This document shows, piece by piece, positions 1 to 64,000 of a DNA stretch of 64,000 nt. The notes below the pieces were generated by a model, which did no database searches, was not told where the DNA came from, and saw only the letters and a list, made by a program, of their open reading frames with translations. The translations under genes and the position numbers were made by a program. Position 1 is the stretch's first letter, and each line of letters starts with the position of its first letter. The stretch comes from Cenococcum geophilum. Its lineage: Eukaryota. The stretch spans positions 20,770,001-20,834,000 of the forward strand of contig CP158635.1 of assembly GCA_050273025.1 (NCBI GenBank), written 5' to 3'.

Positions 1-3000
1 ATCTCCTTTTCTAAATGTTCTAACTATTCTTCTAGTTATGCTTTAAAGATCCTTTATACCTAAAAGCTTTCTAGTAACTTATAAACTCTATCTAGTTCCT
101 CTTAAGTTATTATAATTTTTGGATGATTATACCTAATTAATCCGTCTATATCTTTTCGCAGTAAAGCCCCTAATGGCTTTATATTATTTTATAGTTTAGC
201 TTTCTAACTTAAAGTATTTACTTATATATTATCTGTTCCTTTAGTATACTAAATCTTAAAATGGTATTCTATAAGCATCTCTGCCTATTTAACCTATCTT
301 TAGTTAAGTTCCTTTATTATTAAAAATCCCGTTAGGTTCTTATAAGCCATCTTAACTATAAATAGTTTCTCTATACCTTATAAGAATACTCTTTATTTCT
401 TTAGTCCTGTAACTATACCTAATAACTCCTTATTATAGATGTTATAGTTTAACTTTAGTAGTATTATCTTCTAACTATAGTATACTACTAGGTGCTATCT
501 GTCTTAATATTTTTATATAAAGTATGCCCCTAGTATAAAGTCTAATACATTCGTTTTTATAACTATCTCTAATCCTAGTTAATAGATCTTAAGAACTAGC
601 TCCTAAGTAAATAATTCCTTAACTCTCTTAAACAGCTCTTATTATTCCTTTCCCTATACCTATAGTTTTTCTTTCTTTATTAACCGCGTAAATGGTTTAA
701 TATCCTTTAACTATTTCGCTATAAACCTTCTATAGTAATTATAAAACCCTAAAAACGATCTTAACTATATAACGTTCTCCGGTTCTTATTAATTTACTAT
801 AGGCTTAATCTTTTTTAGATCTATACTAAGTTGGCCTAGTTTAATAATAAATTTAATAAAATCGGTCTTCTTAGTAAAGAACTTGTATTTCTTAATTGCT
901 ACTAGCATCTATTCTTTTTATAGTCTCTTTAAGACCTATTTAACGTGTTCTCTATATTCTTCCTTGGTTATTAAGTAGATAATAATAATATTAAAATATG
1001 CTATAATAAATTTATCTAAGTATTTTCTTAATATATTGTTAATACGCTTCTAGAATATTACTAGTGCGTTTATAAGCCTAAATTATATAACTAATGGTTT
1101 ATATAGTCCTTCCTTTAACCTAAAGGCTACCTTTTATTTATCGCCTTCCTTAATTCTGATTTAATGGTACGCCTATCTCAGATTTATCTTTATAAAGATT
1201 TGCGCGTTGCCTATTCTATCTTAAATTTCGCTAATTAAGGGTAAAGGATACTTATCCTTTCTAGTAATGCTATTTAACTACCTATAGTCGATATATAGCC
1301 TTAGTTTACTATTCTTTTTTAGTATAAATAGTACTAGATAACTCGCTAATAATTGCGATAGTCTAATGTATCCCTTTTGTAAGTTTTCCTAGATAAACTC
1401 TTTTAATACTCTACCTTTTTCTTTGGTAAGCTTATAGATTAGAAAAAACCTTAAACTTATTCCTAGTTCTAATTCTATTCTATAGTCCTATACTATATAC
1501 TTTAATAGCTTTTTACTCTTCGGTGACTATAGTTTCTTACCATACTTATAGTATCTTTTTGGTATATAGCTTAGCCCTTTTTCTGTTTCTTTATAGGTCG
1601 CTCCTACTTAGTACTATACCATCTTAGCTTATTATCGCATTTTGCGTTATTAAGTATTCTTAATATTAACTTAACCTATAACCTAATCGATCTTTAGATT
1701 ATATTCCTATAACTAAGGCATTCCTAATACTACCTTATTATTTCCTAATAGTAATATATTAAAAGACATTTTAACTTATTTTCCTTTAATAGTTAACTAA
1801 ATAGGTCCTGTTTTAAGATTAATAATACCTCCTTTATAGGCTATTAGATCTCCTAAAATCGTTACTAATAGGTAAAAATATTCCTTTTTCCTGTATGGTA
1901 ACCCTATTCTTTTAACTGCTACTAGTAAGATATAGTTCCTTATTACTCTACTATCTATTAATACCTTAAACTGTTAATCTTACCACTTAGCTTATAAATT
2001 TAGGTATTATCCTTAAATTCCTTTAAGGGTTTAAGGCTCTATTACTAGTTCCCTCTAGTTTTATAGGCCTCTTCTTTCCCTAACTATTAGCTACTTAATC
2101 CTATTTATACTTAGTCTAACTTAGGCCAATACTTAGTTTGCTTTTTATCTTCAATATACTATAGATAAGTATTCTTTAGATATTCCTACTATTATTATCT
2201 ATTTAGATATTCTTCTATAAGGAATCTTCCTAGCTAAAGTATTAAGTTCCCTTATTCTTAAACTTCTACTAGGTGCTAACTATACATATACTTAGCATTT
2301 TAGTATTTCGCCTTATTTATTAACTAATATATCCTTACTAGGTATTTTTAGTTCCTATCTTTAGGTGCTTTATATATATTATATATATTATCTATATATA
2401 CGATCTATACCAACGTATAATATGCTTAGTGTCTTAGGTTAACTCTCGGCTTATCTTTATCCTTAAGTTTAAACCTTTCTTATACTAATCTAAGCGTTGC
2501 AACTTCGTTCGTAGGTACTAAGATTCGCCTTTCGCTCCTCTAGTCCTCTAATTACTCCTCTAGATCTTTTAACATTATAATTAAGGCTCCTTTAATGTAA
2601 GTTATAGCCTTTTCCGTAATTAGGTAGTCTTAGATAACTTTTTCGTCTAACTATATATAGAAATCTTCCTACTCGTTATTATGTCGTTGTCTATACTACT
2701 TTTAGTATAACTTTTAAAGTATATACAGCTCGTCCGTAAGGAAGTATCTTCTTATTACTATATTATAACAGCCCTTTATATATCGTTTTTTAAACCTAGT
2801 TAAAATCCCTAGATCTTCTTCTTATTCTAGTTTAATAAGCCACTTAGCTCTTAGTATGCCTGTCTTAGGTCTATTAGTAACTTTTTATATAGGTACTCTG
2901 TCCCTTACACGTCCTAATATGCTAGATCTTTTATCTAGTTTCTATTCTTACTATAAGGTAATTCTTACTCTAAATTCCTCTATGGTTTCTTTCTTATTGC

Positions 3001-3425
3001 GCCTTATAAGTAGATCTTTAAAGTCTTCCTACTTCTTAATCTTATTAATGGTCCTTATTTATGTATTAAAGTCTTAGTCCTATAGAATTCTTAATCCTAA
3101 GCTGGCTTTTATCTTAAGCTTTGCTTTTGCCTTAGTCTAACTAAGCTTAGGTATTTTTATCTTGTCTTAAGAGTTTTAAATCTTACTTATCTTATCTTAA
3201 GAATCTTATAACTGTGGGAAATACTATCCCGAGCTTATTTATATATTTTTAAACTAAGCTACTGCCCTACTCTATTGGTTTTCGTCCATTATAGGTCCTT
3301 AGGTATGCCTTATCTCGTCTTAAAAATCTTAAGCCTTTAGCCTTTTGCCTTTATTAAGTAATAAATTAGCACTAGCAGTTGTCTGCTTACTTAATCTCTA
3401 TAAAATACTTTTTCTTTTATCTTAT

Positions 3426-5109
3426 TGTCGGTATCACCCAAGTGCACTTGATTGGCCTATTAACTGTTGAATTGATTCTTGTCTAATAGGTATCGAAAGC
3501 AGAGGATCGTAAGGATCGCGGTGCCTAAGTAGGGGGCTGATGAGTCATCACAAGGATGACTAATCAGAGACACGACGACGACACGTCGACGACACGTAAC
3601 CACGTAACTTCTGTCCATATATTCCGACACTGGCAGTTCTTTCTTTATGCTTATAGTGCTGCAGGAAGGTAGCAAGGCAGCAAGGTAGCAAGGCAGTAAG
3701 GCAGCAAGGTAACAAGGTGTCGGTTTAGCTGGAGGTGGAAGCAGCAAAAGTCTGTTCGGGTGGTAGTACGGTACCAGCGGCGGTAGTAATAGTGGTCAAG
3801 CATAGAGCTTGTCTATCAGTCGGTCGGTTAATCGTAGGCGTATAGGCACGATCATTTGGTCGGTAGATCGCAGGCGTATAGGCACGATCATTGTCTGTGT
3901 AGGTAGTAGTACGGTACTAGCGACAGGGTCGTTCGGGTGGCAGTATAATGCTAGCAACGGGGTCGTATTCGTAGGCGTATCGGCACGAATTCTTGTCTTT
4001 GTCCATATATTCCAACACTAGCAGTTCTTTCTTTATACTTAAAGCCACCAATATAGACTCTATTAACGTGGTATTCGTGGCTTACAAGGGCCGTAGAAGG
4101 GAAAGGGGCACGCTGGCGTTTGGGGGCGTGCTATTAACGTGATTTTCGACGTGGCAGATCTGCAAGGTAGCAGATGGTGTCGGGGTTATAGGGGGTGCTG
4201 CTGATGCTGCTGGGTTGTGGGATGCTGCTGGCGCTGCTAGATTGTTGGGTATTGGGTGCCGCTGACGCTGCTGGGTTGTAGGATGCTGCTGTGACGCTGC
4301 TGGATTATTGGGTATTGGGTACTGCGCGAGGCTGTTGAGTTGCTGTAACGCTGGAGTACTGCGCGAGGCTGTTGGACGTTGATTTGTATGCTAAGACGCG
4401 TACTGGATTATGGTTTGCTGCTAGGTTGTGTTATTACACTGGGGTACTGCGTAAAGCTGTTGGGTAGTTGGATACTGCGCGAGGCTGTTGGGTTGCTGTA
4501 ACGCTGGATGCTGTATAAGCTGGTATGCTGCATAAGTGCTGCTGAGGTAGCTGCTGCCGAGGTAGCTACTGATGGGGTACTGCCCGAGGGCTGTTGGGTG
4601 TTTGGTGCTGTTGAGCTGGGGGTACGGCACTTAGTAAAGAGGTCGTACTGGGGGTTGATGCTGTTAAGCTGGGGGTACGGCGCTCAGTGAAGAGGTCATA
4701 CTGGGGGTTGATTTGCTGCTGTAGAATGTCTTATGCGTTGCGTATTTGTCGTATATTCTAAGCTGCTGGGGTTGGGTGCTGCCGGAGCTGCTGGTGTGGT
4801 TTTGCTGCTAGGTACTGGAATGCTGCTTGCGATTAAACGAAGCTGCTGGGGCGGCAGTGAACCTTATTACTCTATAGCCAACCGGTGAGGTTAACTATTG
4901 ATTAATGTCGGTATCACCTAAGTACACTTGATTGACCTATTAACTGATAAATTAATTCTTATCTAATAGGTACAGAAAGCAGAGGATCGTAAGGATCGTG
5001 GTGCCTAAGTAGGGGGCTGATAAGTCATCACAAGGATGACTAATTAGAGACACGACGACGACACGTCAACGATACGTAACCACGTAACTTCTGTCCATAT
5101 ATTCCGACA
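3426..5109 (-). mobile_element. Short non-autonomous LTR element (TRIM-like, family B), 1684 bp
   Basis: 204-bp direct repeats 3426-3629 and 4906-5109 with TGTCGG...CCGACA ends; 5-bp TSD CTTAT (3421-3425, 5110-5114). No RT/IN motifs inside. Orientation is inferred from the purine run AAAGAAAGAA next to the left LTR on the minus strand. Confidence 0.88.
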
Positions 5110-5982
5110 CTTATAAAGCGATAGATGCCGTATCTAATAGTATTATAATACCCGTTACTAAACCTTACTTAGTAGCGGTCTTAGTCTCTACTTCTAATAT
5201 AACTTCTTTAAGGTTTACACGCTCCTAGTAAGCTGCCTTTATTACCTTATTATCTATAAACGTTTCGCCTATATTAAACTTATCGTCCTTAACATCCGAC
5301 CTACGCGGTAGTTTATTAGTTCCCCTACATTCTAAGGATTTTAGCTCCTACGGCTTATAGCTTACGCCATACTTAGTGTCTTTATAAATTTAGTATGCGT
5401 TGTTATAATAAAACGCGAAACTTCTAATTAAACACTTTTTTGTTCCTCGCAGTATACTATTATCTCTCTATACGTATATGTCTTCTACTACTAATCTGGT
5501 TCCCTTTATTACATAATAACTCTAACTATCTTTATAATCCCTCGTAAAGTAACCTTATTTCCCGTAATTTATATAAGCTCTATCTCTAAACCACTAACTT
5601 TGCTATAGAGTCCGCCTAAACGTCTTCTACTGCTAAGATCCCTAGTTTAGCCTCTACTCCTTAGTCTTATAATTACTAAATCCTTAACCTCTAGGTTTCT
5701 ATAGTTTCTTACTCTATCTCTTATAGGCTTCTTTAGTACCACTTAGGTCTATTAGCTCTGCGCCATACTATAATTTCTAAATTAGCTTTAGTTATTGCGT
5801 GCTTTGTATCTTATATAACTATAGAACTCTATCCTAGCCTCTTTTAACCTATTCCCTTTAGTAGATCCAATTATTAATCTTAATTACTTAATCTATTAAA
5901 TCCCTTAGGGTATCCGCATCTTCTATTAGGATAATTATATTTTAGACTTTAGCCTTAAGTTCCTATTTATACTATGCTATAA

Positions 5983-6952
5983 AACAAACCAACAACCCTA
6001 AAGTAGGAAAGATATATTAGAGAAACAGGTGAAGAAAGCAGAAGAAGAATGGTGCTACTTTAGGGCCCAGGCCCACATAGAGGAGGAAGGGAGACGCGTA
6101 AGAGGCCAGCAAGGACAACAGTAAGAGAGAGAAAGGAGCCAAAGTAGAGCACAAAAGAACACCGGGAAACCATCTACCGCAATGCAATACTGGCTGGACT
6201 AACGCTGGAGAGGCGTATAGGAGTTGAAGGTACAGAGGCTAACTAAGGCAAGAGGAACCCAAGCCGTAGCATAGTTAATGCTATAGGGGGTAGACACCCT
6301 AGGGCTCTAAAAAGGCCTAATAAAGGCAGAAAATATAATAGCAACGCTCTTAAGAATAGGAATAATAGGACTAAAAGACTGACTCTACTAGGTGGGTGTC
6401 CTAGTAGATAGCCTAAGATGTAAATGTAGCTGGCTAAGACAGACACCAAAACACGTAATACTGTTATGCCCCTTACGCACTAACTAAGAAGTAATACTCT
6501 TAGTAGTTGGCACAGAGAACTATAAGACACTACTCTCGACATAAAAAGGCCTTAAGGCGGTTACCTAGTGGCTTATTAGCTAAAATATACTAAACCAGTT
6601 CTGGGTTATAAAGGAAATAATAATAGAGGGCGGGGGGGCGAGCAATGGGCGCCCCCTAATGACTCTATAGTAGCAGAGTAAAGTATACAATACTAGCGCG
6701 TCTATAGGCTAGTTACGGCAGCAGTGGTTCCCAAGGAGGTTAAAAAGTAAGGTAGTAGGAGCACTATAGGTGACTTGTAGGCGCCTCGCAGGCGCCTTAT
6801 AGGCGAGTCCCAAGAGGCGGGGAAATGGATCACGGGGTTTTCTTAAGTTAAGTCTTTCTTAAGTTGAGTTTTCTCTCTACATGTAAATAAGGAGTAGTCC
6901 GCGTAGGCCCAATAGGGATCTAAATCGGACGTTAAGCAATGAATTATTATTA
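5983..6952 (+). mobile_element. 5'-truncated Tad-like LINE copy (ORF2 C-terminal zinc-finger region plus 3' UTR)
   Basis: Reverse-complement match to 53459-~54410. 16-bp TSD TTATACTATGCTATAA (5967-5982, 6953-6968) and a short (TTA)n tail. Confidence 0.9.
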
Positions 6953-7611
6953 TTATACTATGCTATAAGCGCCCTATTATTCCACTTAACTTATATAGCT
7001 AGCATTTAGAACTATATTATATATTTAATCGCTAAGGTTTATTACGTAATGTCTTAGAGTTTTCTTTTTACTATAGTTACTGCCTCTAGGTCTCTAAACA
7101 TTTATATAAGTTGCTCTATAAACCCCTTCTAACTTAAGAATATAAACCGCACGTCCTAATTAGTGGTTGTTATTCCATTCGCCTATATTTCCATAAGGTA
7201 AGGCTTAAACTATTTAAGTGCCTTTCTTAATAGGAATAGTCCTGTATAAGCTATCCGATCTATAAATATTAGTAACTTTACTTCTTCTTACGTAACTTTA
7301 AAGTACATTTATGTAAGGAACCCTTTAAGCTTTAATCTTTCTCCTAAGAATCTCTTAATTAATGGTAACTTAACCTTTACTGCTCCTATCCCGTTAATCC
7401 TTTATTTAAATGTTATATTGTTTTCTATTAACTGGTTAACTATCTCTTATAGTTATCTAACCGTTACAGGTTGCTATAAGTTAGTATCTGCTATATTAGT
7501 GTCACCTCCTAACCTTAAAGTAGTTGCCGCCGCTAATGGCGTTATAGTAGCTGCTTTTAGTGGTATATTATTCAACTTTCTATATTTAACACTATAACTA
7601 GGTAGTAATTG

Positions 7612-8035
7612 TGTAACGGAACCTTATAGTAGGAACTATAATAGGCTCGTTATTAGGCTAGGTGTATAAGTAATATAAATTAAAGTTAATAACGTAATAA
7701 TAACTAGTGGAGTAGTTGCCTAATAGATTAACTTTAATTGTATTCTGAGAATTACTATAAGGAAAGAACTATTTAGAGTAGGGACTATGGTCCTTTAAAT
7801 ACACAACCATACTTCTAGGAAACCCTCCTTGTATATAAGGTATATATACTCTATTTGCTCTATTGCGGATTATATAAATTATATAGATTATATAAATTAC
7901 ATTATGTGACTTAGTTACTATTCCTTGTTATATAGTTCTACCGGTTCCATCCTAAACTATACTTGTATTAACTAACTAGCTTCTTTCGACTCCTCTTTAA
8001 GTAGTCGTAATATCGTACTTAAAGCGTCCGTAACA
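7612..8035 (-). repeat. 5' LTR of element A1
   Basis: TGTAACGG...CCGTAACA termini; homologous to LTRs at 24313, 26354, 33900, 37036, 44589 and 47811. Confidence 0.92.
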
Positions 8036-11000
8036 TTTATAGAAATCTTCCATAAAATACTCTACTATGCTTTTTAGGATATACTTTACTTCTTAGTTTT
8101 TGTATATATCTATCTATAGATCTTCTAGCTATGCTTTTAGAATTCTTTATACCTAAAAGCTCTTTAGTATCTTATAAACTCTTTCTAGTTCTCTATCCTC
8201 TTAAGTTGCTGCTAGTTTAGAGTAATTATATCTAATTAATCCGTCCTTATCTCTGCGTAGTATTACTCCTAATAGCTTCTTATTATTTAATAGTTTAGCC
8301 TTTTCTACTAAGTGCGTCTACTTTTATATTCTTAGTTTCTTTAATATACTAAATCTTAAAATAGTATTCTATAAGCATCTTTACCTATCTAACTTATCTT
8401 TAATTAAGTTTTTATTATTATTAGGAACCATATTAGGTTCTTATAATCCATTTTAATTATAAATAGTTTTTCTACGCCTTATAAAAATACTCTCTATTTT
8501 TTTAAGTACTGTAACTATACCTAATAACTCCTTATTATAGATATTATAGTTTAACTCTAGTAGTATTATCTTCTGACTATAGTATACCGCTAGGTGCTAT
8601 ATATTTTTATACTTCTATAGTAAATATACTCCTAATACAAAGTCTAATACATCTATTTCTATAACTGTGTCTAGTCCTAGTTAATAGATTTTAAGGATTA
8701 ATTCCTAGGTAAACAACTCCTTAAGTTCTTTAAATGGCTTTTTTTATTTATCTCCCTACGTCTATAGTTCTTCTTTCTTTATAAGCCTAGTAAATAGTTT
8801 AATATTTTTTTAACTATTATACTATAAACCTCTTATAGTAGTTACAAACCCCTAAAAATAACCTTAACTGCGTTATATTCTCTAATTTTTACTAACTTAC
8901 TATAGCTTTAATTTTCTTTAGGTTTATACTAATATAATTTAGTTTAATAATAAATCTAATAAAATCGGTCTTCCTAGTAAAGAACTTGTATTTCTTAATT
9001 GCTACTAGTATCTATTCTTCTTATAGTCTCTTTAAGATCTATTTAACGTATTCTCCATATTTTTCTTTAGTTATTAAGTAGAAAATAATGTCGTTACGGT
9101 ATACTATAATAAACTTATTAAGGTGTTCTCCTAATATACTATTAATTTATTTCTAAAATATCGCCGGTATATTTATTAATCTAAATTATATAACTAATAG
9201 TTTATATAGTCCTTCCTTTAACCTAAAGGCTGCTTTTTATTTATTGCCTTTCTTAATTCTAATCTAATAGTATGCCTATCTTAGATTTATCTTTATAAAG
9301 ATTTACATATTACCTATCCTATCTTAAATTTTATTAATTAAGGGTAAAGGATACCTATCTTTTTAAGTAATGCTATTTAGCTACCTGTAGTTAATGCATA
9401 GCCTAAGTTTTCCGTTCTTCTTTAGTATAAATAGTACTAAATAACCTACTAATAACTGTAATAGTCTAATATATCCCTTTCGTAATTTTTTCTAGATAAA
9501 CTCCTTAAGCGCTTTAGACTCCTCTTAAGTAAGCTTATAAATTGGAAAGAACCTTAGATTTATTCCTAGTTTTAATTCTATCTTATAGTCCTATACTATA
9601 TAATCTGCTAGCTTTTTACTTTCTAGGCTCTATAGCTTTTTATTATACTTATAGTATCTTTCTAGTATATAACTTAAGCCTTACTTAGTCTCTTTATATA
9701 TTGCTCCGACTTAGTACTATACTATCTTAGTTTACTATTATATCTTATATTATTAAGTATCCTTAATATCGACTTAACTGTTATGGGACACCCCCGTAAT
9801 ACCTTATACACGTCTACCTATTTCCACCGACTTAGTAACTAAAGACTGACCACGAGACGGCAATTTGCGGCAATCTGACGGCAATCTGCTATATTCTACC
9901 ATATTCCGCCAAGTTCTATTAAATCCTGCCAAGTTCTGCCAGGACCACCACCTAAATCCTATTCTACTTTGTATATAAGTTAACTAAGTAACCAAACTAA
10001 TAATATATACCCTTTCTTCCCGTTTTCCTGCCTTTTCTCCTTACGTAACGTCTTAACTTCTTATACAGTTTATATATATAGCTTAATAATATCTACCTTG
10101 CTATATATTATTGCCGCTTATACTTACTTCGTAATACTATATTATGTCTACTTTATATACTACCTCCGAAATATAAAACAACCCCAAAGCCTCTATAACG
10201 ACCGCTAGTATTATATCCGCACTTTAAGAACAACTAGTAGAAATACAGAAGTCTTTTATAGATGCCCTTATATAAAACTAAGCCACTTTAAATTAACAAT
10301 AAGCCGAATAAGAAGCACGATATTAGCGATTAATTAAGAACCTCCAAAAAGAAATCCGCATACTTAAGACGCCTATATTAGGGCCTTAAGACTAAACACT
10401 ATCCCTAGAGATAAATACGTGGAACGTAAGCCCCAAACCTATAGCAGCTGTCTACCTTAAATTAACTACTACACTAAAACAATCTAAACAACTACTAGAT
10501 CCTCTAGTATTCACTAGTAAATAATAAGAACTCTAATTATTCCTAAGCCAGCTTAAAAATAAGCTAACTAGTAACGCTAACTGTTACCTAACTAAAGCTA
10601 ACTAACTCTGTTACGCCCTAAGTTAACTAAGAGAAGAGGTAGCTAACCTTATTAAACCTCTTTAGCTAACCTTAGTATAAAGCCTAGTTGTACTTCTTAA
10701 AGCCTTATACGGTAACCTAAACCGCTAAGCTATTACCTAGAGAAAGATAAACTACATAGCTTAAGGAACGAAAAGTTTCCTAGTATACTTCTCCAAATTT
10801 AACTATTACGTAAGGGAAACAGGCTAGAACAACTCCGCACTAATTAATAGCCTTATTAAATCTCTAAGCCCTAAACTAAAAACCTCCCTAATAGGCGTGG
10901 ACCTACCAGGAGCCCTTAACGCCTGCGTAAACGTTATTAATAAACGGTATAATAATATACTACGCCTAATACTAAAACACGCTCCTTAATACAATATAAT

Positions 11001-12826
11001 AGCCCTATAAACGTTTACTAAGTCGTCTTAGCCTAAGCACCCTAACGCTATAGATATTAACACTAGAACCCTAAAGTACGCCCTACTAGGGTCCCCTAAA
11101 TAAGAAAGACGCATTAAGCTAGGCCTCTGCTTTAAATACAGAAGTAAGGACTATATCTTAAAATATTATCTTATCTCCTTACCTACGCCCTAAAACAATT
11201 TACGAACGGCTAATACTAGTAACCGTTTACCGCATTAATTTTCCGGTTACTGCCCCCGATCTTTACCTAGTTCTAGCCCCATATTTAGTAAGCACTACTT
11301 ATAAAGGCAAAGCTATAACCAACGTTCTATAGGAACCCCTTCCCGCTTATTACTAAAAGGTATATTTTAAAGTTAAGTCGCTTTCTAAGACGGCTCTACC
11401 TTAGGATCTCGTTAAACGCTTTAAATATTACAAACTTTAACTCTTAGGATTATAGCATAACTATTAACTATTATCTTTGGTAGAATAATTAATAGGCTAA
11501 TGCTTAAGTCCTAATTAATATAGGAGCTAGTGGCATAGGATTTATTAATAAGATCTTTATATAAGATAATAGTTTTACCTTAACCCCCCTTAACCGGCAT
11601 ATTAACGTATTTAGATTTAATAGTAAACGTATAGTCTTAGGCTAAATTACCTACGTAGTATACCTAAGACTCTAATACCTAAACTATGTCACGGAGTAAG
11701 TATAAGCGACAATAATATATAGCAAGGTAGATATTATTAAGCTATATACATAAACTGTATAAGGAGGTCAAGACGTTGCGTAAGGAAAGAAGGTAGGAAA
11801 ACGGGAAGAAAGGGCATATATTATTAACTTAGTTGCTTAGTTAACACATATATAGGCAAAATAGGGTTTAGGTCGTAGTCCTGGCAGAACTTAGCAGAAT
11901 TTGGTGGAACTTAGCAGAATATAGCAGAATGCCGTAGATTGCCGTTAAATTGCTATTTCGTGGTTAGTCTCTAATTACTAAGTCGGTGGAAATAGGTAGA
12001 CGTGTGCAAGGTATTACGGGGGTGTCCCGTAACAGTACCCCCCCTTTAAACTCGAGCTTCTGCGAGATAGGGCTGTAGTAGTTCTAGGTGGAGTTTATAA
12101 AAGTCTTCTGCGGCTTATATAAGTCCTATAGAGTTAATAGGTTCCTATAAGGACTTAATAAAGCCTCTCCATTTTATAAGATATATATATTAGCGTTTCC
12201 GTTTATTATACTTAATATTATTAATTCTTTTAATAAAGTACTCGTTCTCACCATCCACTTTAACTGGTAGGGGAGGGTCTTATATCTATCTAGGCAGGGC
12301 GTCTAATACGGGGGCAGTAGGGCGGAGGACTGACGTATAGAATACGGGGTAGATTTTAACCGTATTAGGGAGCTTCAGTCGGTAGGCATAAGGAGAGATA
12401 ACCTTTTCAACCTTATAAGGGCCAGCGTTCTTCCAATTAAGTTTCTTAGTAGGTCGTTTTATATTCAGATTTCTTATATCTAGCTAGACAAAATCACTAA
12501 TTTAGTAGGCCAGTACTAGGGTTCGTTTCTTATTCGCTAGATAGATTAAGCCCATATTATCTCATTAGTAAGAAACTGTTATAGTTCCTCTATCTTCTCT
12601 ACGAATTTATTTACTTTTATGACTTATAAGGCGTAATAAGCGGGGTAAGGAACATTACTAAAGGGTTTAAAACCCATTTATGGGTACTAGCCGTAATTGG
12701 CTAAGAACGGGAAAACTTTTATAGTTTTTAAGACGGAATTATTTGTAGTAAACTTAGTAAATATAAGCCAGTTAATCCAGTTATTCTATAAATATAACGT
12801 ATATATCCGAATATACTATTCCATTA

Positions 12827-13111
12827 ACGTGATCTACAAGCCAGTGGCCCACACAAGCAAGTGGCCCACCCCAACTAGCTAGAATACTAGCCATCTGCCG
12901 TACGGTCGCAATCCTAGGCGGCATACCACGTCGATCCATTAATAGAACCCACTGCTTAAGACTCTCTTCTTGTATTGGTGTAAGACGGCGATTTGGGGCG
13001 GCAGAACCGCGCTATTGTGGTGCTGCCATTTAGGTGGTTGTTGAATAACGCGTCGCGTGTTAGGTGGGGTGGGCCACTTGCTTGTGTGGGCCACTGGCTT
13101 GTGGATCACGT
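12827..13111. mobile_element. MITE of Tc1/mariner (Fot1/pogo-like) type, 285 bp
   Basis: ~47-bp terminal inverted repeats ACGTGATCYACAAGCCAGTGGCCCACACAAGCAAGTGGCCCACCCCA; TA TSD; the host integrase sequence rejoins exactly. Confidence 0.9.
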
Positions 13112-14299
13112 TATAGCATTTACGCGTTCCGTTTAGCTATCCGTTTCTAGGTAATACGTAGTAAATAATAGTGCTTTAATACAGAGTTAAGTAGTTAGTT
13201 CTTTTCAGAATACTAAGATAAACTAGCTACCTTTATCGGAGATAATCGTTTTGGGGAGTCTGTAGAGTTTCTATATATAATCTAAGAATAGTTAGGCAAC
13301 GGCAGGCGTTAATATATTAGGGCAGGCGATTAAGTATCTCATTTTAGATAGTCGGTTTATAACTACCATAATGTTCGTATAGCCTCTACTCTTAGAAAGG
13401 TCAACAATAAAGTTAATTAAGATATCCTTCCATCTTTAGTCCGGAATAGGCAGTAGCTTTAAAAGACCGTTATATACCTTATACGAAGCTTTAGCTTATC
13501 GGTAGGTATAGCAGCTAAAGACGTACCTTTGTGTTATATTATATATATTTGGCTAATAATACTCCCATTAGAGTAGTTTTAGGGTCTTTCCTCGGCCTAG
13601 GTAGCCGGCGACAGGTAAATTATATACGTGTTTAAGGAGTTTAAGCTTAAGCTCATCATAATTAGGGATAACTAGATAGTTCCAGTAGTACAAGTGGTTT
13701 CCGCGGGCTTCGCATTTACTTAGAGAAATCTTTTTAGAGCGTCTAATACCATCTTGCATTAGCTTAAGCGTCTCTTAGATAAACTTATTATTTAGGTATT
13801 CGTTAACTATAATCTATTCAATTAATCGATTAGTTATTTCAAGGACGTATACCGTAAGATCTTTAGTAAGAGGGTTAAATAGTTTAAGGCGAAGTAGGGT
13901 CTAATTTTAGTAAGAGCGCGCTTCTTCTAGGGCTGGCGCGTCTTACGAGCGTTAGGTTAGGGCATTAGGCTTCTAACCTTAGACGCCTAGGCGGTACGTA
14001 ATTAAGAATTAGAAATAAGACAGATATTCTAACCAGCGGGCCTAACAATGACTTAGCTGTTTCGTGGTTGTGAAGTACTATAGGTTTTTATAGTCGCTAA
14101 GGACCTTAATTAGAAATCCGGCGCCTTCTAGTTTAGGTCGCTATTATTTAAAACATCTAATAATAGCTAACAATTCCTTATCGTAGATCTTGTAGTTGCA
14201 TTCGGCTAGGCTTAGTCGTTTTAAGAAGTATACTATAGAGTATAATACTTTATCCTCGTTATATTGAGACAGGATGCCTCTAGTAACGTAGTTAAATAA

Positions 14300-15582
14300 T
14301 GTCACAGTACGTGCGGACTGTCAAGGTACGATGTACGAGGTGACTGTATATGATTGACAAACGATATCGTGTGAGGATCTATGTAGGAGGTAAGGTGGTA
14401 TATATACACGTCGCTCAGGGGTCAGGTCTGTGCTCGTGTCATAACAACACTAAGTCATAACAACGCGTCAGGTCAGTGCCGTAACAGTACATCCCCCTTC
14501 CGAAGGCGAGCTCCTATAAGCCAAGTAACGGCAGTAAAAACACAGAAGTAAAAAAAACAGATATATATATCCTCGTCCTTCTAGTCCTCAAAGGTCTTCG
14601 TCCCTTCAGTCCTCAGACCTCCTATATATCTACTACATCCCTCTCCGCTAGCACTCGTCTTGAGTACTAAATGCAACGTAGGAGTAAAACCAATGTAGAG
14701 AACAACAGAGAATTTTTTATTGTAGGTTTATCCGCAGGGCGTAGGGCGGATATTAATACTCGAAAGGCTCGAAGTTATAGAGATCAAGGTTAAGGTATAG
14801 ACTTGACAGGCTTAGGGTTGCGGAGATCAAGGTTAAGGTATAGGCTCGAAAGGCTCGGAGTACGGAGATCGAGGTTAAGGCGTAGACTCAAAAGGCTCGG
14901 AGGTTACGGAGATCGAGGTTAAAGTATAGGCTCGAAAGGCTCGGGGTGCGGAGATCGAGGTTAAAACGTAGATTCTTGTCGCGGTAAACTTGAAGTACTA
15001 TCTGTGTCGAAGACGAAGACGGAGACGGAGACGGAGACGAGATCGTAACCCATAGTCTTACACTGTAATCAAGACACGAGGACATAGCCCGCAGGGTGTC
15101 TCCCTGCAGCCGGCTTTAGAAACTCGGGACGTGAAGCAGAAGCATGGCTAGATACGGAGACTCGGAGACTAAGAAGAGGAACCATAGCCCGCAGGGTGTC
15201 TCCCTGCTACTAGCTTAGAAACTCGGATGAACGGAGAGGAGATCGGCTCGGGTACTCGAATAGATTTGATAGAGATTTTACTAGGTCGCATTGACGTGGA
15301 ACGAGGGTAAGAATCCCGCCCGGGGTAGGGTGGCTTTGGAAACGTGGCTTTGGAAACAAGGCCCTACCAGGGGCGTATAAGATGACACGACATACTGTCA
15401 TAGTACGTGCGGACTGTCAAGGTACGATGTACGAGGTGACTGTATATGATTGACAAACGATGTCGTGTGAGGATCTATGTAGGAGGTGAGGTGGTATATA
15501 TACACGTCGCTCAGGGGTCAGGTCTGTGCTCGTGTCATAACAACACCGAGTCATAACAACGCGTCAGGCCAGTGCCGTGACA
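14300..15582 (-). mobile_element. Short non-autonomous LTR element (TRIM-like, family D), 1283 bp
   Basis: 187-bp LTRs 14300-14486 and 15396-15582; TSD AATAA; PPT GAAGGGGGATGTAC on the minus strand; non-coding interior with tandem repeats. Confidence 0.9.
14759..14971. repeat. Tandem array of ~5 x 42-43 bp inside element D
   Basis: Unit approximately CTCGAAAGGCTCGGAGTTACGGAGATCGAGGTTAAGGTATAGG. Confidence 0.85.
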
Positions 15583-17940
15583 AATAAGTCGGCTTTTATA
15601 ACACTTATTTAGTTTAGGTTAAAGTGTTAGAGTATAGGTATAGTAGTAAATATAACCTTTAGATAGGCAAAGGCCTTCTTATATTCCTTATTAAAGATAA
15701 AGACTTTTTCCTTTTAGGTTAGAGCTATAAGGGATAAAACTAGGGCGGAGAAGTTATTAATAAACCGTTAGTAGAAATTAGTAAATCCTATAAAGGCTTT
15801 TACGTCCTTAACGTTCTCGGGTTCTTGCCAGTTTATAATTACTTTAACTTTCTTCAGGTCTATTTATATACCGTTTATAAAAATAAGGAGTCTAAGGTAT
15901 AGGACTTCCGTTTTATAAAACTTACATTTATCTATATCTAATTATAGACTAACTCCGTACAGGGCTTATAGAACAAGGTTAACGTATTTCCAATATTTAG
16001 TTAGGTTATTACTATATATTAGGATGTCGTTAATATAAGCAGTACAGAAGATATTTAGGTAGGGGCGTAGGGTATCGTTTATATAATGTTAAAACAAGCT
16101 TAGAGCGTTTATAAGGCCAAAGGGTATTACTAAGGACTTAAATAGTCTATATTGGATACGAAATGTAGTAAGCCATTTATCCCCTTTTATAATGCGGAGA
16201 CGGTTAAATATAGAGATAATATTAAGCTTTATGTAGTAACGAGCCTTACTTAGTTAGTTTAGCGTCTCTTATATTAACGGGATCGGATATTAGTTCTTAA
16301 CGGTAACGGCGTTAAGAGCTTAGTAGTCTATATAGAAGCGCAGACCGCCGCTAGGTTTCTTAACGAAGATCACTAGTGCGGCTATAGGCGATAAGCTTAC
16401 TCTAATAAATCTTTTACTTAAGTTCTCGTCTAAATACTTTCGTAGCACTTAGAGTTTATTTTAGGACATCCCGTATAAGGGTCCAAATCCGGGCTACTTT
16501 CCTTCTTTAAGTATAATCTTATAGTCGTATAGTCAGTGTTCTAGTAGCTTATTAGCTTCCTTTTATAAAAATGCATCTAGGCGATAATAATACTCTATTA
16601 GTACCTTTATAGCAGGGTTGGTGTACTTCTTTAGTGCCAAGGCCTTCTTAATATCGGCCATTATAATAGCGAAGATTATATGCTCGGGTTTCTTAGCAAG
16701 TTACGCTAGTAGGGTAGCTCCAATCAAGCGGATATCTAGGGTGCCGAGCTCGCTCAGATTATCCATAGTTTCTTATTTAGGTTTAGGTTCGGTATTAGGT
16801 ACGGAGTTAGTATTAGATTTAGGTTTAGGTTCTTTAAGAATCTTTTTTATAGTAAAATACTAGTCCTTCTAGTATTTTTATATATAGAGCTTAAACTTTT
16901 ACTTAGCTCGGGGCAGTATAGTACTTAGTAATAACTTATGGAATTTAGTAGAGTTTTTAGATCCTTAGTAGATATCGGTAGAATTCTTAGGCGTAGAGTA
17001 GGCATTAGTAGAAATCTTATATTAGTGGGATTTAGTGGAATTCCTAGGTTGGTAGAATCTAGTGGATTCTTTAGGTATAGGGTAGACAGTTATAGAAATT
17101 TTAGACTAGTAAATCCTAGTAGATTTTTTAGATTTTAGTTTTAGGTCTAAGTAGCAAGTTATAAGGCACTTTTACTTATAACGGGAGGCGGTAAATAGAA
17201 GCTTAAGGTTGTCCTAATTAATAGTTACCTTATATAGCTTTATCTAGGGTTATTTAAGAATTACTAAGTAACCCAGGGTGGTAACGAAAAGTTTAATTAA
17301 TTCTTTATAGTTTAGGTATTAGAGTCTCAGAAATACTACGTGGGTAATATAGCCTAAGACGGTGTGTTTGCTATTAAATCTAAATACGTTAATATACCGG
17401 TTAAGGGGGGTTAGGGTAAAACCATTATCTTACGCAAAGATCTTATTAATAAATCATATACCGCTAGCTCCTGTGTTAATTAGGATTTAAGCGTTAGCCT
17501 ATTAACTATTCTGCCAAAGACGGCAGTTAATAGTTATACTACGGTCCTAAGAGTCGGAGTTTGTAACATTAAATGCGTTTAACGAGATCCTATAGTAGAG
17601 CTATCCCGGAGAGCGACTTAGCTCTAGGACCTTCCTTTTAGAGGTAATTAGGGTGGGGTTCTTGTGGGATATTAGCTGTAGCTTCGTCCTTGTAAATAGT
17701 GCTTGCTAGATGCAGGGCTAAAACTAGGTAAAGATTGGGGACGGTAACCGGAAGATCAATGCGGTAAACGGCTGCTAGTGTTAGCCGTTTGTAATTCGTG
17801 TTTAGGCATAGGGACGGTGTAGTAGTTAGAGAAGTAAGAGCTACTTCTACATTTAAAGCAGAGGCCTAGCTTAATGCGTCGTTCTTATTTAGAGGACCCT
17901 AGTAGGGCGTACCCTAGGGTCCTAGTGTTAATATCCATAG

Positions 17941-18155
17941 TGTAACAGTGCAGTGTGGGAAAATTGAATGAACGACTTAATTGTAAATCTATGGAAATCA
18001 AGTAGAATATATACATGAATGTAGAGCTCTGACCGTAGGGTCTATAACTCGTAAGATTTGACTTATTTCCCATATACGAGATATACGAGGGTGGGCTGAA
18101 GCCACCACACAGGATGTAACCCTGTGTCTCAGCATAGTGTCTGTAGACTGTTACA
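17941..18155. mobile_element. Solo LTR (family E-related), 215 bp
   Basis: TGTAACAG...CTGTTACA ends; TSD CATAG on both sides; shares blocks with 63729-63963. Confidence 0.88.
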
Positions 18156-21100
18156 CATAGCGTTGGGGTGCTTAGGTTGAGATAATAACTTAGTAGATAT
18201 TTATAGGGTTGCCGTATTATATTAAGGAGCGGGCTTTAGTGTTAGGCGTAGTATATCATTATATTATTTATTAATGACGTTTACGTAGGCATTAAGGGCT
18301 CCTAGTAGGTCTACGCCTATTAGGGAGGTTTTTAGTTTAGGGCTTAGGGATTTAATAAGGCTATTAATTAGTGCGGAGTCGTTCCAGCCTGTTTCCTTTA
18401 TATAACGGTTAAATTTAAAGAAGTATACTAGGAAACTTTTCGTTCCTTAAGTTATATAGTTTATCTTTCTTTAAGTAGTAGCTTAGCGGTTTAGGTTACT
18501 ATATATAGCTTTAAGAAGTACAACTAGGCTTTACACTAAGTTTAGCTAAAGAGGTTTAATAAGGTTAGCTATATCTCCTCCTAGTTAACTTAGGGCGTAA
18601 CAGAGTCAGTTAGCTTTAGTTAGGTAATAGTTAGCGTTACTAGTTAGCTTATTTTTAAGCTGGCTTAAAAATAATTAGAGCTCTTATTATTTACTAGTAA
18701 ATACCAGAGGATCTAGTAATTGCTTAGATTATTTTAGTGTAGTAGTCGGCTTAGGGTAAGTAGCTACTACGGGTTCAAGACTTATATTCCGCGTATTTAT
18801 CTCTAAAGATAGCGTTTAGTCTTAAGGTCCTAGCGTAGGTGTCTTAAGGGCGCGGACTTCTTCTTGGAGGTCCTTAATTAATTACTAGTACCATACTTCT
18901 TGCTTAGCTTATTATTAATTTAAAGTGGCTTAGTTCTATTTAAGGGCGTCTATAAAAGATTTCTATATCCCTGCTAATTATTCTTAGAGTGCGGATATAA
19001 TACCGGCGGCCGTTATAGGGGCTTCGGGTTTGTTCTGTATATTAATAGTAGTATAGGTAGTTAACGCAACGTAGTGTCACGGAGTAAGTATAAGCGACGA
19101 TAATATATAGCAAGGTAGATATTATTAAGCTATATATATAAACCGTATAAGGAGGTTAAGACGTTGCGTAAGGAAAGAAGGTAGGAAAACGGGAAGAAAG
19201 GGTATATATTGTTAACCTGGCTACTTAGTTAACACATACATAGGCAGAATAGGGTTCAGGTTATAGTCCTAGCAGAATATAGCAGAATGCCGTAGATTAC
19301 CGTTAGATTGCCATCAGATTGCCGTTAGATTGCTATTTCGCGGTTAGTCTCTAATTGCTAAGTTGGTAGAAACAGGTAAACGTGTGCAAGGTATCACGGG
19401 GGTGTCCTGTAACAACTATGAAGAACTAATTAAGCTTTTTGTTACTACCTTAAGTCACCTAGTAATCCTTAAACAACCCTAAATAAAGCTATATAAGGTA
19501 ACCATTAATTAGGACAACCTTAAGCTTCTATTTACCGCCTCCCGTTATAAGCAGAAGTGCCTTATAACGCACTATCCTAACCCTAAACTAAAATTTAGGA
19601 AATCCACTAAAATCTATTAGTCTAAGATTTCCACCAATGTCTACCCCACGCCTAAGGAATCTACTAGATTCCACTAACCTAGGAATTCCACTAAATTCTA
19701 CTAACGTAAGATTTCTACTAATATCCACCAAGGATCTAAAAACTCTACTAAACCCTATAAATAGATCCTAAGTACTACACCGCCCTAAACTAAGCAGAAG
19801 CTTAAGCTTACTATATAAAAATACTAAAAGGACTAGTACTCTACTATAAAGAGTATACTTAAAGAACCCGAACCTAAATCTAATACTAACTCTATACCTA
19901 ATACCGAACCTAAAATTAAGTAAGGAACTATATAAAAAACTGTAGATAACTAGAGCCCGCTTAACGCCCTAGATATCTATATAATTGGAGCTACCCCGCT
20001 AGCGTAACTCGCCAAAAAACCTAAATATACAATCTTTATTATTACTATAGCTAATATTAAGAAGGCCTTAGCACCGAAAAAGCATACTAACCCTGCTATA
20101 AAGGTACTAGTAGAATACTATAACCGCCTAGAAGTATTTTTATGGAAGGAAGCCAATAAGCTACCGGAATACTAATTGTATAACTATAAGATCGTACTAG
20201 AAGAAGGAAAGCAGCCTAGATTTAGACCCCTATATAGGATATCCCAAAACAAACTCTAAGTGCTATAGAAGTATTTAGACGAGAACCTAAGCAAAGGATT
20301 TATTAGAGTAAGCTCTTTACCTATAGCCGCACTAGTAATCTTTATTAAGAAACCGGGCGGCGGACTATACTTCTATGTAGACTACTAAGCTCTTAACGCC
20401 GTTACCGTTAAGAACTAATATCCAATCCCGTTAATATAGGAAACACTAAACTAATTAAGTAAGGCTTATTACTATACAAAGCTTAATATTATCTCTGCAT
20501 TTAACCGCCTCTATATAGCAAAGGGAGATAAATAGCTTACCGCATTTCGTACTCGGTATAGATTATTTAAATACTTAATAACGCTATTTGGCCTCGCAAA
20601 TGCTCTAAGCTTGTTTTAATATTACGTAAATAACACCCTGCGCCCCTACCTGAATATCTTCTATACTGCTTATATTAATAACATCTTAATATATAGTAAT
20701 AACCTAACCAAATATTAGAAATATGTTAACCTTATCCTATAAGCCCTATACGGAGCTAGTCTATAATTAGATATAGATAAATACAAGTTTTATAAGACGG
20801 AATTCCTATACCTTAGATTTCTTATTTCTATAGACGGCATATAAATAGATCTAAAAAAAATTAAAGCAATTATAAACTAGTAAGAACCCGAGAACGTTAA
20901 GGATATAAGAGCCTTTATAGGATTTACCAATTTCTACTAACGGTTTATTAACAACTTCTCCGCCCTAGTTTTACCTCTTATAGCTTTAACCTAAAAGGAT
21001 AAAGCCTTTATCTTTAATAAGGAATATAAGAAGGCCTTTACTTATCTAAAGGTTATATTTACTACCGCGCCTATGCTTTAATACTTTAACCTAAACCGAA

Positions 21101-24100
21101 TAAGTATTAAAGAAGCTGACTTATCCGACTACGTCACTAGAGGTATCCTGTCTCAATATAATAAAGAGGGAGTATTATACCCTATAGCATACTACTTAAA
21201 ATAACTAAGTCTAGCTAAATATAACTACAAGATCTATAATAAGGAATTGCTAGCTATTATTAGATACTTTAAGCAATGGCAACCTAAACTAGAAGGCGCT
21301 AGATTCCTAATTAAGGTCCTTAGTAATTATAAGAACCTATAGTACTTCACGGCTATAAAATAGCTGAGCCACTGTTAGGCCTGCTAGTTAGAATACCTAT
21401 TTTATTTCCGATTCTTAATTACGTACCGCCTAGGCGTTTAAGGCTAAAAGCCTAATGCCCTAACCTAATGCTTGCAAGACGTGCCAGTACTAAAAAAGGC
21501 ACGTTCTTACCAAAATCAGACCCTACTTTATCCTAAACTATTTAACCCTCCTGCTAAAGATCTTACGGTATAAGTCCTTAAAATAACTAATTAATTAATT
21601 AAATAGATTATAACTAATAAATACCTAAATAATAAGTTTATCTAAGAGACGCTTAAGCTAATTTAAGATAGCGTTAAACGCTTTAAGAAGATCTCTCTAA
21701 GTAAATATAAAGCTCGCGGAAACCGCTTATATTACTAGAACCGTCTAGTTATCCCTAATTACAATAAACTTAAGCTTAAGCTCCTTAAACACATATATGA
21801 CTTACTAGTAGCCAGCTACCTAGGCTAAGGAAAAACCCTAGAGCTACTCTAATGGGAGTACTACTGGCCGAATATATATAATATAATATAAAGGTATATC
21901 TCTAGCTATTATATCTGCCAATAAGCTAAAGCTTCGCACGAGATATATAACGGCCTTTTAAAGCTACTACCTATTCCGGACCGAAGATAAAAGGATATCT
22001 TAATTAACTTTATTATTGACCTCCCCGTAAGTAAGGGCTATATAAATATTATAGTAGTTATAGACCGACTATCTAAGATAAGACACTTAATCGCCTGCCC
22101 TAATATATTAACACCTACCGTTGCCTAACTATTTCTAAATTATATATAAAAACTCTACAGACTCCCTAAAACGATTATCTCCGATAAAAGTAGCTAGTTT
22201 ATCTCTATATTCTAAAAAGAACTAACTACTTAACTCTATATTAAAGCACTATTATCTATAATATACTACCTAGAAACGGATAGTTAAATAGAACGTATAA
22301 ACGCTATAATAGAATAGTATATTTGGATATACACGTTATACTTATAAGATAACTAGATTAACTAGCTAGTATTTACCAAGTTTACCGCAAATAACTCCAT
22401 CTTAGAAACTATAAAGGTCTCCCTATTCCTGGCTAACTACGGCTAGCATCTATAAATGGGTTTTAAACCCTTTAGTAATGTTCCTTGCCCTGCTTATTAC
22501 GCCTTATAAGTTATAAAAGCAAATGAATTTATAGAGAAGATGGAGGAACTATAATAGTTCCTTACTAATGAAATAATATAGACTTAATCTATCTATAAAG
22601 CCGCAGCGAATAAGAAACAAACCCTAGGACTAGCCTACTAAATTAGTAACTTTGTCTAGCTAGATATAAAAAATCTAAATATAAAACGACCGGCTAAGAA
22701 GCTTAATTAGAAGAACGCTGGCCCTTATAAGGTTAAGAAGGTTGTCTTCTCCTACGCCTACTAACTAAAGCTTCCTAATACGGTTAAAATCTACCCCATA
22801 TTCCACACGTCAATCCTCCGCCCCATTACTCCCGCATTAAATGCCCTACCCGGACAGATATAAGACCCTCCCCTACTAGTTAAAGTGGATGGTAAAAACG
22901 AGTACTTTATTAAAAGAATTAATAATATTAAGTATAATAAACGGAAACGTTAATATATATATCTTATAAAATGGAAAGGCTTTATTAAGCCCTTATGGGA
23001 ACCTATTAACTCTATAGGACTTATATAAGCCGCAGAAGACTTTTACAAACTTTATCTAGAACTACTACAGCCCTATCTCGCAAAAGCTCGAGTTTAAAGG
23101 GGGGGTACTGTTATAGAATACCCCTGTAACACCTTATATACGTCTACCTATTTCCACTAACTTAGCAACTAGAGACTGACTATAAGATAGCAATTTACGG
23201 CAATCTAACGGCAATCTGCTATATTCTGCTATATTCCGCCAAGTTTTACTAAATCCTATTAAGTTCTGCCAGGACTACTACCTAAATCCTATTGTGCTCT
23301 GTGTATGAGTTAACTAAGCAACTAAACTAACAATATATACCCTTTCTTCCCGTTTTCCTACCTTCTCTCCTTACGTAACGTCTTAACTTCTTACACAGTT
23401 TATATATATAGCTTAATAATATCTACCTTGCTATATATTATCGCCGCTTATACTTACTCCGTGACATTAACCTATAATCTAATTAATCTTTAGATTATAT
23501 TTCTGTAACTAAGGTATACCTAATACTGCCTTATCCCGTCCTAATGGTAGGATATTAAAACACATCTTAATTTATCTTTCTTTAATGGTTATCTAAATAG
23601 GTCCTATTTTAAGGTTAATAATCCTTCCTCCATAGGTTATTAGATCTCCTAAAATTATAACTAATAGGTAAAGTTATTCCTTCTATTTATAAGGTAATCC
23701 TATTTTTTTAACTACTACTAGTAAAATATAGTTCCTTATTACTCCACTATTTATTAATGCTTTAAACTATTAATTTTACTAATTAACTTATAAATTTAAG
23801 TATTGTCCTTAAATTTCCTTAAGGGTCTAAGGCTTTACTACTGGCTCCCTTTAGTCCTATAGGCCTCTATTTTTCCTAACTATTAGCTACTTAATCCTAT
23901 TATACTTAGCTCGCTTTTCGGCTAATACCTAGTTTACTTTTTATCCTCTATATACTATAAATACATATTCTCTCGGCATTCTTATCACTATTATCTATCT
24001 AAGCATTTTTCCGTAAGAAATCTTTTTAGTTAAAGTATTAAGTCTCCTAACTCCTAAACTTCTATTAGATGCTATCCGTGTATATACTTAGCATTTTTAT

Positions 24101-26353
24101 ATTATTGCTTATCTAGCGCCTAATATATCCTTATAGGGTACTTCCTTTTTTTTTTAAATTTTTATATATTTCGTATATGTTATCTATATATACAATTTAT
24201 AATAGCGTATAATATACCAAGTGCTTTAGGTTAACTCTTAACTCGTCTTTATCTTTAAGTTTAAATCTTTAATATATTAATCTAAACGTTATAACCTTAT
24301 TTGTAGGTACTATATTACGGACGCTTTAAGTATAATATTACGACTACTTAGAGAAGAGTTGGAAGAAGCTAGTTAGTTAATATAGGCACGGTCCAGAATG
24401 GAGCCGGTAGAACTATATAATGAGGAATAGTAACTAAGTCACGTGATGTGATCTGTATAATCTATATAATTTATATAATCCGCGATAAAGTAAACAGAGC
24501 ACGCGTACCTTACGTATAAGGAGGGTTTCCTAGGAGTACGGTTGTGTATTTAAAGGACCACAGTCCCTACTCTAGATAGTTCTTTCCTTATAGTAATTCT
24601 TAGAATATAATTAGAGTTAATCTGTTAGGCAACCACTCCACCAGTTATTACGTTGTTGACTTACTTGCAATACCTACACACCTAGCCTATTAACAAGCCC
24701 ATCGTAGTTCCCGCTACAAGGTTCCGTTATATAATCACTATCTAGTTATAGTTTTAATAAGTTAAATAACATGCCACCAAAAGTAGCTATAACGCCATTA
24801 ACGGCGGCAACTACTTTAAGGTTAGAAGGCGACACCAGTATAGTAAATACTAACTCGCAACAACCTATAACGGTTAGATAACTATAAGAGATAGTTAACT
24901 AGTTAATAGAGAATAATATAACGCTTAAATAAAGGATTAATAGGATAGGAGCAGCAAAGGTTAAGTTACTATTAATTAAAAGATTCTTAGGAGAGAGATT
25001 AAAGCTTAAAGGATTCCTTACGTAAATGCACTTTAAAGTTACATAAGAAGGAGTAAAACTACTAACACCTATAGATCGAATAGCCTATACAGGACTATTC
25101 CTATTAGGAAGAGCACTTAAATAGTTTAAGCCTTACCTTATAGAAATATAGGTAAATAGAATAATAACCACTAACTAAGAGGTGCGGTTTATATTCTTAA
25201 GCTAGGAGGGGTTTACAAAGTAACTTATATAAATGTTTAGAGACTTAAAGGTAGTAACTATAGCGGAAAGAAAATTCTAAGATATTACGTAATAAACTTT
25301 AGTAATTAAGTACATAATATAGTTTTTAACGCTAGCTATATAAGTTAAGTGGAATAATAAGGCGCTTATAGTATAGTATAAATAAGGGCTTAAGGCTAAA
25401 GTCTAAAACGTAATTATTTTAATAGAAGATGCGGATACCCTAAGGGATTTAATAGATTAAGCGATAAAGATTAATAATAGGATCTACTAAAGGGAACAGG
25501 CTAAAAGAGGTTAGGATAGAGTTTTATAGTTATATAAGGCGTAGAGCACGTAATAACTAAAGCCGAATTAAAAACTATAGTATAGCGCAGAGCTAATGGA
25601 CCTAAGTAGTACTAAAGAAGCCTATAAGAGATAGAGTAAGAAACTATAGAAACCTAAAGGTTAAGGATTTAGTAATTATAGGACTAAGAAGTAAAGGCCA
25701 AACTAGGGATCTTAGTAGTAGAAGATATTTAGGTAGACTCTATAGCAAAGTTAATAGTTTAAAAATAGAGCTTATATAAATTAAGGGATTATAAAGATAG
25801 TTAGAGTTACTATGTAATAAAGGGAACTAGACTAATAGTAGATAATATATACGTATAAAGGGATAATAGTATACTATAAGGAATAAAAGAGTATTTAATT
25901 AGAAGTTTTGCGTTTTATTATAATAACGTATACCAAATTTATAAAGACGCTAAGTATGGCGTAAGCTATTAGCTATAAGAGCTAAAGCTAAAAGGACTTA
26001 AAGGAACTAGAGAGTTAAATAAAAAATATAATTAACTCTATAAGCTAGATTAGGATATTACAGTAATATACGGACAATAATTAGTAACAATAATAATAAA
26101 ATTAGAGTATTTATTAATTAATAGTAATAAGGATAATAAAGGAACTAACTAGGGGTATCTAAACCTTAATAATGTAATTATAGAAGTAGAGACTAAGACC
26201 GCTATAGAGCAAGGTTCAGTAATGGGCATTATAACACCGTTAGATACGGCATCTATCGCTTTATAAGACGGAAGAAGAAGTATTTAAAAGGGATTAAGCA
26301 AGCAGACGACTGCTAGTGCTAGCTTATTACTTAATAAAGGCAAAAAGCTAATG

Positions 26354-29300
26354 TGTAACGGAACCTTGTAGCAAGTACTACGATGGGCTCGTTAATAGGC
26401 TAGGTGTGTAGGTAATATAAACTAAAGTTAATAACGTAATGATAACTAGTGGAGTGGTTACCCAACAGATTAACTCTAATTATATTCTAAGAATTACTAC
26501 AAGGAAGGAACTATCTAGGTAGGGACTGTAGTCCTTTAAATACACGACCGTACTCCTAAGAAATCCTTCTTATACGTAATATACGTGTGCTCTATTTGCT
26601 CCGTTACGGATTATATAGATTACATAGATTATATAGATCTTATTATATAACTTAGTTACTATTTCTCGTTATATAGTTCTACCAGCTCCATCCTAAACCG
26701 TGCTCTTATTAACTAACTAGCTTCTTCTAACTCTTCTCTAAGTAGTTATAGTATTATACTTAAAGCGTCCGTAACACTATCTCCCTCCTCTCTATCTTCG
26801 TCCTTAAAGATTTTAAGTATTTCCAGGTCGTTTACTAGAGGTGTAATATCTATTTAATTAATTTGGTTAATATTGTTACTTATAATACCTAAAGCAATTT
26901 CTCTTTCTTCTATAGTCCGATGTACTCGCACTATTACTACTATCCTATCGCTAGGTAAGATAATACCTTCTCTATATTCTTATTATGCGAAAGAGGGGTT
27001 AGTTTATATTACGCTAGTAAGTCCTTTATCTCGGCAACCTTCCTTTTATTTAGAGTGCACTAAAGCGAATATTTATTCGTCCTATAACGTTCGCTCTATT
27101 TCTAACGCTAAGTATACGCGTCTTATAACTCTTAATAGTCTCTAAGTTCCCTAAGTAATTTGTTATAGGGTCTTGTGTTTAATCTGCTACTATAAAGCTC
27201 AATAGTAAGCTCTTAAGCACCCTTAATAAACTATACCAATCGCGAGAGGCGGAGCAAGAGGCTGCAGCTGCTTAACAGCGTGCCCTTAAGACTCGTCTTT
27301 TGGCCTTCGCTTATCTTTTACGTCTTAAATAGGTTCGTAAGAAGGTTCGTTTTAAGGAGTAGAAACTTATAAAATAAGGTCTGCAGGAACTTAGTAATAA
27401 GAGAACTAACTCTCTTCCTATAAAGGGAATAACTCTAAGTAGTTTAGCAGTCGCTCTTCCTAGGTTCCCCTTAGGTAACTTATTTTTTAGTAATCCTTCT
27501 TTAATATTACCTAACCTGTTTTCTTCTAATACTCCTATACCTTTCCTATAGCGTTCTTTAAATTTTCTAGTAGCTCCTAGGTAGTTTTATTATAGCCTAT
27601 CTACTTAACCTTATACTATATTTTATTGTTAACGTCCTTATAACTAACGATCCTTAAAACTTGCTATTTATCCTCTTCTTGCCCTCTATATGTGTCTGCT
27701 TTGTAGGCTAATAGCTTAACTTTCCTATATACTAGCTCTAGCATTGCAATATGCTATATAGGGTAGATTTTTATTCTAGCTGGTAGGTTTAACTTAAATA
27801 TAACCAGTAAAATTCTTTATATAATTTTAAAAGGTCCTAGTCTAACGTGGTCTAACTTCTTACTTAATTGTTAACTCTTAAAGTTTTTATATAGTAGCTA
27901 TACTTTATCTCCCTCCTTAAGATCTAGTCCCTTAGATCTCTTAGCGTTATAGTACCTTTTTATCCTTTGCTGTACTACCTTAGCTATTTCCGTAAGGTTC
28001 TTATAAAGATTTATTAGTATCTCTATCCTTTACTTAGCTGTACTACTTATCTTCTTTACTTAACGTGGCGATAATAATATTCTTGGCTTATATCCGTAAT
28101 TCGCCTTAAATAGTAAAGTACCTATTCCTTCCTGTGGTGTTATATTGTATATAAACTATATAACTAGTAACAATAATACCTAATTATTCTATACGTGATT
28201 AATATAGTGCCTTAGATACTGCTTTAGTGTCTAATTTAATTTTTCTGTTTAACCGTCTGTCTGCGGATAATATATAGTGGAAGTTGCTGCTTAAACTCCT
28301 TATTTCGCTAAAAATACCTCCTAAAATGCTGCTATAAATCTTAAATCTCTATCCAATATAATTTTGCTTAGTACTCTATGTCTTATAAATACTTCCTTAA
28401 TATAGATTCTAGCGATATCTTTCGCTAAGATTTCTTCCGTATAGGCTATAAAGTATCCCTACTTCGTAAGCTTGTCTACTATTACTAAGATTGCGTTATA
28501 ATCTTGTCCTATAATAGGATCTTTTAATTTTAGCAACTTAATAATAAAGTCCCATAATATAACCTCCTATAGTCTCTTTAGTATTTTAATAGGTTGTAGC
28601 CCTCTATATAGCTTATGCCTCGTTAGTTTGTTCCTTTAGTAATCTAAACACTCTCTAGTGACCCTTTTAGCTATCCTTTAGATTCCGTTAATAATATACT
28701 CCTCCTAAAGTCTTAATACTAAGCCCGTAGCTCCATTATGTCCTTAAGTTAGTCCTTTATAGAAATATTCTATAAATTGCTCTGCTATACTTCTTAGGAT
28801 ATACTTTACTTCTTAGTTTTTGTATATATCTATCTATAGATCTTCTAGTTATGCTTCTAAAATTCTTTATACCTAAAAGCTCTCTAGTGACTTATAAACC
28901 TTATCTAGTTTATCTTTATAAGTCGCTATAATTTTCGGATAATTATACCTAATCAATTTATCTATATCTTTTCGCAATAAAGCCCCTAATGGCTTTTCAT
29001 TATTTTATAGTTTAGCCTTTTAACTTAACGTATTGGCTCGCGTATTGTCTATACCCTTAGTATACTAAATCTTAAAATAGTATTCTATAAGCATCTCTGC
29101 CTATCTAACCTATCTTTAGTTAAGTTCCTTTATTATTAGGAATTCTATTAGGTTCTTATAATCCGTCTTAACTATAAATAGTTTCTCTATACCTTATAAG
29201 AATACTCTCTATTCCTTTAATACTATAACTATACCTAATAACTTCTTATTATAAATGTTATAGTTTAACTCTGGTGGTATTATCTTCCAACTATAGTATA

Positions 29301-32300
29301 CTACTAGATGCTATCTATTTAGATGCTTCTGTATAAAGTATACTCTTAGTATAAAGTCTAATGTATCTATTTTTACAACCGTCTCTAGACCTAGTTAATA
29401 GATCTTAAGAACTGGCTCCTAGGTAAACAACCTCTTAACTTTTTTAAATAGTTTTTATTATTCTCTTCCCTATACCTATAGTTCTTCTTTCTTTATTAAC
29501 CGCGTAAATGGCTTAATATTCTTTAACTATTGCGCTATAAACCTTCTGTAGTAATTGCAAAACCCTAAAAATAATCTTAACTATATAACGTTCTCTAGTT
29601 CTTACCAATTTACTATAGCTTTAATCTTCTTTAGATCTATATTAAGTTGGCCTAGTTTAATAATAAATCCTATAAAATCGGTCTTCCTAGTAAAGAACTC
29701 GCATTTCTTAATTACTACTAGCATTTATTTCTCTTATAGTCTCTTTAAGACCTATTTAACGTATTCTCTATATTCTTCCTTAGTTATTAAGTAGATAATA
29801 ATATTGTTAAGATATACCATAATAAATTCATCTAAGTGTTCTCCTAATATATTATTAATTTACTTTTAGAACGTTGCTAGTGCGTTTATAAGCCTAAATT
29901 ATATAACTAATAGTTTATATAGTCCTTCCTTTAACCTAAAGGCTGCCTTTTATTTATCGCCTTCCTTAATCCTAATCTAATGGTACGCCCATCTTAGATC
30001 TATCTTTGTAAAGATTTGCGCATTACCTATCCTATCTTAGATTTCGCTAATTAAGGGTAAAGGATACCTATCCTTCCTAGTAATACTATTTAACTGTCTA
30101 TAGTTAATATATAGCCTTAGTTTACTATTCTTCTTTAGTATAAATAGTACTGGATAACCTACTAATGATTGCGATAGTCTAATGTATCCCTTTTATAAGT
30201 TTTTTTAGATAAACTCTTTTAATGCTCTACCTTTCTCTTTAGTAAGCTTATAGATTAAAAAGAACCTTAAACTTATTCCTAGTTCTAATTCTATCTTATA
30301 GTTCTATACTACGTATTTTAACAGCTTTTTGCTTTTTAGCGACTATAGTTTCTTGCTATACTTATAGTATCTCTTTAGTATATAGCTTAGTCCTCTTTCT
30401 GTTTCTTTATAGGTTGCTCCTACTTAGTACTATATTAACTTAGCTTATTATTATATTTTACGGCGTTAAGTATTTTTAATATTGACCTAACCTATAATCT
30501 AATTGATCTTTAGATTGTATTCCTATAACTAAGGTATTCCTAGTACTGCCTTATTATTCCCTAATGGTAATATATTAAAAGACATCTTAATTTATCTTCC
30601 TTTAATGGTTAGCTAAATAGGTCCTGTTTTAAGATTAATAATACCTCCTCTATAGGCTATTAGATCTCCTAAAATCGTCACTAATAGGTAAGAACATTTC
30701 TTTTTCCTGTGTGGTAACCCCATTCTTTTAACTGCTACTAGCGAGATATAGTTCCTTATTGCTCCACTATCTATTAATGCCTTAAACTGTTAATCTTGCC
30801 AATTAACTTGTAAATTTAGGTGTTGTCCTTAAATTCCTTTAAGGGTCTAAGGCTCTACTACTAGTTCCCTCTAGTCCTATAGGCCTCCACTTTTCCTAAC
30901 TATTAGCTGCTTAATCCTATTTATACTTAGTCTAACTTAGGCCAATACTTAGTTCGCTTTTTATCTTTAATATATTATAGACAGGTATTCTCTAAACATT
31001 CCTACTATTATTATCTATCTAGGCATTCTTCCGTAAGGAATCTTCCTAATTAAAGTATTAAGTCCCTTTATTCTTAAACTTCTATGGGGTGCTAACTATG
31101 TATATACTTAGTGTTTTAATATTTCGCCTTATCTATTATCCAATATATTCTTATTAGATACTTCTAATTTTTATCCTTAGGTGCTCTATATATATTATAC
31201 ATATTATCCACGCATGCTATCTACAATAGTGTATAATATACTTGGTGTCTTAGGTTAACTCTTAGCTCGTCTTTATCCTTAAGTTTAAACCTTTCTTATG
31301 CTAATCTAAGCGTTGCAACTTCGTTCGCAGGTACTAAAAATTATTTTTTACTTCTCTAGTCCTCTAATTGCTCCTTTAGATCTTTTAACGTTATAATTAA
31401 GGCCCCTTTAATATAAGTTATAGCCTTTTCTATAATTGGGTGGTCTTAGATAACTTTTTCATCTAACTATATATAGAAATCTTCCTACTCGTTATTGTGT
31501 TGTTATCTATACCACTTTTAGTATAACCCTTTAAGTGTGTACGGCTCGTCCGTAAGGAAGTATCTTTTTATTACTATGTTATAACAGCCCTTTATATATC
31601 GTTCTTTAAATCTAGTTAGAATCCCTAGATCCTCTTCTTGTTCCAGTTTAGTAAGCCACTTAGCCCTTAATATGCCTATTCTTGGCCTATTAGTAATTCT
31701 TTATATAGGTGCTCTATCCCTTATACGACCTAGTAAACTAGATCTCTTATTTAGTTTTTGCTCTTGCTATAAGGTAATTCTTACTCTAAATTCCTCTATA
31801 GTTTCTTTTCTTTTACGTCCTATAAGTAGATCCTTGAAGTCGTTATGCTTCTTAATCTTAGTATTAACTTTTTAATCTTTAGGCTAAACACTGCGTTCCC
31901 CTAGTAAGTCCTCTTGGTCTATATATTTATCTCCTAGTTTAATTACTATTTATATTATAGATTCTCTAATCTTATTAGTGGTCCTTATTTATACTTTAAA
32001 GTCTTAGTCCTATAAGATTCTTAATCCTGAGCTTACTTCTAACTTAAGTTTAGCTCCCGCCTTAGTCCAACTAGGCGTCTATAGTGTTTTTATCTTATCT
32101 TAAGAGTCTTAAATCTTATTTATCTCATCTTAAGAATCTAATGCCGTAGGAAACTTTTCTCCTAAGCTCATTCATATGTCTTTAAACTAAGCTACTGCTC
32201 TACTCTATCGGTTTTTGTCCGTTGTGGGTCCTTAAGCTATCCTTATCCTGTTTTTGGAATCTTAGATCTCTCTTATCTCTTTTTAAGAATCTTAAGCCTT

Positions 32301-34322
32301 TAGCCTTTTATCTTTATTAAGTGGTAAGCTAGCACTAGCAGTTATCTGCTTGCTTAATCTTCTTTAGATATTACTCCTTCCGTCTTATAAAGCGATGGAT
32401 GCCGTATCTAATAGTGTTATAATGCCCGTTACTAATCCTTACTTTATAGCGGTCTTAGTCTCTACTTCTATTATAACTTCGCTAAGGTTTATACGTTCCT
32501 AGTAAACTGCCTTTATTTCCTTATTGTCTGTAAATATTTCGCCTACATTAAACTCGTCGTCTTTAATATCCAATCTACGCGATAGTTTATTAGTTCCTCT
32601 ATACTCTATAAATTTTGGCTCTTATGGCTAATAGCTTACACCGTACTTAGCATCTTTATAAATTTGGCATGCGTTATTATAACAAAACGCAAAACTTCTA
32701 ATTAAATACTCTTTTATTCCTTATAGTACACTATTATCCCTCTATACATATATGTTTTCTACTACTAGTCTAGTTTCCTTTATTATATAGTAACTCTAAC
32801 TATCTTTGCAATCCCTTATAAAATAACCTTATTTCCCATAATTTATATAAGCTCTATCTCTAAACCATTAACTTTACTATAAAGTCCGCCTAAACGTCTT
32901 CTGCTACTAAGATCCCTGGTTTAGCCTCTGCTCCTTAGTCTTATAATTACTAGATTTTTAACCTCTAGGTTTCTATAATTTCTTACTCTATCTCTTATAG
33001 GCTTTTTTAGTACTGCTTAGGTCTATTAGCTCTGCGCTATACTATAGTTTCTAAACTGGCTTTAGTTATTGCGTACTCTATATCTTATATAACTATAAAA
33101 CTCTATCCTAGCCTCGCTTAGCCTGTTCCCTTTAATAGATTTAATTATTAATCTTAATCGCTTAATCTATTAATTCCCTTAGGGTGTCCGCATCTTCCAT
33201 TAGAATAATTACGTCCTAGACTTTAGCCTTAAGTCCCTATTTATACTGTGCCATAAACGCCCTATTATTCCACTTAACTTATATTACTAGCGTTTGGAAC
33301 TATATTGTGTATTTAATTACTAAGGTTCGTTGCGTAATATCTTAAAGTTTCCTTTCTACTATAGTCGTTAACTCTAGATCTCTAAATATCTGTATTAGTT
33401 GCTCTATAAACCCTTCCTAACTTAAGAACATATACCGCACGTCCTAATTAGTAGTTATTATTCTATTGGCTTATATTTTTATAAGGTAAGGTTTAAACCA
33501 TTTAAGTACCCTTCCTGACAGGAATAGCCCTATATACGCTATTCGGTCTACAGGTGTTGCTAGCTTTGCTCCCTTTTACGCAACCTTAAAATATATTTGC
33601 GTAAGGAATCCTTTAAGCTTTAATCTTTCTCCTAAGAATCTTTCGATTAATAGTAACTTAACCTTTACTGCGCCTATTCCGTTAATCCTTTATTTAAGTG
33701 TCGCATTGTTCTCTATTAACTAGTCAACTATCTCTTATAGCTGTCCGACCGTCACAGGTTGCTGCAAATTAGTATCTGCTATACTGGTGTCGCCTCCTGA
33801 CCTTAAAGTAGTTGCCGCCGTTAATGGCGTTGTGGTGGCTACTTTTGGTGGCATATTATTTAACTTTCTATATTTAATACCGTAACTAGGTAGTGATTAT
33901 ATAATGGAACCTTATAGTAAGTACTACGATGGGCTCGTTAATGGGCTAGGTGTGTAGGTGATATAAACTAAAGTTAACAACGTAATAATAACTGGTGGAG
34001 TGGTTGCCTAATAGATTAACTCTAATTATATTCTAAGAATTACTACAAGGAAGGAACTATCTAGGTAGGGACTGTAGTCCTTTAAATACACGACCGTACT
34101 CCTAAGAAATCCTTCTTATACGTGATGTACGTGTGCTCTATCTGCTCCGTCGCGGATTATATAGATTACACAGATTACACAGATCTTATCACGTGACTCG
34201 GTTACTATTCCTCGTCACATGGTTCTACCGGCTCCATCCTGGACCGTGCTCTTATTAACTAACTAGCTTCTTCCGACTCTTCTCCAAGTAGTTATAGCAT
34301 TGTACTTAAAGCGTCCGTAACA
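26354..34322 (-). mobile_element. Family A copy A3, uninterrupted full length (~7.97 kb), RIP-inactivated
   Basis: LTRs 26354-26776 and 33900-34322; near-perfect TSD TAATG/TAAAG; gag-PR-RT-RH-IN-chromodomain order; RT VYLNNIIIY (RIP of YLDD) near 29800. Confidence 0.93.
26885..27560 (+). pseudogene. Antisense ORF of A3: Zn2Cys6-like Cys cluster plus coiled coil (end approximate)
   Basis: Reads SLYSYYAKEGLVYITLVSPLSRQPSFYLECTKANIYSSYN, with Tyr at RIP-convertible Cys positions. A downstream helical ..LRLKxVRKKVRFKExKL..GLQEL segment follows. Confidence 0.65.
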
Positions 34323-37035
34323 TAAAGGCTTAAGATTTTTAAGACAAGATAAGAGAGATTTAAGATTCTAAAGATAGGATAAGGATAGCTTAAGGACCTA
34401 TAATGGACGATAACCGATAGAGCAGAGTAGTAGCTTAGTTTAAGAATATATAAATAAGCTTAGGATAGCGTTTCCCATAGTTATAAGATTCTTAAGACGA
34501 AATAAGTAAGATTTAAGACTCTTAAGACGAGATAAGAACACTATAGATATTTAGTTAGACTAAGGTAGGAGCGCAGCTTAAGTTAGAAGCAAGCTTAGGA
34601 TTAAAGAATCTAAGGGACTAAGAATTTAGAGTATAAATAAGGATACCCATAAACAAGAAGCGCGAGGCTTTATTATAGATTAGAGAATCTATAATATAAA
34701 CAGTAGTTAGACTAGGAGATAAATATATAGACCTAGAGGACCTACTAAGTAAATAAGGAGTTTAGCTTAAGGATTAAAAGTTTAATACTAGGATTAAGAA
34801 GTAAGAGAACTTTAAGGATCTACTTATAAGACATAAAAAGAGAGAAACTATAGCAGAATTTAGAGTAAGAATTGCTGTATAGTAAGAACAGAAACTAGAT
34901 AAAAGATCTAGCATATTAGAATATATAAGGGATAGAGTACCTATATAAAGAGTTACTAATAGACCTAAGATAGGTATACTAAGAGCTAAGTGGCTTACTA
35001 AACTAGAATAAGAAGAGGATTTAGGGATTCTAACTAGATTTAAGAAATGATATATAAAGGGCTGTTATAATATAGTAATAAGGAGATACTTCCTTACGGA
35101 CGAGCCGTATATACTTAAAGGGCTATACTAAAAGTAGTATAAACAACGACATAATAATAAGTGGGAAGATTTCTATATATAGTTAGATAAAAAAGTTATT
35201 TAAGACCACCCAATTACGGAAAAGGCTATAACTTATATTAAAGGAGCCTTAATTATAATATTAAAGGATCTAAATAAGTAATTAGAGGATTAGAGAAGTA
35301 AAAAATAAATCTTAGTACCTATAAATAAAGTTATAACGCTTAAATTAATACAAAAGAGGTTTAAACTTAAGGATAAAGATAAGCTAAGAGTTAACCTAAG
35401 ACACTAAGTATATTATACACTATTATAGATAGTATATATAAATAATATATATAATATATATAGAGTACCTAAAGATAAAAATTGGAAGTATTTAATAAGA
35501 ATATATTAGATAATGGATAAGGCAAAATATTAAAATACTAAGTATATGCATAGTTAGTACCTAGTAGAAGTTTAAAAATAAGGGGATTTAATACTTTAAC
35601 TAGGAAGATTCCTTACGGAAGAATACCTAGACAGATAATAGTAGTGGGAATATTTTAAGAATATATATCTATAGCATATTAAAGATAAAAAGTAAACTAA
35701 GTATTAGCCTAAGTTAGACTAAGTATAAATAGGATCTAGTAGCTAATAGTTAAAAAAAGTAGAGGCTTATAAAACTAAAGGGAACTAGTAATAGAGCCTT
35801 AAACCCTTAAAGAAATTTAAGGATAATACCTAAATTTATAAGTTAAGTGGCAAGATTAATAGTTTAAGGTATTAATAGATAGTGGAGTAATAAGAAACTA
35901 TATCTTACTAATAATAGTTAAAAGAATAGGGTTACTACATAGGAAAAAGGAATGTCTTTACCTATTAGTAATAATTTTAGGAGATCTAATAGCCTATAGA
36001 GGAAGCATTATTAATCTTAAAATAAGACCTATTTAGTTAACTATTAAAGGGAGATAAATTAAGATATCTTTTAATATATTACTATTAGGGAATAATAAGG
36101 CAGTATTAGGAATGCCTTAGTTATAGAAATATAATCTAAAGATTAATTAGGTTATAGGTTAGGTTAATATTAAGAATACTTAATGCTATAAGATATAATA
36201 ATAAGCTAAGTTAATATAGTACTAAGTAGGAGCAATCTATAAAGAAATAGAAAAAGGACTAAGCTATATACTAAAGAGATACCATAAGTACGGTAAAAAG
36301 TTACAGTTATTAAAAAGTAAAAAGCTAGTAAAATATATAGCATAGGACTATAAGATAGAGCTAAAACTAGAAATAAGTTTAAGGTTTTTTCTAATCTATA
36401 AGCTTACTAAAGAAGAAGGTAGAGTACTAAAAGAGTTTATCTAGGAGAACTTATAAAAGGGATATATTAGGCCATTACAATTATTAGTAGGTTATCCAGT
36501 ATTATTTATACTAAAGAAAAATAGTAAGCTAAGGCTATATATTAACTATAGACAGTTAAACAGCATTACCAAAAAGAATAGGTATTCTTTACCCTTAATT
36601 AGCAAAATCTAAGATAGAATAGGTAATGCGTAAATCTTTATAAAGATAGATCTAAAATAGGCGTACTATTAGATTAGAATTAAGGAAGGCGATAAATAAA
36701 AGGCAGCCTTTAAGTTAAAGGAAGGACTATATAAACTATTAGTTATGCAATTTAGGCTTATAAACACACTAGTAACGTTTTAGAAGCGTATTAACAATAT
36801 ATTAGGAAAATACTTAGACGAATTTGTTATAGTATATCTTAATAATATTATTATCTACTTAATAACTAAGGAAGAATATAGAGAACACGTTAAATAGGTC
36901 TTAAAGAGACTATAAAAAGAATAGATGCTAGTAGCAATTAAGAAATACAAGTTCTTTACTAAGAAGACCAATTTTATTAAATTTATTATTAAACTAGGCT
37001 AACTTAGTATAGATCTAAGGAAGATTAAGGCTATA

Positions 37036-40000
37036 TATAACGGAACCTTATAGCAAGTGCTACAATAGGTCCTATCAATGGGCTAGGTGTATAGGTAATG
37101 CGTAAGTTAACAACGTAATAATAACTGGTGGAGTAGTTGCCTAACAGATTAACTCTAATTATATTCTAAGAATCACTATAAGGAAGGAACTATCTAGGTA
37201 GGGACTAAGGGTCCTTAAATATACGCCCGTACTCCTATAAAATCCTTCTTATATGTAATATACGTAAGATACGTAAGGTATATACGTTCCATTCATTCTC
37301 TATATTCCTTACGTAGCATATTATATAACTTATACTACTATTCCTTATTATATAGTTCTATCGGTTCTATCCTAAACTATACTCTTATTAACTAACTAGC
37401 TTCCTCTAACTCCTCTCTAAGTAGTTATAGTATTATACTTAAAGCGTCCGTAATACTATCTCCCTCCTCTTTATCTTTGTTTTTAAAGATTCCTAATATC
37501 TCTAAGTCGCTTACTAGAGGTATAATATCCGTCTAATTAATTTAGTTAATATCGTTACTTATAATACCTAAAGCCTCTTCTTTTTCACACGCGCAACGAC
37601 GCGCCCGCACTATTGCTGCAATACTATTACTAGGTAAAATTATGCTATCTCTATATTCTTATTATGCGAAAGAGGGGTTAGTTTACGTTGCGCTAGCGAG
37701 TCCTTTATCTCAGCAACCCTCTTCTTATTTAGAGTGTACTAAAGCAAATATTTATTTGTCCTATAACGTTTGCTTTTTCTCTAACGCTAAATATACGCGT
37801 CCTATAACTCTTAATAGTCGTTAAGTTCCCTAAGTAATTTGTTATAAGGTTTTATGTTTAATCTGCCGCTACGAAGCTTAATAGTAAGTTATCGCAAGCC
37901 TTAGCTAAGCTAGAATGTTCTTATAATATAGAATAGAAAGCCCTAGATACTTAAATCGCGGCATCTGCTTATTTTCTTCGCCTTAAAAAGGTTCGTAAGA
38001 AGGTTTATTTTAAGAAGTAGAAACTTATAGAACAAGGTCTATAGGAACTTGGTAATAAAAGAACGGATTTTCTTCTAATAGTAAAGGAAATAACTTTAAG
38101 TAGTTTAGCAATCGCTCTTCCTAGGTCCCCCTTAGGTAACTCATTTTTTAGTAATCCTTCTTTAATATTGCCTGACTTATTCTCTTCTGATACTCCTATA
38201 CCTTTCCTATAGCGTTCTTTAAATTCTTTAGTAGTTCCTAGGTAGTCTTATTATAGCCTATCTACTTAACCTTATACTAGGTTTTATTATTAATATCCTT
38301 ATAATTAACAATCTTTAAAACTTACTATTTATCTTCTTCCTGTCCTTGGTATGTATCTGCCTTATACACTAGTAGCTCGGCATTTCCGTATACTGGTTCT
38401 AGCATTGCAATATACTATATAGAGTAGATCTTCATTTTAGCTAGTAGGTTTAACTTAAACATAACCAGTAAAATTTTCTAACTAATTTTAAAAGGTCCTA
38501 GCCTAACGTAGTCTAACTTCTTACTTAGTTATTAACTTTTGAAATTTTTATGTAGTAGCTATACTCTATCTCCCTCCTTAAGATCTAGTCCCTTAGATCT
38601 CTTAGTATCATAGTATTTCTTTATTCTTTACTATACTACTTTAGCTATTTCCGTAAGGTCCTTATAAAGATTCATTAATATCTCTATCCTTTACTTAGCT
38701 GTGCTACTTATCTTCTTTACTTAATATAGCGATAGCGATGTTCTTAGCTTATATCCATAATTTGCCTTAAATGGTAACGTATCCATTCCTTCTTATGGTG
38801 TTATATTATATACAAACTATATAACTAGTAACAGTAATACCTAATTATTTTATACGTGATTAATATAATGTCTTAGATACTGCTCTAGTGTTTAATTTAA
38901 CCTTTCCATTTAACCGTTTGTCTGCGGATGGTATACGGTAGAAGTTGCTGCTTAAACTCCTTACTCCACTAAGAATACCTCCCAAAATACTACTATAAAT
39001 CTTGGATCTCTATCCGATATAATCTTACTTAGTACTCTATACCTTATAAATACTTCTTTAATATAGATTTTAGCGACATCTTCTGCTAATATTTCTTCTG
39101 TATATGCTATAAAGTATCCCCACTTTATAAGCTTGTCTACTATTACTAAGATTATATTATAATCTTGTCCGGTAATAGGATCTCTTAATTTTAGCAACTT
39201 AATAATAAAACCTCCTATAGTCTTTTTAGTATTTTAATAGGTTATAGCCCTCTATATAGCTTATGCCTTGTTAGTTTATTCCTTTAGTAATCTAAACACT
39301 CTCTAGTGACCTTTCTGGCTATCCTCCAGATTCTATCAATAATGTACTCCTCCTAGAGTCTCGACACTAAGCCTATAGCTCCATTGTGTCCTTAAGTTAG
39401 TCCTTTATAGAATTCTTCTATAAATTACTCTACTATGCTTCTTGGGATATACTTCGTTTCTTAGTTCTTATATATATCTAACTATAGATCTTCTAGTTAT
39501 GCTTTTAGAATTCTCTATACCTAAAAGCTTTTTAGTGTCTTGTAGACTTTATCTAATTTTTCCTAAGTTACTGCGATCTTTGGATAATTGTATCTAATTA
39601 ATCCATCTATATCCTTTCGCAGTAAAGCCCCTAATAGCTTCTCGTCGTTTTGTAGTTTGGCCCTTTAACTTAAAGTATCTACTCGTATATTATCTATACC
39701 CTTAGTATACTAAATCTTAAAATGGTATTCTATAAGCATCTCTACCCATCTAACCTGTCTTTAGTTAAGTTCCTTTATTATTAGGAATCCTATTAGGTTT
39801 TTATAATCCGTCTTAACTATAAATAGTTTTTCTATACCTTGCAAGAACGCTCTCTATTTTTTTAGTGCTATAACTATACCTAATAACTCCTTATTATAGA
39901 TGTTATAGTTTAGTTCTAGTAGTATTATCTTCCTACTATAATATACCACTAGGTGCTATCCGTCTAGATACTTTTATATAAAATATACTCCTAGTACAAA

Positions 40001-43000
40001 GTTTAATACATTTATCTTAATAACCATTTCTAGTCTTAGTTAATAGATTTTAAGAACTGGCTCCTAGGTAAATAACCTTTTAACTTCCTTAAATAGTTCT
40101 TATTATTTCTTTCCCTATACCTATAGTTCTTCTTTCTTTATTAATCGCGTAAATAGCTTAATATCCTTTAACTATTGCGCTATAAACCTTCTATAGTAAT
40201 TGCAAAACCCTAAAAACGATCTTAACTGCGTAACGTTTTCTAGTTCTTACCAATTTACTATAGCCTTGATCTTCTTTAGATCTATGCTAAGTTAGCCTAG
40301 TTTAATAATAAATTTAACAAAATCTGTCTTCCTAGTAAAGAATTTATATTTCTTAATTACTACTAGCATCTATTCCTCTTATAGTCTCTTTAAAACCCAT
40401 TTAATATATTCCCCGTATTCTTCCTTAGTCATTAAGTAGATAATAATATTGTTAAGGTATACTATAATAAATTCATCCAAGTATTCTCCTAATATATTGT
40501 TAATTTACTTCTAGAACGTTGCTAGTGCGTTTATAAGCCTGAATTGTATAACTAATGGTTTATATAGTCTTTCCTTTAACCTAAAGGCTGCCTTCCATTT
40601 GTCGCCTTCCTTAATTCTGATTTAATGGTACGCCTATCTTAGATCTATCTTCGTAAAGATTTACACGTTGCCTATCCTATCTTAGATTTCGCTAATTAAG
40701 GGTAAAGAATACCTATTCTTTTTAGTAATGCTGTTTAACTATCTATAGTTAATATACAGCCTTAGTTTACTATTTTTCTTTAGTACAAACAGTACCGAAT
40801 AACCCGCTAATAACTGCAATAGTCTAATATATCCCTTTTATAGATTTTCTTAGATAAACTCTTTTAATGCTCTACCTTCTTTTTTAGTAAGCTTATAGAT
40901 TAGAAAAAACCTTAGGCTTATTCCTAGTTCTAATTCTATTTTATAGTCCTATACTATATACTCTAACAGTTTTTTACTTTCCGGCGACTATAGTTTTTTG
41001 CCATACTTATAGTATTTCTTTAGTACATAATCTAACCCCTTCTTAGTTTCTTTATACGTCGCTCTAACTTAGTACTATACTATCTTGGTTTATTATTATA
41101 TTTTACAGTATTAAGTATCTCTAATATTAACCTAACCTATAACCCAATTAATCTTTAGATTGTATTTCTGTAACTAAGGCATCCTTAGTATCGCCTCGTT
41201 CTTCCCTAATAGTAGGATATCGAAAAACATCTAAATTTATCTCCCTTTAATAGTTAACTAAATAGGTCCTGTTTTAAGATTAATAATACCATTCCCGTAG
41301 GCTATCGGATCTCTTAAAATTATTACTAATAAGTATGGGTACTCCTTTCTCCTATATGGTAGTCCCATTCTTTTAACTACTACTAGTAAAATATGGTTCC
41401 TTATTACTCTACTATCTATTAGTGCTTTAAACTATTAATTTTACTATTTAACTTATAAATTTAGGTATTTTCCTTAAATTCCTTTAAGGGTTTAAGGCTC
41501 TACTACTAGTTCCCTCTGGTTCCGTAGGCCTCTACTTTTCCTAACTATTAGCTGCTAGATCTTATTCGTACTTAGTCCACTTTTAGCTAATACTTAGTTC
41601 GCTTTTTGTCTTCAATATACCATAGATAGGTGTTTTCTGGATATTCCTACCATTGTCGTCTATCTAGGCATTCTTCCGTAAGGAATCTTCCTAGTTAAAG
41701 TATTAAGTCCCCTTATTCTTAAACTTTTACTAGGTGCCAGCCATGTATATACTTAGCGTTTTAGTATTCCGCCTTATCCGTTATCTAATATATTCTTATT
41801 AGATACTTCTAATTTTTATCTTTTAGTATCCCATATATACTACACGTATTATCTACGCATGCTATCTATAATAGTATATAATATACTTAGTGTTTTAGGT
41901 TAACTCTTAGCTCATTTTTATCCTTAAGTTTAAACCTTTCTTATATTAATCTAAGTATCGCAACTTTATTCGCAAGTACTAAGATTTATTTCTTACTTCT
42001 CTAGTCCTCTAATTACTCCTTTAGATCTTTTAACATTATAATTAAGGCTCCTTTAATATAAGTTATAGCTTTTTCCGTAATTAGGTAGTTCTAGATAACT
42101 TTTTTATCTAACTATATATAGAAATCCTCCCACTTATTATTATGTCGCTGCCTATACCACTTTTAGTATAGCTACTTAAGTATATACGCTCCGTCCGTAA
42201 GGAAGTATCTTTTTATTACTACGTCATAACAGCCCTTTATATATCGTTCTTCGAATCTAGTTAGAATACCTAGATCCTCTTCTTATTCCAGTTTAATAAG
42301 CCACTTAGCTCTTAGTATGCCTACTCTTAGCCTATTAGTAATTCTCCATATAGGTGCTCTATCCCTTATACGACCTAGTAGACTAGATCTCTTATCTAGT
42401 TTCTGCTCTTACTATAAGGTAATTCTCGCTCTAAATTTCTCTATAGTTTCCTTTTTTTCGCGTCTTATAAGTGGATCCTTAAAGCCTTTATACTTCTTAA
42501 TCTTAGTATCAGTTTTTCAATCTTTAGACTAAACACTATATTTAACTAGTAAGTCTTCTAGGTCTATATATCTGTCTTCTAGTTTAACCGCTGCTTATAT
42601 CGCAGATTCTCTAATCTATAAAGAAGCCGCTTACCTCTTACCTATAGGTATCCTTATTCATTCTCTAAATTCTTAATCCCTTAAATTCTTTAATCCTAAG
42701 CTTGCTTCTAACTTAAGCCTAGCTCCTACCTTAGTCTAACTAGGCGTCCGTAGTATTCTCATCTTATCTTAAAAGTCTTAAATCTTATCTATCTTACTTT
42801 AAGAATTTAATGCCTATAGGAAACTCTATCCCAAGCTTATTCGTATATTCCTAAACTAAGCTATTACCCTACTCCATCGGTTTTCGTCCGTTATAGGTCC
42901 TTAGGTGTACCTTATCTTATCTTAAAAATCTTAGTTATTTCTTATCTCGTCTTAAGAATCTTAAGCCTTTAGTCTTTTACCTTTATTAAGTGGTAAATTA

Positions 43001-45008
43001 GCACTAGCAGTTGTTTACTTACTTAATCTTTATAAAATACTCTTCCTACTGTCTTATAAAGCAATAGATGCTATATCCAACGGTGTTATAATGCCCGTTA
43101 TTAAACCTTACTTTATGGCGGTCTCAGTCTCTGCTTCTAATGCTAATGTCTTAAAATCTCCTTTCTTAATATTGCTAAATAGATTTTTCCTAAAGTCCCT
43201 TTCTAAATACTGCCTTATTAATACTGTATTAAAAGTTACTGTTAGATCTTTATTACATTTATAGAGCCTATCTTACTCTTTATAGTCTTAGGTAGCTCTT
43301 AGTTTCTTTAAACTAGGTTCCTATAGCTAATAGCTTACGCCATACTTGGCGTCTTTATAAATTTAGCACGCGTTATTATAACAAAACGTAAAATAGTTAA
43401 TTAAATAATCCTTTGTTCCTTATAGTGCATTATCATCCCTTTATATATATATACCATCTGCTAGTCCGGTTCCCTTTATTATATAGTAACTCTAACCATC
43501 TTTATAATCTCTAGCAAAATAACCCTGTTTTCCATAATTTATATAAGCTCCCTCTTTAAACCATCTTTCTTACTATAGAGTCCGCCTAAATATCTTCTGC
43601 TACTAAGATCCCTAATTCGGCCTTTGCTCCTTAGACCTTTAATTACTTAATCCTTATCCTCTTAGTTTCTATAGTTTCTTACTCTATCTTTTATAGGTTT
43701 CTTTAGTACCGCTTAGGTCTATTAGCTCTACGCTATATTATAGTTTCTAACTTAGCTTTAGTTAATGCGTACTCTACGCCTTATACAACTATAGAACTCT
43801 ATCCTAACCTCTCTTGGTCTACTCCCTTTAGTAAATTCTATTATTAATCTTTATCGCTTAATCTATTAACTCCCTTAGGGTTTCCGTATCTTCTATTAGG
43901 ATAATTACGTCCTAGACTTTAGCCTTAAGTCCCTGTTTATACTATACCATAAGCGCCTTATTATTCTACTTAACTTATATTACTAGCGTCTAAAACTATA
44001 TTGTATACTTAATTGCTAAGGTTCGCTGCGTAATATCTTAAAGCTTTCTTTCTGCCGTAGTTGTTACCTCCGGATCTCTAAACATCTATATAAGTCGTTC
44101 CGCGAATCCCTCCTAACTTAAGAACATAAACAATACTTCTTAGTTTATAGTTGTTATTCCATTAGCTTATATCTCTATAAGGTAAGATTTAAACTATTTA
44201 AGTGCCCTTCCTATTAAGAATAGCCCTGCGTACGCTATTTGATCTACAGGTATTACTAGCTTTGCTCCTTTCTATATTACCTTAAAGTATATTTATATAC
44301 GGAATCCCTTAAGCTTTAATCGTTCTCCTAAGAATCGTTTAATTAATGGTAACTTAACCTTTACTGCGCCTATCCTGTTAACCCTATATTTTAGTGCCGC
44401 ATTGTTCGCCGTTAACTAGTCAATTATTTCCTGTAACTATCTAACCGTTATGGGTTGTTACGAGTTAGTGTCCGCTATACTAGTGTTCCCTCCTAACCTT
44501 AAAGTAGTTGCCGCCGTTAATAGCGTTATGGTAGCTGCTTTTGGTGGCATATTATTTAACTTTTAATACCATAACTAGGTAGTAATTGTGTAACGGAATC
44601 TTATAGTAAGTACTACAATAGGTCCTATTAATGGGCTAGGTATATAGGTAATACGTAAGTTAACAACGTAATAATAACTAGTGGAGTGGTTACCTAATAG
44701 ATTAACTCTAATTATATTCTGAGAATTACTACAAGGAAGGAACTATCTAGGTAGGGACTAAGGGTCCTTAATAACACGCCCGTACTCCTATAAAATCCTT
44801 CTTATATATAATGTACGTAAGGTACGTAAGATACGTAAGTTCCGTTCGTTCTCTACGTTCCTTACGTAGCATATTATATAACTTATACTACCATTCCTCG
44901 TTATATGGTTCTATCGGTTCCATCCTAGACCGTGCTCTTATTAACCAACTAGCTTCCTCTAACTCCTCTCCAAGTAGTCGTAGCATCGTACTTAAAGCGT
45001 CCGTAACA
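37036..45008 (-). mobile_element. Family A copy A4, uninterrupted full length (~7.97 kb), RIP-inactivated
   Basis: LTRs 37036-37455 and 44589-45008; TSD CTATA; integrase core ILVIVDKL..IISDRDPRF at 38961-39197. Confidence 0.93.
37564..38220 (+). pseudogene. Antisense Zn2Cys6-like ORF of A4 (end approximate)
   Basis: Homologous to 26885-27560 (ORF 37642-37824). Confidence 0.62.
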
Positions 45009-47039
45009 CTATAGTAAATTAGTAAGAACTAGAGAACATTACGCAGTTAAGATTATTCCTAGGGTTTTACAATTACTATAGAAGGTTTATAGCGCAATGG
45101 TTAAAGAATATAGAACCATTTATATAACTAATAAAAAAAGAAGAACTATAGGCATAGGGAAAAGAGTAATAAGAACTATTTAAGAAAGTTAAGAAATTAT
45201 TTACCTAAGAGCTAGTTCTTAAAATCTATTAACTAAGTCTAAAGACGGTTGTAGAAATAAATACATTAGACTTTATACTAGGGGCGTATTTTATATAAAA
45301 GCATCTAAATAGATGGCACCTAGTAGCATACTATAGTCAGAAGATAACACTACTAGAGTTAAACTATAATATCTATAATAAGGAGTTATTAGGTATAGTT
45401 ACAGTATTAAAAAAATAAAGAGCATTCTTATAAGGCATAGAAAAACTATTTATAGTTAAAACGGATTATAAAAACCTAATAGGATTTTTAATAATAAAGA
45501 AACTTAACTAAAAATAGGTTAAATAGGTAGAAATACTTACAAAATACTATTTTAAGATTTAGTATACTAAGGGTACAGACAATATATAAGCTAATGCGTT
45601 AAGTTAAAAGGCTAAACTATAAAATGATAAAAAGCCATTAGGGGCTTTACTGCGAAAAGATATAAATAGGTTAATTAGATATAATTATCCCAAAATTATA
45701 ATAACTTAGGAAAACGAGTTAAATAGAATTTATAAGTTACTAGAAAGCTTTTAGGTATAGAAAATTCTAAAAGCATAGCTAAAAGATCTATAAATGGATA
45801 TATATAAAAACCAAGAAGTAAAGTATATTCTAAGAAGTATAGCAGAGCACTTTATAGAAGATTTTTATAAGGGATTAACTTAAGGACATAACGGAGCTAT
45901 GGGATTAGTATTAAGACTTTAAGAGGAGTATATTATTAACGGAATCTAAAGGATAGCTAAAAAGGTTACTAAAGAGTATCTAAATTACTAAAGGAATAAA
46001 CTAATAAGGTATAAGCTATATAAAGGGCTATAACCTATTAAAATACTAGAAAGACTATAGAAGGTTATATTATAGGACTTTATTATTAAGTTACTAAAAT
46101 TAAGAGATCCTATTATAGGATAAGATTATAACATAATCTTAGTAATAGTAGATAAGCTTATAAAGTAGGGATACTTTATAGCATATACAGAAGAAATATT
46201 AGTAGAAGATATTACTAAAATCTATATTAAAGAAGTATTTATAAGACATAGAGTACTAAGTAAAATTATATTAGATAGAGATCTAAGATTTATAGTAGTA
46301 TTTTAGGAGGTATTCTTAACAAAGTAAGGAGTTAGAGCAGTAACTTCTACCGCATATTATCCGCAGATAGATGGTTAAACGGAAAGACTAAATTAAATAC
46401 TAGAGCAGTATCTAAAATACTATATTAATTACGCACAGAATAATTGGGTATTATTATTACTAGTTATATAGTTTATATATAATATAACACCATAAAAAGG
46501 AATAGGTACGTCACTATTTAAGGCAAATTACGGATATAAGCTAAGAACATCGTTATTGCTATATTAAGTAAAAAAGATAAGTAGTATAGCTAAATAAAAA
46601 ATAGAGATATTAATAAATCTTTATAAGAACCTTACAGAAACAGCTAAAGTAGTATAGTAAAAAATAAAAAAGTACTATAATACTAAGAGATCTAAGGGAC
46701 TAAATCTTAAGGAGGGAGATAAAGTATAACTACTATATAAAAATTTCAAGAGTTAACAACTAAGTAAGAAATTGGACTATATTAGACTAAGACCTTTTAA
46801 AATTATAAAGAGGATTTTACTAGTTATATTTAAGTTAAACCTACTAGCTAAGATAAAAATCTACCCTATATAGCATATTGTAATGCTAGAGCCAGTATAT
46901 AGGAATATTAAGCTACTAGTTTACAAAGCAGACACGTATAAAGAATAAGAAGAAGATAAATAGCAAGTTTTAAGGATCGTTAATTACAAGGACGTTAATA
47001 ATAAAACTACCTAGGAGCCACTAAAAAATCTAAAGAACG

Positions 47040-47702
47040 TTATAGGAAAGGTACAGGAGTATTAGAAGAAATTAGGTTAGGTAATATTAACAAAGAAGAA
47101 TTAAAAAAGGAGTTACTTAAGGGGGACCCAGGAGGAACAGCTACTAAGCTATTTAGACTTATTTCCTTTATAGGGGAGTTTGTCTTCCGTTACTAAGTTC
47201 CTGCAGACCTTATTTTATAAGCTTCTACTCCTTAAAACGGACCTTTTTATAAACCCGTTTAAGACGCAGAAGATAAGTAAAGGCTAAGAGACAAGTTTTA
47301 AGGGCACGCTATTAAGCAGCTACAGCCTCTTATTCCGCCTTTTATAATTAACGCAATTTATTAAGGGCGCTTAAGAGCTTACTATTAAGCTTTATAGCAG
47401 TAGATTAAACATAAAACCCTATAATAAATTACTTAGGGAACTTAAAGACTATTAAGAGTTATAGGACGCGTATATTTAGCGTTAAAAATAAAGTAAACGT
47501 TATAGAATAAATAAATATTTACTTTAGTATACTCTAAATAAAAGGAAGGTTGCTAAGATAAAGGACTTACTAGTATAACGCAAATTAACCCTTCTTTCGC
47601 ATAATAAGAACACGGAGATAGTATTATTTTACCTAGTAATAGTATAGCAGTAATAGTGCGAGCACGTTAAACTATAGAAGAAAGAGAAATTGCTTTAGGT
47701 AT
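47040..47702 (-). pseudogene. Antisense Zn2Cys6-like ORF of A2 (ends approximate)
   Basis: Minus strand reads SPCSYYAKEGLICV, retaining Cys codons that are lost in the other two copies. Confidence 0.62.
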
Positions 47703-50640
47703 AATAAGTAATAATATTAACTAAATTAATTAAATAGATATTATACCTCTAGTTAACAACTTAGAGATATTTAGAATCTTTAAGAATAAAGATAAAAAGG
47801 AGGGAGATAGTATTACGGACGCTTTAAGTATAATATTATAACTACTTAGAGAAGAGTTAGAAGAAGCTAGTTAGTTAATATAGGCATAGTCTAAAATAGA
47901 GCTGGTAGAACTATATAACGAGAAATAGTAACCAAGTTATATAATATAATTTATATATAATCTATATAATCTATAATAAAGTAAATAGAGTACGCGTACC
48001 TTATATATAAGAAGGGTTTCCTAGGAGTATAGTTATGTATTTAAAGGACCATAGTCCCTACTCTAGATAGTTCTTTCCTTATAGTGATTCTTAGAATACA
48101 ATTAGAGTTAATCTATTAGGAAACCACTCCACTAGTTGTTACGTTGTTAATTTACTTGCAATACTTATACACCTAGCCTATTAACAAGCCTATCGTAGTT
48201 CCTACTACAAGGTTCCGTTATATACTAAAATATACCTCTTACTTCTCTAGTCCTCTAATTGTTCCTTTAAATCCTTTAATATTATAATTAAGGCTCCCTT
48301 AATATAGTTTATTACTTTTTCCGTAATAGGGTAGTCCTAAATAACTCGCTTATCTAACTATATATAGAAATCTTCCTATTTGTTATTATATCGCTATCTA
48401 TACTACTTTTAGTATAGCTGCTAGAGTGTATATAGCTTGTCTATAAGGTAGTATCTTCTTATTACTATATCGTAATAACCCTTTATATATTATTTTTTAA
48501 ATCTAATAGGGATTTCTAGATTCTCTTTATCTTCTAGTTTAGTAAGCTACTTAGCTCTTAGCGTACCTACCCTAGGCCTATTAGTAATTCTTTATATAGG
48601 TGCTCTGTCCCTTATATAACCGGGTATATTAGATCTCTAATCTAGTTTCTATTCCTACTATATAAGGATTCTCTGTCTAAATTCCTCTATGGTTTCTTTT
48701 GTTTTTTGCCTTATAAGTAGATTTTTAAAGTCTTCTTACTTCTTAACCTTGGTTTGTTTAATAGTCTTTATTTATATTTAAAAATCTTAGTTCTATAGGA
48801 TTCTTAATCCTAGGCTTACTTCTATTTTAAGCTTAGCTCTAGCCTTAGTTTAACTAGGCTTCTATAGGGTTCTTATCTTATTTTAAGAATCTTAAATCTT
48901 ACTTATCTTATCTTGAGAATCTTATGCCTTTAGGAAACTTTATCCCAAGCTTATTTATATATTACTAAACTAAGCTATTACTCTACTCTATTGGTTATTA
49001 TCTATTATAGGTCCTTAAGCTTACCTTATCTTATTTTAAGAATCTTAGTTGTCTCTTATCTCTTCCTAAGAATCTTAAGCCTGTGGCCTTTTGCCTTTAT
49101 TAAGTGCTAAAGTGGTTTATTACCCTACTTCTCTTACGTCTTATAAAGTAATAGATATTATATCTAATAGGGTCTTAATCCCTACTAATATTCCCTATTC
49201 TATAGTGGAATTATTCTCTACCTCTTTTATAAAATCTCTAAGGTCTATATACTTTTAATAAGCTGCCTTTATTACCTTATTATTACTAAATATTTTACCT
49301 ATATTAAATTTATTGTCCTTAATATCCGATCTATAAGATAGTTTATTAGTTCCTTTAAACTTTAATAATTTTAGCTCCTATATCTAATAGCTTACGCTAT
49401 ACTTAGCGTCCTTATAAATTTAGTATATGTTATTATAATAAAACGTAAAACTTTTAATTAAACACTCTTTTGTTCCTTATAGTATATTATTATCCCTTTA
49501 TATATATATATCGTCTACTAGTCTTATTCCTTTTATTATATAGTAACTCTACCTACTTTTATAGTCTCTAATAAAATAACCTTATTTTCTATAATTTATA
49601 TAAGCTCCTTCTTTAAACTATTTTTCTTACTATAAAGTCCGCCTAAACGTCTTCTACTACTAAAATCCCTAGTTTAGCCTCTACTCCTTAGACTTTTAAT
49701 TACTTAATCCTTATCCTTTAGGTTTCTATAGTCGTTTATTCTATTTCTTATTTTCTTTAATATTACTTAGGGCTATTAGCTCTGCGCTATACTATAGTTT
49801 TTAACTTTAACTTTATTATTACGTACCCTACGCCTTATATAACTATAAAACTCTATTCTAACCCTTTTTAGTCTACTCTCTTTAATAGATCCTATTATTA
49901 ATCTTAATTACTTAATTAATTAATTCTCTAAGAGTATCCGCATCTTCTATTAGGATAATTACGTCCTAGACTTTTACTTTAAGTCCTTATTTATACTATG
50001 CTATAAGCGCCTTATTATTCTATTTAACCTATATTGCTAATATTTAAAACTATATCATATACTTAATTACTAAAGTTCTTTATACTAGGTTTTAAAGCTT
50101 TTTTTTTACTATAGTAGTTGCCTCCGGGTCTCTAAATATTTATATTAGGTATTCCGTAAACCCATTTTAACTTAAGAATATATACTATACCTCCTAGTTA
50201 GTAGTTATTATACTATATTCCTATACCTCCATTAAGTAAGGCTTAAACTACTTAAGTGCTCTCCCTATTAAGAACAATCCTGCGTAAGTAACTTAATCTA
50301 TAGGTGTTCCTAGTTTAACTCCCTCTTATATAACCTTAAAGTGTATTTATGTAAGGAATTCTTTAAGATTTAACTTCTTTCCTAAGAATTATTTAATTAA
50401 GGGTAACTTAACCTTTGCTGCTCTAATGCTATTAATTCTTTCTTTAAGTATCTTATTATTGCCTATTAATTAATTAACTATTTCCTGTAACTATCTAACG
50501 GTAACTAGCTAAGAGTTAGTATCTGCTATACTAGTGTTATTACCTAATCCCAATATAGTTGCTGCTATTAACGGCATTATAGCTACTGCTTTTAGTAGTA
50601 TATTATTTAACTTCTTTTACTATAACCTTAGTAGTGAATG

Positions 50641-51060
50641 TATAATAAAGCCTTATAGGAAATACTACGGTAGACTTATTAATGGGCTAGGTATATAGGT
50701 ATAGAATAGTTAATAACGTAAATATAACTAGTGGAGTAGTTACCTAATAGATTAACTCTAATTGTCTTCTAAGATTTATTACTAAGAAAGAGAAACTATC
50801 TATAAAGACCGTGTGTCTTTAAATATATAACTCCTTTCTATAGTAAAGGGTTTAGTATATTAGTACATTAGTATATTAGTACGTTACGTTCCTACATTCC
50901 CACGTTCCTACGTTCCGAACTTATAACGTAACTAGCTACGTAACTCGGCTACCCCTTATCCTATAGCTTAATCGGTTCCAGCGCCTTCCGTACTATCTTA
51001 ACTAACCCATTCGTGTCCATCCTTAATAGTCGTACTACTGCCGATATAAGGTCCGTAACA
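50641..51060 (-). repeat. 5' LTR of host element A0
   Basis: Ends in CCGTAACA; left half homologous to family A LTRs, right half (U3) divergent. Confidence 0.85.
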
Positions 51061-52100
51061 GGATAAAATATATAGTAGTAGCAATATATAAACCTAATAA
51101 ATACTTAGCCGTAGTTTAAAGGTAAGACTTAACTAAACCTAGTATCTTAGAGCCCGTCTCCTAGTACTAAGTAATTACCCTTTTAAGCCCTTTAATATTA
51201 TAGCCGCTAGTAATTATAAATAGGCCTTAGTTAATAAAGTTAACGCGTTAAATCTGGTCCTTATTACGGTAGACGCTATCTAGTATTACTAAGAGCTTCG
51301 CCCCCTATAGCGGCTATAAGGCTTCACCTTCTAATTACTATATATAAAGCTTAGTAATAGTAAAAATATAGTTATTTATAACTAAGTATTGGACTATTTT
51401 ATTAAATAGGGCGTTTAGGGCCTCTTTATCCTTTATAGCTTTCTGTAACCGACTACTAACACTGTGCTGCGATATAAGATCACCGCTTGGAAGGCTCCAA
51501 GACAGCGTTAACGCCACCCTATATATTGATTGCAGATCAATATTACTTGCAGATTACTGTTCCCGTTTCAGTTACCTATTACCCTATTATGTCTTATTAC
51601 CTCTACCTTCTTTGTGTATATATAGAGGCTTTAGAGCTACATTTACAATCAAGTCGTTTATTTAATTCTTCGCACTGTAAAGCTTACACTTTCTCCTCTG
51701 CGGCTACCGCTGCCCCTATAGCTACCTTCCCCCCTAGCTGCCCTCCCGCCATCTTCTACCTCTTCTTCGCTTACTTACTATCTTTCTATATCTCTTTCTG
51801 TTTTAACTTCCGTTTTTAATAGCTAATAGCCTATAATTCTTAGTTAATAACTTACTACTCTAAAAATAGGTAAAGCTTATCTTCTGTTACCTAGGCGCCG
51901 TTTATATTACCTTCTAGTTTTACGCATTAATCTTCCTACTCTTTTTACTTCGGCTTATACGCCCTTATAATATTCTTTAAGCGCTAAGCCTTATAAATAT
52001 CCTATGGCCGCGCTGTTTAGGCCTTAAATTCACTCTAAAGGCTATAGGGGGGGGAGGCTAAAGGGGCTTCCTTTAACTATAAAGTGGATCGTAGGGTAAG
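51061..52100 (-). pseudogene. RIP-degraded Crypton/NDC10-type tyrosine recombinase, N-terminal part (start approximate)
   Basis: Minus strand reads RLKNIIRAYKPK*KE*ED*C...VTEDKLYLFL...NYIFTITKLYI**...NFIN*GLFIITSGY...SYL*TTAKYLLG. These match the RPKNT..AY..KQ.EW..WC, VTE.KL.LFL, Y.SAI..LY..Q, DRG..T...GY and LRT....LLG blocks I recall from fungal CryptonF/Ndc10-like proteins. Confidence 0.78.
51444..51688. mobile_element. Solo LTR family E, 245 bp, inserted in the Crypton ORF
   Basis: TGTAA...TTACA ends; TSD CTTTC; reverse-complement homolog of 63729-63963. Confidence 0.9.
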
Positions 52101-52559
52101 AAGATTTTTAAAAGACTCTATATCTGTAAAAGGTAAGGGGGGAAACGCGTAAGCGCGGTATAGGTAAATAGAGCTACCAAACGCGTAAATATTAAAGGAG
52201 AAGGGAGAAGAGAGCTCTATATTATAGAATTAGAATTACAGCGGGCCTTTTTATATAAAATTAGAAGCCCTATATAAGCTAGAAGCTAGCGCGGGCATAA
52301 AAATAGGAGAGGGTTAGAAAATAGAATTGTCGAGGCGACGATAAGGTCGAGGGCGCGCGCTAAGGACCTTTATACTAACCTTGTACTAACCTAGGCCTTA
52401 AAAACGCGTCCGAAAAGTAGGGGCCACTACCTAAGGGGCGGGGTGATATTTGGACGATATGTCGCGGACCTTAGGGGGTCGTGCGTAACCCGAGGTTATG
52501 CTAAGCTTAACCCGGACCTCCAATACCTAACCTTTTATATAATAGAGCTATAATATCGC

Positions 52560-53235
52560 CATAATATAGAGGACAGAGAAAATAAAGAGCTTTTACCTAA
52601 TAGTATTTTAGAAATAATTAGACCTGGAGAAGTACGTCAAGTATGGCAGTGAGGTAAGATTTTGAAAACTTTCGACCACCACTAAAGCATGGACTATAAG
52701 CCTTAGACGCTTACCTTAGAAGCTTAGACCAAGAAAACGATTGTGCGGATATAGGAATATCCGCACCGTCCGCTAAGCTGATTTAGGACGGCAATTGGTC
52801 TGAGAGACTTTGGCGAGATTTGTGGGAAAACCTAAATACAGTTTATATGAAGGAGACCTCATCAACTTTGACAAAATTGATCTACCCTCCTACAATACCC
52901 GTCGACATAAAAATTACACCAAACTGTAGAGAAAAGCCTACTCTATAAAGCTATGAGATCCTCAGCTCCTTATACCGGCGCGACGTTAAGAGGAAGTCGT
53001 CGCGGTAGAGGCCACAACTCTACCTCAGCACGAAGCTCTGCGGAGGCTCTGCACGAAGCTCTGCACGAAGCTCTGCACGAAACTCTGCATTAAGCTCTGC
53101 ACGAAGCTCTACTAAGGCTCTGCACGAGGCTCTGCCCCCTAGTAGTAGTGGATGCACTCCGGGCCAAGGGAGGATATTTTCAAGGAAGGACCCAACTATA
53201 GCACCTCCTAGGTGTTTCAATAGCCTTAAGTAGTA
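52560..53235 (+). pseudogene. Possible degraded gene fragment of unknown function
   Basis: Less RIP-biased sequence; GTAAGA donor-like site near 52654; a frame reading AYLRSLDQENDC..WSERLWRDLWENL with scattered TAG/TAA stops. Confidence 0.3.
53028..53135 (+). repeat. 12-bp tandem repeat GCACGAAGCTCT, ~9 degenerate copies
   Basis: Directly visible in the sequence. Confidence 0.9.
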
Positions 53236-53458
53236 GATATCTACATATCTGTATAGTTTTATCTATATTAGCAGACTATTTAATAAGATATAATATATGG
53301 TTATAATTTTAATAACGCGTTTTTTAACTTTAACGAAATTAATATTAGGACTAGGCAATAGCCGTATTATAAAATTTATACTATTTAGAAGTCCTAAGTC
53401 TTAAAAATATTATATTAACTTTTAATAATAATAATGCGTTATGTAAATGAATAAATTA

Positions 53459-56400
53459 TTATTATTTATTGCTTAACGTCCGATTCGGATCCCTATTGGG
53501 CCCACGCGGACTACTCCTTATATACATATAGGGAGAAAACTCTATTTAAGAAAACCCCGTAATCCATCTCCCCGCCTTTTAGGACTCGCCTATAAGGCGC
53601 CTATAAGGCGCCTGCGAGTCACCTATAGTGCTCTACTACCTTACTTTTTAACCTCCTTAGGAACCACTGCTGCCGTAACAAACCTACGGATGCGCTAGTA
53701 TCGCAAACTTTACTCTACTACTGTAGAGTTATTAGGGGGCGCCTAATACCCACCCCCTTACCTTCTATTACCATTTCCCTTATAACCCGGAACTGGTTTA
53801 GTACATTTTAGCTAATAAGCCACTGGGTAACCGCCTTAAGACCTTTTTATATTAAGAGCAATGTATTATAGTTTTCTGTGCCAGCTGCTGAGAGTATTAC
53901 TTCTCGGTTAATGCGTAGGGGGCATAATAGTATTACGTGTTTTAGTATCTATCTTAGCCAGCCATATTCGCATCTTAGGCTACCTACTAGGACGCCTACC
54001 CAGTAGAGCCAGTCTTTTAATCCTATTATTCCTATTCTTAGGAGTATTGCCATTGTATTTTCTACCTTTGTTAGGCCTTTTCGGAGCCCTTAAGTATTTA
54101 CCCCCTATGGCGTTAACCATCCTATAGCTTAGGTTACTCTTGCCTAAGTCAGCCTCTGCACCTTCGACTCCCATACGCCTCTCTAGTGCTAGTCCAACTA
54201 GTATTATATTGCGGTTACTGGTTTCCCGGCGTTCTTTTATGCTCTACTTTAGCTCCTTTCTCTTTCTTACTATCGTCTTTGTTAGCCTCTTACACGTCTC
54301 CCTTCCTCCTCTATATAGGCCTAGGCCCTAATACTATACTATTCTTCTTCTGCTTTCTTTACCTGTTTCTCTAGTATATCTTCCCTACTTTAGGGTTATT
54401 GGATTATTCTCCTACGAGGCGCCCTAGGGTCCCTCCATAGTTTATTTAGGCGTGTCTTAATATACTTTATAATATTAGAGTTGCATTTATTTTGCGCCCT
54501 TTATATTGCGGCGGCTTTAATATATAGTTATAGGGGGGGGATATTAGCTTCCTTCTCAAGGAGTACTACGGCCGTTCGCTTATACCCGCCTATTATACTC
54601 TAAAGGCATACTATCTAGACCTTTTAGAGTAGTTTAAGGAGTGATTTAGGGGGGCCCTTCTTGGTTTTACTAATAGCCCAGATACTGGATCTATACGTTA
54701 TAGTAGGCCGGACAACTACTATATATAGTAGGCGTGACCTCTAAAAGCATGGACCCCATATAGAATTGACGATCCTAAATAATATAATATACTATACTTG
54801 GCCCTTACGGGCTGCTTACGCCGCATGTGCGCTCTACCGGAGCTTGCTGTCTACCTATACTTCTAATACCCTTAGGCCCTAAACTGGTTGACCCCTAAAG
54901 CCTTAAATATAAATTGCATGCTAGAGATCTGCAGATTAGTTACGTTTTCTTATAAAATGGATTAGCTGGTATTTCTCTGGTAAGAATTGGACTCTATATT
55001 GTCTTGCCTATTCTATATAGGTGTTATAGGCTTTCTCTAGTATTCTGCAGTTCTCTGCGGCTGTTAGCCCGTATATAATTAGGTTTGTGTTATTAACAAA
55101 GCCTATCCCCTAGGTCGCCCCTTCCTTAAAGGAGTCTAGTAGGTTGCTTATAAAGAAAAGGAAGAGTATAGGCGAGAGGGGTAATCCTTATAGTATTCCT
55201 ATTATAACTGCGATAGGGGGGCTCTGGTATCCGCTAAAGATTAGTAATATTTCTTTTTAGCCTGTAAACCCTTAAATAAATTGTATAATCTATTCTAAGA
55301 AGCCCTTTGCCCTAAGGATATATAGGAGGCGCTTGTGGGGTACGTTGTCGTAGGCACCACTAATATCTAGGCTAAGCATTGATACTACGAAGTCCCTTCG
55401 CATTGCCTATACAGATTTGATGGTAGTAGCGAGTAGCGTAAGTGCTAATAGCGTTAAGCGGTTCTTTCTTGCCCCCATTTAGCTTTATGGTAGTAGGGCG
55501 TATTCCTCTGCCGTATCTGCTATGTGGTCCGCTATTACCTTTTCTAAGATCTTACTAAGGGTGTTTTCCAGGGCGATAGGGCGGTAGCTTCCTAGGATTA
55601 AGTAATCTGCTTTACCTTCTTTCCGTAAAATAACCGTCGTTATAGATCTTTTAAGTCGCGGGTAGTAGCCTATAGCAAAGTATGCTCTGGCTATATCTAT
55701 AAGCTAAGGTGCTATAAGTAGTCCATAGGTTTTTAAGGCCTTATTTAGAATCCCATCTAGTCCTAGTGCTATATTGTTTAAAAGGCGGCTAATAGTTCTG
55801 GCCATTTCCTCTGTTATTATATTACTGTTAACCCTTAGGCGAGTTACCGGTGTTTTACCCGTGATATTACTAAGGTCTACTAGAGCCGGTTAGGGGAAGA
55901 ACCTTTCTATAAGGATCTTTGCCTTCTTATTATTATTATTAGTAGCCTATAGTTCCCCTACTCTTCGTAGGGGTAGTAGGTATAGGTCTTCTACTAAACG
56001 CCCTGCCTTTTTTTTTGCCTATTTCACTATGGCCTAAAGGCCCTTATTATAGGGGAGGCTTAGGTTAAAAGTATGCTCGTTTATAAACCGTCTCCAGTTA
56101 TTTTTTGCTTCTTTCTTTAGGGTATTCTTTAGCTAGTTTCTTATATCTTTATATTGTCTCTTATCTTTAGGATTGTAGCTGCTTATATATTTCCTTCTTA
56201 CTCGTCGTTAGCTAGCAATAAGAACCGCGCATTATGCGGACCATACGTGTCGCGCGTAGGGGCCCGGTTTTAAGGCCGGGCAGTGCTCTTTTAGCCCGTT
56301 TTTAATCGCTGTCTAGATCCTTTCTAGTCTTTAGTTAATTTCTTTAGGGGTAGCTAATAAGCCTCGCTTGTTTGGTATCGGGTGGATTTCTTCTAGGTCT

Positions 56401-59011
56401 TAAAGTTGTTGTTTAACTGTGTTAAGGAAACTGTTTGTCTTAAGCTTCCTTATTACGTATCTTTTGCTACTTAGTTACGCCTTAATATCCAAATCTAGCT
56501 ATATCTGGATGGGGATATGGTTTAAGGTAAGTGCCCATTTTTCTTTAGGGTTACACCTTTTAAGTCTCTGGTATAGGCCTTCGTCCATAAATATAAGGTT
56601 AATTATACTTCTAGAGGATCCTCATTGCCATATAATTGCTCCTAGGGGGGTAGCTAACTTAAGGCCCTAGGTGTCTATAGCTCTTAGTAGGCACTCCGCC
56701 TGTCGTTCAGCAGCAATATAGATACCCCCCCACTGCGGGTGGTAGAGGTTTATATCTCCTAGTAGGATAAACTCTATGCCTTCGGTTTCTAGTAAGCTTA
56801 TTACCAATATAATATTCTCTGTTTATAGGACCCCTTTAACCCTAGGGTTATACACATTAATAATTTATACCGGTCCCCTATATATCTAGATTGTTATAAC
56901 TATAATATCTAGGTTAACTGCCTGCTATAACTATAAGGACAGGCTGATAGCCTTACTAATTATAAAGCACATATAAGTAGCTGCTTTTGGTTCGTATAGG
57001 AGCTGAAATCCTTAGGGGCAGTATGTTAATTATATATAGGTATTGTAGTACGGCTCTTATATAGCAAGGATATGGTGTTTCTCTAGGTCTAGACTGTCTA
57101 GTAGGGGCCTTACAAGACGGTAGTTTATATTGCCGCAGTTATACTATATAATGGATAGGTGGCGGACCCCCAGCAAGGGTCCTTCGCCTCTCCTTTATTC
57201 CTCGCTTCTTTTATTTCCACTTTCTCTAGGATATTTAGAACTTCTATCTCTTATGTCTATACCCTAGTCGCTACTTATTTTATATAGAGCTTTCCATTCC
57301 TATATCTTGTGTTCCTACTAGCGCTTCTATATCTAAGTCTATTATTATCTTTAGTTCTTCCCCTACTGGTTAACTATAGGCCCTTTATAGGTCGGCTACG
57401 AATATTATATTTACCGCGTTAAATCTAATTCTTAATTGTCCTGGTCTTAAGCTTACTATAGCTGTCTATAGGGGTCTTCCTACAGGGCGTCCTCTCCCTT
57501 ATATCCCCTATAACCTTTATATCCCTATACAGTCTAGTAATATCACGCGGCGCCACTTCTAGCCCATTAAGGCTTGGGATGGCTAGCCTAGCCCCCCAAT
57601 ATTAAAGGTAGGGAACGCTAGGAAGGCACCTACGTCTCCCTAGCTTATCGCCTATTGTTTCCATTCGTCTAACCTAGCGTGCAGTTATTCCCGCAGCTAT
57701 TAAGCCCTTACCTTCCGTCTCCTGTATTTAATGCAGTCTTCTCTCTCCTACGCCTTATATATGCTTTAGTAGCAGTTTACGCATTTTATTTGGTCTTAAT
57801 TTAAGCAGTGTCTTATATCATAGGGGCCTATACAGTGGCCACAGCACACCTATACTACGCATGTGGATTAGGTGTGTCCCCATTATACACAGCAGTAGCA
57901 TTGTTTTAGGCGTAGTCTATAGTTATAGAGCCTTACGTTATATATAAGGCCATTTATAATTATTCCTTTTTGGATAAGGAGTTTTTGCATTCCTAGTGTA
58001 TGTGTGCTAATAATGAGGGAGCCATGCGTTCGCCCGGCGTCTCCCTAGCGAGTCTCTAATAACCCTCGTATCCTCTCATTATTCTCATTATTTGCTTAGT
58101 TTGCATTTTCCTATTAAAGCCATTGGATTTAGGTAATCTCGAGACCTAGTATAAGGCGTTCCGTTTACTTTACTATCTTCTATATAGTTGCTATATTATC
58201 CGCCTAGCGTCCCTTTTCTACCCTAAGGCTTATAGGAACCACTAGGACTTTAACTAGGTAATCTTTACAGAGCACTTTTATACCAATACGTTCTCCTAGC
58301 CTATCCCCTGCTCTTACGGCTTATTTCTTTACCTATTAGTCCTTTAGGGTGACTCTAATATCTCCGCTCCTAAGGTATTGGACTATAACTATATTATAGA
58401 CCTCTTTGCAAATCTTTATAAGGACTTCTATTTCTAATTATCCCCTAAGCTCCTTTGCTTTTTCTGTGTTTGGTTATATTATAATTATATACCCGGTTAT
58501 TATCTTAAGGAGGGTAGGTTCCCTATGCTATAGAAGCGCAGCTACGGCGGCCCAGGTACGGTTTACCGGTAAGGGGGGGTTTTGTTTATTTTTAATTTTG
58601 CTTAGCCGTTAGAGGATTTAATTAAGGGTTTACTAGAGGGGCGCCTAGGGCTTACTAGACTAGCAGAGCCATTCTACTAGCTGCATTAGTTTGTTATAGC
58701 TAATAGTTACTCCCCCATAATTTCGGATACTAGACGCGTCCAGTAGGCTTTGTATTTTGTCAGATACCTTCTTAATAGAGGTATTTCCGCTTTGTAGTGT
58801 GGTATTCGCCCGTTTTTGTTGTGGAGGGCCGTTGTTAGGCGTGGATCTGGCGGTCGCGCGCGAGTGCGAACCACCGTCGGTCGACGTGTGCCTCCCCTGC
58901 GATGCATGCATCTCAGGGGGATTCTCTGGGTGTTTTTCAGGGTTCTTTTGGTTGGTTTTGGTCTTTTTGGGCCGGGTGCAGCAAGAGCTCCTCAGTCAGG
59001 TTGTCTAACCT
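53459..59011 (-). mobile_element. Full-length Tad-like LINE, ~5.55 kb, RIP-inactivated
   Basis: 15-bp TSD TAAATGAATAAATTA (53444-53458, 59012-59026). ORF1 runs from ~58911 with CCHC knuckles at 57700-57900. ORF2 has APE-like I..YNCGN..AI.EP near 57150, RT SYRPIALENTLSKILEK, LDISGAYDNVPH and GFVNN (RIP of FVDD), and a C-terminal CE.G..KHV..LCP finger near 53950. No RNase H is seen. Confidence 0.94.
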
Positions 59012-59088
59012 TAAATGAATAAATTAGATATCCGTAATCTCCGCTTGGCGGATTTTAGTTATAATTTTAACAAATCACGCCAAAGGCT

Positions 59089-59159
59089 CTCAGACGTGAT
59101 TTTGCAATTCGGAAGACGGCGTAGGTTATTCCGACGCTAGCTAAAAAATCACGTCTGAG
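59089..59159. promoter_or_regulatory. Perfect 15-bp inverted repeat upstream of the zinc-finger gene
   Basis: CTCAGACGTGATTTT (59089-59103) and AAAATCACGTCTGAG (59145-59159); partial copies near 59072 and 59173. A regulatory role is inferred only. Confidence 0.5.
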
Positions 59160-59386
59160 CTCGCTGAGGTAACTCAGACGCTCGGTGGAGAATTCGTTGG
59201 TGATAAGGAGTATGCCCGCACGTGCGCGTAGCGCACGTACCAACATAAGGTCGGCCGGGTTTTTCACACAGGTCGAGCCCTGCTGCTTGCCACACCAAAA
59301 CAATGAATGGTCCCACAGCTTATTAGTCACGAACAAAGCGGGCGTGTGAGCAGACCCTTCGAAACTACCCAAAATTGCTCGTTCCT

Positions 59387-62187
59387 ATGGGGAGGCCTCA
59401 GCGAGGGCCCAGGCATGATCTGCACGAGGTACGGAAGCTTTCCTTATTGTACATATCATGACATTTTCGCCGTGCGATTCGCAAACCTCACTGATTCTAG
59501 GGCTTCCCTTGCCCGGACTACGAAAAGTTCAACTGCAGAGAGACATTCAGGACACAAAATGGTGCCTCTTCCCACGCGATCTCTGCACACCGTGAATGTA
59601 TTTTCCCTAGGGCGGAGAATGGGGAATTCCCATGCCCAATGGCGGGGAAATATGGCTGTATGGCTTCCTTTCGCAAAATAGGGGGTGTGCGGAGACATCT
59701 GAAGTCTGAACATGCAGGGAAGAGCTTTCCATGCCCATTTGCAAAAGAGAATGGCTGCAGATCTACTTACACCACTCTCGACGGTGCGAAAATACATGCC
59801 GAGGCCAAACATAGACAGGTGCGGTATCCATGTCCCCTGGCCAATAAGGAAAACTGCACAACTACGTTGGCTTCGCTGGCTAGCGCAAAAGAGCACGCGA
59901 GAGCGATACACCTGGGTTTTCGATATCCTTGTCCACTTGCACAAGAGAAAAACTGCCAGGCCACTTTCACTACCCTCACAGGTGCAAACTGCCATGCAAA
60001 CTCAGCACATCGGCAACTGCAATTTCCTTGTCCACTTGCGGAAGCTCAACGCTGTGATAAACTGTTTAAGAGACCGGGGGATGCACAAGTCCACTCGAAG
60101 TCACATCTTGGATTGAGATATCCATGTCCTATTGCAGAAGATTATGGGTGCAAAGCCATGTTCAAAGGGACAAAGAGGGCTAAAAGCCACGGAGCATGTC
60201 ATACCCGCCCATTCCTCTGCCCTCGGCAAGGCTGCTTCAGCCGATTCGCAACGCTAACAGATGCATTCGAGCATGCAGATGACGCTAAGCACCCAACTAA
60301 ATGTTTCTTCTTATGTCCCCTCCCAATGTGCAGAAATGCTGTGGCAGGCAGGCGACTTACGAAATCTGGCCTGGTTGAGCACAAGGCAGCGCACATTAAG
60401 TACGGCGACCTCAGTATCGGCGCTGACTATGTTCCGCAAAAAGTCGAAGAGTTGCGTGTGCATAGCAGCTGTGCGTTGTATTCAGTGATACTACAGCATA
60501 ATGGCCTTTGTCCAATCGAAGTAGATGAGGAGAGTGGAGACCACGACTTGACCGAGGGCCAACCAGACGATACTGAGGATACATACGACCTTTTCGCAGT
60601 GTGTGAGGAACAAGAACAAGAATACTCCACTTTATCACTCGATGGTGAGGGTAAACTCGAAGAGTCTCTTGGCGAAAATGGGATGCTTTCCAAAGCAAAT
60701 CGCACAAGGCTCCTAGAACAGAACACTACACTGTGGAGTATGTCACATCCTTCTCTTCCCCACCAGATGTTACTGACCCAGAATGGCCCCGGTAGATAGC
60801 CACAAAGACCTCAAGGTTTCATTCTTGAACCTGGGACTTACATGCTTGGGAGCAAGCCGCGGCTTCTGCCATTTTGTGGCAGAGAAGTGCGCAAATGAAG
60901 TTGTTCTGGATTTTGATACTGCACGTCTAGTGCTGGTCATGGACCAATCACGCATGAAACTCGACAACCGCTGTGTTGCATGCCGAGCCGTAATTCAACT
61001 GACAGCTTTTCTCACGAATCACGATGTCGAACTCGCGAATGGGAAGGAGTTTTGCGCTTTCACAGGTTGTGGCCGGCCCTCCTTTCGTGTATCAGGAAGA
61101 TGTATTGAACACCTTTTCGACCGAAAGCTTTATAATTTCATCAGCAAGGTCCACCGCGAGAAGACCATCACAAAGACGAAATTACTTCGAGAAGCCTTCG
61201 AGTCTGCGGTGCGTAAAAGGTGGAGTTTTTCACCGGACTATGATATCGTACGGAACCGCACCTTCGACATTCAAAAGGGGACGCGAGCTGGTTTAGACTT
61301 GGTAATTCTGGACGATGAGTTCTCTCCTGCTTCGGGTCAGCTTTGGGAATTTGCCATGATTGAGAAAGTCTCTGGCAAAACCTTGGTCAATACCTGCGTC
61401 AAGCACGAGAACGGCTTAGATCACAGAACATGGGGTGAGGATCCATTCTTGCGATCAATGAGCCGATCTAAAGCTGCCAACGTCTTTAGCCCTTCTCGAT
61501 TACCCAAAATCGATCGCTTGAATGCGGATGAAGTTGCAACCAAACTTCAAGCAGCAGGGATCACACAAGACACGATCATCCTTGTATGGCATGTAGGGCG
61601 GTCTGATCTGAGAATCTTGAGGCGTTTCCTCGAATCGGCTGGACATCATGGGATCCTACCGCGAGATGAGAACTGTATATCATTATTGCAGCTCTTCCGA
61701 ACTAATCTCTCAGTGGCTCCTCTTGGACTCAAGACGTTCCCCCTGAAGCTAGAAATTCTATTCCCCATATTCTTCCCAAGGCATCACCTGATCGGACTCA
61801 ACCATCGGGCTCTAGAAGACTGTTTACAGACGCGACTTTTATCGCTTGCATTTGACGAACTGTGTAAGCCAGTGACGCAGCGGCGAGGGAAGTGGCGGCC
61901 GGAGAATGTCGGCAACATTGCCCAAACGACCCTCTTGGGTTGGCTTCAAGAGACGGAACCCCTTAATTCACACCAGAGTAAGATAGATCGCCTCAAGAGA
62001 TGACAAGACGTTGAACTGATTGAAATGAACAGAGTCTAGGAAGCGAAAGCCATCCATAGATGGCGACGCATCGTTAGGTCAGAGCAAATGCCTCCGAGAA
62101 GGCTTTGAAATCAGCGACCCGCTCGAAGATACCACTGCTGGGACGGTTAAGGTACGGCGTAGTACCCGACTGAGAGGAAAGTCATGA
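59387..62187 (+). CDS. Multi-C2H2 zinc finger / DEDDh 3'-5' exonuclease fusion protein, ~871 aa; predicted exons 59387-59428, 59501-60737, 60796-61977, 62033-62187
   Basis: Three introns (72, 58 and 55 bp) with GTACGG/GTATGT/GTAAGA donors, CTGAY branch sites and YAG acceptors all preserve frame. Nine C..C..H..H fingers; Exo I LVILDDEF, Exo II WH....DL and Exo III HRALED; C-terminal KSRKRK and RRSTRL. No internal stops. Confidence 0.88.
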
Positions 62188-62296
62188 CGGTCGTTATCTC
62201 GTATCATCCTTTTGTCATTCGCTTAGTATAGGAGATATTTATTACACTTAAAAAACCATGGAATGGATATTAGCAATCTTTCCGACGATAAGTACT

Positions 62297-62499
62297 TGTA
62301 AGGGATATTATCACGGTCATCTCGGGAAACCCTCAGGGCAGCCCTCGGGTAGCCCTCGGATGGTCGTCGGTCACGTACCCGTAGTATATAGTCTCCTCGA
62401 TCCCAGAGGCCTTATCTCCTTAAGGATTCGTCTCCTCCACAATCTATCTTGTTCCTACAATCGTGCCTTATAGCCCCCTGCCCACAAAGTCCCTTTACG
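62297..62499. mobile_element. Solo LTR (family F), 203 bp
   Basis: TGTAAGGGA...TCCCTTTACG termini; TSD GTACT (62292-62296, 62500-62504). Confidence 0.78.
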
Positions 62500-62529
62500 G
62501 TACTATAACGGGTAATTTTAATAAATAAA

Positions 62530-62800
62530 ATATTATTATTTATTTGTTCATTGCTTAATGTCTAATACGGATCCTATGTGGCCCACGCAGACTACTCCGT
62601 CACAGGGGGGAAAACTTGTGTATTTACAGGAAGAAAACCCCTGCAGTTGGGGGAGGAAAACCCCTATAAGCCACCTCAGTAGGATGAAAAACCCCGATTT
62701 GCCATGTCCGCACGTAGCAGCGGCCCTGCGGGCCTACAGCTACGTCCCGCCTCCTTAGATGTTTTGGACTCCTTGGGAACCACTACTTCCTTTTCCAGCT
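62530..62800 (-). mobile_element. 3' terminus of a LINE-related element (5' extent unresolved)
   Basis: TTGCTTAATGTC..GGATCCTATGTGGCCCACGCAGACTACTCC and CCTTGGGAACCACT match the 3' UTR of the LINE at 53459; AT-rich tail. Confidence 0.7.
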
Positions 62801-63728
62801 CATCCAAAGCTGGGCCTTACTACGTCCCAGCTAGGCCTTGCCGATCGATCGCCGTATCTTGTTGTTGTTGCTTCCCATGTTATTATAACCGTCCCCTGTG
62901 TACTATCTCTTGTTGACCATTGCCATATACGCCTTGCCTCCCCCCCCTAAGGCCTATTAAAGGCGTAAGGGGGATTCACCCATTTTAATTACCATTTAAT
63001 ACCGAAAGGCGAGCGGGATGTGTATGTGTATGTGCTCTGGGTGTCTTTTATGCCTAGGCCCCGGTTGCTAGGCCCTCCCTATAGAGGCCAAGATATAAGG
63101 AGGAGACAGGGAAAACCGTAGGGGGTTGTTATCTAGGCTGCCAGGCAGTATTACGGCAGCAAAATGGCGAGTGAATGCTCCGCGGGCGATCGGTGCCGGT
63201 TACGTTGCTTATGGAACTAAATCCTAGCGCGCATTTGTAATATGCTCGCCCCATAGTAATTTAGTACGTGCGCACCATCGCGCCCATAACGCGTCGGATG
63301 TTAAAACAATACCTTGCCCTCGCCATTAAACTTAAAGCTTTTGATCCTTATACAAATCCTCTATCGCGATTAAATCTTAGAGGAGTTTGCAATGCCTTAT
63401 AGACGCACACCCGCTTCTACCCCCCCTACTACTACTAGCGGCAGCAGCGCTTACCTAATTCTTTATATACCTAACGATATTACTAATTAGAGGTATGCTT
63501 TCTTTACCCTCTAGCAGAACCTTTATTTAAGCGTTAAATAGTTTAACTAGCTCTAGCCTTATATAACAAACCAGTAGTCTAATTAGGGTAAAATATATAA
63601 TAAGTATTCTATTAACTATATTTTTAAATATTACTTCTAGTATAAGCAGCAGCTAAAAAGCAGAGGAGAAGGTATTTATTTACGCTTAATTTAAACCGCT
63701 AATTTATGCGGTATAGTATATAAGGTAG

Positions 63729-63963
63729 TGTAAGCTTTGCAGTGCGAAGAATTGAATGAACGACTTGATTGTGAATGTAGCTCTAGAGGCTCTATATATA
63801 CACGAAGAAGGTAGAAGTAATGGGGTAATAGATAGCTGAAATGGGAACGGTAATCTGCCACCAATATTGATCTGCAACCAATATATTGGGTGGCGTTGAC
63901 GCCGTCTTGGAGCCTTCCAAGCGGTGATCTTGTGTCTCAGCGTAGTGTCGGTAGTCGGTTACA
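63729..63963. mobile_element. Solo LTR family E, 235 bp
   Basis: TGTAAG...GTTACA ends; TSD GGTAG; homologous to 51444-51688. Confidence 0.9.
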
Positions 63964-64000
63964 GGTAGTATATAATTATCTAGCTAGGTAAGCAGAAGGT

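Follow-up and report, generated by a model that had tools for sequence, protein, structure and literature searches.

A dead antisense gene for a six-cysteine protein in Cenococcum geophilum chromoviruses, and a pol frame that crosses it in intact relatives

Results

A complete chromovirus copy in a nest of mutated repeats

The window, by which we mean the whole stretch of 64,000 nucleotides analysed here, comes from a genome of 178 Mb in 7 contigs. It is a nest of repeats that, as far as about position 59 kb, combines low GC with a strong TpA excess, the signature of repeat-induced point mutation (RIP). On its minus strand, positions 26356–34322 hold a complete copy of a Ty3/gypsy chromovirus with a long terminal repeat (LTR) at each end and with dead gag and pol. 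The 421-bp 3′ LTR (26356–26776) is 91% identical to the 5′ LTR of the same copy (33902–34322), and a purine run on the element strand (26777–26800), the polypurine tract, adjoins the 3′ LTR. Using tblastn with the gag and pol of an intact relative, L064, we located the remains of gag and of the protease, reverse transcriptase, RNase H and integrase of pol at 27667–33901 (minus strand), the domains being named on L064. The pol chromodomain was projected from the same relative (Pfam Chromo, pol residues 1092–1140) to approximately 27520–27666 (minus strand), in a frame common to the window copy. Beyond it the pol frame continues over 26662–27519 (minus strand), through the antisense gene described below and the polypurine tract into the 3′ LTR; this continuation is filled with stops in the window copy and open in L064 and in a second intact relative, L063. 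A single tblastn match in an ungapped frame joins residues 8–1420 of L064 pol to window positions 30927–26662. Pfam finds the chromovirus order of gag, protease–reverse transcriptase–RNase H–integrase–chromodomain on intact L064, with which the window copy is colinear, and the two LTRs and the polypurine tract are present in the window copy itself.

The gag frame of the element is unusually long, at about 980 codons (L064 4204–7152, minus strand; window 30864–33944), and its second half contains tandem repeats. It overlaps the start of the pol frame, which suggests a frameshift. Another minus-strand copy of this gypsy family lies at 3409–6955, its gag interrupted by inserts at approximately 3420–5110 and 5983–6954; the first insert contains G+T-rich tandem repeats, and its 5-bp-scale junction is duplicated as a 210-bp repeat (3422–3631 and 4902–5111). 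A second, more distant gypsy family with about 35% pol identity and LTRs near 350 bp occupies 9777–23469 as nested copies, none of which was matched by our antisense-gene profiles. At 59501–62003 (plus strand) the window holds an unmutated, host-like region with two long frames of 432 and 408 amino acids. The longer contains repeated Cys/His units resembling zinc fingers, with a weak Sina_ZnF match below the cut-off. The shorter has no Pfam match and bears an acidic motif that, judged by eye, we take to resemble that of DEDD exonucleases.

A dead two-exon gene lies antisense to pol

The chromovirus copies of the window were confirmed to carry a dead two-exon gene, antisense to the element, for a protein with six cysteines and a long helix. 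Exon 1 of the first copy (26885–27113, plus strand) has lost its start codon to ATA and bears the six cysteine or tyrosine columns at 26975, 26984, 27005, 27047, 27056 and 27083. A 55-nt intron follows (27114–27168), placed by alignment to intact L064 and to junction-spanning proteins, with a mutated donor and the acceptor TAG retained. Exon 2 (27169–27551) encodes the long helix, as predicted on the relative P0161, and then an acidic Pro/Phe-rich tail. The second copy lies at 37564–38212 (plus strand; intron 37793–37847) and the third at 47040–47702 (minus strand; intron 47473–47419), with a frameshift in exon 2.

All three copies begin where the original prediction had put them (26885 and 37564 on the plus strand, 47702 on the minus strand), each with ATA as its present start codon. 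The peptides it had quoted are there as well: the copy at 47702 contains SPCSYYAKEGLICV, and those at 26885 and 37564 contain ECTKAN. The probable intron it had proposed is borne out by the intact relatives and the junction-spanning proteins. As it had stated, only cysteines 1, 3 and 5 ever survive as Cys among the three window copies. The other positions are Tyr, though not every degraded codon is the TAT it had named, and a consensus residue guessed as His is His in none of 30 genomic copies. Its gene limits of 26885–27560 were right at the start but not at the end, which lies at 27551, roughly 10 codons inside the chromodomain's end.

The six columns follow the spacing C-x2-C-x6-C-x13-C-x2-C-x8-C. 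Across the first 30 genomic copies fetched they hold only Cys or Tyr, with the full set of six Cys kept in none; a set of 93 distinct copies, taken from 120 loci, has Cys or Tyr in 545 of its 558 cells, and a single copy keeps all six Cys. Among the same 93, the ATG survives in 19, the intron donor GT in 9 and the acceptor AG in 87. The family is large, with 150 exon-1 matches scored out of 2926 candidates in the genome; all 150 scored exon-2 matches contain stops, and RIP has killed every copy examined in the source genome. A mutation-tolerant form of the six-position pattern matched the window three times, at exactly the three copies, against three matches in total over 30 shuffled windows (mean 0.1); since the pattern was derived from those copies, the result is largely circular, and it is the relatives that carry the weight.

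Intact relatives encode a spliced protein under purifying selection

Profile searches of protein databases returned 190 representative proteins at E ≤ 0.001, along with further near-intact ones, mostly unnamed fragments. P0001 and P0161 carry all six cysteines and read on directly into the helix, and the cysteines are conserved in six further database proteins. The joined splice junction is carried by 9 of 246 database proteins, and one 90% cluster contains both unspliced (P0165, P0167) and spliced (P0168–P0171) readings of the same gene; from the contiguity of the junction-spanning forms on short contigs we infer that they come from RNA. In the least mutated relatives the intron runs GT...AG, and its length across the family is 55, 61, 64 or 127 nt. 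A single protein, P0043, passes from exon 1 to exon 2 through a junction unlike that of the other spliced proteins, by alternative splicing or a deletion.

The gene is tied to the retrotransposon. In 79 of 80 metagenome loci a minus-strand chromodomain lies no more than 900 nt downstream, and the exception, L061, also shows the end of pol at that place, so that all 80 are linked to pol, with the qualification that 72 come from one assembly and the loci are thus not independent. In every related locus fetched, the gene stands tail-to-tail with pol. L063 and L064 are intact elements with open gag and pol and stop-free spliced antisense frames of 209 and 197 amino acids, each with six Cys; both are collapsed assemblies with terminal repeats of 126–127 nt and may blend near-identical copies. 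The six cysteines and the open, conserved antisense frame expected of relatives spared by RIP are found in these two elements.

Between L063 and L064, a single pair, dN/dS is 0.06 for exon 1 and 0.23 for exon 2, compared with 0.10 for true pol. Differences in exon 2 peak at the antisense wobble position (38/118, against 15/117 and 15/118 at the other positions), and such changes pile up there in all seven pairs compared, in a region where the wobble positions of the two strands differ. In exon 1 the wobble position is common to the antisense and pol frames. From the ratios and the exon-2 pattern we conclude that the antisense protein is the selected product, under purifying selection in the intact relatives as judged from this one pair. 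The same figures weigh on the proposal, made for genes of this kind (PMC7264820, available text), that the useful product is the antisense RNA itself, acting as self-limiting double-stranded RNA with the protein secondary. Selection on the protein, as seen in the ratios of both exons and in the wobble pattern, makes that account highly improbable here, although both roles could coexist. With the intact relatives, the spliced products and the dN/dS values, the original prediction of an element-encoded, spliced antisense gene for a six-cysteine and coiled-coil protein is supported.

The pol frame runs through the antisense gene in intact relatives

The gene had been placed between the chromodomain and the polypurine tract. 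It does lie there in antisense, but in the intact relatives the interval is not free spacer, because the pol frame crosses it. In L063 and L064 no stop follows the chromodomain, and the frame passes exon 2, the intron, exon 1, the leader and the polypurine tract to stop 39 and 46 codons inside the LTR, respectively. In L064, where the chromodomain ends at residue 1140 of 1420, this amounts to a pol extension of 280 codons. Other relatives retain the frame to differing degrees. L061 has 5 pol-frame stops; its open part starts at codon 59 of the stretch, spans an intron of 127 nt and reaches 37 codons into the LTR. In L062 the frame is interrupted only by a single frameshift, which disrupts the antisense gene as well, and L067 has 10 pol-frame stops.

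When the antisense protein was kept and its codons, intron and leader were resampled, the pol frame was free of stops in 0 and 3 of 5000 randomisations, with a mean of 7.5–7.9 stops. Over the leader or untranslated region, exon 1 and the intron, all four elements have zero pol-frame stops, an outcome reached in 29, 109, 26 and 46 of 4000 randomisations (0.7–2.7%). The introns of 55, 61, 64 and 127 nt are all 1 mod 3 and so keep the pol frame, as do the lineage leaders of 105, 108 and 114 nt; were they independent and unconstrained, five length changes would all stay in frame with odds of 1 in 243; slippage at triplet-like runs in the leader could make such changes commoner. Among 71 mutated metagenome copies, the pol frame shows no column of unexplained stops, against 2–10 in the other five frames.

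The copies of the source genome do not single out the pol frame in this way. Among 54 of them, columns of unexplained stops number 8 in the pol extension and 2 in true pol; in the set of 93 they number 3 and 0, and another minus frame also has 0. At 7 of the 8 stop-filled columns, L063, L064 or the metagenome copies carry a mutable sense codon. The minus frame that pairs codon for codon with exon 2 shows 0–1 columns of unexplained stops in the source-genome copies, though L063 has 11 stops in it and L064 has 3; this may reflect a limit of the method. A pol frame open for read-through is thus seen directly in the intact relatives and would have extended to the ancestor of the source-genome copies.

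The amino acids of the extension are mostly unconstrained. Over exon 2 the pol-frame dN/dS between L063 and L064 is 1.40, which marks that part of the extension as a free linker; selection on amino acids acts on the antisense protein and not on most of the extension. Over the approximately 34 codons before the LTR, by contrast with this linker, an acidic motif is conserved and the pol-frame dN/dS is 0.11–0.61 in six of six pairs, values based on small counts and a protein-guided alignment. Selection appears to keep the frame open even though most residues are free to drift. Messenger RNAs with long untranslated tails undergo decay, and candidate reasons for an open pol frame are escape from that decay and delivery of the acidic end motif.

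Since the pol frame is open straight through the antisense gene in the intact relatives, a single stretch of DNA probably encodes protein on both of its strands. That openness, together with the wobble position common to both frames in exon 1, is also what one would expect if the plus-strand frame were a mere shadow of a coding pol tail. When the pol tail was kept and its codons resampled, however, the antisense gene was open with six Cys in only about 1% of 5000 trials, and the pol-frame dN/dS of 1.40 over exon 2 and the existence of spliced products point the same way. A captured host gene carried as passive cargo fits poorly with the linkage to pol at all 80 loci. We regard a shadow or a passenger as the least probable account of the frame, with the shadow largely refuted by the codon resampling, the junction-spanning proteins and dN/dS.

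The cysteine cluster resembles Gal4-type clusters and the helix is predicted to dimerise

The original description of the product as Zn2Cys6-like holds as a resemblance, while Pfam Zn_clus (PF00172) stays below its cut-off in all 20 exon-1 sequences and structure searches of the antisense protein models gave no significant match. Zn_clus is nonetheless the commonest weak match, found for 12 of the 20 at E up to 1 (best E 0.0054); L064 scores 14.9 bits against a cut-off of 21. DUF3716 (PF12511) matches 4 of the 20 at E up to 1, and aligns to L064 exon 1 over profile positions 3–59 with E 0.0006 and 20.1 bits, below its cut-off of 22. Foldseek placed Zn2Cys6 proteins in rows 1–13 and 15–17 of 19, all at E 0.66 or worse, and the first Atlas hit (0.92) is an ascomycete cluster automatically named Zn(2)-C6.

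Like the Gal4-type Zn(II)2Cys6 factors (PF00172; Gal4, Hap1, Put3, Ppr1, Leu3), the protein has cysteine spacings of x2, x6, x2 and x8, and behind its cysteines come a helix predicted to dimerise and an acidic tail. It departs from them in several respects. At only about 200 amino acids it is small, and its profile score is below the Pfam cut-off. In Gal4-type clusters the third spacer is 5–12 residues long; here it is 13, so the cluster falls outside C-x2-C-x6-C-x5-12-C-x2-C-x6-8-C. Gal4-type clusters also carry basic DNA-contact residues between cysteines 2 and 3, whereas the corresponding loop in the relatives reads SKEGLV, AKEGLV, AEKRLS or EEKKLV and is not consistently basic. The cluster region is poorly predicted in both structure models. 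Zinc-cluster identity stands as a likeness to Gal4-type clusters.

In the model of P0161, exon 2 forms one helix of 75 residues. A homodimer of this protein, which lacks the tail, scored 0.51 against 0.00 for the best of three controls, and the runs share at least 83% of contacts with pLDDT of at least 78; among microbial structures the dimer-score mark is attained by 21 of 30 solved pairs and by none of 23 single chains, and among eukaryotic ones by 17 of 29 pairs. The prediction could stem from likeness to solved coils. Gal4-type factors dimerise through a parallel coiled coil after the cluster, whereas the 75-residue coil of the antisense protein is predicted to be antiparallel (contacts 94–133 and 115–115).

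These features bear differently on what the protein would do. The sub-threshold Zn_clus and DUF3716 scores and the poorly conserved basic residues would suit a six-cysteine zinc module that binds protein or RNA, such as Gag, integrase or the genomic RNA, with a remote or convergent likeness to Gal4. Against such a module, which we consider rather unlikely, stand the x2-x6 and x2-x8 spacings, which fit the Zn2Cys6 family, and the agreement of Foldseek, Pfam and Atlas, albeit at weak scores, in ranking Zn2Cys6 proteins high. Slightly more probable, if still unlikely, is a bridging factor that serves replication or escape from silencing on DNA or chromatin instead of regulating a promoter. A non-canonical cluster on a predicted antiparallel dimer fits this role, as the coil would hold the two zinc heads far apart and suit the linking of two LTR ends or of element DNA to chromatin, and the products of plant antisense open reading frames are nuclear, some with SMC-like coils (PMC7264820, available text). 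The acidic hydrophobic tail fits an activator better, and all examined source-genome copies were hit by RIP, so that any protection failed there.

Discussion

In a 2011 study of the Boty elements of Botrytis, the gene brtn is said to be spliced and transcribed and was reportedly placed in the 3′ untranslated region. The antisense gene of the window shares the layout of brtn, a gene that runs opposite to a chromodomain-bearing gypsy element and sits between its pol and its 3′ LTR (PMC7264820, PMC8365987, PMC4227169, PMC5987419). The spliced transcript reported for brtn is matched here by the junction-spanning proteins and their probable RNA origin. The two differ in that brtn is reportedly part of a 3′ untranslated region, whereas the pol frame crosses the antisense gene in the intact relatives. 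No protein named BRTN appeared among the matches of our homologue searches; the likeness drawn here is one of layout, and we found no statement of a six-cysteine cluster in BRTN in the available text of the papers citing brtn.

Other transposons offer partial parallels. The DUF3716 proteins REP9-1 and REP9-2 of Zymoseptoria tritici REP9 are likewise small, transposon-borne fungal proteins, but REP9 is a class II DNA transposon, unlike the gypsy element of the window (PMC8232023, available text). Antisense open reading frames of plant gypsy elements (Grande gene23, RIRE2, Retand TRP28) and HBZ of HTLV-1 also lie between pol and the 3′ LTR, and nuclear and regulatory roles have been proposed for them; in HTLV an antisense promoter resides in the 3′ LTR (PMC7264820, PMC11963269, available text). 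Unlike the window gene, the plant frames occupy spacers of 2.9–6.6 kb (same sources). Sequence likeness between the window gene and these frames would not be expected. The word ‘overlap’ is absent from the main texts of PMC7264820 and PMC11963269. For the antisense extra genes of LTR retrotransposons, PMC7264820 gives no known function in its available text, and among the matches listed in our literature searches there is no description of the zinc cluster or of the overlap with pol. The layout of the antisense gene is already known; the pol overlap in intact relatives is, as far as those matches go, new.

We give about an even chance to the antisense product being a zinc-binding nuclear protein, dimeric by prediction, that regulates transcription from the element's own LTR. 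On this model, an antisense transcript would start from a putative promoter in the 3′ LTR, the intron would be removed and the spliced product translated. The six cysteines would form a Gal4-like cluster with two bound zinc ions, the exon-2 helix would pair antiparallel with that of a second copy, and the acidic Pro/Phe-rich tail would serve as an activation region. The dimer would then act on the LTR, its presumed target, as the element's own regulator.

A more far-reaching reading, to which we lean a little less, makes the 3′ end of the element family dual-coding: a 280-residue pol tail would lie on the strand opposite a spliced zinc-cluster gene, cover the intron of that gene as well as the polypurine tract, and end about 40 codons into the 3′ LTR. 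Its frame would be kept for the conserved acidic C-terminal motif or for a stop codon close to the end of the genomic RNA, which would spare it the decay of long-tailed mRNAs, and the antisense product would be an antiparallel, two-headed zinc-cluster protein on the LTRs.

The intact natural versions of a zinc-cluster-like product described here make it possible to test directly whether a fungal retrotransposon encodes a regulator of its own, as complex retroviruses do. If the pol read-through is real, it is an unusual antisense overlap in which one strand has to remain coding across an intron of the gene on the other, and calling the stretch a 3′ untranslated region would be a mis-annotation of such elements.
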